Part shown: piece by piece, positions 1 through 64,000 of the stretch | How positions within the stretch are numbered: the stretch's first letter is position 1 | Layout: each line of letters starts with the position of its first letter | NCBI GenBank assembly: GCA_016719515.1 | Contig: JADJYZ010000037.1 | Location: 34,630 to 98,629 of the forward strand | DNA length: 64,000 nt | Reading direction: 5' to 3' | Source of the DNA: Deltaproteobacteria bacterium | GTDB taxonomy: Bacteria; Myxococcota_A; UBA796; CAJQPC01 | The notes under the pieces: generated by a model | Told to the model about the DNA's origin: nothing | Seen by the model: only the letters and a program-made list of their open reading frames with translations | Database searches by the model: none | Translations under genes and position numbers: made by a program

Positions 1-99
1 GTTTGTGGCCACCACGACCCCACCTTCTTGGGCCAGCGCGGGGCTCGCGCTCATCAGCAGGGCGGCGGCGAGGGCCGACCCCAACAACGTACGCAGCAT
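1..99 (-). CDS. N-terminus of a secreted protein (signal peptide MLRTLLGSALAAALLMSASPALA|QE); the CDS continues off the window
   Basis: Reverse-complement translation from the ATG at 97-99 gives a classic hydrophobic core plus AxA cleavage site; truncated by the window edge. Confidence 0.35.
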   Translation of the reverse strand, partial: MLRTLLGSALAAALLMSASPALAQEGGVVVATN

Positions 100-159
100 G
101 GACTCTCCTGGTCGACTACAGCGCGTCAGAGGGAAGTCTGCGTGAGACCGAGCGCCATG

Positions 160-507
160 TCAACCAGGGACACGCCCGTAGTCGTCCGAGTGCCGCACCA
201 CGTCGTCGGGGTGGGCGGTCGAGACCTCATAGACCTCGCAGTCGGTGATCCCGGTCATGCGGTGCTTTCGGCGCGGCGGGATGTGGCGCACATCGCCGGG
301 GCGCAGGTGGTGGGCCACCAAGGCGCCCGCGTCGTCCTCCAGGTCAAGCAACATCTCCCCCTGGGTGACGCGGATCGTCTCTTCCTTTTTTTCGTGGTGC
401 TGAAGCGACAGGCGGCGCCCGGCGAGGATCACGAGCACCTTCCCCAAATAGTCCGGGGTCTCGGCCCAGATCTCCTCATGGCCCCAAGGCTTCTCCACAC
501 GGCGCAC
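160..507 (-). CDS. cupin-domain protein (mannose-6-phosphate isomerase C-terminal-like)
   Basis: 115 aa; EKPWGHEEIW motif and double-stranded beta-helix signature typical of cupin_2/MPI type II. Confidence 0.7.
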   Translation of the reverse strand: MRRVEKPWGHEEIWAETPDYLGKVLVILAGRRLSLQHHEKKEETIRVTQGEMLLDLEDDAGALVAHHLRPGDVRHIPPRRKHRMTGITDCEVYEVSTAHPDDVVRHSDDYGRVPG

Positions 508-530
508 GGCGACTCCTAAGCGGTTTCGCC

Positions 531-1193
531 CTAGCGTACCCGCGTGAGGGTGGCCTCCGCCAGCCCGAGCGTGATCAACACGCCGGCCTTGGCTTTGTTG
601 GCCTCCTTCTCGTCGCCATAGGGGCCCACGCGCACATGCCAGCGGGTGACGCCCTCGTCTAAGGCCGCCACGGAGAAGGCCTTGAGCCCGGCGGTGGTCG
701 CCGCCTCCACCTTGGCCTTCGCCTCCTCCGCGCTCTCGACGGTGGCGATCTGCAAGGCGTAACCTGGGCCGGGCACGCTCCCGATCTGATCGCTCGGCGG
801 CGCGTCCGCCGCTTCACCCGCGGCGACGAGCAGCGTCTCCCCTTCCCCGGGCGCCGGGGGCGCGGGCAAGACCACGCTGACCTCGGTCTCGGTGAGCGCC
901 GTCGGGAAGCTCAGCACCCCGGCCTCGGTGGTCGTGGCCGTCTTCGCCGCGGCTTGCTCCACCTTCGCGAGCAGCTCGACCAAGGCGTCGCTCTCGACCT
1001 CAGCGGGGATCAGGCCGATGTCTTGGGTGATCACGACGGGCTCGGGCACCTTTCGTTGCCCAAGCTCAAGGCCGATAAAAAACGCCAAGATGGCCGTTGA
1101 GATGCTCATAATCCCCAACGCCGTGAGCTGGGCGCGGGAGAGCCAGATGGAGTCTTCGCCACGAACGCGAGGAGGAGCGTACATGCCGCGCAC
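531..1193 (-). CDS. SPOR-domain (peptidoglycan-binding) membrane protein, DedD/FtsN-like
   Basis: N-terminal TM helix (ALGIMSISTAILAFFIGL), Ala/Pro-rich linker, C-terminal SPOR fold (YALQIATVESAEEAKAKVEA...RWHVRVGPY). Confidence 0.75.
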   Translation of the reverse strand: MRGMYAPPRVRGEDSIWLSRAQLTALGIMSISTAILAFFIGLELGQRKVPEPVVITQDIGLIPAEVESDALVELLAKVEQAAAKTATTTEAGVLSFPTALTETEVSVVLPAPPAPGEGETLLVAAGEAADAPPSDQIGSVPGPGYALQIATVESAEEAKAKVEAATTAGLKAFSVAALDEGVTRWHVRVGPYGDEKEANKAKAGVLITLGLAEATLTRVR

Positions 1194-1289
1194 TATAACC
1201 TGATCCGAGGCTTAGTGTTGGCATGTCAAGTGCAATTGATCCGGGGCGATGGCGGCCCAGTCAACGCAGCCCAGTCAACGCAGCCCGGA

Positions 1290-1634
1290 TCAGCCCTCGC
1301 TGGTGCTGAGCCCGAGATCCATAAACCGGGTGGCGAAGGGCGTGACCTTCACCTCACGATCCACCAGCTCGGCCTCGGAGTGGGAGACGACGAGCTGGGT
1401 GACCTTGTCGAGCTCGGCCCGCAGGATCCCCGCGTCGTTGCCGACGAAGGCCACCCCCAGCACGGCGCGCTGGAGGTTGTCCATGTCTTCGACCTCGGCC
1501 ACGGCGGCGTTAAACCGCGCGGCGAGGCGGTCGCGCAGGCTGCGCACGACCTGCCGTTTGTCCTTGAGGCTGCGGGCCCAAGGCACCCGCAGCACAAACC
1601 GCGCCGTGGCGACGTGCATCTGCTCCTGCGTCAT
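1290..1634 (-). CDS. DUF503 (YlxP-like) protein
   Basis: 114 aa, MHVATARFVLRVPWARSLKDKR...; sits directly downstream of infB, as ylxP does in the nusA-infB operon. Confidence 0.8.
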   Translation of the reverse strand: MTQEQMHVATARFVLRVPWARSLKDKRQVVRSLRDRLAARFNAAVAEVEDMDNLQRAVLGVAFVGNDAGILRAELDKVTQLVVSHSEAELVDREVKVTPFATRFMDLGLSTSEG

Positions 1635-1646
1635 GGGTGACCCCGA

Positions 1647-4541
1647 TTAGACAGGAGAGACCATCTCCACGGTGTAGGACTCGAGCTCGTCGCCCTGCTT
1701 GATGTCGGTGAAGCCGTCCAAGGCGAGACCACACTCGTAGCCCTTCTCCACCTCGCGGACGTCGTCCTTGAAGCGGCGGAGCGAGTTGAGGCGGCCTTCC
1801 CAGATGACCACGTTGTCGCGGGTGAGGCGAACGGAGTGGGAGCGGGCGATCTTGCCGTCGAGGACAAAACAGCCCGCGACGTTGCCGATCTTGGGGATGC
1901 TGAACACCTCGCGGATGGCGACGTGGCCCTGGATCTTCTCCTCTTTGATCGGGGCGAGCATGCCGCCGAGCGCCTTCTTGATGTCGTCGAGGACATCGTA
2001 GATGACGCGGTAGGAGCGAACCTCAACACCCTTCTCTTCAGCGGCGCGCCGGGCCTTGGCGTCGGGGCGCACGTTGAAGCCGACGACGATGGCGCCGTAG
2101 GTGCCCGCCAAGGTGACGTCGGACTCGCTGACCGCGCCGACGCCGATGTGCAGGATGTTGACCTCGGTGCCCGGCACCTTCACGCCGCTGACGGCGCCCT
2201 TGAGGGCCTCCATCGAGCCCTGCACGTCGCCCTTGATGACGAGGTTGAGCTTCTTGATCTCGGACTCGGCCTGGGACGTGAAGAGATCCTGCAGGGTGAC
2301 CTTCGCGCGCTGGCCGGGCTCGCTGGCGCGGCGGGCGGACTCGGCGCGGTGATCGGCCAAGGTGCGGGCGTCTTTCTCCGTGGCGACGACGATGAAGGTG
2401 TCGCCGGGCTGCGGCGGCGTCTCAAGGCCGATGATCTCGACGGGGGTAGAGGGGCCGGCCGTCTTGAGGCGTTTGCCGACAAAGTCGGTCATCGCGCGGA
2501 TCTTGCCGAAGGTGCTGCCGAGCACGAGGGGATCGCCCTGCTTGAGCGTGCCGGTCTTGACGAGCAAGGTGGCCACGGCGCCGCGCCCGGTCTCGAGCTT
2601 GGCCTCAAGCACGATGCCTTCAGCGTTGCGGTCGGGGTCGCCCTTGATGTCTTCAAGCTCAGCGACGAGCAGGACGGCGTCGAGGAGATCGTCGATGCCC
2701 GTGCCCTTGAGCGCGGAGACGTTCACCATCAAGGTCTCACCGCCGAACTCTTCAGGGACGAGGCCATACTCCATGAGCTTGGTGCGGATGTTCTCCGGCT
2801 TCACGCCGGGCTTGTCGCACTTGTTCACGGCGACCACGATGGGGACCTTGGCGGCCTTGGCGTGGTTGATGGACTCCACCGTCTGGGGCATCACGCCGTC
2901 GTCAGCGGCGACGACGAGGATGACGATGTCCGTGGCCTGGGCGCCGCGGGCGCGCATCTCGGTGAAGGCGGTGTGACCGGGGGTGTCGATGAACGTCACC
3001 CACTCCTGACCACGCTTGACCTGGTAGGCGCCGATGTGCTGGGTGATGCCGCCGGCCTCGCCCGAGGCGACCTTCGTCTTGCGGATGGCGTCGAGCAGCG
3101 TCGTCTTGCCGTGGTCGACGTGACCCATGACCGTGACGACCGGCGGGCGCTTGACCGCGTTCACGTCGGCCTGCTGCACGTCCTCAAGCACCTCGGCCTC
3201 GTTGAAGCCGACGTTGACGATCTCGTACTCGAACTCCTGGGCGACGAGGGTGGCGGTGTCGAGGTCGAGCTGCTCGTTGACCGTCGCCTGAACACCCATG
3301 CCCAAGAGGACCTTGATCACTTCAGGGGCGCGCACGCCGAGCTCGTGGGAGAGCTGGCGGACGGAGACGGTGTTGTCGATCTGGATCTTGCGCTTCTGAG
3401 CCTTGGGCTTGGGGCTCATCAGGCGGTTGTTGACCGCGCCCTTCTTGGGACGTTTGCGCTGGAGCTTGGCGTCCATGCCGTCGAGGGCCTCGACACGACC
3501 GCGCTTGCGGTTGCGGCGGCTCTCTTCTTCAGACGTCCCAGGCTGGCCGGGGCCGGGGGGGCCTCCGAAGTTGCCGGGCTGCTGCTGCATGCCGCCGCGC
3601 TGATCGGGGCGAGGGCCGCGGTTGTCCCCTTGCTGCGCCTGGGCGCCGGGGGTGGGCACACGCTGGCCGGGGCCGCCTTGATTACGATCGTTGGGGCCAC
3701 GATCGTTCGGACCCCGATCGTTCGGGCCGCGGGGCTGCGGCGCCGCGCGGCTGGCGCGGGGATCGTTGGGGTCGTAGCCCGGGGGCGGACGCACCACCGC
3801 GCGGCCGAGGCCGGGGAGGCGGGGGCGATCGGACTCGGCCTGGGGCTTGGAGGGATCGTAGCCCGGGGGCGGACGCACCACGGCGCGACCGAGGCCCGGC
3901 AGACGCGGCAGCTCACCTTCAGGGGAGCCTTCGCGGGGCTGGGCGGCGGCCCGTGGGGGCGGACGCGGGGGCTCGGGCGGGCGGGGCGGCGGCGCGGCGC
4001 GGACCGGCACACGACGCGTAGGCTCGGCGGGCGCCTCGACGACGGGCGCGGCGGCGACCGGGGCCACGACGGGCGCGGCGGGCGCAGGCTCGGGGGAGGC
4101 GACCTCAACCGGCGGCGCCACGGGCTCAACGACCACCGGGGCGGGCGCAGGAGCCTCGACCACCACAGGGGCGGGCGTGGCGGCGGCAGCCTCGACGACG
4201 GGCGCCTCCACGACTGGGGCCACAGCCACCGGCGGAGGGGCCTCAACCACTGGGGGAGGCGCAACAACCGGCGCGGGCTCGCGGTAGGCTTCACGCTCGA
4301 CAGGATCGGCTTTGCGAAGGCGCGTCACCGGAGGCGGAGGGGGCGGCGCGGGACGGGCCGGCTGCGTCGGGCGATCGTTACGACGGCGGATCACGTCGCT
4401 GGTGACGCGGGTCTCGACCTCCTTGGGAGGCTCAACGGGGCCCTCTCCGGGGCGGCGCCGAGCAACCGGCGGTGGGGTCTGCGCTGGCTTGCTCGGGCTC
4501 GGCTTGGAGGTAATCCGGTCGAGCAGGTCCTTCTTTGACAT
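1647..4541 (-). CDS. infB: translation initiation factor IF-2
   Basis: G-domain [25 protein letters not shown]; Pro/Ala-rich N-terminal region with tandem repeats. The start was set at [10 protein letters not shown] (residue 112 of the ORF-track ORF) because the upstream 111 aa are low-complexity wrong-frame-like sequence. Confidence 0.95.
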
Positions 4542-4704
4542 TCGATTCCTTTCGCGCCTCTCCATCGCTTGGGAGAGGGTACAAGATTCGCCCGAGCACT
4601 CTCCGCCTTCACAGCGTCGGGCCCTTCGATGATGCAGGGCCACTGAGCTATCGCGCCAGCGCCCAAAGTTCAACCTTCGCCTGCGAGCGAGGAGAGAGGA
4701 TCCC

Positions 4705-5274
4705 CTAACGCAGCGCCGCCTGCCAACGCAACTCCCGCAGGAGCGCGCGGGAGGCCGCTGACCGCCGGACGACGAGCGCGGATCGTGCTCCTTTGCCGAT
4801 TCGTTGACCCAGCTCGTCAACGCTGAGGTGGACGGTGAACACCGGGAGCGCCCCGGCGCGGCTGCGCAGGTCATCGCAGAGGCGCGGGCTCGTGTCGTTC
4901 GCCAAGACGAGGCACTCGGCGAGACCCGAGACCAAGGCGTCGCGAACGGCGTCTTTGCCCCCGGTCAGCACGCCGCTGCGCGAGGCGATGGCCAAGGCCT
5001 CCTCGACCGCGCGCTGGTTGGCCTCTTGCACCTTGAGCAAGAGCCCCGCCGTGCGGGCTTGGGTAGACCAAGCGCGACTGCACAAGCCGGGCTTCTTCTC
5101 AAGCTCCTCGATGGCGGCGCGGTTGGGCGTCACCCAGGCGCCACGACCGCCGAGACGGGCTCGGTAGTCGGGGAAGACCTCGCCCTCTGGGGAGAGGACG
5201 AGGCGCAGCAGCGCCCCGGAGGGGCCTGATTCCCGGTTGACCAGGCAGCGGCGCTCAGGATCTTCAGCCCCCAT
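4705..5274 (-). CDS. YlxR (DUF448) fused to an L7Ae/YlxQ-like RNA-binding domain
   Basis: N-terminal RRCLVNRESGPSGALLRLV... (DUF448); C-terminal GVLTGGKDAVRDALVSGLAECLVLANDTSPRL (L7Ae-like); lies between nusA and infB. Confidence 0.75.
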   Translation of the reverse strand: MGAEDPERRCLVNRESGPSGALLRLVLSPEGEVFPDYRARLGGRGAWVTPNRAAIEELEKKPGLCSRAWSTQARTAGLLLKVQEANQRAVEEALAIASRSGVLTGGKDAVRDALVSGLAECLVLANDTSPRLCDDLRSRAGALPVFTVHLSVDELGQRIGKGARSALVVRRSAASRALLRELRWQAALR

Positions 5275-5280
5275 GCAGGC

Positions 5281-6591
5281 TCAGGCGTCCGCTTCAGGCG
5301 GGAGATCATCAGCGATCTCGTTCGCCTGCTTCTTGCGCTGGGAGTCCTCATAGATGAGGGCGTCCAGCACCTTGTCCGCGTGGCTGATGAGGGAGGCGGC
5401 CTCCTCCTCTTCGACGTCGAGGATCGACGCGAGCTCGTAGGGCTCGGCGTCGGTGAGATCTTTGACGGTGCGGAAGCCGTGGCGGATGAGCAGCTCGATG
5501 GTGTCGGCGTCGACACCCTCCAGGCGGGCGAACTCGCCGCGGGCGAGATCGTTGAGCTCGGCGTGCCGGGTCTCGGAGTAGATGTCTACGCGCCAGCCGG
5601 TGAGCTGGGCCGCGAGGCGCACGTTCTGGCCGCGGCGGCCGATGGCCTTGGAGAGCTGCTCGTCGGGGACGATGAGCTCCATGCAGTGCGTGTGCTCGTC
5701 GATGTAGACGCGGGACACGCTGGCCGGGGCGATGGCGTGAACGATGAACCGCGCCGGATCGGGGTGGTAAGGGATGATGTCGATCGCCTCACCACGCAGC
5801 TCTTGCACCACCGCCTGAACGCGTGAGCCCTTGAGGCCCACGCAGGCGCCGACCGGATCGACGTCGGGATCCGTCGAAGACACGGCGATCTTGGCGCGGA
5901 AGCCCGGCTCGCGGGCGCAGGCCTCGATCCGCACGATGCCCTCGTAGATCTCCGGCACCTCAAGCTCAAAGAGCTTCATCAACAGGCCGGGGTGCGAGCG
6001 CGAGAGCACCACCTGAGAGGACTTCGCCGCCCGGGTGATGTCGAGCACGTAGGCCTGGATGCGGTCGCCTTGGCGGTAGGTCTCGGAGACCACCTGCTCA
6101 CGGCGGGGGAGGATGGCCTCGGCGCGGCCCAAGTCCACGATGATGTTGCCCTTCTCGAAGCGCCGAACGATGCCGGTGATGAGCTCACCTTTGCGGTCGC
6201 GGAACTCGTTGAAGGTCATCTCACGCTCGGCGTCGCGAACGCGCTGGATGATGACCTGCTTGGCCGTCTGGGCGGCGATGCGGCCCAAGCCCTCGACGTC
6301 CATCTTGATGCCCAAGGAGTCGCCGACCTCACAGTCCGGATCGAGGGCGCGGGCCTCCTCGATGAGGATCTCGGTGTCGTTGTTGTCGAACTCCTCAACC
6401 ACCGTCTTGAACTCGAACAGCTCCACCTCACCCAGCTCCTCGTTGAACTGGGCCTCGATGTCGCGCTCGTTGCCGAAGCGCTTCCGCGCGGCGGCGACCA
6501 TAGCGGACTCAAGAACCTCGATCACCGCGTCGCGGGGGATGTTCTTCTCGCGGTGGAGCATGTCGATCTGTCGGGCGAGCTCGCTGATCAT
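5281..6591 (-). CDS. nusA: transcription termination/antitermination factor NusA
   Basis: 436 aa; N-terminal domain plus S1 and KH1/KH2 domains ([21 protein letters not shown]...). Confidence 0.95.
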
Positions 6592-7133
6592 GGCGAACCT
6601 CCATCGGGGTCGGGGCGCGGTGGCGACGACTCGGCCAAAGACTCGTACTCGTCGAGCGTGAGCTGGAGCTGAGCGCGGACGATCTGGGCCAGGGGAATCG
6701 AGTGCGGCTGGCCGTCGGCCTCGATCAGCACCGCGTCACCGTCGAGCCCCTTGAGGCGGCCGGTGATCTGGCGGCGCGAGGCGGTGCCGTCTAAACGAAG
6801 ACGGCAGCGGTAGCCGGAGAACTTGGCGAAGTCAGCGGGCCGCTGAAGCGGGCGCTCGATGCCGGGGGAGGAGACCTCAAGGTCGTACGCCCCGGAGATG
6901 GGATCCTCGACGTCAAGCAGGGCCGAGAGCGCGTGGCTGAGCTTGGCGAGGGGGTTCATGATGACGCCGCCGGGGCGATCCACCGAGACGCGCAGCGTGC
7001 GGCGCCCGAAGGTGTTGGTCAGCTCGACGGCGACAAGCTCGTACCCCAACGACACGGCGACGGGCTCAAACAGCGCGAAGAGCTGCGCTTGAATCGGCCG
7101 AATGTCGGTGGTGGGGCGTGGAGACTCGGACAT
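6588..7133 (-). CDS. rimP: ribosome maturation factor RimP
   Basis: [21 protein letters not shown]...[13 protein letters not shown]; 4-nt overlap with the nusA start; start reset to MSESPRP. Confidence 0.9.
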
Positions 7134-7295
7134 GTTGAGGAGGACCGGCGGGATGAGGTTCAGGAGGTGATGGCCACGCCGAGGCCAAAAAAAAGGAGCC
7201 GCCCGGGGGGGCGCCTCCTCGATGAAGGAAGCAGGGACGATTCTTCTATGTCCGCGCGCACCCGCTGTCAAGCGCGGTCAAGCGCAGCCACAGCA

Positions 7296-8171
7296 TCAGG
7301 AGCCGAGGAGCGTCTTGGCCTCTTTGGCGGCCTTGCTCTTGGGGTACTTCGCGACGACGTCCTCCCAGAAGAGCTTCGCCGCGTCGTTGTTCCCCATCGC
7401 CTTGAAACACTCCCCTTGGCGCACCATCGCCCACGGCGCCCACACGCTGTCCGGGGCCTGGGTGGCGACCTCGTCGAACTTCAAGGCCGCGGACTTGTAG
7501 TTCTTCTCGTTGTAGTAGGTCTCGGCGAGGCGATAGCGGGCCTCGACGGCGCGGGCGTGGTTGGGGTTCTCGCGTAAGAAGCGCTCAAGCTGGGCCCGGG
7601 CGAGCACGGGCTGGTTGGCCTTGAGCGACTCTTCAGCCATACGGATGAGGTCGTCGGGGGTGGCCGCGAGCTCGACCTCTTTGGGAGGGCCTACGGGAGC
7701 GGTGATCTCGCCGCCACCGGCGGGCGGGGCGACGGCGACCTGGCCGCCGGGGATCGGCGCGGCGGGAGGCTTGACGCCCAGCGCCTTCTCTAAGGTGGCG
7801 ACGCGCAGCTCCATGTACTCCAAGCGGAACTGGGCGTCCTCGCGGAAGGCCTTGGTGGCCGTGTTGCTGGCGTCGGCCTCGTGCTGGCCGGTCTCGAGCT
7901 CACCCCGCAGGCGGCGGACCTCGTCGCGCACCTGATCGAGGTTCTCCAGCTTCTCGGCCTCTTGTTGGCCGCGGTAACGCACGACCTCGTCGAGCTGCAC
8001 GAGGCGGCGCTCAAGATCGGCGTTGAGGCGCTCTAGCTCATCGGCGCGGGCCTTCTGGGCCGCTAACTCACGCTCATACGCCGCCGTGGCGGACTGGCCG
8101 GTGCGGTCGAGCACGCAGCCGTTGAGCAGGCCGAGGCCAACGCTGAGCAGGACGAGGCGGCGGGGGCTCAC
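7296..8171 (-). CDS. cpoB: cell-division coordinator CpoB/YbgF (Tol-Pal associated): N-terminal coiled coil plus C-terminal TPR
   Basis: Signal peptide with LLNGC, long coiled coil, C-terminal TPR (AEARYRLAETYYNEKNYKSAALKFDEV...AKYPKSKAAKEAK). Confidence 0.8.
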   Translation of the reverse strand: MSPRRLVLLSVGLGLLNGCVLDRTGQSATAAYERELAAQKARADELERLNADLERRLVQLDEVVRYRGQQEAEKLENLDQVRDEVRRLRGELETGQHEADASNTATKAFREDAQFRLEYMELRVATLEKALGVKPPAAPIPGGQVAVAPPAGGGEITAPVGPPKEVELAATPDDLIRMAEESLKANQPVLARAQLERFLRENPNHARAVEARYRLAETYYNEKNYKSAALKFDEVATQAPDSVWAPWAMVRQGECFKAMGNNDAAKLFWEDVVAKYPKSKAAKEAKTLLGS

Positions 8172-8899
8172 CGGGTCACCCGGAGCTCAACGCGGCGGTT
8201 GGCGGACCAGACGTCCTCGCCGGAGCCCGCGCGGGTGGGGCGCTCCTCACCGTAGGTCACGGAGTCGATGCGGGACGGGGGCACACCTTGGCTCACGAGG
8301 TACTCGCGGACGGCGTTCGCCCGGCGCTGGCCCAAGGCGAGGTTGTAGTCGGTGGTGCCGCGCTCGTCGGTGTGGCCCTCTAGGCGAATACGCTCGGTGC
8401 GGCGGGAGAGGCAGGGCACCAAGGCGTTGAGCGCGGTGCGCTGGTCGGGGCGCAGGGAGTTGCTGTCGAGGTCGAAGTAGATCGTGGCCTTGTCGCAGAC
8501 GGCGTTGGCGTTCGCCGCCATGAGCGAGAGGCCCCGGCGCAGGGTGGACTGCTGGCCGCTGGGGAGCTTGACCGTGATGTCTACCGAGCCCTCGGGCAAG
8601 GCGGGGACCATGACGTCGAGGGTGTTCGCATCGACGAAGGTGACCGACGAGGCCGGGGTGCCGCTGAAGCTCACCGTCGAGCCTTGGGCGAACTCGGAGC
8701 CGTAGATGCGGGCCGAGAAGGGCTTGTTGGCGTCGCCCAGGGCCGGGTCGATGGAGATGATCTGCAGCGCGACGTCCACCGCGGGGATGTCCACGGCGAT
8801 GGTGTCATCAGGCACCTCCTCGATCTTCTTGTCGCGACACTTGGCCGCGAGCAGCGTCGGGGCCAGCATGAGGAGGAGCACGAGGCGCGCGCGAGACAT
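8168..8899 (-). CDS. OmpA-family (Pal-like) outer-membrane protein with an internal IPT/TIG Ig-like domain
   Basis: C-terminal OmpA_C (RIRLEGHTDERGTTDYNLALGQRRANAVREYL); middle TIG-like beta domain; overlaps the cpoB start; start reset to MSRARLVLLL. Confidence 0.8.
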   Translation of the reverse strand: MSRARLVLLLMLAPTLLAAKCRDKKIEEVPDDTIAVDIPAVDVALQIISIDPALGDANKPFSARIYGSEFAQGSTVSFSGTPASSVTFVDANTLDVMVPALPEGSVDITVKLPSGQQSTLRRGLSLMAANANAVCDKATIYFDLDSNSLRPDQRTALNALVPCLSRRTERIRLEGHTDERGTTDYNLALGQRRANAVREYLVSQGVPPSRIDSVTYGEERPTRAGSGEDVWSANRRVELRVTR

Positions 8900-9068
8900 G
8901 ACGACTCCGAATGCAGCGTCATCGCTGCGAGGCACACACACACTTTTAACCCGATAATGGGTACGCGGTCTCTCTTGTCATGTCAAGTCATCACCGAGGC
9001 TTCACCTGAACCCCAACAACGCCCCCAGCGCCCCTCCCTTCGCCGTTGTCTGCGGCCTGCTCTGCGTC

Positions 9069-10280
9069 TTGAGCGCGGCGGGCGTCGTGGCGCTGGGCGA
9101 CCTGCGCGGCGCGGCGACGGCGTTTGTTGGCCTCACCAGCCTGTGGTCCCTCGGGGCGCTGGGCGCGGCGTGGGCGCACCGGGATCAACCCTCCGCCGCC
9201 TGGGGCTGGCTGGCCTTGGGCGCGGCGCTGCGTGTGGCGATGCTCTTCTCTCCGGCGAGCCTCTCCGATGACGTCTACCGCTATCTCTGGGAGGGTGAGG
9301 TGATCGCCGCCGGGCTCAACCCGTTCTTGTACGCGCCGAGCGACCCTGCGCTCACGCCGCTGCGGGATGCGGTCTGGGCCCAGGTGAACCACAAGGACGT
9401 CTCGACGATCTACCCGCCGGGGGCCTTGTGGCTGTTTCGTGGCGTGGTGGCGCTCACGGCCTCGCCCGTGGGCTGGAAGATCCTGTCCGGGGCCTGTGAT
9501 CTCGGCGTGGCGGCGATCTTGTGGCGGCTGTGCGCGGCGCGCGGGATCGCCGCCTGGGCGCCCGTGGCCTACGCGCTGCACCCCTTGCCGATCATCGAGA
9601 CCGCGGGGAGCGGGCATCTGGAGGGGCCCGCGGTCTTGGGGATGATGTTGAGCTTCACGTTTGCCCAGAGGCCGGGCCTCGCCGCGCTCTTCGCCTGGGC
9701 CGGCGCCTCGGTGAAGCTCTTGCCGGGCCTGGTGATCTTGGCCTTGGCCCGCACACCCAGCCGGGGCCTCGCCCTCGGCGTGCTTGTGGGGCTGCTCGCC
9801 ATCGTGGCGTTGGGCCTGCCCTTTGTAGACGCCGGGAGCGCGCTTGGCCGAGGCTTCGGGCGGTACTACGAGGCCTGGGCGTTCAACGGCCTCGCCTTCT
9901 CGTTCTTGGAGGCGCTCACCGGGGACGGGCAGCGGGCGCGCTGGCTGGGCGTGGCCTTGGGCGGGCTCTACTGCGGAAACATTCTGCGCCAGGGGCCCAG
10001 CCCGGATCGCCTGATGCTGCACGTCGCCGGGGCGCTCTTGGTGCTCTCCCCGGTGGTTCACCCTTGGTATGTCTTGTGGGCCTTGGCCCCGGCGATGCTG
10101 CGCGGGGTGTGGCCGTGGCTGGTGTTCGCCTCGTTGTGCCCCTTGTCGTACCTGGCGCTCGCTGAGTACGATGTCCGAGGTTGGCAGGAGGTCTGGTGGA
10201 TCCCGTGGATCGAACATCCGGCGCTCTGGCTGAGCCTCCTCGTGTGGTGGGCTCGCTCGACGCCGCCCTCGCCGGGCTGA
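9069..10280 (+). CDS. polytopic membrane glycosyltransferase, GT-C fold (DUF2029/GT87-like)
   Basis: About 10 predicted TM helices; first-loop acidic motif LSDDVYRYLWEGEVIAAGLNPFLY resembles DUF2029 mannosyltransferases. Confidence 0.6.
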   Translation: MSAAGVVALGDLRGAATAFVGLTSLWSLGALGAAWAHRDQPSAAWGWLALGAALRVAMLFSPASLSDDVYRYLWEGEVIAAGLNPFLYAPSDPALTPLRDAVWAQVNHKDVSTIYPPGALWLFRGVVALTASPVGWKILSGACDLGVAAILWRLCAARGIAAWAPVAYALHPLPIIETAGSGHLEGPAVLGMMLSFTFAQRPGLAALFAWAGASVKLLPGLVILALARTPSRGLALGVLVGLLAIVALGLPFVDAGSALGRGFGRYYEAWAFNGLAFSFLEALTGDGQRARWLGVALGGLYCGNILRQGPSPDRLMLHVAGALLVLSPVVHPWYVLWALAPAMLRGVWPWLVFASLCPLSYLALAEYDVRGWQEVWWIPWIEHPALWLSLLVWWARSTPPSPG

Positions 10281-11359
10281 GCCTGCCGCCGGGCCTGCGC
10301 CGCCTCGCCATCGCCGTGCCCGACCTCACCCGGCCCCTGGACACCGTGAGCGTCTTGGCCACCCTGCGCCGGGCGCTGGGGGAGCGCGCCCCCGCGGAGA
10401 TCACCGTCGTCGTGGGCCTCGGCCTGCACCGCCCGCTCACCGAGGCCGAGCTCGCGCCGATGCGCGCCGCCTGCGGCTGGCCCGTCGTGAACTCGAACCC
10501 CGACGACACCGCCGATCTCGGCCTCGTCCATGGCATCCCCTGCCAGGTCGCCCACCCCATCGCTGAAGCCGAGATGACCCTCGCCATCGGGGTTGTGGAG
10601 CTTCACCAATACGCGGGCTTCTCCGGCGGTCACAAGGCCAGCGCCGTTGGCTGCGGCGGTCGTGACACCTTGGCCGCGCTGCACGCCCGGGCCATGGTCT
10701 GTGACCCCGAGGTGCAGGTGGGCCGGGTGGAGGGCAACCCCTTCCGCGAGGCCGTAGACGCCTTGGGTGAGCACAACGGCACCCGCCTGGCCCTGCTCTC
10801 TCTGGGCGATGGGCGCTGGACCTTGGGAGAGCCCCGGGCCGCCCTGCGCGTCGCCGCCGCCGCCCAAGACCCGTGGTGGACGGTGCCCGAGCCCGTCTCG
10901 GCCTGCATCCTGCGGGTGCCCGAGGCCAAAGCGGCGAACTTTTACCAGGCGAGCCGCGCCGCCACCTACCTCGCGCTCTCGCCCTCCCCTCCCCTCATCG
11001 ACGGCGCGCGGATCGTGCTCGACGCGAGCTGCCCAGATGGCGCCGGAGATGGCGATGGGGAGCGCGCCTTCGCATCTCTCATGGCGATGACCGCGCCGCC
11101 TTGGCAGAGCTTACTCACCGGGCCGGTGCCCTCTGGCGCGGGGCTGCAGCGGGCGTTTATGCTCGCGCGCCTCGCCCAGCGGTATCACCTCATCGTCGCC
11201 GGCTGTGATCAGCCCGAGGCCCTGCAAAGGCTGGGGGTTGAGGCCACGTCTTCCCCCGCCTCAGCCGTCGCGCCGGGGGCGCTCACCGTCAATCAGCCGT
11301 TCACCCGGCTGCCTCAGCTTCGGCGGCCACCACCGGCTTCGGGGACGGCGCCGGGCTGA
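10181..11359 (+). CDS. LarA-like (DUF2088, lactate-racemase N-terminal domain family) protein; the true start is probably near 10247 (GTG)
   Basis: RRLAIAVPDLTRP (DxTRP-type motif), HQYAGFSGGHKA; the ORF-track start overlaps the upstream gene, so a later alternative start is likely. Confidence 0.55.
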   Translation: MAGGLVDPVDRTSGALAEPPRVVGSLDAALAGLSLPPGLRRLAIAVPDLTRPLDTVSVLATLRRALGERAPAEITVVVGLGLHRPLTEAELAPMRAACGWPVVNSNPDDTADLGLVHGIPCQVAHPIAEAEMTLAIGVVELHQYAGFSGGHKASAVGCGGRDTLAALHARAMVCDPEVQVGRVEGNPFREAVDALGEHNGTRLALLSLGDGRWTLGEPRAALRVAAAAQDPWWTVPEPVSACILRVPEAKAANFYQASRAATYLALSPSPPLIDGARIVLDASCPDGAGDGDGERAFASLMAMTAPPWQSLLTGPVPSGAGLQRAFMLARLAQRYHLIVAGCDQPEALQRLGVEATSSPASAVAPGALTVNQPFTRLPQLRRPPPASGTAPG

Positions 11360-12769
11360 GGCTGCCCAGGCCCACCCACAGGTAGCCCAGGCCAAACAGC
11401 GCCAACAGCGGCGCCGAGCCCCAGGCCCCGGCGAACATGCAGGCGACGGCGCCGAGGAGCTGCCCCAGGCCGAGGGTGATCTCAACGATGGCGCCGCCGT
11501 CGCCGCCCAAGGCGTATCGACCGCGCCGCCGGACTCGCCCCGTTTGGGGGTGCGCACAAAGGCCCCGACCTCGCCAAAGAGCGCCTCAAACACCGCCCGG
11601 CTCTGGTTCACGGCCATGCCCGCGCCCAAGGCCATCGCCCACGGCACCCGGCCCAGACGCCGCGCCCAGTCGTTGTGGGTTGCCCCGGCGCTCACCCCGT
11701 AGAACACGCTCAGGGACGTCATCGCCACGGTGAAGAACACGGCGTGGAGCGGCTCCACCAGGGGGTGCCCCACCCGCTGAATCGCCGCGAGGGGCGTGAT
11801 CACCGAGAGCAGCAGCACCAGGGGATACGCGAGGTTCGCGCAGAGGTGCGCCGTGGCCTCAAGCTTCACCGGCCAAGGGGCGGGCGAGCGCCACAGCCTC
11901 GGCAAGAGCTTCTTCGCGGTCTGAATCGAGCCCTTCGCCCAGCGGCGCTGCTGGCTCTTGAACGCCAAGATGTCGCCGGGAAGCTCAGCGGGCACGGCGA
12001 GATCCGGCAAGTACACAAACCGCCAGCCCACGAGCTGGGCGCGGTACGAGAGGTCGAGGTCTTCAGTGAGCGTGTCACCCTGCCAGCCGCCGGCGTCGTG
12101 AATCGCCTCCCGGCGCCACAGCCCCGCCGTGCCGTTGAAGTTGAACCAGCGCCCGGAGCGCGCTCGGGCGGCGTGCTCGATGACGAAGTGCCCGTCCAAC
12201 AACATCGCCTCCACCCGGGTGAGCCAAGACTCTCCTTCGTTGAGGTGGGTCCAGCGCGCCTGGACCATGCCGATCTCTGGGCCGAGGGCGGGCACAGCGC
12301 GGCGCAAAAAGTCGGCGGGAGGCACAAAGTCGGCGTCAAAGATGGCGATGATCGAGCCCTTCGCCCGGCTGAGCCCCCAAGCCAAGGCCCCGGCCTTAAA
12401 GCCCTGGCGGTCGGGCCTGCGCAGCACCGTGACGTCGAGGCCCTTCGCCCGGTGGCGCGCGGCGGCGGCTTCAGCGAGCGGGGTGGTGTCGTCGTCGCTG
12501 TCGTCGAGGATCTGCAGCTCCAGGCGATCCCGAGGCCAGTCCAGCGCCGCCGCGGCGTCGATGAGCCGGGTGATCACATACCGCTCGTTGTAGACCGGGA
12601 GCTGCACGGTGACGAGGGGCAACGCGCGCTCCTCCAGCGTCGTGAGGGTCGGCGCCTGCCGCCGGGTGCGCCAATACCGCGAGGTGAGCCACAGCCGATG
12701 CAGCCCGTAGAGCGAGAGCGTTGAGGCGAGCAGCGCGTGACCGCCCAGGAGCAAAAGTTCCGTCACCAC
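11301..12769 (-). CDS. processive family-2 glycosyltransferase (cellulose-synthase-like/CslA-type) with an apparent frameshift near 11505-11540
   Basis: PVYNER, ILDDSDD, FDADF (DxD), QQRRWAKGS (QxxRW), FVRTPK (FxVTxK-like). After this the main frame becomes R/W/P-rich junk, while the -1 frame (ORF 11301..11510) encodes the expected C-terminal TM helices. Confidence 0.7.
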
Positions 12770-13128
12770 GACCCCGTCACCACGACCGTCTCGGCGGCTC
12801 CTCCCGACCTCAAGCGCCAGGGTGAGCCGCGAGACGTTTTAGCCCCGCAGACGACCTCCGCGCAAGCCGCGCCCCGCTCGGGTATAGTGAGCTTGGCCTC
12901 TGCCCGGTTCGAGTACAGAGCGATCGTGGTTCCTCCACAAGTATGTCCCGGGACCCGCCCCTCTCCGTGGTGTGCACGCCTCCTCGTGAGGAAGCCTGAA
13001 GCGGGAATGCGGCTCCCCCCTCCTGAGTGGAGGAGGACCCCAACGCTCACACGGCCAGGGTGGAGGCCACTTTTTTGCGCGGACGCCGACACGGGAACCT
13101 CCCCGCCGCCGCCAGGGTCTCCTGCACC

Positions 13129-14124
13129 ATGACCATCGTAAGCCTGCTCGTGCTCTTCGCCTGCGCCGCCCGCGCGCCCGTCGTGCTCTACCCCTTGGAC
13201 CAGCACCAGCCCCCGGCGGCGCTGGTTGGGGTCTTCGCCAGCCAGAGCCCCGACGCGCTGTTTGAGGACGCCTACTCCCGGCTCCTCAACGACGACCTGG
13301 AGGGCGCTGAACAACGGCTGGTGTACCTCGCGGGCCTGCCGGACGGCCCACCCGAGGCGCTCTACCACCTGGGCGTCGTCTACGAGCTGCGCGGAGCGCT
13401 GGAGACGGCGATCTCGGCCTACGATCTGCTCCTCACCCAAGATCCCCCTGAGGAGCTCGCGCCGAGCGTACACTTTCGCCGCGGCCTGTGTCTTGAGGAG
13501 CTCGGCCGCTTTGACGAGGCGCTCAAGGCCTTCTCTAAGGTGCCTACCACCGGCGGCCTGAGCCTCAACGACCGCGTCACCTACGACGTGGCGCGTGGCG
13601 TGGCGATGTTGGGCTCGGGCAAAGAGGCCAAAGGGCTTGAGCTGCTCCAGGCCGCGCTCTCCACCACCCGCCGCGACCCAGAGCTGGCCTGGATCCTCGG
13701 CAAAGGCTGGTACACCCTCGCCCGGCACGACCTCGACCAAGCGGCGGCGCTCTCGCTGAACGAGTCTGAGCGGAAGGTCAAGAAGAACCTAGAGGCCCGG
13801 GCCGGGCTCATCATGGACGCCGAGGCCGACCTCGTGCACGTCGTCGAGCAGCACGAGCCGGAGTGGATCCTCCGGGGCCTGCTCGACCTCGGCGACGCCT
13901 ACATCACGCTCCGCGAAGACATGATGCGCTCGCCCACCCCCGCCGGGCTCAGCGCCGAGCAGGCCGCGCTCTACGTCGCCCAGGTCGACAAGAGCACCCG
14001 CGTGCTCATCGCCAAGGCGTTCAACGCCTACGACCAGGGCCTCATCGTCGCGGGCACCCTCGGGTTTGAGGGGGAGCTGACCGAGACCCTACGCGCCCGG
14101 CGCGACGCCTTGCCCACGGACTGA
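13129..14124 (+). CDS. TPR-repeat lipoprotein
   Basis: Signal peptide with lipobox LFAC; multiple TPR-like helical repeats (ALYHLGVVYELRGALETAISAYD...). Confidence 0.6.
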   Translation: MTIVSLLVLFACAARAPVVLYPLDQHQPPAALVGVFASQSPDALFEDAYSRLLNDDLEGAEQRLVYLAGLPDGPPEALYHLGVVYELRGALETAISAYDLLLTQDPPEELAPSVHFRRGLCLEELGRFDEALKAFSKVPTTGGLSLNDRVTYDVARGVAMLGSGKEAKGLELLQAALSTTRRDPELAWILGKGWYTLARHDLDQAAALSLNESERKVKKNLEARAGLIMDAEADLVHVVEQHEPEWILRGLLDLGDAYITLREDMMRSPTPAGLSAEQAALYVAQVDKSTRVLIAKAFNAYDQGLIVAGTLGFEGELTETLRARRDALPTD

Positions 14125-14210
14125 CTCGGCGGCGCTGAAGACGAGGCGGCCCGGCCTCCTCTGCCTCAGAGGGACCGGGCCGCAGGCTGAGAGCACCAGC
14201 CGGAGTCGTT

Positions 14211-15326
14211 TCAGTCGGCGTTCTTGTAGAACGTCGGGATGTCGTAGTCGTCGTGCGCGATGTCGAAGCCGCTGGCCATCTCGCGGCCATGACCGCCGTG
14301 CATCCCGCGGCGACCGGCCACCTGAACGGCGACGCGGCGCTCGGCGGAGGGCACCACCTGCTGACGGGCCTCCTCGAAGCCCGTGGCGATGACGGTGACG
14401 CGGGCCTCGTCGCCCATGGTGTCGTCGATGACCCAACCCCAGATGAGGTTGACGTCCTCGTGGGCCTCTTCCTGAATCAGCGAGGAGGCCTCGTTGATCT
14501 CGTACATCGTGAGGTTCGAGTTGCCGGTGATGTTCATCAGGACGCTGGTGGCGCCGGAGATGGAGACATCGTCGAGCAGCGGCGAGGAGATCGCGCGCTG
14601 GGCGGCGTCCACCGTCTTGTGGTCACCCGTGGCCGTGCCGACGCCCATGAGCGCCACGCCCTTGTTGGCCATCGTCGTGCGCACGTCGGCGAAGTCGACG
14701 TTGACGATGCCCTCAAAGTTGATGAGGTCGGACACGCCCTTGATCGCCTGGAGCAGCACCTGGTCGGCGAGGTTGAACGCCTCCTTCATGGTGGTGCGGT
14801 CGCTGGCCATGGCGATGAGGCGCTGGTTGGGGATGGTGATGAGGGTGTCCACGACGCCCTTCAGCGCCTCGATGCCCTCTTCAGCCTGACGGCGGCGCTT
14901 CTTGCCCTCGAACCAGAACGGGCGGGTGACCACACCGACGGTGAGCGCGCCGTGCTCGCGGGCGAGCTGGGCCAGAACCGGCGCCGCGCCCGTGCCCGTG
15001 CCGCCGCCCATGCCGGCGGTCACGAAGACCATGTCCGCGCCGACGACGAGCTCCGCGAGGCGCTCCTTGTCCTCAAGGGCCGCCTCACGGCCGACCTCGG
15101 GGTTGGCGCCAGCGCCAAGGCCCTTGGTGAGCTGACCGCCGAGCTGAAACCGGCGGGGGGCCAGCGAGCGACGAAGATCCTGGGCGTCGGTGTTCACGGC
15201 GATGAACTCGACCCCGGTGAGACCACCCGCGATCATGGTGTTGACGGCGTTGTTGCCGCCGCCGCCAACGCCGATCACCTTGATCTTGGCGCCGACCAGT
15301 TCGTTCTCAATGATTTCGATGGGCAT
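14211..15326 (-). CDS. ftsZ: cell division GTPase FtsZ
   Basis: MPIEIIENE...[19 protein letters not shown], tubulin signature GGGTGTG; start reset to MPIEII, since upstream ORF-track residues are wrong-frame-like. Confidence 0.95.
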
Positions 15327-15489
15327 GGAGTTCTCCCGAGGTGCCCCTGCGCGTTGACGCGACAGGAGGACAGGCGAGGCTTGGAGGGATTGTCGTTCGC
15401 GGGGGACGAAGGAGACGAGGAGGAGTGCAGGAGGGGAGCAGCGAGGTGCTTGCAGAGGTCGTCGCGTCCGAGGATGAGCCGGGGATGGC

Positions 15490-16275
15490 TCAGGACGAGA
15501 GCGGGGTCGCCACAGCGAGGCCGTCGAGGTCGAGGTCGATGTGGTGAGGGACGGAGAGGTCAAGCCCGTTGCGAGCCATGACCCCGAGCCGCAGAAGCTG
15601 CTGCGCCGGGTCTCGGAAACCGAACCGGAGCAAGCCGCCGTTGCGGAGGAGGAGGGTGAAGCCTAAGGCCTCGTCAAAATGAAGCTCGGAGAGGTCGTCG
15701 GGCTGAATCACGCCGCTCTCCCCGACGAGGTCGAGGATGTGCAGCGCGTCGAGCACGATGCGCCGAGCCACCGGCCCATATTGTTCTACGAGGCGATCGT
15801 CCAGGCCCGTGAGCACCGGCCGATCGAGGCCGTCGCCGCGGGCCCGCAAGAACACCTCACCCGAGGGGTTCACGCGGTAAAGATGCCCGGCGTGGGAGAG
15901 CAGCAGCACGTCCTCGTGCTCCTGCACATGCACCCGAAGGCCGCCGGGGTACACCCGCTCGACCTCCACCTCGGCCACCCAGGGGTGACGCATCACCTGG
16001 CGGATGACGGTGTTGAGGTCGATGAGCAGGAGCGCGTCGCCCTCGTGAACATCGGCGAGGTGGCGCACGGCCACGACGCTGGCGTGGTGGTTGCCGACGA
16101 CCTCCACCGTCGCCACGCGGGCGAAGCGGTGGTAGTTGCAGACCCCATAAACGCCGAGGCCGCTCACCCCCGCCGTCACCACCGCCACGCCAAGGAGCCG
16201 CAGGACGCGGCCCACGATGGGGCGCTCCAGCAGGTCGGCGAGGCGGTCACGGAGGCGGGTCAGCATGGCTCTCAA
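15490..16275 (-). CDS. ftsQ: cell division protein FtsQ/DivIB (POTRA)
   Basis: Single TM helix followed by a POTRA domain and a beta-rich domain; position between ddl and ftsZ. Confidence 0.8.
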
Positions 16276-16435
16276 CAGGCAGGGGCAGCGGGGAGGGAAT
16301 CAGCGTTCGCGGTGCGGCGGCGGCTTCTGCGGGGACTGAGCTTCTTTTACCAGAGGCCGAGAAGTCTTGACAAGTAAATAGTTTGATTTTCCCTGCTCGG
16401 GGTCGTTTTTACCCCCAAACAAGGATCCTTGAGGC

Positions 16436-17389
16436 TCAAGCGCGCTCGTCTCGGCGCTCTAGGTGCAGGCGCGCGCCGAGGAGGATCGTCTCGACGAGCT
16501 CCTCAAAGGACATCCCCAGGGCCCCGGCCGCCATTGGGCTCAGGCTGGTCGCGGTCATGCCGGGGATGGTGTTGATCTCCAAGAAGTAGGGCTGGCCTGA
16601 GGCGTCGACGATGAAGTCGGCGCGGGCGACGCCGCCCAAGCCCAGGCGGGCGTAGGCCTCCTCCGCGGCGCGCTGGGCGCGCTCGGCCACGGCGGGGTCG
16701 ATGGGCGCGGGCACGATGTACTTCGTGAGGCCCTTGGTGTACTTCGCGGCGAAGTCGAAGAAGCCGGACTCGGGCACGATGGCGACCACAGGCAAGGCCC
16801 GGCCGTTGAGCACGGCCACGGTGATCTCCGCGCCGGAGACGAACTGCTCTAGGAGCACCTCCTCGCCGAGCTGGCCCAGGTCCAAGAGCGCCTTCTCAAG
16901 CTCGTGCTCCTCATGCACCATGACGATGCCCAAGGTAGAGCCGCCCTCGGGGAACTTGGCCACGACGGGCAAGGTGAGGTCCTCAGGGATGGCCTCACCC
17001 CGGCGCCAGACCGTGTCCGCGGGCATCACCACGCCCGAGCCCACCAGGGCACGTTTGGTGGCGATCTTGTCCATCGCCATCGCCGAGCCCCGCACGCCGG
17101 AGCCGGTGTAGGGGATACGCATAATCTCCAGGAGGCCCTGCACGCAGCCGTCCTCGCCGAACTGGCCATGCAGCGCGATCCAGGCCACCTGGGCGCCGAG
17201 CTCTCTGAGGCGCTCGGGCAGATCCGGGCCCACATCGACGGCGTGGGCGTCCCAGCCGCGGCTCTGCAGCGCGCCGAGCACGGCTTTGCCCGACTTTAAG
17301 GAGATCTCCCGCTCGCTGGACATGCCGCCCAGAAGCACCGCCACCCGCGCGTCGCGGGGAATCACCGTCTTTGTCGTGTCAGCCATCAC
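16436..17389 (-). CDS. ddl: D-alanine--D-alanine ligase
   Basis: VAVLLGGMSSEREISLKSG...; ATP-grasp motifs. Confidence 0.95.
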   Translation of the reverse strand: MMADTTKTVIPRDARVAVLLGGMSSEREISLKSGKAVLGALQSRGWDAHAVDVGPDLPERLRELGAQVAWIALHGQFGEDGCVQGLLEIMRIPYTGSGVRGSAMAMDKIATKRALVGSGVVMPADTVWRRGEAIPEDLTLPVVAKFPEGGSTLGIVMVHEEHELEKALLDLGQLGEEVLLEQFVSGAEITVAVLNGRALPVVAIVPESGFFDFAAKYTKGLTKYIVPAPIDPAVAERAQRAAEEAYARLGLGGVARADFIVDASGQPYFLEINTIPGMTATSLSPMAAGALGMSFEELVETILLGARLHLERRDERA

Positions 17390-18248
17390 TCCTCCGGCTA
17401 CGCCCTAAGGGCTTGAGCTCAGGGTTCAGGTCTACGCCGAGGTGGCTCTTGGCGCGGTCTTTGACCATTCCGATGAGCACCTTGAGGTCGTTCTCTTTGG
17501 CGCCGCCGAGGTTGATGAGGGTGTTTGGCTCATAGCCGCCGAGCCGCGCGCTGCGTAAGCGCACGCCGCGTAGGCCAAGCTCACTCATCATCTCCGCCGC
17601 GTTGTGGTTCTTTTTGGGGTCCAAAAACAGGCGCCCCGGCAGGCCCGGCCCACGTTTGGGGGCGCGACCGCCCTTGAGCGCCTGAGCGGGGTCAAGCTCA
17701 AGGCGGGCCCGCACGATGACGTGGTCGTCCTTGAGCTTGCCGGGCACCACCTCGGTGAGCCGACCGCCGCGCAGCACCCGCACACCCACCAAGGTCGGCG
17801 GCGGCTCGTCGCGGCGGAGCAGCTCGGCGATGGTGCCTGAGACGTGGTTGTAGAGCTCTAAGCCGATGAGGCCCTCACGCTTGGCGTAGCTGGCCAAGGC
17901 CGCCACGGGCGTCTGGGCGCCCACATCGAGGCGCAGGCCCTCGCGGGAGATGCCCTCTGCGCAGGCGCCGAGTCGCAGCCAGACGCCGTCCGCGCCGCCG
18001 TCGCCAACCCAGAGGTGCTGGCCGTCTACGGGCACCACACGCTCATTCGCCTCGCGGATGAGGCCCACCGCCTCCAGGAGCGCCTCCTCGGTCTCGACCA
18101 CCACCCACAACGCCGCCGGGCCGCCCACACGCCAGGTGCAGTGGCGGCTCATCGGCTCGTCCTCACGCACCATCAGCCCCGGCACGCTGCGCAGGCGCTC
18201 GGCGAGGGCGGCCGTGGGCAGGGCCGATGGAGGCGCGGACTCGCTCAA
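17379..18248 (-). CDS. murB: UDP-N-acetylenolpyruvoylglucosamine reductase MurB (short type)
   Basis: CTWRVGGPA N-terminal motif; C-terminal LFLDPKKNHNAAEMMSELGLRG...TLINLGGAKENDLKVLIGMV matches the MurB C-domain. Confidence 0.75.
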   Translation of the reverse strand: MSESAPPSALPTAALAERLRSVPGLMVREDEPMSRHCTWRVGGPAALWVVVETEEALLEAVGLIREANERVVPVDGQHLWVGDGGADGVWLRLGACAEGISREGLRLDVGAQTPVAALASYAKREGLIGLELYNHVSGTIAELLRRDEPPPTLVGVRVLRGGRLTEVVPGKLKDDHVIVRARLELDPAQALKGGRAPKRGPGLPGRLFLDPKKNHNAAEMMSELGLRGVRLRSARLGGYEPNTLINLGGAKENDLKVLIGMVKDRAKSHLGVDLNPELKPLGRSRRSDG

Positions 18249-19633
18249 CGAGGCTCCCCGCCGAGGCGCTGCACCAAGGGCGCGCAGATCGAGTTCACGT
18301 TGCCCGCGCCCAAGGTGATCACCAGGTCGTTGGGCTGGGCCATGTCTGCGAGCCGGGTGAGGGCCTCGTCCAGATCGTCCACCCGATCGACGCCGCGGTG
18401 GCCGTAGCGGCGTAGGCCTTCAGCGAGGCTCTGGTGGTCGATCCCGTCGATGGGCGCCTCGCCCGCCGCGGCGATGGGGCAGACGAGCACCCGATCGGCG
18501 CGGTTAAAGGCCCGGCAGAAGTCGGCGTGAAGGTCGCGAACCCGGGTGTAGCGGTGCGGCTGAAAGACCGCGATGATCCGACGCTTCTCGAAGCCCGCGC
18601 GGGCGGCGGCGAGGGTGGCGCGGATCTCCTCGGGGTGATGGCCATAGTCATCCACGACCATGACGCCGCCGGCCTCCCCCACGACAGTGAACCGGCGCTG
18701 CACCCCGGTGAAGCCGTCTAAGCCCGCGGCGACCTGCTCAAAGGGGATGTCGAGGCCCAAGGCCGTGGCCGCCGCCGCCAAGGCGTTCTGCACGTTGTGC
18801 TGGCCGGGCATCATCAGGCGCAGGCGACCCAGGCTCTCGGGGCCCCGATGTACGGCGAAGCTCGTCTCTAAGCCATTGCAGCGGATGTCGTCCCCGCGCA
18901 GGTCGGCCTGCCGGGTGAGGCCGTAGGTGACCACGCGGCGGCGCAGCTCGGGCAGGCTCTCTTGCACGATGGGGTGGTCCAGGCAGGCCACGGTGAAGCC
19001 GAAGAAGGGCACCTTGTTGGCGAAGTCTACAAACGCCCGGCGTAAGGTGGCGAAGTCGCCGTAGTGGTCGAGGTGCTCGGGGTCGATGTTGGTGATGACG
19101 GCCACGGTGGGCGCCAACAACAAGAAGCTGCCGTCGGACTCATCGGCTTCAGCGACGAGCAGCTCCCCCTGGCCGAGCTTGGCGTTTGAGCCCAAGGCGT
19201 CGAGCTTTCCGCCGATCACCACCGTGGGGTCGAGGCCCGCGGCGCCGAGGATCTGGGCGATCATCGAGGTCGTCGTCGTCTTGCCGTGGGTGCCGGCGAC
19301 GGCGACGCCGTACTTCATGCGCATCAGCTCGGCGAGGAGCTCGGCCCGGGGGATGACGGGGATGGCCTGGGCGCGCCCGGCGGAGAGCTCCGGGTTGTGG
19401 TCGGGCACCGCCGTAGAGCGCACGATGACGTCGGCGCCGACGATGTTCTCCGCGCGATGGCCGATGAACACCTGGGCGCCCAAGCTCCGCAGCCGGGCCA
19501 CGGTGCCGCTCTCTTTCATGTCCGAGCCGGACACCACAAAGCCCAAGGTGAGCAGCACTTCAGCGAGCCCGTTCATGCCGGATCCGCCGATGCCCACAAA
19601 ATGAACCTGACGCACCTTTCCGCGGAACATCAT
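18245..19633 (-). CDS. murC: UDP-N-acetylmuramate--L-alanine ligase
   Basis: VHFVGIGGSGMNGLAEVLLTLGF, GTHGKTTTTSM. Confidence 0.95.
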   Translation of the reverse strand: MMFRGKVRQVHFVGIGGSGMNGLAEVLLTLGFVVSGSDMKESGTVARLRSLGAQVFIGHRAENIVGADVIVRSTAVPDHNPELSAGRAQAIPVIPRAELLAELMRMKYGVAVAGTHGKTTTTSMIAQILGAAGLDPTVVIGGKLDALGSNAKLGQGELLVAEADESDGSFLLLAPTVAVITNIDPEHLDHYGDFATLRRAFVDFANKVPFFGFTVACLDHPIVQESLPELRRRVVTYGLTRQADLRGDDIRCNGLETSFAVHRGPESLGRLRLMMPGQHNVQNALAAAATALGLDIPFEQVAAGLDGFTGVQRRFTVVGEAGGVMVVDDYGHHPEEIRATLAAARAGFEKRRIIAVFQPHRYTRVRDLHADFCRAFNRADRVLVCPIAAAGEAPIDGIDHQSLAEGLRRYGHRGVDRVDDLDEALTRLADMAQPNDLVITLGAGNVNSICAPLVQRLGGEPR

Positions 19634-20784
19634 CGGGCCAGAACCCCCTCCGCCGTGGCGCTCGGGCGGTAGATGGTGGGCGCCCGGGCTCCGGCGGCGC
19701 TGTTCGCCGAGACGTTGAGCAAGAGCCCCACGGCGAAGAGCTGGGCGACGATGGCGGAGGCGCCATAGGACATAAACGGCAGCACGAGGCCCTTGGGCGG
19801 CACGATGCCCATGACGACGCCGAGGTTGAAGAAGGCCTGCAGGCCGATGGCCGCGGTCAATGACGTCGCGAGCAGGGCCCCGAAGAGGTCTTCAGCCTGC
19901 CGGGCGACGTGCATGCCGCGCCAGATGAGCAGGCCGTAGAGCGTCAACAGCGCGAGCACGCCGATGAGGCCCAGCTCTTCACCCAACACCGAGCCGATGA
20001 AGTCGGTCCAGGGCTCGGGCAAGAACAGGTGTTTGGCTTGGCTCTCGCCGAGGCCACGCCCGGTGAGCCCGCCGGAGTGAAACGCGATCATCGACTGGAT
20101 GACCTGGTAGCCCGAGCCCGCCGCGTCCGCCCAAGGGTCCATGAACGAGCGCAGGCGCTTGAGCCGATAGGGCTCGGCCACGGCCACCAAGGCGCCGACG
20201 GTGACCCCGAGGCCAAAGAGCGCGTAGATAAACCGTGTGCGCAGCCCAGCGACGACCAGGGTGAGGAAGGCCATGCCGCCGATGATCACCGTGGTGCCGA
20301 AGTCGGGCTCCATGACGATGAGCAGCATCAAGGGCACGGGGATGGCCAAGGCCGGCAAGAGCACGTTCTTCACGTCGTCCAGGCGGCCGCCCTTCTCGTC
20401 GATGAAGTGCGCCATACACAAGACGCAGACCAGCTTCGCCAGCTCTGACGGCTGCAGGTTCACGCTGCCCATGCCGATCCAGCGCGACGCGCCGTTGACC
20501 CGGTGGCTGAGCCCCGGCACAAACACCAAGATGAGCCCGATGATGACCGCCGCGTAGGCCGCCCAGGCGTAGCGCCGCAGCCACTCATACGGCGTGAACG
20601 CGATGCCGACGCCGCCGATGATGCCGACGATGATCGCCGCGAGCTGGCGTTTGACGTAGTACCAGGGGTCGTCCAGGCGGTCGGCGGCCACGGGCCCCGA
20701 GGCCGACTGCACCATCACCAGCCCCAGAATGAGCAGCACGACGACGAGGCCCATGAGGGGCAGATCAAAACGGCGGGCCTTCAT
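19630..20784 (-). CDS. ftsW: lipid II flippase/peptidoglycan polymerase FtsW (SEDS family)
   Basis: 10-TM SEDS protein; in the canonical dcw position, overlapping the murC start. Confidence 0.9.
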   Translation of the reverse strand: MKARRFDLPLMGLVVVLLILGLVMVQSASGPVAADRLDDPWYYVKRQLAAIIVGIIGGVGIAFTPYEWLRRYAWAAYAAVIIGLILVFVPGLSHRVNGASRWIGMGSVNLQPSELAKLVCVLCMAHFIDEKGGRLDDVKNVLLPALAIPVPLMLLIVMEPDFGTTVIIGGMAFLTLVVAGLRTRFIYALFGLGVTVGALVAVAEPYRLKRLRSFMDPWADAAGSGYQVIQSMIAFHSGGLTGRGLGESQAKHLFLPEPWTDFIGSVLGEELGLIGVLALLTLYGLLIWRGMHVARQAEDLFGALLATSLTAAIGLQAFFNLGVVMGIVPPKGLVLPFMSYGASAIVAQLFAVGLLLNVSANSAAGARAPTIYRPSATAEGVLAR

Positions 20785-22104
20785 GTCGTGGCCTCCTGGG
20801 CGAGCCGCGCGAAGACGGCCCCACGGTGCTCGAAGTTGTTGAACTCATCAAACGAGGCGCAGGCCGGGGTGAGCAGCACCGCCTGGCCGGGCCGCGCGAG
20901 GCGACGGGCCAAGGCCACGGCGTCGGCGAGGCCAGAGACGACGTGGTGGGGATGCGCCCCCAACCCTTGGGAGATCTCCTGGGCGCTGCCGCCGCAGACG
21001 ATGACCTCCACCGCCGCGCGTGAGAGCGCCGGGCGGAGCAGGCCGTAGTCGGCGCCCTCTTTGCCTTGGCCGCCGAGGATCACCACCGCCGGGCGATCGA
21101 CGCTCTCTAAGCCCACCAAGGCGGCGTCGACGTTCGTGGCTTTGGAGTCGTTGATCCACAACACCCCGGCCTGCTCGGCCACGGGCTGCATGCGGTGGGG
21201 CAAGGCCGTGAGCGCCGAGAGGTCCAGCGCCGCCAAGGATGCGCCCAAGGCCCGGGCCAAAGCGGCGGCCACGGCGGCGTTCCAGCGGTTGATCCGGCCC
21301 ATGACCTTGAGGCCCGAGAGGTCTAGGCGCTCCCCTTCGATGAGGGCGTAGGAGCCATCGTCGCCGAGCAGCACGCCGGGCTCAGCATCCAGCCAGCGCC
21401 GCTGCCCCGGTTTGCCCTCACAGGCGGCCTTCAGGAGAATGTCTCCATTGGGGACATAGGCCAGAGCCGCTGGGCGTCATGTGGTCAAAGAGCTTGGCTT
21501 TGGCCGCGGCGTAGCCCTCCATCGTGCCGTGCCGGGCGAGGTGGTCGGGGGTGAGGTTGAGGATCACCCCGGCGTCGGGCGCGAAGTCTCCGGCGAGCTC
21601 AAGCTGGTACGAGGAGACCTCGACGACGAGGCTGTCAAAGTCCCCGCCCACGGCCTCACACAAGGGCGTGCCCAGGTTTCCGCCGACGAAGGGCCGCCGC
21701 CCGACCCCACGCAGGAGCTGCCCGGTGAAGTGGGTGACCGTGGATTTGCCGTTGGTGCCGGTGATCGCCGCCGTGGGCAGGCGCGGCAGGTGGCGCCAGG
21801 CGAAGCCCAGCTCACCGAGCACCTCCACCCCAGCGGCCAACGCCCGGCGCACCGGCGGCGCCGCGGCGGGCACCCCCGGGGAGACGACGACGAGGTCCAC
21901 GTCGGTGAGATCGGCGTCCTCATGGCGGCCAAAGACGTTGTGCGCGCCCTCGACGCCCTCGGAGTCCGCCTTGAGATCCGTGAGCGTCACCCGCTCTGCG
22001 CCCAAGCGCAACGCCAGACGCGCGGCGGCCCGGCCCGAGAGCCCAGCCCCGAGCACGGTGACCCGACGTGGCATGACGTGGGTTGTGGCGCCGCCCATGC
22101 TCAC
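20781..22104 (-). CDS. murD: UDP-N-acetylmuramoylalanine--D-glutamate ligase MurD, split by a +1 frame disruption near 21474-21483
   Basis: N-terminal half (ORF 21418..22104: VTVLGAGLSGRAAA...ITGTNGKST...AAKAKLFDHM) and C-terminal half (upstream extension of ORF 20781..21374: AYVPNGDILL...WINDSKATNV...) align contiguously to MurD. Confidence 0.85.
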
Positions 22105-23210
22105 CTCAGCTTCAAGGTGGTGAGGGCCACCAGCGCGAGCAGGATCGAGATGATCCAGAACCGCACGATGATCTTCGGCTCCGACCAGCCACGCTTCTCG
22201 TAGTGGTGGTGAATCGGCGCCATGGCGAACACGCGCTTGCCCGTGGTCTTGAAGCTCACGACCTGCACGATCACCGAGACCGTCTCCAAGACGAAGATCC
22301 CGCCGACCAGGGCCAGGAGCACCTCATGTTTGGTGACCACGGCCAAGGCCGCGAGCAGCCCGCCCAAGGCCAAGGAGCCCACGTCGCCCATAAAGATCTG
22401 CGCGGGGTAGGCGTTGTACCAGAGGAAGCCCAGGCCCGCGCCGACCACGGCCATACACAGCACCGTGAGCTCTGAGGCCCCGGCGACGTACTCCACGGCG
22501 AGGTAGGTCGAGAAGTTCGTGTTCCCGGCGACATACGCCAAGATGCCGTAGGTGCCCGCCGAGGTCATCACCGGGCCGATGGCCAGGCCGTCGAGGCCAT
22601 CGGTGAGGTTCACGGCGTTGGACGCGCCGACGAGGATGAACAGCACCAAGGCGAGGTAGAGCCAGCCCAGGCTGGGCGGGGCGCCCTCCCAGAGGTTCCC
22701 GAAGTCCACGCCCGCCTTAAAGAACGGGAGCTGAAACACGGCGTTCATGCGCCCGGTCTGGTAGGCCCAGGCGAAGGGCAGCACGCCGAAGACGAGCTGC
22801 CCGACGATCTTCCAGCGCCCGGCGAGGCCATCGGCGGACTTCTCCATCACCTTCTTCCAGTCGTCTACGAAGCCGATGAGCCCATAGCCGAGGAGCACGA
22901 TGAGGCAGACCCAGACCGACCACTGATCGAGGCGACACCACAGAAGCGCCGAGAGCGTGATGCCCGCGAGCATCGGCACCCCGCCCATGGTCGGCGTGCC
23001 CAGCTTGTTCTCGATGTGCTCCTGCGGCCCGTCGGTGCGGATGATCTGCTCCATCTTCCGGGTGTTCATCCAGTTGATGAAGCTCGGGAAGACCAAGTAG
23101 CAGAACCCGAGCGCGGTCATGAGCGCCCAGGCCGTCCGGAACGTGGTGTACCGGAAGACGTTGAAGAAGATGTGGTCGTCCGCCAAGGGGACGAAGAGGT
23201 GGTAGAACAT
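22101..23210 (-). CDS. mraY: phospho-N-acetylmuramoyl-pentapeptide transferase
   Basis: MFYHLFVPLADDHIFFNVFRYTTFR..., polytopic; start reset to MFYHLF. Confidence 0.95.
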   Translation of the reverse strand: MFYHLFVPLADDHIFFNVFRYTTFRTAWALMTALGFCYLVFPSFINWMNTRKMEQIIRTDGPQEHIENKLGTPTMGGVPMLAGITLSALLWCRLDQWSVWVCLIVLLGYGLIGFVDDWKKVMEKSADGLAGRWKIVGQLVFGVLPFAWAYQTGRMNAVFQLPFFKAGVDFGNLWEGAPPSLGWLYLALVLFILVGASNAVNLTDGLDGLAIGPVMTSAGTYGILAYVAGNTNFSTYLAVEYVAGASELTVLCMAVVGAGLGFLWYNAYPAQIFMGDVGSLALGGLLAALAVVTKHEVLLALVGGIFVLETVSVIVQVVSFKTTGKRVFAMAPIHHHYEKRGWSEPKIIVRFWIISILLALVALTTLKLR

Positions 23211-24586
23211 CAGCCCTCCGGCTCCGGCGGAGCCTCCAGGGGGAGCCAAACGAGAGAACGCTCCATCTTGGAGCCGCGTGAGCCCTTGATGAGCACCACG
23301 TCATCGGGGCGCAGCACCCCTTGGACACGCTCGGCGAGGGCGTCGGCGTCGGGGGCGACGAGCAGGGACTTGGCCCCTTTGGCAGTTTCTGCCACCGCCG
23401 AGAAGCGGGCTCCGGCGAGGCCGAGCACCTCGATCCCCAGCGACGCCGCGTAGGCCGCCAGCTCGCGGTGAGCGCCGTCCTCGACCTCACCCAGCTCCAG
23501 CATGTCGCCCAACAAGGCCACCCGGCGGCGCCCCCGCACGGCGGCGAGGCTGTCCAGCGAGGCCCGCATCGAGAGCGGGTTCGCGTTGTAAGCGTCGTTG
23601 AGCACGGTGATCCCACCTTGGCGGCGCTCCACGCGCATCCGCATGCCCACGGGGGCGTAGCGGGCGATGCTCTCGGCGTATGACCGGCTGGGCACACCCA
23701 AAGCCCAGGCCACGGCGACGGCCCCGGCGGCGTTCCGCGCGAGGTGAACGCCCGGCGCGGGCAGAGTCGCCGTGAGCAGCTCACCGTCGGGCAGGCGCAA
23801 GACCAGCTCCGTCGTGAGGTGCTCCGGGTCGAGCTCAGCGCGCAGAAGCCGCACGTCCGCCCGCTCCCCCATGCCAAACCGCAGGATCCCGGCGCCTTTT
23901 GGCAGAGGCATCTGGCGAATGTGCTCGTCGTCTACGTTGACGATCACCCAGTCCCCTGCCCTCGCGCCGTCAAAGATCTCTTGTTTGCAGCGGGCGACGC
24001 CCTGAACGGAGCCGATGGTCTCGGTGTGCGCCGCGCCGACGCTGGTGATGAGCCGAACGTTGGGCTGGCCGATGTCGCGCAAGAGGCGAATCTCGCCGTA
24101 GTCGCTCATGCCCATCTCTAAGACGACGGCGTCGGGCTCATCGGGGCAAGCGAGCAGCGTGAGCGGCACGCCGATGTGGTTGTTGAGGTTGCCCTCGTTC
24201 TGGTGAACCCGGCCCAGGGGCGCGAGCAGCTCCGCGATGAGCGCCCGGGTCGTCGTCTTGCCCGCGCTGCCGGTGACGCCGACCACCGGGCAGTCGAGCT
24301 TCCACCGGGCCCAGCGCGCGCAGTTCTGCAGGGCCTCTAAGGTGCGTGGCGTCTTCACGAAGCCCCGATCCCAGCCCTCAGGCACCTGCTCGGCGATCAC
24401 CCCAGCGCAGCCAAGCTCCCGGGCCTTGGGCAAAAACTCGTGGCCGTCGAAGCGGTCGCCGCGCAGGGCCAGAAACCAGTCGCCCGGCGTGAGCGCGCGG
24501 CTGTCGGTGCGGATCGGCCCGGCGGGGCCGTCGTGAATCAAGAGCCCACCCGTGGCCCGGGCGATCTCGGCTGGCGTGAGGATCAT
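23210..24586 (-). CDS. murF: UDP-N-acetylmuramoyl-tripeptide--D-alanyl-D-alanine ligase
   Basis: Mur-ligase domains, VVGVTGSAGKTTT. Confidence 0.9.
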   Translation of the reverse strand: MILTPAEIARATGGLLIHDGPAGPIRTDSRALTPGDWFLALRGDRFDGHEFLPKARELGCAGVIAEQVPEGWDRGFVKTPRTLEALQNCARWARWKLDCPVVGVTGSAGKTTTRALIAELLAPLGRVHQNEGNLNNHIGVPLTLLACPDEPDAVVLEMGMSDYGEIRLLRDIGQPNVRLITSVGAAHTETIGSVQGVARCKQEIFDGARAGDWVIVNVDDEHIRQMPLPKGAGILRFGMGERADVRLLRAELDPEHLTTELVLRLPDGELLTATLPAPGVHLARNAAGAVAVAWALGVPSRSYAESIARYAPVGMRMRVERRQGGITVLNDAYNANPLSMRASLDSLAAVRGRRRVALLGDMLELGEVEDGAHRELAAYAASLGIEVLGLAGARFSAVAETAKGAKSLLVAPDADALAERVQGVLRPDDVVLIKGSRGSKMERSLVWLPLEAPPEPEG

Positions 24587-26031
24587 GCGCCCTCCTCTAA
24601 AAACGCCGCGCGCAGGGCACGGCGATCGTCAAAGGGGTGCTTGACCCCGGCGATCTCTTGGGTGGTCTCGTGGCCTTTGCCCGCGATCAGCACCACGTCC
24701 CCAGGCCTTGAGAGCGCGACGGCGCGGCGGATGGCCTCAGCGCGGTCGGGCACGATCAGGGCGTCGGGGCCGAGCCCGGGGGCCATGTCGTTCAGGATGG
24801 CCAGCGGATCTTCACCGCGGGGGTTGTCGCTCGTGGCGATGACCACGTCGGCGCCTTCGCTCGCCGCCCGGGCCATGAGCGGCCGCTTCTGGGGGTCGCG
24901 GTCGCCGCCGCAGCCGAAGACGAGCACGATGCGCTGGGCGCCGAGCTCTCGGAGCGCGCTGAGCACCGTGCGTAGGCCATCTTCAGTGTGGGCGTAGTCC
25001 ACGAGCGCCGTGACGCCGCGGTTGTTGGCCACAGGCTCCAGCCGACCGGGCACCGGCGGCGCCTTCGAGAGCCCTTCGGCGACCTGCTCCGGGCTCAAGC
25101 CCAAGCTCAAGGCCGCGCCCGCCGCGCCCAAGGCGTTGGCGACGTTGTGCCGACCGAGCAGGGGCAGCCGCAGCGCAAAGTCGCCCCAAGGCGTCACCAC
25201 CGTCGCCTCGCTCCCAGAGACGGTGAGGCGTAGGCCCTCGGCGTGAACGTCGCCGTGATCTACGCCGAAGGTCACCCGGCGCACGCCCTCAGGCAGCGTC
25301 GGCAAGGCCATCACCGCCGGGTCTTCAGCGTTGAGCAGGGCCGTGGCCCCGCTGGGCAAAAGCTCCAAGAACAGCCGCGCCTTGGCCTGGGCATACGCCG
25401 CCATGTCGCCGTGGTAGTCGAGGTGGTCTTGGGTGAGGTTCGTGTAGACCCCCACCGCAAAGCGCGTGGAGTCCACCCGGCGGGCGTCTAGGCCGATGGA
25501 GCTGACCTCGGCGGCCGCCCACTCACAGCGAGCGTCCACGGCCCGGCGCAGGAGGCCCTGCCACTCCGTGGGCTCGGGCGTGGTGTGGGTCGCGGGCAGG
25601 TTCTCCCCGGCCACACGGTTGCCCACGGTGCCGATGACCGCGGCGCGCACGCCGTTCGCCGCGGCGATGGCCTCGATGAGCTGCGTCGTCGTCGTCTTGC
25701 CGTTGGTGCCGGTCACCCCGACGACCTTCAGATCATTGGACGGATGACCAAAAAACGCCGCGGCCAGCTCGGCCAAGGCCTTGCGGCTGTCGTTGACCCG
25801 CACGACGGTGACCCCGGCGGGGGCCTCTACGTCCCGCTCAACGACGACCGCCGCGGCTTGGCTGAGCCCAGCGACGTGATCGTGGCCATCCCCACGCCGC
25901 CCGACCAGGGCGACAAACACCGCCCCGGGGCCCGCGCGGCGCGAGTCCTGGGTGATGGCGACGATGGGAAGATCAACGCGGCCATGAACATGAGCCACGT
26001 CGACCCCGCGCAGCAGCTCGGAGAGCATCAT
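24583..26031 (-). CDS. murE: UDP-N-acetylmuramoyl-L-alanyl-D-glutamate--2,6-diaminopimelate ligase
   Basis: VVGVTGTNGKTTTTQLIEAI, DNPR motif. Confidence 0.9.
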   Translation of the reverse strand: MMLSELLRGVDVAHVHGRVDLPIVAITQDSRRAGPGAVFVALVGRRGDGHDHVAGLSQAAAVVVERDVEAPAGVTVVRVNDSRKALAELAAAFFGHPSNDLKVVGVTGTNGKTTTTQLIEAIAAANGVRAAVIGTVGNRVAGENLPATHTTPEPTEWQGLLRRAVDARCEWAAAEVSSIGLDARRVDSTRFAVGVYTNLTQDHLDYHGDMAAYAQAKARLFLELLPSGATALLNAEDPAVMALPTLPEGVRRVTFGVDHGDVHAEGLRLTVSGSEATVVTPWGDFALRLPLLGRHNVANALGAAGAALSLGLSPEQVAEGLSKAPPVPGRLEPVANNRGVTALVDYAHTEDGLRTVLSALRELGAQRIVLVFGCGGDRDPQKRPLMARAASEGADVVIATSDNPRGEDPLAILNDMAPGLGPDALIVPDRAEAIRRAVALSRPGDVVLIAGKGHETTQEIAGVKHPFDDRRALRAAFLEEGA

Positions 26032-26766
26032 CAGCGTTCAGCGGGGAGGAGGGGGGTCGCGACGGGGAGGGGAGAATCAGGAGAAGTTCAGGATGAAGCG
26101 GCGGAGATGTCGGGCGGCGGTGAGTGGCGCCCCTCTGCGTACTGCCAGGGAGTCACGCGGATTGGAGATACGGCTCAGCGTGCAGAGAGGCGCCACCAAC
26201 ACCTGCCCAATGGAGGTCCGATCGTGTCTTGCCTCCTTCAGACGCTCCCACCCCGCGAGGCCCCAGCGCGAAGAGGCCGGGGTTCCAAACCAGCAGCAGC
26301 AGTTGTCTCAGCGAGGAGCGACAGGGCGGGGCGACGGACCAGCACAACTCACGGCGGAAGGAGGCGCGCCAGAACAGCGCGCTTGACCTCCGAGGCGAGC
26401 GCCAGCGATGACTGGCGAGCCGGACCCGCACCCCCGGCCTGCGACGCGCGGAGCCTGTCTGCGGGGCGGGAGCGTGAAGGATGGCCGGGCCGACGTGGCC
26501 GCGCGCACGAGGACTTCCTCGTACAGCGTCAGCGACAGCATCAGCAGGTTTCAGCAGGGTTTCGGCGGGCAGCGAGAGCATCGACAGCGTCTCTGATGGG
26601 CCAGAAGCGGGGCTGGCGTCACCAGGGCACACCCTTCGCGCGGGGATTGCGCTCGGGGCTCTGTCAAGCATACGCGGCAGCGCAGACCCGACCATCGGCA
26701 GATCATCCGCAAAGCGCAAGAGCACGCCTTCGGACCTCTGAGAGCTTGTTTGGCGGAGGTTGGCCG

Positions 26767-28860
26767 TCATTGCAGCACGACCTCCAGCCGGTCCCCCGCC
26801 GCCAAAGCATAGCCCGGCGCGGGGTTTTGAGAGACGACGCGGCCTGAGCCGACGAGGCTGACCTCAACCCCGGCGCCATCGACGGCGACGAGCACGTCAC
26901 GCATCGAGCGGCCGGTGAGGTCGGGGACGGACATGCGCCCATCGGCCAGCCAGGTGAGCTGGGCGGGGCCTGGGGCCACCTTCACCGGGGCGGGCATCGC
27001 CATGGGCGGCGGCACCACGGGCAGGGGCAGGCCATCGGGGCCGAGCGCCGGAGGCGGCGGGGCGAGCTTGGGCTTGGGCTCAATCGGCACATCTTCGGGC
27101 ACGCCCAGGTAACGAAGCGCCCGGGTGGCGATGAGCGAGAAGCCGGGGCCAGCGACGATGCCGCCGTACTTGCTGCCGATGGTGGGCGTGTCGCCGATGA
27201 CCACGATGGCGAGGCGAGGATCGTTCGCCGGGGTGAGCCCGATGAACGACGACACCCGCGCCGTGGCCGAGTAGTGGCCGTCCACGACCTTCTGCGCCGT
27301 GCCGGTCTTGCCCGCGGCGGAGAAGCCCTCGGGCCGGGCCTTGGTGCCCGTGCCGCCGGTCTCCAACACGGTGATCATCATCTTCACGAGGCTGTCCGCG
27401 GCCTCTTCAGAGATGACCCGCTCCACCCGCACCGGGCGGTTGCGCAGCCGGACATAGCCCAGGCGATCCCGCACTTCAGAGACCAGGTACGGCTTCATGC
27501 GCACGCCGTCGTTGCCCACCGCGGCCAAGGCCGCCGCGAGCTGCACCGCGGTGGCGGTCATGCCCTGACCAAAGGCCGTCGTCGCCACCTCAATGGGCCG
27601 AATGCCTTTGGGGTTCCGCAAGAAGCCGTAGACCTCGCTGGGCAGGTTCAGGCCCGAGGGCTGGGTGAACCCAAACCGCTTGAGGCCCGCCATCATCTCT
27701 TCAGCGCCCATGGCGAACGCCAGCTTGGCCGTGCCGATGTTGGAGCTGTACTTCACCACCTCAGAGAGGGTCACGACACCGTGGGGGTGGTCGTCGTTGA
27801 TGATGCTGTTGCCGACGCGCCAGCTCCCGCCCTCGCAGTCGATGAGGTCTTCAGCCTTGTTGATGCCTTTGTCTACGGCGAGGCCGACCACAAAGGGCTT
27901 GAGCACCGAGCCCGGCTCGTGGGCGTCCGCGACGGCGCGGTTACGCATCGCCGAGACGTCGATGGTGGAGACGTCGTTGGGGTTCGCGTTGGGCCGGTTG
28001 GCGATGGCGAGGATCTCGCCGGTCTTCACGTCCATCACCACCGCGATGGCCGCGGCCGGGGCGGAGGTGATCATCATCTGGTCCAGCGCGTCTTCAGCGG
28101 CGCGCTGAATGAAGGGCTCGATGGTGAGGGTGACCGAGTCTCCGGCGTGGGCCCGGGCCCGGGCGTCCCCCGCCGTAGAGATGTTGCGCCCGCGGCGGTC
28201 ACGCTGCTGCACGAAGCGGTAGGTGCTGCCCCGAAGCTGCTTGTCCAGGGAGCGCTCGATGCCCTCAAGGCCCTGGTTGTTCTGCCCGACCATGCCCAAC
28301 AGCGAGGCCGCCAGGGCGCGCCCGGGGTAAAACCGAGTGGACTGGTAGTCTACCCACAAGGCGCCGGGGACGAGCTTCTCGACGGCGTCGACGGCGTCGG
28401 GGGAGATCTGGCTGGCGAGCAGGATGTCGCGGCGCTCGCTCTTGCTCAGCTTCTCGGTGAGGTCCGCGGCGTCGAGGCCGAGCATGCCCGCCAGCTCACG
28501 CGCCAGAGGCCCGACCTGCTCGGCGGTGAGCTTGGACGGATCGGCGCGCAGCGCGGGCATCTCAACAGAGGTGGCCAGCACCGTGCCGTCGCGGCCGAGG
28601 ATGTCGCCGCGCGGGGCCTCCACCTCTACCGCCGTCTGAAACTGCGTCGCGGCCTTGGCTTGAAGGCGATCGTCGGGCATCAACATCAGGGGCACGGCGC
28701 GCAGGGCCAACACGACGTAGCCAAGAATGACGCCGACCATGATCAATGACGCGCGGAAACGGGCCCGGGCCATGAGCGTCGCCCGATCCACGGTGCCAGG
28801 ATCTGGCGCGAGCATCGCGCTGAGCCAGGCGGAGAGATCGTTGGCGACGGGCTTGTTCAC
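26767..28860 (-). CDS. ftsI: penicillin-binding protein 3 (FtsI) transpeptidase with a C-terminal PASTA domain
   Basis: TM anchor, dimerisation and transpeptidase domains (SVLKPF, SSN, KTGTA); C-terminal about 65 aa, VPDLTGRSMRDVLVAVDGAGVEVSLVGSGRVVSQNPAPG, is a PASTA fold. Confidence 0.9.
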   Translation of the reverse strand: MNKPVANDLSAWLSAMLAPDPGTVDRATLMARARFRASLIMVGVILGYVVLALRAVPLMLMPDDRLQAKAATQFQTAVEVEAPRGDILGRDGTVLATSVEMPALRADPSKLTAEQVGPLARELAGMLGLDAADLTEKLSKSERRDILLASQISPDAVDAVEKLVPGALWVDYQSTRFYPGRALAASLLGMVGQNNQGLEGIERSLDKQLRGSTYRFVQQRDRRGRNISTAGDARARAHAGDSVTLTIEPFIQRAAEDALDQMMITSAPAAAIAVVMDVKTGEILAIANRPNANPNDVSTIDVSAMRNRAVADAHEPGSVLKPFVVGLAVDKGINKAEDLIDCEGGSWRVGNSIINDDHPHGVVTLSEVVKYSSNIGTAKLAFAMGAEEMMAGLKRFGFTQPSGLNLPSEVYGFLRNPKGIRPIEVATTAFGQGMTATAVQLAAALAAVGNDGVRMKPYLVSEVRDRLGYVRLRNRPVRVERVISEEAADSLVKMMITVLETGGTGTKARPEGFSAAGKTGTAQKVVDGHYSATARVSSFIGLTPANDPRLAIVVIGDTPTIGSKYGGIVAGPGFSLIATRALRYLGVPEDVPIEPKPKLAPPPPALGPDGLPLPVVPPPMAMPAPVKVAPGPAQLTWLADGRMSVPDLTGRSMRDVLVAVDGAGVEVSLVGSGRVVSQNPAPGYALAAGDRLEVVLQ

Positions 28861-29213
28861 TGGGCCACCCCGATCGTCACGGTGCGGACCTGAACGTCAG
28901 AGACGAGGCCCATGGCCGCGCCGACCTGGCCCAAGCGGGCGAGGTCTTGGCGGGTGGCCAGCTCAAGGCGCAGGCGCTCTTGTTCGGCCTGACGGGTGGC
29001 GAGCTGGGTGTTCACGCGGTCGAGCTCGGCGGCGCTGGCGCGCACGTCCACCCGAGACCAGACGTAAAACATCAACGAGGCGACGAGCAGCATCGCGAAG
29101 GTGAAGTACCGCAGCACCACACCGACCCGCACACCTGCCCGCGACGCGCCCGCGAGGAGCCCCGCCGCAGAGCGACCGACCCAAGCGCCTCCTAGCTCGC
29201 GACCCCATTCCAT
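28857..29213 (-). CDS. ftsL: cell division protein FtsL (FtsB/DivIC-like)
   Basis: 118 aa, single TM helix (YFTFAMLLVASLMFYVW) followed by a coiled coil; between rsmH and ftsI. Confidence 0.7.
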   Translation of the reverse strand: MEWGRELGGAWVGRSAAGLLAGASRAGVRVGVVLRYFTFAMLLVASLMFYVWSRVDVRASAAELDRVNTQLATRQAEQERLRLELATRQDLARLGQVGAAMGLVSDVQVRTVTIGVAQ

Positions 29214-29265
29214 GACCGACCTCCTACGCCACCTCAGCCACCGCCGACGTACTGCACCGCTGCCG

Positions 29266-30171
29266 CTACACCCGCTCGATCACCCGGAGCTTCGCCGAGC
29301 GCGCCCGGGGGTTCCCCGAGCCCGCGTCCTCGACGGCCTTCTTCGTGATGAGCCTCGCCGTCGGAACACCGAGGGACCGCCCGTAGGCGTCCTTCTCGGC
29401 GTCCAGCCCCGCGAGCGCCCGAAAACGCTGCTTGACCCGACGATCTTCTAAAGAATGAAACGAGATCACCGCCGCCCGACCGCCCACGGTGAGGCAGCCA
29501 GGCAAGGCCGCCAAGAGCCGGTCCAGCTCACCCAGCTCGTCATTGACGGCGAGGCGAAGGGCCTGGAAAGAGCGTGTGGCGGGGTGAATGCGATCCCGAG
29601 GGCCGCCCATCGCCCCGGCGATGACCTGGGCGAGCTGCGCTGTGCCGGTGATCGGCCGCGCGGCGACGATGGCCCGGGCCAAACGACGCGACTGGCGCTC
29701 CTCACCGAGGCCATAGAGCAGATCCGCCAGCTCCGCCTCGGGGAGGCCGTTGACCAGCTCCGCCGCCGTGGTGGGGGCGTCTGGGTCCATACGCATGTCC
29801 AGCGGGCCGTCTCGCATAAACGAGAAGCCCCGGGCGGCCTGATCGAGCTGGGGGCTCGACACGCCGAGATCGGCGACGAGGCCGTCTACGGCGCTCACAC
29901 CGGCCTCGGCCAAGGCGGCTTGCAGCGCGCCGAAGGTCGAGCGCACGGCGACGAAGCGCTCACCAAACCCGGCGAGGCGGGCTGAAGCGGCGGCGAGGGC
30001 GTTTGGGTCGCGGTCGAGGCCGATCACCCGGCCCGTGGGCCCCGAGGCCTCCAAGAGCCGCTCGGCGTGGCCGCCGCCGCCCAAGGTGCAGTCGAGGTAC
30101 AGGCCGCCGTCGCGCGGGGCGAGCAGCGCGCAGACCTCGGACCCCATCACCGTCTCGTGCTGGAACACCGT
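29266..30171 (-). CDS. rsmH: 16S rRNA (cytosine1402-N4)-methyltransferase RsmH/MraW
   Basis: HETVMGSEV...YLDCTLGGGGHAE, SAM motifs; start reset to about the GTG at 30171 next to the mraZ stop. Confidence 0.9.
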   Translation of the reverse strand, partial: TVFQHETVMGSEVCALLAPRDGGLYLDCTLGGGGHAERLLEASGPTGRVIGLDRDPNALAAASARLAGFGERFVAVRSTFGALQAALAEAGVSAVDGLVADLGVSSPQLDQAARGFSFMRDGPLDMRMDPDAPTTAAELVNGLPEAELADLLYGLGEERQSRRLARAIVAARPITGTAQLAQVIAGAMGGPRDRIHPATRSFQALRLAVNDELGELDRLLAALPGCLTVGGRAAVISFHSLEDRRVKQRFRALAGLDAEKDAYGRSLGVPTARLITKKAVEDAGSGNPRARSAKLRVIERV

Positions 30172-30178
30172 CACTGGC

Positions 30179-30631
30179 TCACCCCTTCGTGGCGGGGAGC
30201 GCCTGTTGACGAGCCCGGGCGTACTCGTGAATGGCCTGCTGGCGAGTGGCCTCCCAGCGCGCCGGATCCCAGAGCTCAATCCACTGCATGACGGAGATGA
30301 GCACACACTCGCGGTCGAGGCCGGCGTCTTGGCGGAGCCGGTTGGGGATACGCAGGCGGCCTTGAGGATCCACCGCGCAGTCTTCAGCGTCAGCGAGGAC
30401 GGCGTGGAAGTATGCTTGAGCGACGGGATCGAACGGGTCTCGGTCCTGGAACGGACCCTCGACGCGCTGGGCGAAGTAATCCGGGGTGAACGCCCGGATT
30501 CCTCCATCCACACACGTGAGCACCAGTGATTCGATCCCAGCGTCATTGATCTTGTGCCTCAGCCGCGCAGGGAGAGCGATGCGACCCTTGTCGTCCAAAG
30601 ACGTCGAGACCTGGCAGCGTTCTCCGAGCAT
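30179..30631 (-). CDS. mraZ: transcriptional regulator MraZ
   Basis: 150 aa, two MraZ repeats (LDDKGRIALPARLR; VDPQGRLRIPNRLR). Confidence 0.9.
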   Translation of the reverse strand: MLGERCQVSTSLDDKGRIALPARLRHKINDAGIESLVLTCVDGGIRAFTPDYFAQRVEGPFQDRDPFDPVAQAYFHAVLADAEDCAVDPQGRLRIPNRLRQDAGLDRECVLISVMQWIELWDPARWEATRQQAIHEYARARQQALPATKG

Positions 30632-30839
30632 TCACCCATCCGGGCCTTCGAGTGCACCACCGCGCACCCTTCTGTACCCTACCTCTCCACTCTACTCCAT
30701 TTTGATCCACGTTCAAGGCGAAAGGGGGAAAACGCCCCACGAGCCTGATCTCTGGTGGATCCCCCGGCAGGAGCGCCCGGACAGGGGATGCCCTTAATGT
30801 GGTTTCCAGCTTGATTTCTTGACGATCCTTGGGCTTTGG

Positions 30840-31020
30840 GGCGCAGGATCCACGGCGTCGGGCCGGGTGGATCGTGATCCACCGCGACGATCCACCACGG
30901 CGATCCTCTCGGTCGCCGAGCCCAGCCCGTGGGGGTGGATCCGGGGGCAGAGGTGGAGCGTGGTGGAGCGCCGGGCGCCAAACCGCGTCTCAGTGGAGCG
31001 CCGTGGAGTGGATCGCCGCT
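30840..31020. promoter_or_regulatory. direct GTGGAGCG / GTGGATC repeats (10-bp phased pairs) upstream of mraZ, a candidate MraZ-operator-like array
   Basis: GTGGAGCG at about 30953, 30963, 31003 and 31013 (GTGGAGTG), plus GGATCCAC/GTGGATC inverted copies at 30847-30900; MraZ family proteins bind phased GTGG-type direct repeats. Confidence 0.35.
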
Positions 31021-31859
31021 CAGAGCTCCGCGAGCCAGGCGAGCACGTCGTCCGCCACCTGCTCCCAGCCGGGCTGGGTCAAGGTGCCGTGGGTGCGGCC
31101 GGGCATCACGACGAGGTCCGTGCGCGAGGGCGAGGCCTCATACCGCCGCGCCATCCGCTCGTTGAGCCCGGCGGGGATGACGTGGTCCTCAGCGCCAGCC
31201 ACGATCAGCAAGGGCGCGCGCTCCTTCGCCCAGTCCAGCTCCGCCGCGTCGGTGAGCGGCCCCTTGGCCACCCCTTTGGCCTCGGGCACCAAGCTCGCCT
31301 CGTACAGCGCCAAGGCCGCGTCGCGGTCGAGGTAGTTGGCGAAGCCGAAGTGAAACTGCTTGGGGGAGAGCAGGATCGGGTCCATGCCCGGCTTGAGCAC
31401 CGGGGCGTTTGAGCGCAAGAACGCCGGGGCGAAGCTCGTGAGGCCCTTGGGCGGGGCGGAGTGCAGCACGACCCCTGCGCTCCCGAGGCCCTCTTGCAGA
31501 AGAAGCTGCACGATGAGCCCGCCCATGCTGTGCCCGATGAGGATCGGCGAGTCCAGACCCGCGACCAGCTCCCGGTGCTGGGCGACGAGCTGCTCAAAGC
31601 TCAGCGTGTTGAGCGCCTCTGGGATGTCCGCGCGCAGCGCCGCGGGCTCGCCGTCATGCCCCGGCCACTCCGGCGCGAGGGTGTTGTAACCCTGGGCCTC
31701 AAACACCTCTCTCCAGTCATCCCAGCAGCCCGCGTTGAGGTAGAGGCCATGAATGAACACCACCGTCCTCGGCGGCGCGACCCGGGCGGGTGTAGGGAGG
31801 CGCTCGGGATCCTCAGCGAAGGCGTAGAGCGTTGAGATCAGGGCCAAAGTCAGCGTCAT
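31020..31859 (-). CDS. secreted alpha/beta hydrolase
   Basis: Signal peptide; HGLYLNAGCW; nucleophile elbow GHSMGG. Confidence 0.75.
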   Translation of the reverse strand: MTLTLALISTLYAFAEDPERLPTPARVAPPRTVVFIHGLYLNAGCWDDWREVFEAQGYNTLAPEWPGHDGEPAALRADIPEALNTLSFEQLVAQHRELVAGLDSPILIGHSMGGLIVQLLLQEGLGSAGVVLHSAPPKGLTSFAPAFLRSNAPVLKPGMDPILLSPKQFHFGFANYLDRDAALALYEASLVPEAKGVAKGPLTDAAELDWAKERAPLLIVAGAEDHVIPAGLNERMARRYEASPSRTDLVVMPGRTHGTLTQPGWEQVADDVLAWLAEL

Positions 31860-31956
31860 TCACCACCTCATTCCCACCTGCATAACTCAGCCTAGGCCCG
31901 ACGAGCGCGCCGCCGAGCGGGCAGTCGGTTATGCAGGCCCAAAGACGGACAGGGCC

Positions 31957-32430
31957 ATGACCAACCCCACGAACAAGCCCCAGAAGCCAAAGACCGTGCG
32001 CCCGATCGCCCAGAACCGGCGCGCGACCTTTGAGTTCGAGATCACCGACCGCTTCGAGGCCGGCATGTCTCTGCTCGGCACCGAGGTCAAGTCCTTACGC
32101 AACGGCAAGGCCCAGATCACCGACGCCTACGTCAAGGTAAAAGACGGCGAGGCGTTCCTACACGCCGCCCACATCGCGCCGTACACCCACGGCAGCGACA
32201 ACAACCACCTCGCCGAGCGCGTCCGGAAGCTCCTTCTGCAGCCCGCTGAGATCGAGAAGATCCGCCGGGCGGTGCAAGAGAAGGGCCTCTCCGTCATCCC
32301 CATCGCGATGTACTTCAAGGGGCCCTGGGCAAAGATCGAGATCGCGCTCGCCCGAGGCAAAAAACTGCACGACAAGCGCGAAGACCTCAAGGCCAAAGCC
32401 GACCGGCGCGAGCTGCGCAACGTCCGCTGA
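31957..32430 (+). CDS. smpB: SsrA-binding protein SmpB
   Basis: RPIAQNRRATFEFEITDRFEAGMSLLGTEVKSLRNGK. Confidence 0.9.
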   Translation: MTNPTNKPQKPKTVRPIAQNRRATFEFEITDRFEAGMSLLGTEVKSLRNGKAQITDAYVKVKDGEAFLHAAHIAPYTHGSDNNHLAERVRKLLLQPAEIEKIRRAVQEKGLSVIPIAMYFKGPWAKIEIALARGKKLHDKREDLKAKADRRELRNVR

Positions 32431-32474
32431 GCCGAGGTCCACCCCCGCTGCCCCCGCACGTTCTCGGAGAGACG

Positions 32475-33851
32475 ATGAAGCGCTTGATGACCCTCTTGCT
32501 CCCTGTGCTCGGACTCGCCGCAGGCGGCGTCGCGTTGGCGCTCTTGGGCGACGGCCAAGAGACCCCGGCCCTCATCACCGGCCTCGTCTCGGGCTTGATG
32601 CTCTGCGGCGCCGCGATGGCCCACGCCCCGATGTTGGGTGTGGCGGCCCTGGGCGCATACGGCGCGGGCCTCTCGGCGTATCTCGCCGTGCAGCACAAGG
32701 TCGCGATGGCCGGCGGGTCGAGCGTCTGCAACATCAACGACGTGCTCAACTGCGACCTCGTGAACACCAGCGAGTGGTCTGAGATCGGCGGCTTGCCCAT
32801 CGCGATGTTTGGCCTCGCCTTCTACGCCGCGCTCACCGTCGTCGGTGTGCAGGCCTGGCGTGACCGCCCGGGCTTAGACCGCGCCGCGGCCTTCACCTTG
32901 GCCCTGGCCATCCCCGGCCTCGGCGTCTCCTTGTTCTTGGGCGCGGTGAGCCTGCAGCTCGGCGCGTTCTGCATCCTCTGCGTCACGACCTACCTCATCA
33001 ACGCCCTGCTCGTCGTCGCTGGGGTCCAGGCCCTTCGGGGTGAGCCCTTCTTCGATCAGCTCCCCTCAGCGCTCACGGGCTACAAAGATCGTTCGTTGCC
33101 TCTGGCGCTCATGGGCGCCGTCGTGGGCGGGATGGGCGGTTTTTACCTGTACGAGAGCGCCAAGCTCCCCGCCTCGGCCCAGGCCATCGAGGCCGTCAAC
33201 GACGGCAAGGCCGAGAGCGCCGACTACGGCCGGCTCTACGAGCAGGTCGCGGGCAAGGTGAACCTGCACGGCTACGAGCCCGCCTGGGGCAAACCCGACG
33301 CGCCGTTCACCGTCGTCGAGTTCGCCGACTACCAGTGCCCCCACTGCGCGATGATGGCCAAAGAGATCAAGGCCGTCTCCGCCAAGTTCCCTGAGATGCG
33401 GGTGCTCTACAAACACTACCCGCTGTCCAACATCTGCAACGACCGCATCCCCTCTCCGGGCCACACCGAGTCGTGTATGGCCTCGGCCGCCGCGGTCTGC
33501 GCCACCCAGCAGGGCCGCTTCTGGGAGCTCAACGCGCAGATGTTTGAGAACCAGGACGTGCTCAACAAAGAGAACATCCGGTTCATGGCCCAGCAGCAGA
33601 ACCTCGACATGACCGCTCTGGACGCCTGCATGAGCGACGAGGCCACGAGCGACCGCGTGCGCAGCGACGTGGCGCACGGCTGGGAGGCCGGGGTCATGGC
33701 GACGCCCTCGCTGTTCGTGAAGGGCCTGCTCGACGATCCAACCGCCTGGGTTCACATCACCAGCGGCTCTGAGGGCCTCGCGCTCTTGATTGAGGCCAAG
33801 AAGAAGGGCGTCCGGCTGCCCGCGCCTCGCCCGCCGACGCCGATGGAGTGA
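32475..33851 (+). CDS. vitamin K epoxide reductase (VKOR) domain fused to a DsbA-like thioredoxin domain
   Basis: N-terminal 5-TM VKOR with CNINDVLNC and CILC; C-terminal Trx fold with CPHC. Confidence 0.8.
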   Translation: MKRLMTLLLPVLGLAAGGVALALLGDGQETPALITGLVSGLMLCGAAMAHAPMLGVAALGAYGAGLSAYLAVQHKVAMAGGSSVCNINDVLNCDLVNTSEWSEIGGLPIAMFGLAFYAALTVVGVQAWRDRPGLDRAAAFTLALAIPGLGVSLFLGAVSLQLGAFCILCVTTYLINALLVVAGVQALRGEPFFDQLPSALTGYKDRSLPLALMGAVVGGMGGFYLYESAKLPASAQAIEAVNDGKAESADYGRLYEQVAGKVNLHGYEPAWGKPDAPFTVVEFADYQCPHCAMMAKEIKAVSAKFPEMRVLYKHYPLSNICNDRIPSPGHTESCMASAAAVCATQQGRFWELNAQMFENQDVLNKENIRFMAQQQNLDMTALDACMSDEATSDRVRSDVAHGWEAGVMATPSLFVKGLLDDPTAWVHITSGSEGLALLIEAKKKGVRLPAPRPPTPME

Positions 33852-33857
33852 GCGCTG

Positions 33858-34724
33858 ATGTCCTGGATTGAGCTGCGCGCGGTGGTCCCCCGGACCCGCA
33901 TGGATGACCTCTCGGATCTGGCCTTCGTCAACGGCGCCAGCGGCGTACAAGAGGCCCCGGCGCCGGGCACGCCGCTGCGTTTTCGCCAGCCCTGGGACAC
34001 CGAAGATCCCCCTCTGCCGATGTTTGTGACCTTCCGCGCGTGGTTCAGCGAAGAAGACGCTGAGGCCGCCGAGGCCGCCTTCACCGAGGCCGACGCCGAG
34101 CTGACCTTCGAGCGCCTGACGGTGAACGAAGAGGACTGGGCGGAGAGCTGGAAGATCCACCACCACCGCATCGTGATCTCCGATCGCCTGCGCGTCTCGC
34201 CGCCGTGGGAGGCCGTGCCCGGCGACCTCGTCATCCCCCCCGGCCAGGCCTTCGGCACCGGCGACCACCCCACCACCCTGGCCTGCCTGAGCGCCATCGA
34301 CCGCCTCGCCGGGGAGTGCCGCACCTGCCTCGACGTGGGCAGCGGCTCCGGCGTGCTCGCCTTGGCCGCGGTGAAGCTGGGCATGAAGGCCGTGGGCGTC
34401 GACAACGACCCCGAGTGTGTGCGCACGGCCAAAGAGAACGCCGCCGAGAACGAGCTGGAGGCCCACTTCTCCGACACCGAGCTGCCCGCGCTGCGCGGCC
34501 CCTACGACCTCGTCGTGGCGAACCTCTACGCCGAGGTGCTCGTCGGCATGGCGCCAGAGCTCATCCGCCTCACCGGCCGTCACCTCGTGCTCGCGGGCAT
34601 CCTCGCCGACCGCGCCGACAAGGTGGTCGAGGCGCTCTCCCCTCCCCTCGCGCTCACCGCCCGGGTTCAAGAGGGCGACTGGGTGAGCCTACACCTGGTC
34701 AAGCTCGCTGAGGAGCGCGGTTGA
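33858..34724 (+). CDS. prmA: ribosomal protein L11 methyltransferase
   Basis: LDVGSGSGVLALAAVKLG...VDNDPECV. Confidence 0.85.
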   Translation: MSWIELRAVVPRTRMDDLSDLAFVNGASGVQEAPAPGTPLRFRQPWDTEDPPLPMFVTFRAWFSEEDAEAAEAAFTEADAELTFERLTVNEEDWAESWKIHHHRIVISDRLRVSPPWEAVPGDLVIPPGQAFGTGDHPTTLACLSAIDRLAGECRTCLDVGSGSGVLALAAVKLGMKAVGVDNDPECVRTAKENAAENELEAHFSDTELPALRGPYDLVVANLYAEVLVGMAPELIRLTGRHLVLAGILADRADKVVEALSPPLALTARVQEGDWVSLHLVKLAEERG

Positions 34725-35404
34725 CCCGTCGTTTTCGTGCGCCCTTCTTGCCGGGTGAAGGTGAGCGGGTGCAGCTCGACGCCGAGGTCTCTCACCACCT
34801 GCTCCGGGTCACGCTTGTGCCCCGGGGTGAGGCGGTGATCCTCTTTGATGGTCAAGGCGCCGAGTGTGACGGCCGCCTCGTGGACTCCGACGGCGAGCGG
34901 GCCGTGGTGTTGGCGACGAGCGCCGCCCGTCAGGTCTCGGCCTTGGCCCCGCGGGTGATGGTGATGGGCCTCACCCGAAAGCCCGCCTGGGATCTCTCTT
35001 TACGCCTGGCGACGGAGCTGGGCATGACCGAGCTTCGGCCGTTTGTGGCCCGGCGCTCCATCGCCCAGGGGGATCACCTCGACCGCTGGGAGCGCATCAC
35101 GTCCGAGGCCGCCCGCCAGTGTGGCCGCGCCGACGCCCCCACCCTGCGCCCCGTCGCGCCGCTGCGCGCCCAGCTCAGCGGCCTCGTCGGGCATCGCCTC
35201 GTGCTCACCCCCGGCGCCAACCCCACGCGCCCGGCGGCAGAGGACGAGGCGCTGTGCCTCCTGCTGGGCCCTGAGGGTGGCCTGGCCCCCGATGAGCTGG
35301 CCTTGGCCGCCGAGGCCGGCTTTGTGACCGCGAGCTTGGGGCGCTGGACGCTGCGCGCCGACACCGCCGTCGCCGTGGCTCTGGCCCGCTACGCCCCGAG
35401 CTAG
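34721..35404 (+). CDS. rsmE: 16S rRNA (uracil1498-N3)-methyltransferase RsmE
   Basis: MTRRFRAPFLPGEGERVQLDAEVSHHLLRV...; C-terminal SPOUT knot. Confidence 0.85.
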   Translation: MTRRFRAPFLPGEGERVQLDAEVSHHLLRVTLVPRGEAVILFDGQGAECDGRLVDSDGERAVVLATSAARQVSALAPRVMVMGLTRKPAWDLSLRLATELGMTELRPFVARRSIAQGDHLDRWERITSEAARQCGRADAPTLRPVAPLRAQLSGLVGHRLVLTPGANPTRPAAEDEALCLLLGPEGGLAPDELALAAEAGFVTASLGRWTLRADTAVAVALARYAPS

Positions 35405-35532
35405 GCCCCGAGCTAGGCGCGGCACAAAACGCTGACGCCGCGCACAGAGATCTGACGCGGCGCCCTGAAGCGCGACACGCGGTGAGGAGGGCCTCACCGC
35501 GCGTCGATTGGAGACGCCTGACGGCGTGGGGA

Positions 35533-38031
35533 TCAGCTCCGGCGGCGGCGGCGCGCCATCGCGAGACCGGCGCCCAAGAGGCCGAGGCCCACACCGGCGC
35601 CAGCCCCGGAGGACGAGCAGCCCGACGTCTCCTCGGAGGGGACGATCTTCACGAAGTTCTTGAACAAGGCGCCTTCAGGGTAGACCGCCACCCGGGCGAA
35701 GTCCCAGACCTGGTGGCCCGAGGCGTCCTGGGCGACGAGGTAGAACTGGAAGATCTCACCCTCGTCGTTGTCCAGAGTCTCCGGCGCCGTCCAAGACAGG
35801 GTCGAAGAGGTGGTGCCCGCGGCGGTGCCGCCGTCCACCGTCCAGGTGAAGAAGATCGTCTCGCCGTCGGCGTCGTAGATGAAGGTGGAGAGCTGGACGG
35901 TGTCGTTGACCTCCACCGCCGTCTGGCTCAGGTCGATCCCGCCGACGATGAGCGGCTCAGAGTCCAAGGCGAGGCAGGCGTCATCGACGAGGCCGTTGCA
36001 GTCGTTGTCAACGCTGTCGCAGATCTCGACGGCGCTGGGGCTGATCTCCTCGTCGAGGTCGTTGCAGTCGTTGTTGACCTCGGCGTAGCCGTCACCGTCA
36101 TCATCGCTGAGCGTGGTGTTCTCGTCGATGGTGCCGTCGCAGTCGTTGTCCTTGTAGTCGGGGGACTCGGGCGCGCCGGGGTAGGTGTCCTCATCCGTGT
36201 CGTCGCAGTCCAGCGCGTTCTCGGAGAAGGTGTCGCCGTCGTCGTCGGAGCCGATGGTGCCCTCGTCAACGATGCTGTCGCAGTCGTTGTCCAGAGAGTC
36301 GTAGATCTCCGCCGCGTTGGGGTAGGTGTCGCGGTTGTTGTCGTCGCAGTCGACCACCAGCTCGCTGGAGTCGGTGCCGAAGGCGTCGCCGTCGTCGTCG
36401 CTGCTGGGGTAGGCCGCGTTGATGATCATCGACAAGGAGGCCGTCGTGCGGATGCCCGAGGCGTCGGTGACGCGGACGAGCAGGGTGTCAACGCCGGGGT
36501 TGAAGTCTTCAGTGGGCACCGACAAGAAGACGTGGCCAGAGGACTCCGTCGGCGTGCAGTCGGCGACGTTGGCCAGCACGTTGAGCGAGCTGTACACCTT
36601 GCACGAGAGCGAGGTGGCCGGCTGGTTCTTGTCGAAGACGTTCAGCTCCATCTCGATGGGGCCGGGGTTGTTGTGCATGTACCCGGGCTCGGGGGAGCGG
36701 ATGCTCACCGTCGGCGCCACGTTGTCTGGGTCGGTGCCGTTGTTGCCCTGGAGGTAGACCGGCACCGAGGGGCTGGAGCTGTCGTCGGAGTTGACGTAGA
36801 CCGTGCAGTACGCGCTCTTTTGGTCCTCCGGGACGAAGGTGACCTCGATGAGCGAGCTCTTGCCGGACTCAAGCACCTTGGTGGAGTCCGCGGCCTCAGC
36901 GAAGGAGTAGGTCAGGCTGAAGGCGGCGTCGCAGGTGGAGTCCAGCGTGGGGGCGGTGAGCGTCAGATCGCCGTCGCCGCTGTTCAGCACGCGGATGTAG
37001 CGCACCTCCTCTTCACCCGTCCAGACCGAGCCGAAGGGCACGGAGCGGGGGGTCACGATGGCGCGGCCCTCACCCTTCTCGGCCTCACCCTTCGTGTAGA
37101 CGACGGTGAAGGAGTTGTCGAGGTCGGCCCAATACTCGGGGTCGGCGTCGTCTTCACGGACCTGGGTCTTGGTCTCGATGATGACCGAGCCGTAGACATC
37201 CCCGACGCTGACCGGCGAGAAGGTGACGTCTACGGGCATCTTGCAGCCCTTGTCTAAGGTGAAGAGCACCTGGCCGTCGCCGGGATCCGTGCCGGTGTCG
37301 CCGCCGCCGGAGTCGCCGCCGCCGGAGTCGCCGCCGGAGTCGCCGCCGATGCCCGTGTCGGTGTCGACGGGCTCACCGCCGATGTTGCCCTTGAGATCGA
37401 CCTCTTGCACCGCGGGGGTGCCGTTGGTGACGATGACCAGCAGGGCCTCGTCGCCGGTGTTGGTGGTCGGGGCGTAGTTGAGCAGCGCCACCGTTGAGCC
37501 ACCTTTGGGGATGGTCGAGCCCGTCGGGTCTACGATCATCGAGAAGGGGCTGTCGGACGGCGCGATGGCGGCCTTGGTGATCGAGAGATCGGCGTCGCCG
37601 GTGTTGGTCAGGGTGAGGTACCCGATGTCATCGCTGCCCGCGGCGACCTTGCCGAAGTCCACCGTCGTGGTGTCGACGGACAGGGCAGGCCCAGGAGGCG
37701 CGCTGCCGCCGGACTTCGCGGTGGGCTCGCCGGTGTCGCCCTCGGCGGACTCGGGGCAAGACATCAGGGTGGGGTCGTAGGTGACGGTGAAGTCGCCGTC
37801 CATGCCCCCGCCTTCACGGATGTCGGAGATCCCCATCGGCAGATCGCCGTTGTTGGAGATCGTGAAGGTGCGCGTGACCGCCTCGCCGTGCTCCGTGAGG
37901 CCAAACTCAACCCACTTGGAGCTGACCTCGATGACCGGGTACGTCAGCTCGACAAAGTCGTTTGAGGGTTGGCGGCAACCAGCGAGGGCCACCGCGATGA
38001 CGCCGAAGGAGAGAATCGGGAGCGACTTCAT
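35533..38031 (-). CDS. very large cell-surface lipoprotein with DUF1573/HYDIN-like Ig domains, myxobacterial Cys-rich repeats and a MYXO-CTERM tail
   Basis: Lipobox LAGC after MKSLPILSFGVIAVA; repeated ISNNGDLP/LTNTGDADL/LNSGDGDL beta-sandwich domains; DNDCDG/DNDCNG repeats; C-terminal SGCSSSGAGAGVGLGLLGAGLAMARRRRRS. Confidence 0.7.
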   Translation of the reverse strand: MKSLPILSFGVIAVALAGCRQPSNDFVELTYPVIEVSSKWVEFGLTEHGEAVTRTFTISNNGDLPMGISDIREGGGMDGDFTVTYDPTLMSCPESAEGDTGEPTAKSGGSAPPGPALSVDTTTVDFGKVAAGSDDIGYLTLTNTGDADLSITKAAIAPSDSPFSMIVDPTGSTIPKGGSTVALLNYAPTTNTGDEALLVIVTNGTPAVQEVDLKGNIGGEPVDTDTGIGGDSGGDSGGGDSGGGDTGTDPGDGQVLFTLDKGCKMPVDVTFSPVSVGDVYGSVIIETKTQVREDDADPEYWADLDNSFTVVYTKGEAEKGEGRAIVTPRSVPFGSVWTGEEEVRYIRVLNSGDGDLTLTAPTLDSTCDAAFSLTYSFAEAADSTKVLESGKSSLIEVTFVPEDQKSAYCTVYVNSDDSSSPSVPVYLQGNNGTDPDNVAPTVSIRSPEPGYMHNNPGPIEMELNVFDKNQPATSLSCKVYSSLNVLANVADCTPTESSGHVFLSVPTEDFNPGVDTLLVRVTDASGIRTTASLSMIINAAYPSSDDDGDAFGTDSSELVVDCDDNNRDTYPNAAEIYDSLDNDCDSIVDEGTIGSDDDGDTFSENALDCDDTDEDTYPGAPESPDYKDNDCDGTIDENTTLSDDDGDGYAEVNNDCNDLDEEISPSAVEICDSVDNDCNGLVDDACLALDSEPLIVGGIDLSQTAVEVNDTVQLSTFIYDADGETIFFTWTVDGGTAAGTTSSTLSWTAPETLDNDEGEIFQFYLVAQDASGHQVWDFARVAVYPEGALFKNFVKIVPSEETSGCSSSGAGAGVGLGLLGAGLAMARRRRRS

Positions 38032-38243
38032 GCTGAGCGCCTCGAAGATGAGGTGGCCTGAGGGCGAGGAGCCGGGTGTGACAGCGGGTGTTGTCAACTC
38101 GACGTGAACGGCTTCGCATCATAGCGCAAGTTCAGCAGGGCTGCAGCGCACCCGCGGCGTGCGGCGGCATAAAAAGTATACCTGACCTCGCTCCCGTGGG
38201 TGTCAGGGACATGATCCGCCGCCGCGGCGGATCGTGCCTGGGC

Positions 38244-38888
38244 TCAGAGCAGATGCCCGCTCTTGGCGCGTTTTGTGTCGAGGTAGTGCTGGTTATGCTC
38301 GTTGGGGGGCATCCGCACGGGGATCGTCCCGACCACAGGCACCCCGAAGCCACGCAACCCGGCGATCTTCTTTGGGTTGTTGGTGAGCAGGCACACCGAA
38401 CGAATGCCGAGGGCCATGACCATGCTCGCCGCGATGTCGTAGCGGCGGAGGTCGTCCTCAAAGCCTAAGGCGAGGTTGGCCTCGACGGTGTCAAGGCCCA
38501 TGTCTTGAAGCGCGTAGGCGCGGATCTTGTTCACGAGGCCGATGCCCCGGCCCTCTTGCGGGAGGTAGAGCACCGCGCCGCGCTCCGCCCGACCGATGAA
38601 CCGTAAGGCGGCCTCAAGCTGGTCACGGCAGTCGCAGCGTAGGCTGCCCATGACGTCGCCGGTGAAGCACTCCGAGTGCAGTCGAACCGGCACCCCTTCG
38701 GCCTCGTTGACGTCGCCGCGAATCACCGCGCCGAGATCAACACCATCCCAGGTGCGAAACCCAACCACGCGGAAGTCGCCGTAGCGGCTGGGGAGCCGAG
38801 CGTCAGCGACGAGCTCGACAAGGGGGAGGGAGGAGCCGGAAGCTCCGTGAGTGAACTCTTCCATGTACCTGCTCCTGGCGACTGCCAA
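38244..38888 (-). CDS. ribA: GTP cyclohydrolase II
   Basis: RLHSECFTGDV...CDCR...EGRGIGL signature. Confidence 0.85.
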   Translation of the reverse strand: MAVARSRYMEEFTHGASGSSLPLVELVADARLPSRYGDFRVVGFRTWDGVDLGAVIRGDVNEAEGVPVRLHSECFTGDVMGSLRCDCRDQLEAALRFIGRAERGAVLYLPQEGRGIGLVNKIRAYALQDMGLDTVEANLALGFEDDLRRYDIAASMVMALGIRSVCLLTNNPKKIAGLRGFGVPVVGTIPVRMPPNEHNQHYLDTKRAKSGHLL

Positions 38889-39057
38889 GGGGCAGCCGCG
38901 CGGGCGAATCGCCCTTCACGGTGGGAATCACCGAAGGCCACGCGATGTGCCGATGCTCGAACAAGCCGGAGACAGTGTACATCAGGAGCGAATCGTCAAG
39001 CGGACAGGGATCGTTGGGCGCGCGGAGCGAGCGCGCGCCCAACGAGGAGGGCTCAGC

Positions 39058-39351
39058 TCACTCAGCGACGACGTCGTCGACGTTGAGGGCCTCTTTGAGC
39101 CCCTTGCCCGCGCGGAACACGGGGATGCGGCGCTCGGGCACGTTGATCTCTTCGCGGTTCTTGGGGTTGCGCCCCTTGAACGAGCGACGGCGAGAGATCG
39201 TGAAGGTGCCGAAGTCGGAGATGGTCACCTTGTCACCGTTGGTCAGGGCCTCACGGATGGCCTCGGTGAGGATGTTGATGTAGTTCGCGGCGCGCACCTT
39301 GGGGATGTTCGCGCGCTCAGCCAGCGCCTCGGTCAGATCCGCCTTGTTCAT
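39058..39351 (-). CDS. HU/IHF-family DNA-binding protein
   Basis: MNKADLTEALAERANIPKVRAAN...RNPKNREEINVPERRIPVFRAGKGL; GGAGG RBS 5 nt upstream of the ATG at 39351. Confidence 0.85.
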   Translation of the reverse strand: MNKADLTEALAERANIPKVRAANYINILTEAIREALTNGDKVTISDFGTFTISRRRSFKGRNPKNREEINVPERRIPVFRAGKGLKEALNVDDVVAE

Positions 39352-39366
39352 GTTGGCCTCCATCAT

Positions 39367-39620
39367 TCTTGTGATTATTGTATTTCTTAAAGAGTCGTAG
39401 TCTACAGAGGTTCTATGACTCTTTCTGACCCTTGCATGAACGAAGGTACCACACTGAGAAACCCGCGTCTACTCAGATAAGTGCGAGAGTTTCGTGAACT
39501 GCGCTCACTTTTCTGAGATCGCCCGACTCAAGGTTGCTCGATGTGATATTAATACAAATATCTATATTTGTTGTTTTTGATGTACAGCACCTCCGTAGGG
39601 ATGAGCCCCATCGGCAGCAC
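39367..39620. promoter_or_regulatory. AT-rich promoter/leader region of the HU gene with an 11-bp inverted repeat (AAGAGTCGTAG n13 CTATGACTCTT)
   Basis: Marked local drop in GC within a genome of about 70% GC; near-perfect inverted repeat at 39389-39423; AT tract at about 39545-39590. Confidence 0.4.
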
Positions 39621-39785
39621 CATCCCCCATAGACAGAGCGTGGACAGGGATTGCACAGGGAGCCCAGATCCCCTTCAGGAGCGTCCTGATGAGATCCATT
39701 GGGCCAACGCCGAGGCCAGCCTATGGACAGGCCTGAGCGACTTTTGCACAGGCTTGGCGGGCGCTTGGGGAGACTTCGGCGTGAC

Positions 39786-48955: not shown

Positions 48956-51923
48956 TCACTCCTCAAGGGGGCTCAGCAGGTCGAGCGCCTCGTCCATCGA
49001 GTACGCTCCGATCCTGAGTGGCCCAGCCCCCTCTCCGAGTGAATTTATCCACGCAAGAACTTGACCTTTTGGCAAGGTGAACCGCGCCCCCGCCGCCGCC
49101 AAGGTCGCGAAGCCCTCGAGCTGAATCGGCGCGCTCCGTGCGGCGAGCAAGGCGTTGAGGATCGTGGACAGATCGCCTTCGCCCGTCGCCGCGAAGCGTA
49201 AGGCCGAGGCCGAGGCCACGCCGGGCTGAATGCCTTGGGCGGCGAACAAGGCCTCCGCCGCCTTCGCCAGGGCCCCCGCGGCGGGGTGCCCAGCGCGCAG
49301 GGCGATAAAGCCTTCAGTGAGGTTCACCCGGGCGCTCAGAAGCCAGTCCCGAAAGGGCTCGACGAGGGCCACGAGCTCCAGATCGGGCGCCGTGACCACG
49401 CCCCGACGGGCCGCCGCCGAACGTTTGAGCCACTCCGCCCGGGCCTCCTCGACGATGAGCCCCGCGGCCCGGGCCTCGGCCTGAATCTGCTCGGCCAGGG
49501 CCTCCATGCCCTCGACGTCGCCGCGCTCGCGGTCGGCCAAGGCGGCGGCGTCTAACGAGACGAGGCGCCCGGTGAGGCTCGCCCGACGGTCGGCGGCCAC
49601 CCGGTGCAGGCGGCTGGCCTCGGCGAAGCGCCCGGAGAACATGTGGTGGCTCGCCAGCCAGGTCATCAGCCGGGCCTCGGCCTCGGGAGAGGACCGCGTC
49701 GCGGGATGGGCGGCGACGCGTGAGCAGCGCGTCCTGAACCTCAACGGGCTCCCCGCGCACGCCGCGCACCTGGGCGGCGAAGGCCGACATCGCCAGCTCG
49801 GGATCGTCGTCAAAGAGGCCGGGAGGGCCGAGGGCCTGGACCAGCTCGTCAACACGCCGACCGTGGGCGGCGCGGTGGGCGCGCACGAGGCGCTCCAGGC
49901 GGTGATCTCCCCGGGCGACCTCGGCGGCCTCGTCGAGCCCCCGCCGGTCGGCCCGGGCGAGGAGGAGCCGGGTGAGGGTCTCGCGGACAAAACGGGACTC
50001 TGGCAGCTCTCGGCGGGCGGTCCACAGGGCCCGGATGGCGTCGTTGACGGCCCCAGCGGCCAGCAGGCGCGGGATGAGCGCGGCCAGCTCCGTCTCGAGC
50101 GCGGCGGTCATCCCGGCGGCGAACAGGTGACCGAGGCGGCCCTCCGCGCCCGGGGGCAAGGACTCGGCGATGCGGGCGCGGGCGGCGCGCAGGCGCTCGG
50201 GGCTCCACAAGACGACGGGCTCGGCCAAGGGGCGCGGGAGGTCCGCCTCCCAGGCGATGAGCCCTCGGGCGGCGAGCTCGGTGAGCTGCAAGCGCAGCTC
50301 CCACACCGGCCGCTCCATGAGGCGGCCCACACGCTCGACGGTCTGGTGGGGGGCGGCGAGGATCAGCCAGCGGAGGAGCTCCTCTTGCTCCAACGGCAGG
50401 GGCGGGGCGCGCTCCGCCGACCAGGGCAAGACCGCCTCCGCGCCGAGGCGCTCCAGGCTGGGGAGGCTCACCGCGAGGCCGTCTGGGGTGCTGGTGATCA
50501 CGCCGTCCCGCTCCCAGCGGGCGAGCAGCTCAGCGACCCGACCCGCGAGGCCCCCGGTGCGGCGCAAGACCTCCTGCGCGGCGCGGCTGGGGACGTGGTG
50601 CAGGCGCTCGCTGCCCACAAACAGCGCGGCGAGCGTCTCCGGCGAGACCGTCGGCAGGCGCACGCCGCCCGGCGCGTCACGCACCCGAAGCAGGCCCCCC
50701 CGCGGCGCCGCGCCCAAGAGCGCGGCCTGGGTCCAGGGGTCGAGCTGGGCGAAGTCATCGGCGAAGAGCGGGCCCGGCAGGGTGTTGAAGGCCTCGGAGA
50801 CGGCCTCCGGGCTGAGGCCCTCCTCAAAGATCCGCGGCGGGAGGACGGCGCGCAGGGAGGCGTAGGGGCGATCGGCGGGGACCGCCCAGACCGCGCTGGG
50901 GAGCCGCCGGGCCAGCTCCAAGAGCGCGCGGGTGCGCCCGGATCGCCGCGGGCCGCCAAGATCGACGGTCTCCCCTTGGCTGAGGCGCTCGGCGAGGGCG
51001 TCGAAGAGCGAGGGATCACCGAGGATGGCGCGGGTGCTGGCGCCCAACAGGGGCACGCCGCGCAGGGCTTGGAGCGCCTCCGCCGCCGTCGGGCGCTCGG
51101 CGGGATCCTTGCGGAGAAGCCGCATGATGAGGTCGGCGGCGACGGCGGGGATCTCGGCGGCGCGCTGATCCACGGGCACGGGCAGGTCGTTGAGCTTGGA
51201 GAGCCCCAGGCTCAAGGCGTCGTCGCCGAGGTGCGGAGAGGCGCCGGTGAGCGCCTCGTAGAGCATCACACCCACGGCGTAGAGGTCGGCGCGGCCGTCC
51301 ACACGCACCCGGCCTTGGAGCTGCTCCGGCGCGAGGTAACGGGGCGTGCCGATGGGGGCGCCCACCTGGGTCAGCGCGAGGTCTTGGGGCTCACGCTGCG
51401 GCGCCGCCTCTCCCGAGACCAAGCCAAAGTCGAGGATCACCGGCCAGCCCGCCTCGGTGACCAGCACGTTCTCTGGCTTGAGGTCGCGGTGGACGAGCCC
51501 GAAGCTGTGGACCTGGTGGATGGTCTCTAAGAGCGCCTCGACGATGGGGCCCAAGACGGACCACGGGCCGCGGGGGAAGGGGCGCCCCTCTATGAGCGCC
51601 ATGCTGATCCAGGCCCGCCCCGCCTCGGCCTCCCCATGATCGTAGAGCGTCACCACCCCCGGCAGCCGGGCGAGGTCCAAGGCGGCGACCTCCCGCGCCC
51701 AGCGCGCCCGCCGCGCCGGGCCGCCCAAGGAGAGGATCTTGAGGGCCACACGCTCGCTGCGGGTGGGGTCCACCACCTCCCAGACCTCCCCAAAGCCGCC
51801 CGCGCCCAGACGCCGGGTGAGCGTGAAGCGCCCAAAGCGCGCGCGCGGGACAAGCTCCAAGGCGCCAGAGGGGCTCGTCCACCCGTCCGCAGAGGGCCCG
51901 CTCGGGGTGGGATCAGCGGCCAT
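48956..51923 (-). CDS. Ser/Thr protein kinase with a large C-terminal P-loop NTPase-like and helical repeat region; frame disruption near 49681-49692
   Basis: N-terminal Hanks kinase (GAGGFGEVW...VALKIL...HRDLKPENVLV...DFGL); the C-terminus continues in ORF 48956..49990 (RLMTWLASHHMFSGRFAEASRLH...) after a 1-nt slip in a C-run. Confidence 0.8.
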
Positions 51924-52025
51924 GCCTTCGCCGGGTGAGAGGTCCGCCGAAGTTTACACAAGCTCCCGCTCGCGCCATGAGTCGATACAACAGGCCGCAC
52001 ACCCGCCGGAGCGTCAAGACTCCCC

Positions 52026-53528
52026 TTGGAAACCTCCTCCCACGACCTCGGCCCAGCCTCCGCCGCGCTCGGCGCCCTCGAGGCGGGAGATCTCGGCCCC
52101 CTCGTCACGCTCTTGAGCGCGTGGCGGCTCGTCGAGGATCCCCGGCTCGTCGAGGCCGCCGCGCGGCGTCTGCGGGGTCGTGACGGCGCGCTCCTCTCGG
52201 CGCGTACGTTGGCCCGCCTGGCCGTCGCCGGGGCGCGCTGGCGGGAGGCCGAGGCCAGCTTTGAGCCGCCGCTCACCACCGACGCCGCCCTCGATGGTCA
52301 GGCCGCCCTGGCCTGGACCGCCTGGTTCGCCGAGGACTTCTACAGCGCCCAGCCCTACGACTATGCCGTGAACCAGCTCATCCCCCGGGTTCAGGCGGTG
52401 TTTCAGGGGGTGCTCAGCGCCGCCGAGCTGCCGCCAAAGGCGCGCCGGGACACGCTGATCGAGCTGGGGGAGGGCGCCTTCGCCACCCTGCTCACCGCCC
52501 GGGACGAGGGGAGCCTGCCCGCGTGGCTCGACATCGCCACCCGCGCCCTGGAGCGTGGCCCCGGCGGCCCGCTGCGCTGCCTCAGCCTCGTGCTCAGCCC
52601 CCAAGAGCGCGCCTCCGCCGGTCTCTGCTTCGCCAGCCGCCGCCTCTGGACGCCGACCTTGGCCGCGATCTGGCCCGACGACGCCCCCCGGGGACGCGCG
52701 GCCCGGCTGAGCGCCTGGCTCCGAGACGACCCCGAGGCCCTGCCGCGGATCACCCACTTTCACCTGCTGAGCCGCCTGATTGAGCGCGCGGCCCACGCCG
52801 GTCCCGAGGCCTTGGGAGACGCGGAGCTGCGGGCGATCTGCCGCCAGAACGTCGCCCGGGCCCGCGCCCGCCTACGCGCCACCCTCGCCGCCCGGCCCGA
52901 GGCCGTGCTCTCGGCGCTGTTGGGCCTCGACGCGCTCCACGCGCGCACCCAAGACGCCGCGGGCCGGTACGCCTACGCCTGGGTGAACCGTGAGCTGACC
53001 TTCGGCCTGTCCATGGGCCACGCCCCTCGGGTGACGCCGCGCTGCGTGGCCCCGGATCCCCTGCCAGAGGGCGCCACCGACGCCGATCCGGCGATGTCCA
53101 TCGACGAGGCGAAGGGCTGGGTGCTGCTGGTGATCTTCCGGGGCCGCCTGGGGCACCTCTGGCGCTGGGTGTACGAGGGCACCACCGGCGACCGGGACTC
53201 GGTCTGGGGCGCCTTGCTCAAGTCCGAGCTGCCGCCGTCTCTGCGTGAGCCCGGCCTGCACCGCCCCCGCCTGCGCCAGACGCTTCGTGCGGAGCTGCCC
53301 GAGCTGCTCTGGGAGCTGGAGCCCGTGCTCAACACCTGGGCGAACCAAGACCTCTCCGAGCCCCGGCGGGTGAAGGCGCGGGTGCTCAAGCTCTTGCAGT
53401 CCACGGCGCCCACAGGCCAGCGCTGGCCCGCCCGAGGGTACGTGGAGTCCGTTCAGCACGTCATCGACGCCCGTCGTCAATTGCAGCGTTGGTCGCGCCA
53501 TCTGGCGCCCGTCTTGCCGTCACCATGA
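52026..53528 (+). CDS. hypothetical Ala/Leu-rich protein (500 aa)
   Basis: Long ORF divergent from the kinase; no recognisable motifs. Confidence 0.5.
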   Translation: METSSHDLGPASAALGALEAGDLGPLVTLLSAWRLVEDPRLVEAAARRLRGRDGALLSARTLARLAVAGARWREAEASFEPPLTTDAALDGQAALAWTAWFAEDFYSAQPYDYAVNQLIPRVQAVFQGVLSAAELPPKARRDTLIELGEGAFATLLTARDEGSLPAWLDIATRALERGPGGPLRCLSLVLSPQERASAGLCFASRRLWTPTLAAIWPDDAPRGRAARLSAWLRDDPEALPRITHFHLLSRLIERAAHAGPEALGDAELRAICRQNVARARARLRATLAARPEAVLSALLGLDALHARTQDAAGRYAYAWVNRELTFGLSMGHAPRVTPRCVAPDPLPEGATDADPAMSIDEAKGWVLLVIFRGRLGHLWRWVYEGTTGDRDSVWGALLKSELPPSLREPGLHRPRLRQTLRAELPELLWELEPVLNTWANQDLSEPRRVKARVLKLLQSTAPTGQRWPARGYVESVQHVIDARRQLQRWSRHLAPVLPSP

Positions 53529-53541
53529 AGGAGGTGATCCC

Positions 53542-54162
53542 TTGCCAGAGAACGGAATCTCTGAGTTTGAGCTCAGCGCGTGGCTGCTCGGCGCGCTTGA
53601 TCCAGATCGTGCCGAGGAGCTGGCCCAGGCCGTCGCGCGCTCCCCGGCCCTCGCCGAGCGCGCCCGCGCGCGCCAGCGCGTCTTGGAGCGGCTGCCCACC
53701 TTACGCGCCCGGCCGATGCCCATCCCCGGGAGCGACTGGCGGGGGCAGCTCGTGGCGCGCCGTGTTCACGCCGGGAATCTCGGCGAGGACGCGCTGGGCG
53801 AGGGCCTACGCCCCGGCGACCGCGTGGAGCTGCGGGTGAGCGCCTTGACCGACCCCACCCGCCGAGAGCTCGTGGCGATGACCCGGGACGCTGAAGGCCG
53901 CTGGGACGTGGTCTGGCCCGAGCACGCCGATGAGCGCACCCCCGTGGAGGCCCTGGAGCGTGACGCCGACGGCGCCTTGAAGGTGAGCCTCTCGGCCTCT
54001 CCCACCATCGGCACCCAGCGCTGGCTGCTGGTCTTCCCCGAGACCCCCTGGCCTGTGGACTGGAGCTTGCCCCGGGCGATCCGCTGGGAGCAGCTCATGG
54101 CGCGCATCTCGACCGGCGCCGTGCCGCTGTTCACCTTTGAGCTGGAGGTGAGCGCGCCCTGA
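53542..54162 (+). CDS. anti-sigma-factor-like protein (RskA-type N-terminal domain, no Zn motif)
   Basis: EFELSAWLLGALDPDRAEELAQAVARSPALAERARA resembles anti-sigma N-terminal domains; 13-nt gap from the upstream gene. Confidence 0.5.
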   Translation: MPENGISEFELSAWLLGALDPDRAEELAQAVARSPALAERARARQRVLERLPTLRARPMPIPGSDWRGQLVARRVHAGNLGEDALGEGLRPGDRVELRVSALTDPTRRELVAMTRDAEGRWDVVWPEHADERTPVEALERDADGALKVSLSASPTIGTQRWLLVFPETPWPVDWSLPRAIRWEQLMARISTGAVPLFTFELEVSAP

Positions 54163-54231
54163 GGAGGATCCCCGTAACGCGGGACGAACGGGCAGAGCGT
54201 TCACCAAGAAGAACGCCTCCCCGGAGCCCTC

Positions 54232-54783
54232 GTGTCCCCCTGCCGAGACCTCACGACCTGGCTGTCCACCTCACGCCCGAGCCTGCTCCGCCGCCTACGC
54301 CATCGGTTCCCGCGGGTGTGCGCCTCGGGCATCGAAGACGCGGCGCAAGAGGCCGCGCTCACCACCGTGCGCCTGAACAAGACGCCGGGATCTTGTGTGC
54401 AGCGCGCCTGGGAGCGGTCGGCGGAGGATCTGGAGCGCCTCGTGTTCACCTTCGCCTGGCGATCGTTGCGTGGGGAGCTGCGCCGGGGCGCCCGCCGGGG
54501 TCACTTTCACCCCGACGGCGTGACGGGCCACCGCGACGCCGCCGCCCAGGTCGAGGCCCAAGACACCCTGCGCCGGGCGCGTCGGCTCATCCCCGACGCC
54601 GCGCAGATTCACGCGCCGCGCACCGCCCCGGCGCTCTCCGCCGCGCTGGAGGACCGCCTTCGCACCGGGGACGACGATCTCGCCGTCGCGATCCGCCACG
54701 GCGTTCACCGCAGCGTGCTCTGCCGGGCGCGGCGGTGGATCTTGACGAGCTTGGTCGGCGAACCCAGCCTCAGGCGGCTATAG
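54232..54783 (+). CDS. divergent ECF-sigma-like protein (sigma-70 regions 2 and 4)
   Basis: DAAQEAALTTVRL...FTFAWRSLRGELRR (region 2-like); LAVAIRHGVHRSVLCRARRWILTSL (region 4 HTH-like); weak. Confidence 0.4.
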   Translation: MSPCRDLTTWLSTSRPSLLRRLRHRFPRVCASGIEDAAQEAALTTVRLNKTPGSCVQRAWERSAEDLERLVFTFAWRSLRGELRRGARRGHFHPDGVTGHRDAAAQVEAQDTLRRARRLIPDAAQIHAPRTAPALSAALEDRLRTGDDDLAVAIRHGVHRSVLCRARRWILTSLVGEPSLRRL

Positions 54784-54812
54784 TGCGCCGAGGTCAGGGC
54801 CCAGGAACCTCC

Positions 54813-55410
54813 ATGCACCACGTCACGTCGCTCCTTCGCGCTGGGCTTCTGCTCGGCGCCGCCCTCCCCTCCTCCGCCCTCGCCTGCAGCTTCATCGAGT
54901 ACGACGAGCACCTCATCGACGACACGATCGAAGACGAGGTCGCCCCCAGCCTGCCCAGCCTCGATGAGCTCGACATCAACCGCGGCGTCGGCCCCACCCG
55001 GGCGGGGTTCGGCTCTCAGATGAGCACGTCCTGCGACGATCTCGGCTGGATCACCCTGCGCCTGAGCGCTGAAGACGACCTCAGCCCGCCGGAGAACCTC
55101 GGCTTCGTCTTCGCCTTAGACACCGGCTCTTTGCCGTTCACCCTGCCGTCCGAGCCCGCGCGGCCCTTCGACGGGTCGATCACCTTCGTGTGGATCGACG
55201 GCGCCACAGACGACCAAGAGCCCATCGAGGCCACGGTCACGGTGAACACCATGGACGAGGCGGGAAACCTCAGCGCCGAGTCCTTGCTGCTCACGATCAG
55301 CGATGAGGGCAGCGAAGAGGGCGTCAAGGGCTGCTCCACGGGATCCGGCGCGCCGGGCCTGGGCCTTGGGCTGTTGGGCCTTGTGGCCTGGCCGCGCCGC
55401 CGCGGGCTGA
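54813..55410 (+). CDS. secreted acidic protein with a MYXO-CTERM tail, paralogue A; stop apparently lost, with read-through into paralogue B
   Basis: Signal peptide MHHVTSLLRAGLLLGAALPSSALA|C; C-terminal KGCSTGSGAPGLGLGLLGLVAWPRRRG; own TATAGT box 30 nt upstream. Confidence 0.6.
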
Positions 55411-55460
55411 GGCCGGGGGCGCCCGCTATAATCCAGAGAGGTCAGGGCCCCGGAACCTCT

Positions 55461-56068
55461 ATGCATCCCGTCAAGTCGCTCCTTCGCGCTGGGCTCTTGC
55501 TCGGCGCGGCCCTGCCCTCCTGCGCGCTCGCCTGCAGCTTCGCCTCCAATGAACAGCACCTCATCGACGACTCGCTCGACGACGTGGTTCCGCCGAGCCT
55601 CCCGAGCTTGGGTGAGCTGTCCATTCAGCGTTGGCACGGCCCCGTCGAGGTCAGCCCCGGCGTAGCGATGAACGACTCCTGCGGCGATCTCGGCTGGGTG
55701 ACGCTGTGGCTCAGCGCCGAAGACGACCGCTCCGCGCCGGAGAACCTCGGCTTCGTCTTCACCTTGGAGAGCGGTGAAGCGCCCTTCACATGGCCGACGG
55801 AGCCGATACGGCCCGCTGAAGACGGCATCCTGTTCATCTGGGTCGACGAGGCGACCGACGAACAGGAGCCCATCGAGGCCACGCTCTCGGTGAACACAGT
55901 AGACGAGGCGGGCAACGTGAGCGACGAGGCCTTGCTGCTCACGATCAGCGACGAGGGCAGCGAGGCGGAGGTCAAGGGCTGCCCACCGCCTCAGGCGCCC
56001 CGGGCCTCGGGCTTCTGAGCCTCGGCCTCGTCGGGCTCACCTGGCGTCGCGCCCGCCGCCAGGCCTGA
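55461..56068 (+). CDS. secreted acidic protein with a MYXO-CTERM tail, paralogue B; 1-nt deletion near 55980-55988 relative to A
   Basis: About 70% identical to A; MYXO-CTERM tail (GAPGLGLLSLGLVGLTWRRARRQA) encoded in the -1 frame after KGC; own TATAAT box upstream. Confidence 0.6.
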
Positions 56069-56095
56069 GCGGCGGCGGCGAGCGTCCGGCGAGGG

Positions 56096-56818
56096 TCAGC
56101 GCTTCTTCTTGCCCTTCGCGGCGGCGGCGGCGGCCTCTTCAGCGGCCTTCGCCGCGGCGGCGGCCTCTTCAGCGGCCTTCGCGGCGGCGGCGGCCTCCTC
56201 AGCGGCCTTCGCGGCGGCGGCGGCCTCTTCAGCGGCCTTCGCCGCGGCGGCGGCGGCCTCCTCAGACGCCTTCACGGCCTCTTGGGCCTCGGTGATCACC
56301 TTGAGCTTGTTGAGGTTGGCCTCAAAGTCGGCGCCGACGACGGTCTCGATCTTCTTGGCGAAGAGCTTGGAGATGCCCTTGAGCTGGCCGTCATCGGACC
56401 AGGTCACCTGCATCCCGCCGTTCGTGGGGCTGAACGTGATGCTGCCCTTGTTGGCGTCGCTGCCGGGCTTCATCAGCCAGATGTCGTACTTGACGCCGCC
56501 GGTGGGGTTGACCTCGGTGAGCGTGAGCTTGCCCCAGCCCATCTCTTTGCCGTCCCACTCCATCGTGTGGCCGACCTGACCGGGCTCGCCGGAGTAGGTC
56601 CAGACACACTCGGGGTCGTACTCGCTGTTCCAGACCGTCCAGTTGTTCCAGTTGTGGAGGTCGGCGACCTGGGCGATGAGGATCTCGGGCCGGGCCTTCA
56701 CCTGCACCGAGCGGTCGACGTGCCAGCTCTTTGAGGCGGCGATGGCGGGGGCGGCGCTGAAGAGGGCCGGGGCGGCGAAGGCCAAGCCAGCGAGCAAGCT
56801 GAAGGCGCGGAGGTTCAT
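56096..56818 (-). CDS. secreted SRPBCC (Bet v1-like) domain protein with a C-terminal (KAAEEAAAAA)n repeat tail
   Basis: Signal peptide AIAAS; SRPBCC-like core (WHVDRSVQVKARPEIL...); 33-nt tandem repeat encoding the A/E helix; KKKR terminus. Confidence 0.6.
   Translation of the reverse strand: MNLRAFSLLAGLAFAAPALFSAAPAIAASKSWHVDRSVQVKARPEILIAQVADLHNWNNWTVWNSEYDPECVWTYSGEPGQVGHTMEWDGKEMGWGKLTLTEVNPTGGVKYDIWLMKPGSDANKGSITFSPTNGGMQVTWSDDGQLKGISKLFAKKIETVVGADFEANLNKLKVITEAQEAVKASEEAAAAAAKAAEEAAAAAKAAEEAAAAAKAAEEAAAAAKAAEEAAAAAAKGKKKR
56109..56270. repeat. 33-nt tandem repeat, about 4.5 copies (GCCTTCGCGGCGGCGGCGGCCTCTTCAGCGGCC-like)
   Basis: Direct reading of near-identical 33-nt units; encodes the KAAEEAAAAA(A) repeats on the minus strand. 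Confidence 0.8.
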
Positions 56819-56907
56819 GGTTCTCTCTCTGTCGGGGGTGTTGGGTTAGAAGACCGGCAGGTTATCGGCTCCTCCCCTCGATCAAGCGCCCAAGCAAAAG
56901 AGGCAGA

Positions 56908-58049
56908 ATGAACGCTCGAATTGACACGCTGCTCGTTCACGCGGGGGCCTTGGACCCGAGCCCTGAAGGCGCCGTCGTCACGCCGATCTTCCGCTCGGCG
57001 AACTACGAGGCCGGTGAAGAAGGCGCCGCCGATGAGGTGCGCTATGTGCGCTACAGCAACACGCCGAACCATCGGGTGCTCGGCGCGCGCCTCGCCGCGG
57101 CGGAGGGGGGCGAGGCGGGGCTGGTCACCGCGAGCGGCATGGCGGCGATCTCGGCGACGCTCTTAAGCGCGCTCTCCGCCGGGGATCACCTGCTCTGCCA
57201 GGCCGGCGTCTATGGCGGCACCACCTCGCTCATGCTGCGCCACCTCCCGCGCTGGGGCGTCGAGGTCAGCTTTGTAGACCTCGACGCGCCGGAGACCTGG
57301 GCCGCCGCGCTGCGGCCGACGACGCGGCTGTTTTATGTGGAGTCGATCTCCAACCCGCTCCTGCGGGTGGGCGCTTTGGATGAGGTTGTCAGTTTCTGCC
57401 AAACCCGCGGCCTCACCTCAGTCATCGACAACACCTTCTTGAGCCCGGCCTTGTTCCGCCCCCTGCCCTTCGGCTTTGACGTGGTGCTGCACTCGGCGAC
57501 GAAGCTGCTCAACGGGCACTCCGACATCGCCGCCGGGGCCATCGTCTCCGACGCCGCCCGGGTGGAGGCCGCCCGGCGCACCCTGAACCACCTCGGCGGC
57601 AGCTTGGATCCCGACGCCTGCGCGCTCTTGGAGCGTGGCCTCAAGACCTTGGGCCTACGCGCCCACCGCCAGTCCAGCTCCGCCCTCACCCTCGCCCACC
57701 GCCTGCGGGTTCACCCCAAGGTGCGCCGGGTCTTCTCCCCGGCCTGCCCGACGACGCGGGCTTCGCGCGGGCCGCGGCCTGGTTTCAAGGCGTTGGTCCT
57801 TGCCTCTCTTTGGAGGTCTCCGACCTGCCCACGGCGATGGCTTTGGTCAAGGGTGTGCGCATCTTCACCCACGCCGCGAGCTTGGGCGGCGTCGAGAGCC
57901 TCATCGTGCGCCCGGCCCGCAGCACCCACGCCCACTTCTCTGCGGAGGAGCGTAGCGCCTCGGGCATCACCGACACCTTGGTGCGCCTGAGCGTCGGGGT
58001 GGAGGACGTCGAGGACCTCTGGGACGATCTGGCGGCGGCCTTGGGCTGA
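56908..58049 (+). CDS. Cys/Met-metabolism PLP-dependent enzyme (cystathionine gamma-synthase/gamma-lyase or methionine gamma-lyase family); frame disruption near 57735-57745
   Basis: MNARIDTLLVHAG..., PLP-lysine motif HSATKLLNGHSD; the C-terminus (SLGGVESLIVRPA...THAHF...LVRLSVGVEDVEDL) lies in ORF 57810..58049. Confidence 0.8.
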
Positions 58050-58166
58050 GGGGAGCGGCCCGCGGAGGGGTGGGTAAGGTCGGCGTAGGGTGCGGCGGAG
58101 AGGTGACCACGGCTATTCGGTCGGCGCTCCTGACCCGAAGGTGAGGAGCTCAAGGACTGAACCACG

Positions 58167-61100
58167 ATGCCCTCCTCTGCCTTCCCGATCGGGATCATCG
58201 GCGCCGCCTGCCGTCTGCCTGGCGGCGTTCGCCATCCCCTGGACCTCGCCGCCTTCCTCCGCTCCGGCGGTGACGGCATCATCGACGTGCCCCCCGACCG
58301 CTGGGACGTGGAGCTGCACTACGACGCCGACGACCGGCGTGGCCGGGCCTATGTGCGGCGCGGCGGCTTCTTGCACGACGACCCAAAACGGTTCGATCCG
58401 GCGCCTTTTGGGCTCTCCCCCCGGGACGCCGACGCCATGGACCCCCAGCAGCGGCTCATGCTGGAGACGAGCTGGGAGGCCATCGAGGACGCGGATCTCC
58501 CAATTGAGGCCCTGCGCGGCACGGCGACGGGCGTGTACATCGGCGGCTTCATGGGCGACGTGAACGCCCTGGTCGCCCACCCCGGCGGCCGCCACAAGGT
58601 GAGCCAACACACGGCGACGGGCTCGACGATGACGCTGTTGTCGAACCGCATCTCCTATGTGTTTGACCTGCGCGGGCCGAGCATGACCGTCGACACGGCC
58701 TGCTCCTCGTCGATGGTGGCCGCCCACCTCGCCTGCCAGGCGATCCACGAGGGCGCCTGTGAGCGTGCGCTCATCGGCGGGGTCACGATGATGCTCTCGC
58801 CACATTCGCCGATGATGATGTCCAAGGGGCGATTCTTGGCGAAGGACGGTCACTCCAAGAGCTTTGAGGCCGACGCCGACGGCTATGGCCGGGCCGAGGG
58901 CGCGGTGATGTTGCTCGTGGAGCCGCTTCATGTCGCCTTGGCCGCCGGGCGGAGGGTGCTCGCCGTGATCCGCGGCACGGGCATCAACCAGGATGGCCGC
59001 ACCGACGGCATCGCCTTGCCCAGCGGCGAGGCCCAGGCGCGGCTCTCTCGGGAGGTCTGCGCGCGGGCCGGGGTGAACCCCGTCGAGGTCGGGCTCATCG
59101 AGGCCCACGGCACGGGCACGCGGGTGGGGGATCCCATCGAGACCCGCGCGCTGGGTGAGGTCTACGGCGTCGGGCGACCGGCGGACAAGCCGCTGTACAT
59201 CGGCTCGGTGAAGACCAACATCGGCCACACCGAGGCCGCCGCCGGGCTCGCGGGGATGCTCAAGGCGGCGCTGTCGTTGGGCGCGGACGAGATTCTGCCC
59301 CAGCGCCCCCTGCGCGCGGCGAACCCCGACATCCCCTTTGACGCCCTGCGCCTCAAGGTGGTCGAGGCGCCGACGCCTTGGCCCGCAGGCCGTCGCCTCG
59401 CGGCGATCAGCTCCTTCGGGTATGGCGGCACCAACGCCATCGCGCTGTTGGAGGCCGCGCCGACCGCCCCGACGCGGGCTGAGCTTGAGGCCCCGGCCGA
59501 TGCGCTGCGCCTGCTCGCCGTCTCCGCCGACAGCACGAGCGGCCTTCGCGCCCGGGCGGGGCAGCTCTTGGAGGTGTTGGCGGGGCCTGAGGCCGACGTG
59601 GATCGCCTCGCGGCCACCCTCGCGCAGCACCGCTCCTTACGCCCCGAGCGTGGGGTGCTCACCGTGAGTGGCCTCGACGACGCCCGCGCGGCGCTCACCG
59701 CCCTGCGCGACGGCGCGCCGGATGAGCGGGTTCACCTGGGCCGCGCCTCCACCCGCCGCCCCCTCGTGTGGGTGTTCACCGGCATGGGGCCCCAGTGGCC
59801 GGGCATGGGCCAGCAGCTCCTCGACCAGGGCGGGGCCTTCGCCGAGACCGTCACCCGCGCGGCGGAGACCTTCGACCGGCTCTCCGGGCGCTCGATCTTG
59901 CACGAGTGGCGCCAGAGCGCGACGACGGGCCAGATGGCGCGGAACGACCTCGCCCAGCCCACGAACCTGCTCTTGCAGCTCGGGCTCATCGCCCAGCTCC
60001 ACGCCCGGGGCCTGCGCCCAGACGCGATCTTGGGGCACAGCGTCGGTGAGGTCGCGGCGGCCTACGCGGCGGGCGCGCTCAGCTTGGAGCAGGCCGTCGA
60101 GGTCGCGTTTCACCGCTCGTCGCTGCAGCAAGAGGTCGCCGGTCGGGGCGGGATGCTCGCGGCGGCGATGGACCTCGATGAGCTGGAGCGTTTTGTGCCT
60201 GAAGGCGCGGACGTGGCCGTGGCGGCGATCAACGCGCCGGGCTCTATCGCCTTGGCGGGCAGCGCCGCGGACCTGGACCGGGTCGAGCGCGCCTTGACCG
60301 AGGCCGGGCGCTTCGCCAAACGGATGACCGTCGAGGTGGCCTACCACAGCCCCACATGGACACGCTGCAGGACGGCTTCTTCGCCCGCCTGGGCCACCTC
60401 ACGCCCGCCGCGCCGACCTTGCCCTTGTACTCCCACGCTCACCGGGGCCCGGGTGGAGGGCGCGGTGCACGACGCGGCGTACTGGTGGGGCAACGCCTGG
60501 CAGCCCGTTCGCCTGCGGGACGCCGTCCGGGCGGCCTTGGGCGACGGCATGGAGCTGTTCTTGGAGATCGGCCCGCACCCCGTGCTCGGCGCGGCGATCA
60601 AGGCGAACGCCGCCGCCGCGGGCCGCTCGGCGCTGAGCTTGTTCACCCTCAAGCGCCAGACCGACGAGCCCCGGGCCCTCGCCCGCGCCGTCGCCCAGGC
60701 CCTCGCCGCCGGGGCCGAGGTGAATCGGGCGCAGCTCGCCCCGGCCCGGGCCCCGCTGCGCCTGCCGACCTACCCTTTCCAGCGCGCCCACCACTGGATG
60801 GAGTCCCGGGCCTCCCAAGACGAGCGCCTCGGCGCGCCCGGCGCGCACCCGATGCTGCGCCGCCCCTCGGCCCGCCTCACGCCGAGCTGGCGCTGCGAGC
60901 TGGCGGGGGCGCCCTTGGCCTGACTTCAGACCACGTCGTCGCCGGGCAGACCGTGCTCCCGGCGGCGGCCCAGCTTGAGATGATGCTCGCCGCCGCGGCC
61001 ACCCAAGGCGCGGCGACGGTGCGAGAGGTGCGCCTCTCCCGGGCCTTGGTGATCGACCACGACGGGATCAACACCTTGACCTTGGACCTCGGCGAGGGCG

Positions 61101-64000
61101 GCGAGCTGGTGCTGACCGGCGTCACCGACGACGAGGCCCCCGTTGAGCTCACCCGGGCGATCCTCGGCGGCGCCGCCGGGACCGCGCCGCGCCAAGACCT
61201 CCCGTCGCTCACCGCGCAGATGCCCCTGAGCGCGCCGACCGGGCTCTACGAGCGCCTCACCACGATGGGCCTCAGTACGGCCCGGCCTTCCAGACCGTGC
61301 GCCGCATCGGCCGCGCGGGCCGCAGGCTGCTCGTCGAGCTGGTCCCCCAGGTTGAGCTGGGCCGCTTCTTCTTGCACCCGACGCTCCTCGACGGTGCCTT
61401 CCACGCCATGCTCTCGCTCTTGCCCGATGAGGTGACCCAGCCGGTGATCCCGACCTCCCTGGCGAGCCTGCGCCTGTTTCGGCCCGCGCGCGGCGCCCTC
61501 TACGCCTTGGTGGACAGCGCACCGATGGCCCCCGACGGGTCGATCCGCGCAGATCTGCGGCTCTACGACATCACCGGCGAGGCCGTCGCCGCCCTGCGGG
61601 GGCTTGAGTGCCGCCCGATCCGCCCGGCCTTGGAGGGCCTCACCGCTGAAGAGAAGGACTGGGCCTATGTCGAGACGACGACGCCTGTGCCCGCCCGGGA
61701 GGCGCCCCCGGCGGCCTGGGCGGCCTGGGTAGACGACGCCCCGCTTCGGGCGAGGCTCGCCGAGGGCGCCCTGGCCCGGGGCGAGTCGTTGACCCTCTTG
61801 GACGAGACCGGCCCCATCACCGCCTCGCCGAGCCGGATCGTCCTGCAGGTGGATCCCGGCGAGCAGGTGGACGGCTCCGACGGGCTCCTCGGCCTCTTGG
61901 ACCGCGTGCGCTGCGCCCAGCGGCGCCTCCCCGGCGTGGCGCTGCGGCTCATCACCCTGGGGGCGATCCCCTCGCCCGCCTCCGCCGGAGCGGACCTCGG
62001 CGCCGCGGCCCAGCTCGGCCTCGCCCGCACCCTCCAGAACGAGCACCCCGAGCTTGACCTGCGCCTCCTCGATCTCCCCCAGGACGCCCAGCCCGAGGGC
62101 TCGACGCTGTTGGAGATCCTTCACCGCGACGACGAAGAGGAGCTGATCTGGCGCCCCGAGGGCCTCAGCGCCCGCCGCGTCAGCCGCCTCAACCTCGATC
62201 AGATCGCCCACCCTGGCCGCGTCACGCCCACGGCGCTCCTCGACGCGCCCCCGGCGGAGCTGGTCGTGGGCACCCCCGGCGACCTCTCGACCCTGGCGTT
62301 TCGCCCCGTCCCCTCGCCCAGCGCGGGCCCCGGGGAGCTGCTCGTGCGGATGGAGCGGGTCGCGCTCAACCTCAAGGACGTGGCGAAGGCCCTCGGCCGC
62401 CTGCACACCGAGCACAGCGACGGCACCTACACCGGGGCGGCCCTGGGCTTGGAGGGCGTCGGCGTGATCGTGGCCGCAGGGGACGGCATCGACCCCGCCC
62501 GGGTCGGCGAGCGGGTGCGCCTGATGACCGGCGGCGCCTTGGCGACGGTGGTGCGGGTGCGGGTGCATGAGGTCTTGCCCCTGGGCGACCGCGAGGCCAC
62601 GGAGGCGGCCTGCGACTTTGTGCACATGACCGCCTGGCACAGCCTGCTTCATGTCGCCCAGCTTCAGCCCGGTGAGCGCGTGCTCATTCACCAGGCCGGC
62701 GGCGGCGTGGGCCTCGCGGCGACCCAGCTCGCCTTGGGCCTCGGCGCGGAGGTGGTCGCCTTGGCGGGCACCGAGGCCAAACAGGCGGCGCTTCGGGCCA
62801 TCGGCGCGCGCTGGGTGTTCAACAGCCGGGATCCGCCTGGGCCGAGGCCGTGCGTGAGGCCCTCGGGGAGCCCTGCCTCGACGTGGTGCTCGCGTCGAGC
62901 GACCTGCCGGTTATGCGGGAGGCGCTGGGGCTCCTGCGCCCCCTCGGTCGTTATGTCGAGCTGGGCAAGTCGGAGCTCGTCGCCGACAAACGCCTCGCCT
63001 TGGGCGTGTTCAACCGCTCGATCACCTTCGCCGCCGTAGACCTCGACCGCCTCGGCGCCGCCAAGCCCGAGACCATCGTGCTCCTCAACGCCGCCGTCGC
63101 CGAGGCCCTCCAGAGCGGGCGCATCGCCCCGCTGCCCGTCGAGGTCTTCACCGGAGACCGCGTGGGCGAGGCCATGCGCCGCCTCGGGAGCGGCGAGGTC
63201 TTGGGCAAGGTCGTCGTAGACCTCACCCAAGGTGCGCTGCCCGTGCTCGATGTGCCGACCCCTCCGGCCCCGGTGCGGGCGGATCGGGGCTACCTCATCA
63301 CCGGCGGCCTCGGCGGCTTTGGCCTACGCAGCGCCCGCTGGCTCGTCGATCAAGGCGCGCGACACGTCGTGCTCGCCAGCCGCCGAGGCGTGGCCGAAGA
63401 TCCCGCCGCGGTGGAGTCTCTGCGCGCCCGAGGCGCGGTGATCGTCGAGGTGGCCTTAGACGTCGTGGACTTGGGCGCGGTGAGCGCGCTGGTCGCCCGC
63501 TTCGGCGTGGAGTGGCCCCCCTTGGCCGGGGTGATTCACGCGGCGATGGTGCTGCACGACGCCCCGGCGCTCACCCTCGACCGCCCGAGCCTGCGCCATG
63601 TGCTCCGCCCCAAGGTGGACGGCGCGTGGAACCTGCACGTCGCCACCGAGGGCCTGCCCTTGGAGCACTTCATCGTCTACAGCTCGATCTCCGGCTGGCT
63701 GGGCAACCCCAACCAAGGCGCCTACGCGGCGGCGAACGCGGCGATGGAGGCCCTGGTGTACACCCGGCGCGCGGCGGGCCTGCCGGGCAGCGTCGTCGCC
63801 TGGGGCGCCATCGGCTCCGTAGGCGTCGTGGCGAGGGCCCAGGGCACCGAGCGGCACCTCAACAGCATCGGGCTCTCGCCGATCTCCCCCGGACGGGCGC
63901 TGCACCTCATGGGTTACGCCCAGCGCCTCGGCGTCGTGAGCCTCTGCGCGGCGAGCGCCCGCTGGGATCGTTGGCGGGAGGCCGTCCCCGGCGTCGGCTG
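58167..64000 (+). CDS. type I polyketide synthase, one fully reducing module (KS-AT-DH-ER-KR), partial at the window end, with at least 6 apparent frame disruptions
   Basis: KS (DTACSSS, EAHGTGT, NIGH), AT (GHSVGE, AYHSPHM), DH (HxxxGxxxxP: SDHVVAGQTVLPAAA; YGPAFQ), ER (LIHQAGGGVGLAA), KR (ITGGLGGFG; YAAANAAMEAL). Confidence 0.85.

Follow-up and report, generated by a model that had tools for sequence, protein, structure and literature searches.

We found that the dcw cluster in the window (the whole 64-kb stretch of DNA that was analysed), which lies on the minus strand at positions 14211-30631, has a compact gene order without murG and ftsA that is shared by 11 related loci. Its murB slot is filled by a MurB-fold protein that, judging from its motifs, has lost cofactor binding and catalysis and is retained by selection. 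The identities of the genes were backed by NCBIfam and Pfam matches, and the order is mraZ-rsmH-ftsL-ftsI-[735 nt]-murE-murF-mraY-murD-ftsW-murC-"murB"-ddl-ftsQ-[163 nt]-ftsZ, compared with the canonical order mraZ-rsmH-ftsL-ftsI-murE-murF-mraY-murD-ftsW-murG-murC-murB-ddl-ftsQ-ftsA-ftsZ.

The 5' part of the canonical cluster, mraZ-rsmH-ftsL-ftsI followed by murE-murF-mraY-murD-ftsW, is present in order and on a single strand. mraZ (30179..30631) had TIGR00242 MraZ as its top family with a score under the cut-off (E=3e-22), and rsmH (29266..~30174) matched TIGR00006 RsmH with 285 bits vs a cut-off of 154, its start probably being the GTG at 30174 according to a comparison of candidate start codons. 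ftsL (28857..29213) was assigned by its position, its 4-nt overlap with ftsI, a tblastn match in a related locus (L001) and a weak match to TIGR02209. The product of ftsI (26767..28860) is a class B PBP that carries a PASTA domain at its C terminus, as indicated by matches to Pfam PBP_dimer, Transpeptidase and PASTA and to NCBIfam FtsI/SpoVD-type families. Beyond the spacer, murE (24583..26031; NF001126, 499 bits vs cut-off 373), murF (23210..24586; TIGR01143, 370 vs 289), mraY (22101..23210; TIGR00445, 413 vs 192), ftsW (19630..20784; TIGR02614, 377 vs 337.5) and murC (18245..19633; TIGR01082, 529 vs 335) all scored above their cut-offs, and murD (20781..22104) was matched by TIGR01087 in two ORFs. 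The 3' part is represented by ddl (16436..17389; NF002378, 357 vs 243), ftsQ (15490..16275; Pfam POTRA_1 and FtsQ_DivIB_C) and ftsZ (14211..15326; TIGR00065, 419 vs 295). The tight coupling by 4-nt overlaps described in an earlier note on this DNA was confirmed at six junctions (ftsL/ftsI, murE/murF, mraY/murD, murD/ftsW, ftsW/murC and murC/murB-like), and the two gap lengths that it gave, 735 nt between ftsI and murE (26032-26766) and 163 nt between ftsQ and ftsZ, were exact. Identity of the cluster genes to those of a related locus (L084) was 0.91-1.00 at codon positions 1 and 2 and 0.72-0.88 at position 3, which shows that the lipid-II and divisome genes are under purifying selection. Elsewhere in the window there are genes of kinds that are typical of genomes that are large and not reduced, among them those for PKS modules and a Ser/Thr kinase.

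The cluster resembles the canonical Gram-negative dcw cluster, as found in Geobacter (L034) and Myxococcaceae (L024), in gene order, orientation, tight translational coupling, the mraZ-rsmH head and the ftsZ tail. It differs in the lack of murG and ftsA, in the predicted inactive homologue in place of murB, and in the 735-nt spacer at the ftsI-murE junction, which usually measures 30-130 nt. The same order without murG and ftsA was found in 11 related loci (L001, L002, L003, L009, L081, L084, L087, L088, L089, L090 and L091), two of which carry the NCBI name "Myxococcota bacterium"; the names on the proteins of these two close relatives agree with the Myxococcota affiliation guessed earlier. 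murG was found between ftsW and murC in 0/11 clade loci vs 71/71 other loci, and ftsA preceded ftsZ in 0/8 clade loci vs 62/62 other loci. Since close and more distant relatives alike have this order, it represents the norm of the lineage and not the peculiarity of one genome, the very outcome that the earlier note had named as refuting its point; the whole lineage is still unusual against the other loci. Polyangiaceae-type loci (L004, L007, L008, L012 and L014), from the same broad group, deviate from the canonical cluster in a lineage-specific way as well, but with the opposite pattern, since murG and ftsA are kept there and murB and ddl are apparently missing. In these loci, the distance from murC to ftsZ is about 2.4-2.8 kb, and the window's queries gave no murB/ddl match within it. 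The part between murC and ftsQ likewise gave no match to these queries, and for this reason relocation of dcw genes may be common near the clade.

The absence of murG between ftsW and murC was borne out, since a 4-nt overlap of the murC ATG with the ftsW stop leaves no room for murG, and so was that of ftsA between ftsQ and ftsZ, where the intergenic region (15327..15489) comprises just 163 nt and is 92.6% identical to that of L084. A tblastn search of the 64-kb window for MurG and FtsA, with proteins of related loci of verified identity as queries, gave a best E value of 0.05. When the remaining plausible ORFs of the window were all scanned with Pfam, no GT28/MurG, FtsA, SepF or ZipA was detected, nor any tether candidate of the SepF (DUF552) or ZipA type near ftsZ. 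No murG or ftsA was found in the related clade loci, of which up to about 21 kb per locus was searched. These negative results count against relocation, yet the most likely reading is that other parts of the genomes of the clade encode murG, an FtsZ tether (ftsA or a different one) and an active murB.

A different reading, which we regard as unlikely though worth weighing, is that FtsA is truly absent from the genomes of the clade and that a SepF-, ZipA- or FzlC-like or novel protein binds the C-terminal peptide of FtsZ. It would fit with the adjacency of ftsA and ftsZ in all the other loci and in none of the clade loci, and with the lack of any FtsA-like sequence within the window. The tether-binding peptide at the FtsZ C terminus, which ends in (K/R)NAD, is invariant across the clade, and a clade-specific SGFD motif just upstream of it could signal a changed partner. 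Against this reading, the window holds no candidate tether, and a gene missing from the cluster is not thereby missing from the genome. Actinobacterial and cyanobacterial clusters lack ftsA, have ftsQ directly before ftsZ and use SepF to tether FtsZ; they keep murG, and sepF is usually located just downstream of ftsZ. The cluster in the window is like them in that ftsQ is followed by ftsZ and the FtsZ C-terminal peptide is kept, but differs in lacking murG and in having no sepF within 64 kb.

The earlier note had counted murB among the genes of the cluster, and as an enzyme this gene did not stand up to inspection. The product of the gene in this slot (17379..18248), a MurB-fold protein referred to here as dead MurB, fell below the curated cut-offs of TIGR00179 or NF010480 (97.5 vs 259 bits and 62.9 vs 144.5). 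In 15/15 clade members, the FAD-binding motif GGAxxMNAGAYG has given way to (S/A)GTVAEAx-R and a deletion of six residues, the segment with the arginine of xGYR is deleted, and the serine of GSxFxNP is replaced, the motif reading GLPGR(L/M). This arginine and this serine are the catalytic residues, which we take to correspond to R159 and S229 of E. coli MurB. Alignments to PDB and canonical MurB sequences showed that the EKH motif is also lost. The dead MurB family, comprising 14 clusters, is clearly apart from canonical MurB and has conserved motifs of its own (GP-GLPGRLMxDP and LCGVRLRGARLGxxEPN). Its identity to L084 at the three codon positions was 0.916/0.941/0.738, and this coding-type substitution pattern indicates that it is under purifying selection. 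An AF2 model of moderate confidence (pLDDT 71), in which the C-terminal domain is poorly predicted, had the MurB structures 3tx1, 4pyt and 1hsk as top Foldseek matches (TM 0.68-0.71), indicating that the predicted three-domain fold of MurB is kept. The protein resembles these type II short-form MurB proteins in fold, length class and operon position, but lacks the FAD glycine-rich motif and the catalytic arginine and serine, has a central segment about 30 residues shorter and has acquired the new clade-specific motifs.

As MurB catalysis appears to be lost, one or more steps of the classical pathway would have changed at this locus, which also weighs against a mere relocation of genes. It is conceivable, though very improbable, that the precursor pathway as a whole has been remodelled, with no active MurB, UDP-MurNAc made from salvaged MurNAc, dead MurB serving in a scaffolding or regulatory role, and MurG perhaps missing or replaced. 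The loss of every cofactor-binding and catalytic motif under persisting purifying selection favours such remodelling, as do a GT2 and a GT87-like glycosyltransferase gene that are syntenic beside the cluster in the clade. A precedent is Tannerella forsythia, a MurNAc auxotroph without MurA and MurB (PMC7670621, PMC5790795). This bacterium is similarly walled without MurB activity, whose lack in our clade is predicted from motifs, but the gene is wholly missing there, whereas the MurB-fold protein is retained under selection here. MurC, MurE, MurF, MraY, Ddl, FtsW and FtsI, and by our count also MurD, are intact, lipid II requires a MurG-type step for which no bypass is known, and the genome appears large and non-reduced, all of which argue against remodelling. 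A second, active murB paralogue elsewhere would be simpler.

The spacer between ftsI and murE (26032..26766) is non-coding, as the earlier note had proposed, with no codon periodicity, family match or conserved translation. Its length is 235-735 nt in the clade vs mostly 30-130 nt in other lineages. The identity to L084 was 92.6%, compared with 68-82% at the four-fold sites of the flanking genes, and conservation in the locus's other short intergenic regions was about as high as in the spacer. That the spacer is instead the remnant of a decayed gene, or conceals a gene for a small protein, and holds no regulatory or structured RNA, is hardly probable. The region varies in length across the clade and contains a 205-aa ORF (26153-26770) that starts with an ATG overlapping the ftsI stop, both of which would be in keeping with this, but the ORF gave no Pfam or NCBIfam match, tblastx against relatives detected no conserved translation, and the substitutions relative to L084 fell 15/21/14 over the three phases, without 3-periodicity. 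tblastn matches of MurG and FtsA in the spacer were at chance level (FtsA_L008, E=6.6), and the high nucleotide conservation disfavours a decaying remnant.

The 3' end of the spacer contains a conserved element (26100..26234) that was defined by an inverted repeat, a shared box, an alignment and a consensus fold. It consists of a 13-16-bp stem, with arms at about 26182-26208 and 26112-26138, around the invariant box TCCAATCCGCGTGACTCCCTG (26146-26166), which is common to L001, L081, L084, L087, L090 and L091. The element was aligned and consensus-folded over eight clade members, showing UA-to-CG covariation in L087 and L091; double changes occurred in 5/16 pairs of the stem, mostly in one sublineage. 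A covariance model of the element (R1) matched only upstream of murE, in those eight clade loci. Over the whole spacer, the RNA fold had a z-score of -5.0 (from 20 shuffles only) and three compensatory pairs were counted, a number that 18/500 shuffles reached; structural support for a spacer RNA is modest. Rfam 15 gave no match to the spacer, either at the gathering threshold or with E<=1, and a search of it for sites resembling promoters or terminators found none. The element is followed by a C/U-rich leader (26032..26110), read from the sequence directly 5' of the murE ATG, in which inspection revealed no obvious Shine-Dalgarno sequence; L001, L081, L087, L089 and L091 have a comparable pyrimidine tract.

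The earlier note had overlooked an interruption of murD. The N-terminal half (ORF 21418-22104) and the C-terminal half (ORF 20781-21374) each matched the respective half of TIGR01087, and, compared with L084 and L090, where murD is intact, one extra base was present near 21471. This frameshift occurs in the window sequence only and in none of the clade relatives, and most likely reflects a mistake in the sequence or assembly of the record. That the frameshift marks the compact order as an artefact of assembly, or the cluster as a second copy that is non-functional and decaying, can practically be dismissed, given the identical order in 11 loci of other assemblies (from NCBI, ENA, JGI and Logan), the intact murD of L084, L090 and other relatives, the strong coding-type substitution pattern in all genes and junctions that are 4-nt overlaps rather than breakpoints.

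We therefore favour, as the probable account, a compact dcw cluster fixed in the clade, with relocated genes, a regulatory spacer and an erroneous murD record. The locus is predicted to be a genuine dcw operon that is expressed in an uncultured clade affiliated with Myxococcota, where the compact composition would be a fixed, derived trait with three parts: a cluster without murG and ftsA; the murB slot filled by a putatively non-catalytic MurB-fold protein kept by selection; and a long conserved non-coding spacer dividing the cluster into mraZ-ftsI and murE-ftsZ. murG, the FtsZ tether (ftsA or another) and an active murB would be sited elsewhere in the genome. The spacer would most likely be an internal promoter region together with a structured 5' leader (a hairpin with the conserved box, then the C/U-rich tract), which may place the murE-ftsZ half under separate transcriptional or translational control, and the murD frameshift would be an error of sequencing or assembly. 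A far-reaching version, to which we give little credence, is that this free-living, large-genome clade needs no FtsA for division and no MurB of its own for building the wall, possibly with a non-GT28 replacement of MurG, with dead MurB turned into a scaffold or regulator within the Mur/divisome machinery and with a structured RNA of ~700 nt inside the dcw operon controlling murE-ftsZ.

If murG, ftsA and murB simply sit elsewhere, the locus would represent a lineage-specific rearrangement with a pseudoenzyme and appeal chiefly to those who study dcw evolution. In all the other loci examined, neither the ftsA-ftsZ pair nor the ftsW-murG-murC block varies, and the clade breaks both while a predicted inactive MurB is kept under selection. 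It thus offers a natural experiment on which dcw linkages are dispensable, on FtsZ tethering without a co-encoded ftsA and on the role of a MurB pseudoenzyme. The conserved element of the spacer may be a new cis-regulatory signal, acting as RNA or DNA, in a cluster where translational coupling usually extends from end to end.

ORF listing combined with NCBIfam and Pfam scans of the window (G+C content of ~70%) identified, on the minus strand at 14211-30631, mraZ, rsmH, ftsL, ftsI, murE, murF, mraY, murD, ftsW, murC, a MurB homologue, ddl, ftsQ and ftsZ. Computed junctions showed that ftsL/ftsI, murE/murF, mraY/murD, murD/ftsW, ftsW/murC and murC/murB-like each overlap by 4 nt and that gaps of 735 nt, 160 nt and 163 nt separate ftsI from murE (26032-26766), ddl from ftsQ and ftsQ from ftsZ, respectively, which confirmed the gene order, overlaps and gap sizes described in an earlier note on this DNA. 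The locus is a dcw cluster without murG and ftsA, two features of the canonical cluster, and the MurB it encodes is without the defining motifs of the enzyme. The ftsI product, a class B PBP, carries a PASTA domain at its C-terminus (26767-26960) that is also present in relatives of the same clade, and in this it resembles SpoVD and the PBP2x-type enzymes of Gram-positive bacteria. In this record murD (20781-22104) is in two pieces, one ORF matching the N-terminal half of TIGR01087 and the other the C-terminal half, owing to one base inserted near 21471, outside a homopolymer run, relative to the intact murD of the closest relative, L084, and of L090. In all clade relatives murD is intact (427-438 aa). 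The insertion is most simply explained as a sequence error in this record, with a very recent mutation as the less likely alternative.

Query sequences for MurG and FtsA were taken from four related loci (L004, L024, L034 and L008) and checked against NCBIfam (TIGR01133, 249-314 bits; TIGR01174, 445-497 bits). Searching the entire 64-kb window with them by tblastn gave a best E value of 0.05. The remaining genes of the window were called by third-position G+C and scanned with Pfam, and no GT28/MurG, FtsA, SepF or ZipA was found among the scanned ORFs of the 64-kb window. The earlier claims that no murG lies between the overlapping ftsW and murC and no ftsA in the gap between ftsQ and ftsZ were thus borne out.

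We then examined the distribution of this layout. A scan of a genome collection with MurC returned 80 loci, and ftsW abuts murC only in the four closest of them (L001, L002, L003 and L009; MurC identity 62-69%); two of the four, L001 and L003, extend as far as ftsZ, and in both of them ftsQ abuts ftsZ as well. Used as a query against proteins, the MurB homologue delineated a sharply bounded family of 14 clusters (38-99% identity), beyond which the score falls from 153 to 97 bits at canonical MurB; within it, NCBI uses the names "Myxococcota bacterium" (twice) and "Alphaproteobacteria bacterium" (once). The contigs of this family, L081 (a 910-kb contig of GCA_020632795.1), L084 (GCA_023150845.1), L087/L088, L089 (GCA_036021505.1), L090 and L091, all carry ftsI-[gap]-murE-murF-mraY-murD-ftsW-murC-murB-like-ddl-ftsQ-ftsZ, with downstream synteny matching the window. 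In L090 (JGI 3300056827, 10921-13943), ddl, ftsQ and ftsZ are each called as two genes and murC and the murB-like gene are truncated, a pattern resembling indel errors in an assembly of long reads.

A systematic count found MurG between ftsW and murC in 0 of 11 clade loci versus 71 of 71 other loci, and FtsA between murC and ftsZ in 0 of 8 clade loci versus 62 of 62 others; no MurG or FtsA match was detected anywhere in the clade loci. Because of these counts, the layout without murG and ftsA is a fixed, derived trait of the clade, and the presence of the compact order in eleven loci of relatives, all in other assemblies, excludes an artefact. The earlier note had held that the order would be unremarkable if it were the lineage norm. 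It is the norm, as relatives keep it, but the clade differs from every other sampled locus. Actinobacterial and cyanobacterial dcw clusters have no ftsA, keep murG and have sepF close by. The present cluster is like them solely in the absence of ftsA, whereas neither murG nor sepF was found in its 64-kb window. No published Myxococcota lineage with a dcw cluster without ftsA or murG was found in the searchable literature, which does not include many subscription papers.

We investigated the MurB-like protein (17379-18248, minus strand), which scored 97.5 bits against a cut-off of 259 for NF010480, with the match falling in two separate stretches. It was aligned with MurBs from the PDB and with canonical MurBs of seven other loci, and 15 clade members were aligned with 14 canonical proteins. 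None of the 15 aligned clade members has the FAD-binding motif GGAxxMNAGAYG (6 residues are deleted there), the xGYR segment with the catalytic Arg, the EKH(A/C)(G/N) motif or the catalytic Ser, GSxFxNP having become GLPGR(L/M); the Glu of LEPEV was missing in most of them. These Arg, Ser and Glu positions correspond to R159, S229 and E325 of E. coli. The family has motifs of its own, GP-GLPGRLMxDP and LCGVRLRGARLGxxEPN. Identity to L084 by codon position was 0.916/0.941/0.738, a coding-type pattern that shows purifying selection and sets the gene apart from a pseudogene in decay. AlphaFold2, run on the clade alignment, gave a model (pLDDT 71, pTM 0.66) whose best structural matches were MurB structures (3tx1, 4pyt and 1hsk; TM 0.68-0.71). 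On the sequence and the model, we read the protein as a putative MurB-fold pseudoenzyme. The description of the cluster as including murB is therefore wrong functionally, given the loss of the FAD and catalytic motifs in the whole clade and the low family score.

The 735-nt spacer between ftsI and murE had been described as non-coding, and the results agree: the G+C periodicity that is strong in the genes on either side is missing from it, its ORF of 205 aa matches no family, tblastx detected no conserved peptide between the spacers of relatives, and the 50 substitutions relative to L084 are split 15/21/14 across the three phases. Its identity to L084 is 92.6%, compared with 68-82% at four-fold degenerate sites of ftsI, murE, murF, ftsW and ftsZ, and about equals the 89-93% seen in short intergenic regions of this locus, among them that with 6S RNA. 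Being on par with other intergenic regions and above four-fold sites, the spacer behaves like functional intergenic DNA, unlike neutral sequence. Long spacers occur across the clade (704, 663, 733, 735, 453, 426 and 235 nt), whereas this junction in other lineages is mostly 30-130 nt; the spacing is about 650-770 nt in L002, including a scaffold gap, and 140-260 nt in L003. An N run in the 3' end of L002 ftsI (about 1800-1830; a scaffold gap or masked stretch) is the reason why that ORF seemingly continues into the spacer. The spacer has no second copy elsewhere in the window or among the loci.

A conserved element common to 8 clade members lies within the final ~230 nt of the spacer. Its parts are a TGnAACCCCGG box upstream, a stem of 13-16 bp in which GGTGGCGCC pairs with GGCGCCACT (L087/L091 show a UA->CG double change), an invariant box, TCCAAT(N)CCGCGTGACTC, in the loop of this stem, and a C/U-rich tract up to the murE ATG with no obvious Shine-Dalgarno sequence. 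The tract before the murE start (26032-26110, minus strand; ~75 nt) has CCUCC-like repeats and no purine-rich Shine-Dalgarno, while the coupled genes downstream of murE do carry GGAGG-like sites. A covariance model of the element at 26100-26234 (R1) matched only this position, in the 8 loci, with no additional copies and no match in L002, L003 or the outgroups. Metagenomes were searched for the pattern CAATN{0,1}CCGCGTGACTC of the box, which is too short for that collection and gave only chance matches in unrelated contexts among the matches listed. Structural support for the spacer as a whole is no more than suggestive: its fold stability against shuffles gave z = -5.0 (20 shuffles only), and three compensatory pairs were found versus L084, a number reached by 18 of 500 shuffles. 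Rfam had no match in the spacer at the gathering threshold or at E<=1, and scanning 25900-26900 turned up neither a sigma-70 promoter nor an intrinsic terminator pattern. Readings of the conserved boxes by eye as sigma-54 or ECF-type promoters were dropped because the spacing was unfit. We read the spacer as a probable internal promoter region and structured leader serving the murE-ftsZ unit.

Pfam scans and, for RNA, Rfam identified downstream of ftsZ genes for a TPR lipoprotein, 6S RNA, GT2, a LarA-N protein, Pal and CpoB, followed by RimP, NusA, YlxR, IF-2, DUF503 and a SPOR protein. The block at 534-12838 is syntenic in L081, L084, L087, L089 and L091, comprising the TPR lipoprotein, GT2 (GT21-like), the LarA-N-domain protein, a GT87-like or unknown membrane protein, Pal (OmpA+TIG), CpoB and RimP-NusA-YlxR-IF2; with pal and cpoB in it, outer-membrane constriction genes therefore adjoin the dcw cluster. 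The 6S RNA (12894-13070, plus strand; RF00013, 64.6 bits) is flanked by the GT2 gene and by the gene for the TPR lipoprotein, which is convergent with ftsZ, and its intergenic region is 90% identical in L084. Upstream of mraZ are genes for an alpha/beta hydrolase, SmpB, VKOR-DsbA, PrmA, RsmE, RibA, HU and RecA, as well as a Mg-chelatase-like ATPase, a major-vault-protein homologue, a Ser/Thr kinase and PKS modules. The vault gene (45505-48114, plus strand) encodes an 870-aa bacterial homologue of the shell protein of eukaryotic vaults, with MVP_shoulder, Vault_3 and Vault repeat domains. Two features are typical of large Myxococcota-like genomes: the PKS modules (KS-AT, DH-ER; 58161-63036, plus strand) and a large secreted protein (35536-38118, minus strand) in which MopE-type metal-binding repeats accompany HYDIN/DUF1573 Ig-like domains.

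With the exception of MurG, the post-UDP-MurNAc set is intact and conserved (MurC to MurF, Ddl, MraY, FtsW and FtsI), and the C-terminal tether-binding peptide of FtsZ, 16 residues followed by (K/R)NAD, is invariant in the clade. This combination makes sense only in cells that make lipid II and anchor their Z-ring. Absence of dcw genes from the cluster also occurs in other lineages of the same broad group, such as Polyangiaceae-type loci, where no murB or ddl match was found between murC and ftsQ. Because the rest of the machinery is intact and other lineages are also without some cluster genes, we favor, with somewhat better than even confidence, the explanation that murG, ftsA and an active murB are encoded elsewhere in the clade genomes. 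A true loss of FtsA with a different FtsZ tether is unlikely, at perhaps one chance in several. In addition to the usual DDYDIPTFY peptide, the FtsZ C-terminus of the clade (14211-14290) has a short linker and, just upstream of the peptide, a conserved (E/S)M(A/N)SGFD motif; this motif is missing from FtsZ of the FtsA-bearing outgroups L034, L024 and L008 and may reflect a different binding partner. A remodelled precursor pathway with a repurposed dead MurB, relying on MurNAc salvage as in Tannerella forsythia (PMC7670621), is highly improbable beside the conserved MurC to MurF set, despite the lost MurB motifs.

Location of murG, ftsA and an active murB elsewhere in the genome thus remains our preferred reading. 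What is most original in the finding is the putative pseudo-MurB, together with the conserved element of the spacer. The absence of murG and ftsA from the cluster is real and is the norm of the lineage, and its weight depends on whether the two genes occur elsewhere in the whole genome.

What the first reader, a model, noticed from the sequence alone, without database searches (positions are those of the whole stretch)
21470..21490. Essential murD split by a +1 frame disruption inside the dcw cluster
MurD reads ...AAKAKLFDHM in one frame (ORF 21418..22104) and continues RPAALAYVPNGDILLKAACEGKP...VLLGDDGSY... in another (upstream extension of ORF 20781..21374). A single extra nucleotide at CATGACGC explains this. 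murD is essential for peptidoglycan synthesis and the flanking genes overlap it with translational coupling. A genuine inactivating mutation is therefore implausible and an assembly indel is the likely cause.
Basis: partly seen in the sequence, partly recalled or inferred. Interest (0 to 1): 0.5.

Follow-up and report, generated by a model that had tools for sequence, protein, structure and literature searches.

The report
Assembly indel splitting the murD gene
The cell-wall gene murD really is broken by one extra base in this sequence, but the record is an error-prone nanopore metagenome assembly with several other broken genes, so the break is almost certainly a sequencing or consensus error, not biology.

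Summary
On the minus strand, murD (between mraY and ftsW) reads in one frame to ...AKAKLFDHMTPS(G) and continues in the next frame as (A)LAYVPNGD... Deleting one base at 21466-21468 restores a 438-aa ORF the same length as its closest intact orthologue (97% identical).

The interpretation (assembly indel) is strongly supported.
- The N-terminal fragment is identical to NCBI MBK9368498.1, from a "Deltaproteobacteria bacterium" MAG.
- Its 99%-identical sibling MAG (JADKFE01, CANU "tig" contig) carries the naming of a nanopore activated-sludge MAG set.
- All 12 other members of the 90% cluster that cover the junction, from JGI, Logan, ENA and NCBI assemblies, read through it in frame.
- The window has at least five more frame breaks: a GT2 gene, a Cys/Met PLP enzyme, and three in a PKS.
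- The sibling MAG has murD broken at the same spot by a different indel (net -1). It also has murC and ftsZ broken where the window is intact.
- dN/dS is equally low in both halves of murD.
- There is no slippery site, no stimulatory structure and no conservation, so recoding is not supported.

This is an ordinary artefact of low interest. It matters only for annotation quality.

The parts
21469..22098 (-). murD N-terminal part in frame A: MurD-like N domain, P-loop GTNGKS, and the central domain up to ...AAKAKLFDHMTPS. An alternative GTG start at 22104 overlaps the mraY stop.
   Evidence: Identical to NCBI MBK9368498.1 (P0122), which starts at ATG 22098.
21465..21468 (-). Site of the single extra base, minus strand G-G-C-T. 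C21466 is extra if the true codon is GGT, as in the relatives L001 and L009. One G of 21468-21467 is extra if the true sequence is AGC GCT CTG.
   Evidence: DNA alignments. Viterbi frame switch at 21464/21465. Deleting 21466 restores a 438-aa ORF.
21418..21465 (-). Out-of-frame tail of frame A (SGLCPQWRHSPEGRL*), ending at TGA 21420-21418. It has no homology to MurD.
20781..21464 (-). murD C-terminal part in frame B: LAYVPNGD... to ...ARLAQEATT*, covering the rest of the central domain and Mur_ligase_C. Its stop overlaps the ftsW ATG as ATGA.
22101..23249 (-). mraY, the upstream neighbour. Its stop at 22103-22101 abuts or overlaps the murD start.
   Evidence: Pfam PF00953 on the orthologous genes in L001 and L004.
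19630..20784 (-). ftsW, the downstream neighbour. Its ATG at 20784-20782 overlaps the murD stop.

Best explanation
The split is a single-base insertion error in the consensus of a nanopore-assembled (CANU) metagenome-assembled genome that Illumina polishing did not fix. The organism is an activated-sludge Myxococcota/'Deltaproteobacteria' bacterium. It most likely carries an ordinary intact 438-aa murD, translationally coupled to mraY and ftsW. What is shown: the extra base, its position, the intact state of the gene in the other assemblies of relatives examined, and the high density of other frame breaks in this contig and in its sibling MAG. What is inferred: that the window's own record came from the same long-read pipeline as the sibling, and that the error recurs at this spot because it is hard to call. 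The tetrapeptide here varies between strains (TPSG, TPAG, GPAG, APDG), so mixed-strain pile-ups or local sequence context may derail the consensus.
For: (a) Deleting one base restores a 438-aa ORF, the same length as P0001 and 97% identical to it. (b) Seven orthologous loci from JGI, Logan and ENA assemblies (L001-L007) and three NCBI MAG loci (L008-L010) are intact across the junction. All 12 other cluster members that cover the junction are in frame there. The only truncated ones are P0122, which equals the window, and P0123, which equals sibling MAG L011. (c) The window has other frame breaks. A GT2 glycosyltransferase breaks at about 11523; one L009/L010 protein matches in frames -1 and -3. 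A Cys_Met_Meta_PP enzyme has profile positions 1-283 in frame +0 and 278-380 in frame +2, at about 57738-57756. A PKS has its DH and ER domains split over three frames at about 60880, 61100-61270 and 62830-62850. That is at least 6 breaks in 64 kb. (d) Sibling MAG L011 is 99.05% identical over 21.3 kb. It has murD broken at the same place by a different change, ACGCCC-GC-GCTCTGG, net -1. It also has murC and ftsZ broken where the window is intact. No frame-breaking indel is shared between the two assemblies. (e) L011's isolate and contig names match the MAG set of PMC8012365, built with CANU v1.8 on nanopore reads, Racon, two rounds of medaka 0.6.5, and one Illumina Racon round. (f) dN/dS against five relatives is 0.11-0.23 for the N part and 0.14-0.23 for the C part.
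Against: No reads are available, so the extra base cannot be shown directly to be absent from the DNA. On the L001-type reconstruction the insertion is not in a homopolymer (GG[C]TC), which is less typical of nanopore errors. On the alternative reconstruction it is a G to GG length error. Two MAGs erring within the same 4-6 nt is unlikely for random errors, roughly 1e-3 at the observed density. It needs a context-specific cause that I could not demonstrate: the 9-mer GGTCTGGCC occurs twice elsewhere in the window. That the window's own record is nanopore-derived is inferred from the sibling and from the adjacent NCBI accession and locus-tag series, not read from its record.
Confidence: 0.93

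Rival explanations
1. This is a genuine, very recent +1 frameshift mutation (a murD pseudogene allele) present in the sampled population. It would be tolerated because intact alleles co-exist in other cells, or because a second murD lies elsewhere in the genome.
For: The extra base is in the deposited sequence. A sibling population also shows a broken murD at this spot. A very recent lesion would leave no dN/dS signal, so cannot exclude it.
Against: murD is essential for peptidoglycan synthesis (established knowledge). The rest of the dcw cluster is intact and coupled. The break falls in the middle of the central domain, so neither fragment could act alone. The two MAGs carry different indels that cannot be derived from each other by one step and restore nothing. 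The same contigs show breaks in murC, ftsZ, a PLP enzyme and a PKS, which is what error-prone consensus gives. There is no second murD in the window, and only one murD locus was found in the sibling genome by the peptide-pattern scan.
Confidence: 0.04
2. This is programmed recoding: a +1 ribosomal frameshift or transcriptional slippage that produces full-length MurD from the split gene.
For: A rare CUA codon follows two codons after the shift site in frame A (sequence). The overlap between the two frames is short.
Against: The arrangement is not conserved. All close relatives have a plain in-frame gene, and the sibling MAG is shifted in the opposite sense. There is no slippery or homopolymeric run and no in-frame stop at the shift site. 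The downstream 93 nt fold no better than shuffles, z = 0.18. There is no Rfam match in 20700-22300.
Confidence: 0.01
3. This is a naturally split murD encoding two polypeptides that assemble into an active ligase.
For: A GTG at 21374 could start a 197-aa C-terminal ORF.
Against: The split lies inside the central ATP-binding domain, at about E. coli residue 205, and not at a domain boundary. About 30 conserved residues (LAYVPNGD...EPGV) would be lost between the frame-A stop and GTG 21374. No relative is split.
Confidence: 0.005

Closest known systems
Residual indel errors and truncated genes in nanopore R9-era MAGs (CANU/Racon/medaka, with or without short-read polishing)
   Same: There is a single-base indel inside a conserved gene. 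Several such breaks occur per contig: at least 6 in 64 kb here, and 3 in 21 kb of the sibling MAG. The breaks are not shared between sibling assemblies. Assemblies of relatives from other sources are intact. [quoted passage not shown]
   Different: On one reconstruction the inserted base is not in a homopolymer. Both sibling MAGs err at the same 4-6 nt, which points to a local, systematic cause rather than random error.
Canonical MurD (UDP-N-acetylmuramoyl-L-alanine:D-glutamate ligase), e.g. E. coli MurD, PDB 1UAG/5A5F
   Same: After removing one base, the protein aligns end to end (residues 11-435 against 6-435, E = 2e-58), including the P-loop GTNGKS and the AAK...(L/I)(F/Y) lysine segment. 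It sits in the usual mraY-murD-ftsW position.
   Different: As deposited, the ORF is interrupted at a point equivalent to about E. coli residue 205.
Programmed +1 frameshifting (prfB type)
   Same: Only the formal requirement is shared: a +1 shift would be needed to join the two frames.
   Different: There is no conserved shift site, no in-frame stop or hungry codon at the site, no stimulatory element, and no conservation in orthologues.

Membership tests
MurD (TIGR01087 equivalog) | Full-length match to the family HMM above the curated cut-off | tested here: met
   The merged protein scores 340.1 bits against a cut-off of 211.95, with residues 14-436 on profile positions 1-440 of 441.
MurD (TIGR01087 equivalog) | Mur-ligase P-loop (GxxGKT/S) and the conserved lysine of the central domain aligned with E. 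coli MurD | tested here: met
   GTNGKS and AAKAKLF align with E. coli GSNGKS and AAKLRIY, and these columns are invariant among 9 orthologues. That this lysine is the catalytic or carbamylated one rests on my own knowledge.
MurD (TIGR01087 equivalog) | Encoded as one uninterrupted ORF | tested here: not met
   The deposited sequence has two frames. The feature is met once base 21466 is removed.
MurD (TIGR01087 equivalog) | dcw-cluster position between mraY and ftsW | tested here: met
Long-read consensus indel artefact | The record derives from an error-prone long-read assembly | tested here: inconclusive
   The window fragment equals MBK9368498.1 from a MAG. The sibling L011 has CANU 'tig' contigs and the naming used in PMC8012365. 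The window's own record title was not seen.
Long-read consensus indel artefact | Other conserved genes in the same contig also carry frame breaks | tested here: met
   GT2 at about 11523. Cys_Met_Meta_PP at about 57740. PKS DH and ER domains at about 60880, 61100-61270 and 62840.
Long-read consensus indel artefact | The break is absent from independent assemblies of close relatives and is not shared with a sibling assembly | tested here: met
Long-read consensus indel artefact | Reads contradict the consensus at the site | not testable with these tools
   No read data are accessible.
Programmed +1 ribosomal frameshift | The shift is conserved in orthologues | tested here: not met
   All relatives are in frame, and the sibling MAG is shifted by -1 instead.
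Programmed +1 ribosomal frameshift | A slippery or hungry-codon shift site and a stimulatory element | tested here: not met
   There is no such site in AGC GGC UCU GGC. The downstream fold has z = 0.18. There is no Rfam hit.
Genuine pseudogene | Relaxed selection or additional lesions downstream of the break | tested here: not met
   C-part dN/dS is 0.14-0.23 against 0.11-0.23 for the N part, and there is a single lesion only. A very recent lesion cannot be excluded this way.

The most novel reading that the evidence does not exclude
Two independent MAGs of one species have murD broken within the same 4-6 nt, by different indels. This might mark a real feature of the DNA rather than chance. 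It could be a genuinely hypervariable or indel-prone codon stretch with frameshifted alleles segregating in sludge populations. It could also be a site-specific DNA modification that systematically derails nanopore base-calling.
Probability: 0.05. Interest if true: 0.35.

Novelty: not a real feature. Interest (0 to 1): 0.05.

Why it matters
The biological importance is minimal: the organism almost certainly has a normal murD. The practical importance is modest. The deposited record annotates the N-fragment as a "hypothetical protein". The GTDB species representative (JADKFE01) has murD, murC and ftsZ all broken. Automated pathway calls for this lineage would therefore wrongly report gaps in peptidoglycan synthesis and cell division, and the PKS in the same contig would be mis-parsed by BGC tools. 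This is a case for re-polishing, not for follow-up biology.

Tried and rejected
- Exact-sequence look-ups of the window's FtsW, the 228-aa GTG-start fragment and the 226-aa ATG-start fragment found no contig. The source was identified through the cluster listing instead.
- A gapped DNA pattern spanning the junction, scanned over JGI metagenome contigs, returned only the L001 contig already in hand. It gave no new population sample of the spacer length.
- I tested a motif-specific error at GGTCTGGCC. Both L001 and L009 have this 9-mer at the site and both nanopore-type MAGs read GCTCTGGCC. The window keeps GGTCTGGCC at 41315 and 53910, so the motif alone does not explain the error. A methylation cause remains untested.
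- Programmed frameshifting was rejected: no conservation, no shift site, no structure (z = 0.18), no Rfam hit.
- A split two-subunit MurD was rejected, because the break is inside the central domain and conserved residues would be lost.
- There is no second murD in the window. Only weak paralogue hits to murE and murF appear.
- The Viterbi scan also flagged 49685 (Ser/Thr kinase) and a +2/+1/+2 blip at 60346-60434 in the PKS AT domain. Pfam matched the AT domain in a single frame and there is no family model for the kinase tail, so I do not count either as a confirmed break.

Full report
**What is in the sequence**

The region is a minus-strand dcw cluster: murE 24583-26031, murF 23210-24586, mraY 22101-23249, murD, ftsW 19630-20784, murC 18245-19633, murB 17379-18248.

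murD occupies two frames.
- Frame A starts at GTG 22104, or at ATG 22098 as used by NCBI and by orthologues. It reads to ...AAKAKLFDHMTPSGSGLCPQWRHSPEGRL and stops at TGA 21420-21418.
- Frame B is open from 21476, just after a TGA at 21479-21477. It reads RPAALAYVPNGDILLKAACEGKPGQRRWLDAEPGVLLGDDGSY... down to the stop at 20783-20781.

The joined protein matches TIGR01087 (murD) at 340 bits against a cut-off of 212, in one stretch over profile positions 1-440 of 441. It also aligns end to end with E. coli MurD structures.

The mraY stop overlaps or abuts the murD start, and the murD stop overlaps the ftsW ATG as ATGA.

**Where the extra base is**

The closest intact orthologues are P0001 (438 aa, 97% identical to the repaired protein) and P0002 (437 aa, 91%).

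I aligned their DNA from seven loci in JGI, Logan and ENA assemblies. The window has exactly one surplus base, at minus-strand GCGG[C]TCTGG, position 21466.

Residues TPSG are therefore read in frame A, and LAYVPNGD in frame B. A codon-usage Viterbi path trained on the window's long ORFs switches frame at 21464/21465. Deleting 21466 gives a clean 438-aa ORF.

An equally simple reconstruction is ACG CCC AGC GCT CTG GCC (TPSA-LAYV). The window would then have a G to GG length error at 21468-21467, and the sibling MAG (below) a missing A. Each would be a single event. This is inference.

**Where the window comes from**

The 226-aa fragment from ATG 22098 is identical to NCBI MBK9368498.1, [quoted passage not shown], on a 98,629-nt contig.

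The genome-collection scan found L011, which is JADKFE010000010.1, isolate Rand_18-Q3-R56-63_MAXAC.001, contig "tig00004464". It is 99.05% identical to the window over 21.3 kb.

That isolate and contig naming matches the activated-sludge MAG set of PMC8012365. That set was assembled with CANU v1.8 from nanopore reads, then polished with Racon, two rounds of medaka 0.6.5, and one Racon round with Illumina reads. That the window's own MAG came from the same pipeline is inferred from the sibling and from the neighbouring accession and locus-tag series.

**Tests of artefact versus biology**

1. *Relatives.* Every other member of the 90%-identity cluster that covers the junction (12 proteins from JGI, Logan, ENA and NCBI assemblies) reads xPxG-LAYVP in a single frame. 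The only truncated members are the two from these MAGs. The NCBI MAG loci L008-L010 are also intact.

2. *Error density in the window.*
   - One protein of L009/L010 matches the window in frames -1 and -3 with a junction at about 11523 (a GT2 glycosyltransferase).
   - A Cys/Met-metabolism PLP enzyme has Pfam profile positions 1-283 in frame +0 and 278-380 in frame +2, at about 57738-57756.
   - A type I PKS has its KS-AT, DH-N, DH-C/ER-N and ER-C/KR segments in frames +2, +1, +0 and +2, with breaks near 60880, 61100-61270 and 62830-62850.
   - With murD, that makes at least six frame breaks in 64 kb.

3. *The sibling assembly.* L011 has murD broken at the same spot, but as ACGCCC-GC-GCTCTGG. 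That is two bases fewer than the window, a net -1, giving ...HMTPALWPMSPMETFS*. It also has frame breaks in murC and ftsZ, where the window agrees with the other relatives. Conversely, L011 is in frame with L009 at the GT2 site, where the window is not. No frame-breaking indel is shared between two genomes that are 99% identical. That is the signature of independent consensus errors, not of inherited pseudogenes.

4. *Selection.* Nei-Gojobori dN/dS against five relatives is 0.11-0.23 for the N-terminal part and 0.14-0.23 for the C-terminal part. The C-terminal part shows no decay. A very recent real lesion would look the same, so this result is supportive only.

5. *Function.* The break corresponds to about residue 205 of E. 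coli MurD, inside the central ATP-binding domain and a few residues after the conserved AAK lysine segment (domain limits are from my own knowledge). Neither fragment would be a working unit. There is no second murD in the window.

**Alternatives**

- *Programmed +1 frameshifting.* This is contradicted by the lack of conservation, by the opposite-sense shift in the sibling, by the absence of a slippery, stop or hungry-codon site, by a downstream fold no better than shuffles (z = 0.18), and by no Rfam hit.
- *A natural two-piece MurD.* This is contradicted by the intradomain position and by the conserved residues that would be lost before the first possible restart at GTG 21374.
- *A genuine recent mutation in part of the population.* This cannot be formally excluded without reads. 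It would have to coexist with the clear evidence that both contigs are full of consensus indels.

**The one oddity**

Both MAGs fail within the same 4-6 nt. At roughly one indel per 7-10 kb, a random coincidence has a probability of the order of 1e-3, so a local cause is likely.

The tetrapeptide encoded here is the most variable spot in an otherwise nearly invariant stretch: TPSG, TPAG, GPAG or APDG among close relatives. Mixed-strain pile-ups could therefore confuse consensus and polishing.

A context or modification effect is also possible. However, the 9-mer GGTCTGGCC occurs at two other places in the window. Neither explanation could be tested here.

**Verdict**

- It is not a real biological feature, and its interest is low.
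- It is worth flagging only because the deposited annotation calls the fragment a hypothetical protein, and because the GTDB representative of the species has murD, murC and ftsZ all broken.

Noticed in passing
window 11334-12787 (-), junction ~11523: A family-2 glycosyltransferase is frame-broken. One protein of relatives L009/L010 matches in frame -1 (12787-11525) and frame -3 (11522-11334). At GGCGGCG[.]CGGTCG the window has 1 nt fewer than L009, and the sibling MAG L011 has 3 fewer, which keeps it in frame.
   Followed up: partly
window 56923-58046 (+), junction ~57738-57756: A Cys/Met-metabolism PLP-dependent enzyme (PF01053) is split between two frames. Profile positions 1-283 are in frame +0 and 278-380 in frame +2. 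This is another probable consensus indel.
   Followed up: partly
window 58161-64000 (+): A type I polyketide synthase module (KS-AT-DH-ER-KR) runs off the window end. It is broken into four frames at about 60880, 61100-61270 and 62830-62850. There is also a possible compensated pair at 60346-60434 inside the AT domain, which Pfam does not support.
   Followed up: partly
window 48959-51953 (-), ~49685: The long C-terminal region of a Ser/Thr protein kinase changes coding frame (-2 to -1) with no stop or start nearby. This is a candidate further frameshift, supported only by the codon-usage path.
   Followed up: no
L011 13260-13276 and 16980-17005 (window equivalents ~18846 and ~15098): The GTDB species-representative MAG (JADKFE01) has murC and ftsZ frame-broken as well as murD. 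The window and the other relatives are intact at those two places.
   Followed up: yes
window 14214-30499 (-); L001, L004: The dcw cluster of this clade reads mraZ-rsmH-ftsL-ftsI-murE-murF-mraY-murD-ftsW-murC-murB-ddl-ftsQ-ftsZ. ftsW overlaps murC directly, so there is no murG there, and ftsQ is followed by ftsZ with no ftsA. In the window the mraZ, rsmH, ftsL and ftsI assignments are inferred from position and gene size only. Whether murG and ftsA lie elsewhere in the genome was not checked.
   Followed up: no
window 24703-24710 (-), in murE: Relative to L011 and L009 there is a compensated pair of 1-nt indels 7 nt apart, which changes ALSKAGD to ALSRPGD. L001 shows no gap against the window here, so this is probably natural variation and not an error.
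   Followed up: partly
window 26070 and 30928: There are single-base length differences against L011, and at 26070 also against L001. Both lie in the non-coding stretches upstream of murE and of mraZ. They are likely further consensus indels of no coding consequence.
   Followed up: no
window 21418-22098 (-): NCBI's annotation of the source record calls the N-terminal MurD fragment a 'hypothetical protein' (MBK9368498.1) and does not flag a frameshifted pseudogene.
   Followed up: yes

Follow-up and report, generated by a model that had tools for sequence, protein, structure and literature searches.

A tandemly duplicated gene for a small acidic MYXO-CTERM-type protein in an uncultured Myxococcota bacterium, with probable assembly errors in both copies

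Much of the cell surface of myxobacteria consists of MYXO-CTERM proteins, and roles are known for few of them, TraA being one example. The MYXO-CTERM signal is tripartite, its cleavage by the myxosortase MrtX depends on a Cys residue, and lipidation and type II secretion-dependent surface display are predicted for the product (PMC11980579; bioRxiv 10.1101/2023.06.07.544157). C-terminal cleavage and lipidation combined with surface exposure are known only for TraA and a few other proteins of M. xanthus (PMC11980579).

The locus described here lies in a 64,000-nt stretch of DNA, called the window, and consists of two adjacent genes, copy A and copy B. The explanation that we consider best, and rather likely as a whole, is that the copies are a real, lineage-specific tandem duplication of a small surface-protein gene in an uncultured Myxococcota bacterium, and that the frame defects found in both of them are errors of the assembly.

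Duplicated genes and their products

Copy A, the gene in position 1 (54813-55406, forward strand), encodes a signal peptide, an acidic FN3/Ig-like body and a MYXO-CTERM tail, and its open reading frame has no in-frame stop as read. Copy B, in position 2, occupies 55461-56068 of the forward strand after frame correction, whereas as read its translation stops at 56016-56018; its intact orthologue is the 202-aa protein P0006 of the related assemblies L018 and L019. The copies are 75.6% identical over 591 nt (BLASTN, E 8e-120) and their products 67% identical over 173 gap-free residues (BLASTP, E 2.5e-71), so that the duplication is far beyond chance; the pair of tandem paralogues of about 70% identity reported in the initial annotation, like every other sequence fact given there, is present in the DNA. 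Direct repeats with a period of 648 nt and 77-78% identity cover 54777-54995/55425-55643 and 55019-55318/55667-55966. Alignment of the upstream regions places the duplication junction with its duplicated leader at 55411-55460 (forward strand), where CTATAAT (55426-55432) is followed by GAGGTCAGGGCCCCGGAACCTCT. The junction measures 50 nt in the window, 80 nt in L018 and L019, and 21 nt in L001.

The N-terminus is a predicted Sec signal peptide with a basic n-region, a hydrophobic core and an AxA|C cleavage site, and this arrangement is conserved across 164 family members. The family-wide logo of the cleavage site is A-x-A|C-S-[FLI], with the two alanines present in 132 and 145 of the 164 sequences and the Cys in 156. 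An invariant Cys directly after the hydrophobic core could also be taken as the lipobox Cys (Cys25) of an N-terminally lipidated lipoprotein, anchored at both ends or by the N-terminus alone. Between the two alanines, however, R, Q, E, W and H are common, and position -3 hardly ever carries Leu, a pattern that follows the rule of signal peptidase I and not that of a lipobox ([LVI][ASTVI][GAS]C); the consensus A-x-A-C does not conform to the latter. A second near-invariant Cys, residue 74 in the motif SCDD, is a plausible disulfide partner for the Cys that follows the signal peptide. The lipoprotein reading is therefore considered very improbable and, in view of the family logo, was rejected.

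The mature bodies of both copies contain 32 Asp/Glu against four to five Lys/Arg residues and have a pI of 4.05. The AlphaFold2 model of copy A has a mean pLDDT of 73, with a core above 90, and the predicted fold of the body is a beta-sandwich of the seven-strand type, for which Foldseek returned only generic sandwich matches in the PDB. None of 42 family members matched a curated Pfam model at the gathering score; below threshold there were one He_PIG match (E 0.002) and four of the OmpL47 type. The lack of a recognisable domain, claimed earlier, thus holds in the sense that no curated domain model fits the body, and the family is uncharacterised.

The sorting signal of copy A comprises residues 173-197 (GCSTGSGAPGLGLGLLGLVAWPRRR; 55329-55403, forward strand) and scores 20.5 bits with TIGR03901.2, above the curated cutoff of 20 bits, whereas frame-corrected copy B reaches 19.7 bits, just under it. 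Among intact orthologues the scores are 26.5 (P0001), 25.1 (L007), 24.0 (P0005) and 21.7 bits (L006); the B-type and C-type orthologues P0006 and P0009 gave no TIGR03901 match at E 0.01. The tripartite tail reads GC-STGSGAPGLGLGLLGLVAW-PRRR in copy A and, in the shifted frame, GC-.TASGAPGLGLLSLGLVGLTW-RRARRQA in copy B, and its Cys is nearly invariant across the family. In every intact relative the tail stands at the extreme C-terminus; as read here, copy A continues into copy B and the tail of copy B is out of frame. Among the 42 members, C-terminal sorting models recognise MYXO-CTERM in 14, and a weak Synerg-CTERM and a weak JDVT-CTERM signal in one each. The signal peptide, the D/E-rich body and the MYXO-CTERM tail that had been proposed for both paralogues are borne out by the AxA|C site, the pI of about 4 and, once the frames are corrected, the TIGR03901 scores.

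By analogy with the known MYXO-CTERM pathway, each copy would be exported by Sec and cut after AxA by signal peptidase I, leaving the invariant Cys at the N-terminus, and the body would fold as a single acidic FN3/Ig-like beta-sandwich. The GC motif, hydrophobic helix and Arg-rich end would retain the protein in the inner membrane until MrtX cleaved the helix off at the Cys. Lipidation is predicted for this Cys, and the type II secretion system would then place the protein on the outside of the outer membrane.

Frame defects in the two copies

As read, a single open reading frame (54318-56018) spans both copies. In copy A, codon 198 reads GGG (55404-55406) and the next codon CTG; the ancestral stop, the TGA at 55408-55410, is one nucleotide out of frame (+1) within GGGCTGA (55404-55410, forward strand). 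L018 and L019 have their stop at the homologous TGA (CGG GGC TGA, SRRRG*), and the first copies of L001, L018, L019 and L020 each have a stop of their own. The string GGGCTGA is probably a miscall of two G as three, the corrected end being ...RRRG*. In copy B the sequence after 55982 reads GGCTGC-CCACC, and a different frame encodes the rest of the GC/hydrophobic/RRARRQA* tail as far as the TGA at 56066-56068; if a single base is put back after 55982, the protein ends in ...GC(S/T)TASGAPGLGLLSLGLVGLTWRRARRQA* at that same TGA. A five-way alignment with its gap lists identifies a window-specific deletion of one nucleotide at 55980-55985 (forward strand): TGC-CCA here corresponds to TGC T CCA in L001 and L006 and to TGC A CC in L018 and L019, so the base absent at 55983 is present in all four. 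Both the missing stop and the deletion that shifts the tail of copy B had been noted in the initial annotation and are found in the DNA; its description of them as reciprocal indels is not supported as biology, since both are private to the window and L001, L006, L018, L019 and L020 are intact.

Similar lesions break other conserved genes nearby. Besides the sites in copies A and B, about eight further single-base indels lie within 15 kb, at a deletion-biased density of about one per 2 kb that rests on 48-64 kb only, because the GC3 frame plot is too noisy for frameshift counts in 1-46 kb; window-specific uncompensated indels were called against at least two relatives. A divergently transcribed Ser/Thr protein kinase gene (48959-51923, reverse strand; Pkinase 117 bits; 985-989 aa in relatives) is broken by a net -2 indel at 49717-49720, where the frame changes from -3 to -1 with gaps against both L001 and L006. 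The gene for a Cys/Met-metabolism (PLP) enzyme has C4 for C5 at 57736, and a PKS gene has C4 for C5 at 60354, an additional base at 60434, an indel at 60922, G3 for G4 at 61267-61272 and C2 for C3 at 62833. The protein segments that flank these breaks are 72-98% identical to relatives. Indels in homopolymers are a typical feature of Nanopore assemblies that have not been polished (PMC9262707).

Because both defects are private to the window and similar indels break other conserved genes, the missing stop of copy A and the frameshift of copy B are most likely single-base consensus errors of the assembly, and the products in the organism, if so, are most likely two distinct proteins with normal anchors. 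If instead both indels are real, the locus would encode one fusion of about 400 aa, in which the A body is followed by the MYXO-CTERM helix, an Arg-rich loop in the cytoplasm, a second membrane helix supplied by the signal peptide of copy B, and a B body that ends in GCPPPQAPRASGF* without an anchor. Such a locus would be either a pair of pseudogenes in decay or the source of a precursor with two domains. The DNA as given does read in this way, and both bodies would then face outwards, with the Arg-rich loop in the cytoplasm. A natural fusion of A and B is also conceivable because fused two-copy proteins of the family occur in other contigs (P0018, 397 aa; P0052, 401 aa), each with a hairpin of tail, RRxxRR and signal peptide. 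Three further observations run counter to consensus errors: the defect of copy A needs an insertion, whereas eight of the roughly ten window-specific events are deletions; the deletion site in copy B is not a pure homopolymer; and the tail of copy A differs from that of L018 by five nucleotides and from that of L001 by more, so that it is a truly variable stretch. On the other hand, five relatives are intact, the other indels crowd the same 15 kb, and the out-of-frame tail of copy B is still nearly identical at the DNA level to functional tails, so that any lesion there would have to be extremely recent. That the two indels are real is accordingly judged unlikely. A scan of metagenomes found only distant single-copy members and L020, and the exact strain was not encountered a second time. 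Since the lost stop and the frameshifts match the indel error pattern of the assembly, caution is needed, and neither a pseudogene nor a fusion should be annotated without reads.

Upstream strings and neighbouring genes

The initial annotation had assigned each copy its own -10 box. All of the strings concerned can be located, including a duplicated upstream stretch with CTATAGT, CTATAAT and (C/A)GGAACCTC before both ATGs, and the region before copy A (54778-54812, forward strand) consists of CTATAGT and a conserved 29-nt leader. The promoter assignment itself is not supported, as CTATAGT (54778-54784) contains the TAG stop (54781-54783) of the preceding 183-aa gene and CTATAAT is a duplicate of that context, which is TATCAT in L018 and L019 and absent in L001. 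A scan of 51.8-57 kb for sigma-70-type promoters gave no sites and no -35 partner for CTATAGT. Judged by position and alignment, the first of these TATA strings belongs to the sequence around the stop codon of the 183-aa gene, and the second to a duplicate of that sequence. The CTATAGT/leader region is nearly invariant in L001, L002, L006, L007 and L008 at overall identities of 80-98%. Three kinds of candidate element were discarded: two terminators from the 51.8-57 kb scan lie inside coding repeats and are as expected from shuffled sequence; a leader hairpin, GAGGT...ACCTC, was dropped because L018 (ACCGC) and L007 (ACCTA) disrupt the pairing without compensation; and GGAAC, considered as an ECF -35 element, is confined to position -11 relative to each ATG, which is not where such an element would lie.

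Upstream of copy A there are three genes on the same strand, which form with it a four-gene run with conserved synteny in L001-L008. The first (52026-53528) encodes a 500-aa protein with no family match. The second (53542-54162) encodes a 206-aa protein that weakly resembles an anti-sigma N-terminal domain, with sub-threshold matches to zf-HC2 (13.1 bits, E 0.11; cutoff 22.2 bits) and PRK13920 (19.1 bits; cutoff 225 bits); the H-x3-C-x2-C zinc motif is absent, and residues 1-40 contain no Cys or His motif. The third (54232-54783) encodes an all-helical protein of 183 aa, possibly a divergent ECF-sigma-like factor. Its AlphaFold2 model (pLDDT 82) has eight helices in two bundles with a disordered linker at 87-101, and over half of its 30 best Foldseek matches are ECF sigmas (SigH, SigL, AlgU, SigE, BldN), at E 0.56-2 and TM of about 0.3, values that are not significant. 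Pfam and NCBIfam gave no Sigma70_r2, r4 or ECF match at E 1 or better for this protein, a comparison with PDB sequences returned only noise, and its homologues are confined to the narrow clade of the window. The gaps between the genes of the run are 13, 69 and 29 nt, and the three upstream genes probably share a transcript with the MYXO-CTERM gene or genes.

The position and strand given earlier for a 500-aa gene and an anti-sigma/ECF-sigma-like pair are thus correct, whereas the identity of the pair is weakly supported, no HMM threshold having been reached. An envelope-stress or ECF-sigma signalling module, along the lines of the initial annotation, can be imagined, in which the Ser/Thr kinase and the 206-aa protein control the 183-aa protein and the latter activates the MYXO-CTERM genes at an internal promoter within the TATAGT/leader region. 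The gene order kept in all close relatives, the prevalence of ECF sigmas among the fold matches, the weak anti-sigma signal and a 40-nt upstream element more conserved than the flanking coding sequence are in line with this scheme. Against it stand the sequence and fold searches, which gave no region 2/4 match and no significant E-value, the overlap of TATAGT with a stop codon and the absence of a GGAAC-N16-17-CGT promoter upstream of the genes. Moreover, distant family members lie in unrelated contexts, with the gene of an S8 protease, HSP20 genes or the gene of a sulfotransferase as neighbours, and the 500-aa gene has no homology at E <0.5 to the 520-aa gene upstream of the distant member L012, so that the association is specific to a clade, and co-occurrence with the sigma-like neighbours is limited to close relatives. 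We regard the stress module as a doubtful, though conceivable, proposal.

Variation between strains and comparison with known systems

The family comprises 1,542 clusters, mostly of about 200 aa, with full-length matches. Records of the relatives carry the labels Myxococcota, Myxococcales, Bradymonadales or Deltaproteobacteria. L001, L018, L019 and L020 carry two intact genes, and L002, L006, L007 and L008 a single intact gene. Copy A is 96% identical to the intact 203-aa gene of L001 (P0001), and both the copy number and the second copy differ between near-identical strains. Position 2 holds copy B in the window and a distinct C-type gene in L001 and L020; the B and C types share 52% identity, in strains that agree at about 98% in the flanks. 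These comparisons identify position 1 as a conserved orthologue and position 2 as an apparently optional, fast-diverging gene, while L006 reads as a return to a single, chimeric gene in which an A body is joined to the tail of position 2. Between copy B and its L018 orthologue, dS and dN are both several-fold raised in residues 26-72 (0.35 and 0.37) relative to the core (0.075 and 0.013).

A speculative reading, to which we give little weight, is that the family serves as a strain-identity or antigenic surface tag. An FN3-like scaffold would present a hypervariable, membrane-distal N-terminal segment (26-72) that is swapped by recombination, and the second slot would be gained, replaced (B or C type) or lost (the L006 chimera) by unequal crossing-over. 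The logic of such a tag is analogous to that of polymorphic TraA. In a bolder extension, the stop-less tandem fusions of the window, P0018 and P0052 could be functional polyproteins that form a membrane hairpin and that myxosortase and signal peptidase split into a pair of surface proteins.

Two aspects give the locus wider meaning. First, it defines a large family, of about 1,500 clusters, whose members are small, acidic and FN3-like proteins of the MYXO-CTERM type and for which there is no curated model; second, the difference in copy number and N-terminal segment that near-identical strains show at this locus gives a modest starting point for studies of surface diversity and of kin or phage recognition.

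Several described systems share part of this design. MXAN_6652 (NF041894) and MXAN_0125 (NF041936) are of similar size (169-203 aa), have the same type of anchor and match weakly in the C-terminal third; the A/B family nevertheless scores 11.5-18 bits with these models, mainly from the tail, against cutoffs of 200 and 65, and its proteins are therefore not members of either. Ig-like and FN3 repeats of giant adhesins and glycosidases (SiiE BIg, chitinase FN3) offer a comparison for the body, which here is a stand-alone single domain with features of its own, namely the N-terminal extension, the motifs SCDD-x-G and W-x-DG-x-TDDQE, the sorting tail and the lack of Pfam Ig/FN3 detection. In the GlyGly-CTERM/rhombosortase, PEP-CTERM/exosortase and LPXTG/sortase systems a dedicated membrane protease likewise removes a C-terminal helix and the protein stays attached to the cell, whereas MYXO-CTERM has a different signature motif and an enzyme of another family (CPBP). 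There is a likeness in architecture to the MYXO-CTERM/MrtX substrates, with TraA of Myxococcus xanthus as prototype, which like the A/B proteins combine a signal peptide with a tripartite C-terminal signal; the A/B tail differs in its single Cys, where GCGC is frequent, and in B- and C-type versions that score under the HMM threshold. As with traA, the A/B locus is polymorphic between close strains. TraA itself has a PA14-like variable domain and Cys-rich repeats, whereas the A/B passenger is one acidic FN3/Ig-like module of about 150 aa.

Tandem duplication and interrupted reading frames

The region 54.77-56.07 kb consists of two direct repeats with a period of 648 nt and an identity of 77-78%, and the tandem pair is a genuine duplication. 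Copies A and B, which start at ATG 54813 and ATG 55461, align with 75.6% identity over 591 nt (E 8e-120), and their proteins are 67% identical over 173 aa without gaps. One open frame (54318-56018) spans both copies. Codon 198 of copy A is GGG (55404-55406), and the next TGA (55408-55410) belongs to the +1 frame. In copy B no base separates the Cys174 codon TGC (55980-55982) from CCA, and the GC/hydrophobic/RRARRQA tail runs on in a different frame to its stop, TGA 56066-56068. The mature bodies of both copies are very acidic (32 D/E versus 4-5 K/R, pI 4.05). The strings CTATAGT (54778-54784), CTATAAT (55426-55432) and (C/A)GGAACCTC 5' of each ATG were also found, so that the sequence was correctly described in the initial annotation; its interpretation finds partial support.

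The same annotation described the two frame defects as reciprocal indels; to read these as biology is at odds with the relatives. Eight fetched relatives share the gene order kinase (minus strand), 500-, 206- and 183-aa genes, family gene(s), SRPBCC gene (minus strand), Cys/Met-metabolism PLP enzyme and PKS. The wastewater short-read contig L001 (95% nucleotide identity overall, flanking proteins 98-99.6%) carries two separate intact genes of 203 and 200 aa; the short-read contigs L018 and L019 have the A-B arrangement of the window with both genes intact, and in the metagenome contig L020 a first-copy tail with its own stop precedes a second copy. A single intact gene is present in L006 (97.8% nucleotide identity) and in each of the more distant loci L007, L002 and L008. 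Copy A of L018 and L019 ends in CGG GGC TGA (SRRRG, stop), at the TGA whose counterpart in the window is displaced from the frame by one base, and the T or A found between TGC and CC in L001, L006, L018 and L019 is missing from the window. Both defects are thus private to it.

Private, uncompensated single-base indels, each judged against at least two relatives, also break other conserved genes of the window: the kinase (49717/49720, net -2, frame -3 to -1), the PLP (Cys_Met_Meta_PP) enzyme (57736, C5 to C4, frame 1 to 3) and the PKS (60354, C5 to C4, then 60434, +1; 60922; 61267-72, G4 to G3; 62833, C3 to C2). The protein segments flanking each break are still 72-98% identical to relatives. 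Frame-breaking events occur about once per 2 kb, with a bias towards deletions and often within homopolymers, a pattern known from under-polished long-read consensus (PMC9262707). Because the relatives are intact and other private indels surround the pair, assembly errors are the most likely source of both the lost stop and the frameshift. Some doubts remain: the defect in copy A requires an insertion, whereas most events in the window are deletions; its CGC-rich tail is genuinely variable; and two-copy fused family proteins are known elsewhere (P0018 and P0052), for which the membrane topology would be self-consistent.

Each of these two metagenome proteins (397 and 401 aa, respectively) joins two complete copies head to tail, with the first copy's MYXO-CTERM helix and Arg-rich stretch leading directly into the second signal peptide. 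They may be natural polyproteins with a membrane hairpin, or other assemblies may have lost a stop through the same artefact. L006 (JADKFE010000010.1), the GTDB representative MAG nearest to the window, carries 'tig'-style contig names. It shows private indels at 48149 and 52695; private 1-nt indels are placed in L006 coordinates at 5862-5881 and about 1335, and one of them interrupts the 500-aa gene, so that frameshift errors are common in this MAG group. Given the private indels, ORF-based annotation will be unreliable across the window. A further contig, L015, is identical to L014 over the first ~7 kb and then encodes a 1,410-aa retroelement-type polyprotein with zf-CCHC, RVT_1, RNase H and integrase (11179-12540, JGI Ga0558126_15135); it is probably a chimeric assembly.

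Upstream strings and neighbouring genes

Each copy had been credited with its own -10 box, which the comparison does not bear out. The 183-aa gene ends in a TAG (54781-54783) that lies within CTATAGT, and CTATAAT, which is TATCAT in L018/L019 and deleted in L001, is a duplicated copy of that stop-codon junction. A scan of 51.8-57 kb for sigma-70-type promoters found none. The putative private promoters are therefore best explained by duplicated stop-codon context. The short gaps among the upstream genes and the family gene (13, 69 and 29 nt) favour co-transcription of the family genes with the three upstream genes.

CTATAGT and the 29-nt leader GAGGTCAGGGCC(C/A)AGGAACCTCC hardly vary among relatives of 98% to about 80% identity and show less change than the coding sequence next to them; this element may well be functional. 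The leader, GAGGTCAGGGCC(C/A)(A/C)GGAACCTC(C/T) when both copies are considered, lies 5' of each family gene (54784-54812 and 55433-55460); GAGGT/ACCTC pairing is possible within it, with covariation support absent from the alignment of relatives. Between the 206- and 183-aa genes (54163-54231), the blocks GGATC, CGT(A/T)AC, CGGGACG and GCAGAGCGTTCA occur in all relatives and may form a regulatory site.

The proposed anti-sigma/ECF-sigma-like pair is weakly supported. The 206-aa protein gives sub-threshold anti-sigma signals only (zf-HC2, E 0.11; PRK13920, 19 bits, cutoff 225). No HMM matches the 183-aa protein, whose homologues were found in this clade only; its AF2 model (pLDDT 82) shows two helical blocks and a disordered linker, and its Foldseek list is dominated by ECF sigma factors, but at E 0.56-2 and TM ~0.3. 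The ECF-sigma-like assignment is a reasonable lead rather than demonstrated membership. Kinase-regulated ECF systems exist, and the Ser/Thr kinase gene divergently transcribed from the run would fit such a system. Co-occurrence with the upstream genes is kept in the eight relatives, but the neighbours of distant family members are unrelated (S8 protease, HSP20 genes or sulfotransferase), and therefore the association is clade-specific.

Two other neighbours were recorded. The 858-aa ORF at 45541-48117 (plus strand), with an orthologue in L002, matches MVP_shoulder (69.9 bits), Vault_3 (32.3) and Vault (23.9), and a vault-protein-like gene is unusual for a Myxococcota MAG. The secreted SRPBCC/Polyketide_cyc2 protein (56096-56818, minus strand) has C-terminal 30-nt tandem repeats (56113-56260) of AAEEAAAAAK-type units; since it measures 240 aa in the window, L002 and L006 and 220 aa in L003 and L004, repeat number varies by strain.

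Variability of the locus

What remains most interesting in this case is how the locus varies between strains, an aspect that emerged from the comparisons and goes beyond the initial annotation. The first slot (A-type) evolves at roughly the pace of its neighbours: it is 77% identical to L002, close to the 76-83% of the 183-, 206- and 500-aa proteins. The second slot is optional and divergent: window copy B shares only 52% identity with the second copy in L001, where flanking proteins reach ~98-99.6%, and 78% with its orthologue in L018. A common AATCCAG junction and a common second-slot tail indicate a single ancestral duplication. L006 combines an A-type body with a second-slot tail; because the single-copy outgroups L007, L002 and L008, unlike L006, retain the A-type tail start, its single gene appears to result from a deletion through recombination at the common GGCTGCTCCAC.

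Differences cluster in residues 26-72, including the low-confidence loop 63-71. Between copy B and L018, dS is 0.35 and dN 0.37 in this segment, whereas the core values are 0.075 and 0.013, all from small counts. Since both rates are raised, the pattern points to an exposed N-terminal segment reshuffled by mosaic recombination, not shaped by selection alone.

The protein family and its anchor

The proposed MYXO-CTERM tails agree with TIGR03901 (NCBIfam, cutoff 20 bits): copy A scores 20.5, intact orthologues 21.7-26.5 and frame-corrected copy B 19.7. As had been noted, no domain is recognisable in the body, which no Pfam or NCBIfam model matches. A word-indexed search gave 17 close homologues, all of ~200 aa and every one from metagenomes or MAGs, and a profile search across 1.84 billion cluster representatives gave 1,542 clusters at E <= 1e-3 (280 at <= 1e-30), almost all matched full-length and ~170-260 aa long. 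Conserved throughout the family are the signal peptide end A-x-A|C-S-[FLI], R-G-x-G-P, S-C-D-D-x-G, W-x-D-G-x-T-D-D-Q-E, V-D-x-A-G-N and the tail Cys. Because R, Q, E or W is frequent between the two alanines and Leu is nearly missing at -3, the site matches the pattern of signal peptidase I, not that of a lipobox, and a lipoprotein reading was rejected.

The route to the surface is modelled on the MYXO-CTERM literature (PMC11980579; bioRxiv 10.1101/2023.06.07.544157). By analogy, both copies would be exported by Sec and cut at AxA|C, and the sandwich would fold in the periplasm, where a disulfide may link Cys25 and Cys74. The MYXO-CTERM helix would hold the protein in the inner membrane with the Arg-rich end cytoplasmic, until a myxosortase cuts at the Cys, a predicted lipidation site; type II secretion would be needed for delivery to the cell surface. 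The TIGR03901 tail, the body without matching models and the conserved features together define an undescribed FN3/Ig-like-fold passenger domain carried on a known type of anchor. The pair duplicates a member of a new, uncharacterised family within the known MYXO-CTERM class of surface proteins.

Follow-up and report, generated by a model that had tools for sequence, protein, structure and literature searches.

A probable mono-modular, fully reducing polyketide synthase cassette with a coupled methyltransferase in an uncultured Myxococcota lineage

Known stand-alone synthases and the module in the window

The mycocerosic acid synthase (MAS) and the mycobacterial MAS-like polyketide synthases (PKSs) are single proteins of ~2100 aa with the order KS-AT-DH-psiKR-ER-KR-ACP, and they have neither a loading module nor a TE. 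MAS uses methylmalonyl-CoA. Other mono-modular PKS/FAS families are SwfA, SupA, and WcbR/RkpA, which have one KS-AT-DH-ER-KR-ACP module with a malonyl-type AT (motif xA(F/Y)H) in a small operon and are expected to yield a saturated acyl product (PMC3908369). The Swf family is defined by the KS motifs DPQ[I/V]R and HATGT and by the partner genes swfB and swfC (PMC3908369).

A related gene was found at the end of the window analysed here, a 64,000-nucleotide stretch of a Myxococcota assembly (GCA_016719515.1, contig JADJYZ010000037.1). The genes and domains are as follows.

56096 to 56818, minus strand: SRPBCC (Polyketide_cyc2) protein of 240 aa (Pfam PF10604, E 7e-16)
56908 to 58049, plus strand: Cys/Met-metabolism PLP-dependent enzyme gene, 380 aa after repair (PF01053)
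58050 to 58166, plus strand: spacer between the PLP and PKS genes, 117 nt
58167 to 64000, plus strand: type I PKS gene (Pfam), residues 1 to ~1946 of ~2069, cut at the window end
58185 to 59306, plus strand: KS domain, with DPQQR (58440), DTACSSS (58692), HGTGT (59106), and NIGH (59217)
59766 to 60719, plus strand: AT domain, with GHSVG (60033-60047) and VAYH (60336-60347)
60846 to 61623, plus strand: DH domain, with HVVAGQTVLP (60932), YGPAF (61276), and DGAFH (61390)
62326 to 63218, plus strand: ER domain, with the NADPH motif HQAGGGVG at 62689
63291 to 63812, plus strand: KR domain, with TGGLGGFG (63300), LHD at the LDD position (63549-63563), the catalytic Ser in YSSISG (63678), and the catalytic Tyr in GAYAAAN (63717)

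As the first-pass annotation had it, a Cys/Met-family PLP gene lies directly before a type I PKS gene whose ORF runs off the window end; both genes were confirmed by Pfam. From the ATG at 58167, the Pfam matches are, in order, ketoacyl-synt, Ketoacyl-synt_C, KAsynt_C_assoc, Acyl_transf_1, PKS_DH_N, PS-DH, ADH_N, ADH_zinc_N, ADH_zinc_N_2, and KR, and the domain HMMs thus support every domain called in that annotation. When the translation was repaired at five indels in the PKS gene (see below) and aligned to the sister and related sequences L001 and L085, the order was KS-AT-DH-(psiKR linker)-ER-KR, and the catalytic motifs of all five domains were intact. With KS, AT, DH, ER, and KR in order on one polypeptide, this is a fully reducing type I PKS module. 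Since the KS starts 6 residues past the start codon (at residue 7), the PKS has no loading or docking domain, and the module begins with a KS as had been noted.

The GHSVG motif of the AT was present, but the region described as YASH-type actually reads VAYH, which aligns column for column with the YASH of DEBS-type and related ATs. The AT carries GHSVG, VAYH, and RNDLAQP where a methylmalonyl-type AT has GHSQG, YASH, and RVDVVQ, and a methylmalonyl-CoA-specific AT was rejected on these motifs. An xAFH motif indicates malonyl by a rule of Reeves 2001, as cited in PMC3908369. From its motifs, the AT is predicted with moderate confidence to use malonyl-CoA over methylmalonyl-CoA; the confidence is only moderate because VAYH is non-canonical. 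In the KR, LHD at the LDD position supplies the B-type Asp.

The best solved-structure match of the PKS was MAS (9d2y, E 1e-269, in two stretches), and the second-best NCBIfam match was the model of the Pks2 phthioceranic acid synthase. The PKS shares the MAS-like architecture, being a stand-alone module of ~2100 aa without a loading module, docking domains, or a TE (the ACP and the end of the protein are taken from relatives). However, the NCBIfam scores are far under the equivalog cut-offs (1003 vs 2400 bits), the AT is malonyl-type (GHSVG/VAYH) rather than of the kind found in MAS, no FadD-type loader or PapA-type acyltransferase was found near the PKS, and the host belongs to Myxococcota. 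The module, operon size, and AT type of SwfA, SupA, and WcbR/RkpA are likewise shared. Membership in Swf/WcbR was rejected, as the KS has DPQQR and HGTGT instead of the Swf motifs and no swfB (reductase-sulfotransferase), swfC (radical SAM), or capsule genes were found nearby, where the partner is a small class I methyltransferase (MT). PUFA synthases are marked by tandem ACPs, a KS-CLF pair, and FabA-type DH domains. A PUFA synthase (Pfa) was rejected on the single ACP (in a relative), the PKS-type DH, and a score of 285 bits against the PfaA model, whose cut-off is 1010.

Single-module proteins from metagenome-assembled genomes of Kofleriaceae and other Myxococcota (P0012, P0013, P0048, and others) share the KS-AT-DH-ER-KR-ACP order and are 41-45% identical to the query across 97-100% of its length. 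They differ in being 2290-2420 aa long, with an extra ~300 aa after the ACP that has no Pfam match. Neither a PLP nor an MT neighbour was found at L082, the sole context examined among these proteins. The cassette in the window is an orphan of an already known kind, mono-modular and of MAS-like architecture.

The end of the synthase and the coupled methyltransferase

The ACP, the MT, and the downstream genes are inferred from relatives with a ~88-89% identical PKS and conserved upstream synteny. The sister contig L001 ends 37 nt short of the window end, and the extended relatives were reached through the 100%-identical cluster of the PLP protein, on a 637-kb contig. In these relatives, the PKS stops 123 residues past the window end point; P0002 is 2069 aa in length with the order KS-AT-DH-ER-KR-ACP. 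In P0002 and L085, nothing but a short tail separates the ACP (PF00550, GLDSL) from the stop codon. The check for an ACP, a TE, and further modules suggested in the first-pass annotation thus yielded one ACP, while neither a TE nor a second module was found in the PKS of the relatives L085-L089 and L096. The gene for a 219-aa class I SAM methyltransferase overlaps the PKS stop codon by 4 nt, and this overlap is kept in L081, L083, L085-L089, and L096. Past the MT gene lie a convergent gene of no known function, a deoxyhypusine-synthase-like gene, FdhD, and DUF5690, and no further module, TE, NRPS, or tailoring set follows the MT in the syntenic relatives (L085-L089, L096). PKS, NRPS, TE, AMP-ligase, and PPTase genes are absent from the window genes at 44-56 kb and from the annotated DNA around the cassette in L085, which covers ~10 kb before the PLP gene and 3.7 kb after the PKS. 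Exact-sequence look-ups with three window ORFs gave no match, probably due to the frameshifts or a collection gap.

An MT homologue follows a modular PKS-TE at L053 and a stand-alone KS at L166, and other homologues lie 46-47 nt downstream of type III PKS-like genes (L137, L147, and L151). The substrate class of the MT is only weakly supported by these cases, because about 60 of the 72 MT-homologue loci with readable context have no ketosynthase neighbour. Clustering of the neighbours from 72 metagenome loci revealed no dominant partner family, and the PDB holds no close relative of the MT (best E 1e-4). The contexts of a 62% MT homologue (L084) and a 45% PKS homologue (L082) were uninformative.

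The locus is probably a compact mono-modular cassette of an uncultured Myxococcota lineage, composed of a stand-alone fully reducing PKS and a coupled MT, with the PLP gene merely adjacent and the indels arising from the assembly. An acyl thioester would prime the KS directly, since there is no loading domain, and the AT would load malonyl-CoA. The PKS probably works iteratively and makes a saturated, malonate-derived acyl chain; every cycle would be fully reduced, leaving an unbranched chain on the PKS's own ACP. As there is no TE, release would need a trans-acting partner or hydrolysis. The coupled MT may methylate the product (e.g., to a methyl ester or ether) or an ACP-bound intermediate.

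Alternatively, the synthase may be non-iterative and add one fully reduced two-carbon extension to a fatty acyl starter made beforehand; it would then be the elongase of a cell-envelope lipid, as has been proposed for WcbR/RkpA-type enzymes. A single module without a loading domain fits both modes, and the same ambiguity is stated for SwfA in PMC3908369. However, no capsule or polysaccharide genes, acyl-AMP ligase, or acyltransferase were found nearby, and MAS, the closest solved enzyme, is described in PMC12370991 as having an iterative cycle. A single extension is unlikely, and iteration is preferred.

Frameshifts in the two genes

The reading frame is not continuous, which the first-pass annotation had missed. 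Six 1-nt homopolymer-type indels are scattered across the PLP and PKS genes of the window. Their positions were determined by comparison with the sister assemblies L001 and L176 (96-97% nt identity).

57737, plus strand: PLP gene, 1-nt deletion (C4 in place of a C5 run), after which the frame differs from that of codons 1-276
60350/60432, plus strand: AT of the PKS, compensating deletion/insertion pair; 27 codons scrambled, out of frame
60922, plus strand: DH of the PKS, 1-nt deletion
61273, plus strand: DH of the PKS, 1-nt deletion
62833, plus strand: ER of the PKS, 1-nt deletion

A gene caller would split the PKS module into at least four ORFs. The indel density at 56.9-64 kb (6 in ~5 kb, vs 2 clear cases in the remaining 57 kb of the window) is higher than expected under a uniform error process.

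All six indels are missing from both L001 and L176. Compared with L001, the window has a dN/dS of 0.11 in the PKS and of 0.10 in the PLP gene, and this applies to each of the segments delimited by the frameshifts. When polarised with L085, the window branch has synonymous and nonsynonymous changes at 25:11 in the PKS and 10:4 in the PLP gene. Since the sisters lack all six indels and the window lineage is under purifying selection, these sequence comparisons indicate that the indels are most likely assembly errors and not gene decay.

It is also conceivable, but unlikely, that the frameshifts are biological and that both genes were recently inactivated in this strain, which would make them a true pseudogene pair. 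The six indels are packed together while long genes of the window stay intact (IF2, 1105 aa; PBP, 709 aa; vault-like, 870 aa), and the sister contig L176 has its own, independent frameshift in the ER, plus a truncated kinase gene with an IS481 element next to it. Given this ER frameshift, there may be real decay in some strains. On the other hand, the 35:15 ratio of synonymous to nonsynonymous changes for both genes leaves room for only ~7 neutral substitutions vs 6 indels on the window branch, which clashes with a natural mutation spectrum. Moreover, every indel lengthens or shortens a run of 2-5 C or G bases, and murD, an essential gene, is likewise frameshifted elsewhere in the window, as is a Ser/Thr kinase gene. 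Assembly error is the preferred explanation.

The PLP-dependent enzyme and the extent of the cassette

Pfam Cys_Met_Meta_PP matched the ORF from 56908 with E 2e-80; positions 1-283 of the PF01053 profile were matched in frame 3 and positions 278-380 in frame 2. With this full-length match and the Schiff-base lysine (motif SATKLL at 57493-57510), the enzyme belongs to the PF01053 family. It falls into none of the named subfamilies (MGL, CGS, CGL, CBL, or sulfhydrylase) by NCBIfam, in which it reached no equivalog cut-off; the best scores of ~310-313 bits are about half of the required 500-660. It resembles CGL, MGL, CGS, and CBL structures about equally (E 1e-80 to 1e-65), and it has YGGT in contrast to the YGCT of MGLs, known from Cys116 of Pseudomonas putida MGL.

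The PLP and PKS genes lie on the same strand with a spacer of 117-122 nt in five assemblies. The mean column identity of the spacer (58050-58166) is 86% among the window, L001, and L085, and no terminator-like site was found in it; scanning the spacers for promoters and terminators gave no informative result. Given the conserved spacer and gene order, the two genes are possibly co-transcribed. The SRPBCC protein, which has a hydrophobic N-terminus and a tail rich in Ala/Glu/Lys, is encoded divergently from the PLP gene. Its gene also lies beside the PLP gene in L001, L081, L085, and L176, and L093-L095, where the PLP homologues with 56-60% identity lie, gave no SRPBCC match. It is a neighbour, and it is doubtful that it belongs to the cassette.

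The window end had been taken for the edge of a larger polyketide locus with a possible sulfur- or amino-acid-derived tailoring step, i.e., for the first module of a multi-modular cluster in which the PLP enzyme does the tailoring. The conserved adjacency would agree with this, and CGL-family enzymes are known in PKS clusters, CalE6 being among the PDB matches. However, the synthase of the relatives ends after one ACP. A multi-modular assembly line was rejected, as extra modules or subunits, docking domains, and a TE are absent and the PKS-MT pair is followed by unrelated genes (L085-L089, L096); the upstream genes are unrelated as well. The adjacency itself was found only inside a narrow clade of the window's relatives. 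No PKS was found at L093-L095, the loci of the next-nearest PLP homologues, whose contexts are unrelated, and no PLP homologue lies near any of the 79 more distant reducing-PKS loci (L002-L080). The two genes do not co-occur beyond close relatives as would be expected of a PLP-containing gene cluster. A search of the literature turned up no applicable case of a CGS-type enzyme in a PKS cluster. A tailoring role is unsupported because the 56-60% homologues adjoin no PKS. The whole reading is improbable, and its larger-cluster part is largely refuted. The PLP enzyme, of the CGS/CGL family, most likely serves sulfur-amino-acid metabolism and lies beside the PKS by chance in this clade. It is very improbable that the PLP enzyme, the TE-less PKS, and the MT form one pathway. 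In such a pathway, the ACP-bound chain would be off-loaded or modified by the PLP enzyme (gamma- or beta-replacement, C-S or C-C bond), or the enzyme would supply a thiol, and the MT would cap the product; if true, this would mean a class of amino-lipids or thio-lipids in uncultured Myxococcota that has not been described before.

What stands of the proposed secondary-metabolite cluster is a fully reducing type I PKS locus with a PLP gene upstream; its place in a larger cluster does not. The first-pass annotation had named an isolated FAS-type synthase as the counter-case, and the single-module synthase of the relatives comes close to it. The cassette is an orphan of three genes or fewer rather than the beginning of a large assembly line. 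In annotation, its broken frames should be repaired and not called pseudogenes. For most mono-modular fully reducing PKS/FAS enzymes outside mycobacteria, no product is known. The cassette alone opens no new question; for heterologous expression, the conserved PKS-MT pair of this uncultured lineage of Myxococcota offers a small and tractable target.

Gene order and extent of the synthase locus

An ORF that opens with ATG 56908 was assigned by Pfam to the Cys/Met-metabolism PLP family (PF01053, E 2e-80), and the Pfam domains from ATG 58167 lie in the order KS, KS-C, KS-AT linker, AT, DH (two models), ER (three models), and KR. Thus, the PLP gene and the KS-AT-DH-ER-KR module of the first-pass annotation are in place, but it overlooked frameshifts in both genes. 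It rightly read the module as opening with a KS; the KS starts 6 residues past the start codon, so the PKS has neither a loading nor a docking domain.

Does the module mark the edge of a larger cluster, as was proposed? I read the gene order in syntenic relatives whose PKS is about 88% identical (L085-L089, and L096 from a separate metagenome scan).

Gene order shared by L085-L089 and L096
(1) Ser/Thr kinase
(2) four genes without known function
(3) SRPBCC protein, opposite strand
(4) PLP enzyme
(5) PKS, KS-AT-DH-ER-KR-ACP
(6) 219-aa class I SAM methyltransferase (MT), its start overlapping the PKS stop by 4 nt
(7) 250-aa gene without known function, convergent
(8) deoxyhypusine-synthase-like gene
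(9) FdhD
(10) DUF5690

The upstream gene order of the window matches that of the relatives. An ACP was found there, and the gene order holds no second module, TE, NRPS, acyl-AMP ligase, acyltransferase, or PPTase, and the larger cluster is not borne out. A protein search revealed a full-length relative (P0002; 2069 aa, 89% identical to the PKS of the sister assembly L001) that adds only an ACP past the KR. Ten contigs, one of 637 kb, carry a PLP protein identical to the one of this relative. Since the relatives' synthase ends after one ACP with no further modules, about 94% of the synthase lies within the window, and the "cluster" appears to be almost wholly in view.

Several features of the neighborhood were observed in passing. 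In another sister assembly, L176, an IS481-family transposase lies next to a kinase gene that is cut short at 324 aa (L176 1265-3453). The SRPBCC protein (window 56096-56818, minus strand; L085 9187-9909) has a signal-like N-terminus, and its L085 copy carries a long tail of AAEEAAAAAK-type repeats with a terminal KKKK, an appendage unusual for the family. A lipoprotein-like gene of about 200 aa and no known family is tandemly duplicated (window 54813-55355 and 55539-55982, plus strand), whereas L085, L176, and other relatives have one copy of it. An 870-codon open frame (window 45505-48114, plus strand), kept at the same position in L085, matches the major vault protein domains MVP_shoulder, Vault_3, and Vault repeat; vault-protein homologues are unusual in bacteria.

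The window has a G+C content of about 70% and the kind of housekeeping genes that a bacterial chromosome typically carries.

Housekeeping features of the window
infB, nusA, rimP
recA
14214-20844, minus strand, dcw cell-wall cluster
12894-13070, plus strand, 6S (SsrS) RNA (Rfam, 64.6 bits; gathering score 46.4)

The 6S RNA is the sole Rfam match within the window, and no tRNA genes were found there. In the dcw cluster, judged by Pfam and spacing only, ftsQ and ftsZ abut, as do ftsW and murC, which leaves no space for ftsA in the first pair or for murG in the second. Thus, ftsA and murG are missing from their usual places.

Frameshifts in the window copy

The PKS domains of the window are spread over several frames: KS-AT in one (58167-60920), the DH N-terminus in a second, the DH C-terminus and ER N-terminus in a third, and the ER C-terminus and KR back in the first. 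The PLP gene is split too: it matches PF01053 over profile positions 1-283 in one frame and over 278-380 in a different one. A genome-collection scan yielded L001, a Myxococcota MAG contig with 96.6% nucleotide identity over window 55711-63963, stopping 37 nt short of the window end. Its PLP gene lies in an unbroken 400-codon open frame, and its PKS is a single open frame of 1935 codons running off the contig end. A base-by-base comparison revealed six 1-nt indels in the window coding sequence.

Indels of the window relative to L001
1-nt deletions: window 57737, 60350, 60922, 61273, 62833
1-nt insertion: window 60432

In all six cases, a C or G run of 2-5 bases has changed in length. A third assembly, L176, comes from a JGI metagenome and shares 98.7% identity with L001; it agrees with L001 at 6/6 sites. 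With the frames repaired, the comparison of the window with L001 gives a dN/dS of 0.11 in the PKS and 0.10 in the PLP gene, and the ratio is similarly low in each segment between frameshifts. When changes were polarised with the more distant L085, the window branch had 25 synonymous changes against 11 nonsynonymous ones in the PKS and 10 against 4 in the PLP gene; the L001 branch is much the same. These counts allow only a few neutral substitutions beside six indels, and natural mutation does not have such a spectrum. Apparent 1-nt frameshifts were also found in murD (window ~21450, minus strand), whose N- and C-terminal halves lie in different frames, and in the Ser/Thr kinase gene (window ~49740, minus strand), which is in two frames and encodes 985 aa in L085; both bear on the assembly quality overall. 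On these grounds, the frame breaks are most probably assembly errors. Real decay of the locus is kept as the less probable rival, as the indel density is higher here than in the rest of the window and the L176 PKS carries a separate frameshift in its ER (1-nt insertion at L176 13373).

Domain motifs and neighboring enzymes

Motifs were read on the repaired frames. The KS has DPQQR, DTACSSS, HGTGT, and NIGH, all present; thus, it is predicted to be an active condensing enzyme. The DH has HVVAGQTVLP, YGPAF, and DGAFH, the ER has HQAGGGVG, and the ACP, seen in relatives only, has GLDSL. A domain-level reading found no embedded C-methyltransferase domain in the PKS. As to AT specificity and KR stereochemistry, both of which the first-pass annotation had singled out, the KR has TGGLGGFG, the catalytic K/S/Y/N, and the Asp at the LDD position (B-type). 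The AT has GHSVG, RNDLAQP in place of RVDVVQ, and VAYH aligned with the YASH of methylmalonyl-specific ATs; the "YASH-type" motif was a misreading of VAYH. Before repair, a compensating indel pair scrambles the 27 codons right after VAYH. By the classical AT motif rules (Reeves 2001), which PMC3908369 applies to the IAFH motif of SwfA, a bulky aromatic residue at the third motif position and GHS[V/I/L]G together suggest malonyl-CoA, with moderate confidence because VAYH is non-canonical.

Against each of the named NCBIfam equivalogs, the PLP enzyme reaches about half the cut-off, and it is about equally similar to CGL, MGL, CGS, and CBL structures. No PKS was found near the next-nearest PLP homologues (56-60% identity; Myxococcota and others), and a PLP-type gene is absent from all 79 of the more distant reducing-PKS loci. 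Thus, the PLP-PKS adjacency is documented only among closely related assemblies, and synteny alone explains it, so the proposed PLP-based tailoring loses its footing. The 117-nt spacer between the two genes, which may be co-transcribed, is conserved, and no terminator-like site was found in it. A PLP-dependent off-loading or thiolation pathway is unlikely, and the case for the PLP enzyme as a cassette member is weaker than that for the MT.

Wherever an assembly reaches that point, its MT is translationally coupled to the PKS. Its homologues at 46-55% identity are widespread, mostly in unrelated contexts.

MT homologues next to ketosynthase-type genes
L053, Streptomyces netropsis: after a modular PKS-TE
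L137, L147, L151: type III PKS-like gene 46-47 nt upstream
L166: after a stand-alone KS

Since several homologues come after such genes, the MT may act on a polyketide or fatty-acyl product, with moderate support.

Relation to known synthases and predicted chemistry

The best solved-structure match of the whole PKS is mycocerosic acid synthase (MAS; 2124 aa, E 1e-269), with DEBS modules, animal FAS, and LovB behind. The mono-modular PKS/FAS families SwfA, SupA, and WcbR/RkpA have an equal architecture; however, the specific KS motifs and partner genes of Swf are missing. Single-module proteins of other Myxococcota MAGs are 41-45% identical; they run on for about 300 aa more at the C-terminus and lack conserved neighbors. 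In the distant single-module reducing PKS homologues P0013, P0048, and P0059 (Kofleriaceae and other Myxococcota MAGs), about 300-350 residues without a Pfam match follow the ACP, and this stretch may be an undescribed release domain.

The window PKS is a new, uncharacterised mono-modular MAS-like PKS. Going from its observed anatomy to its chemistry, I infer a stand-alone, fully reducing, and probably iterative synthase. The KS would be primed by an acyl thioester, and the chain would be extended with malonyl-CoA into a saturated unbranched acyl-ACP. Since the synthase has no TE, release would be by a trans-acting enzyme or hydrolysis, and the coupled MT would methylate the product or an intermediate. 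The product may be either a specialised metabolite or an envelope lipid.
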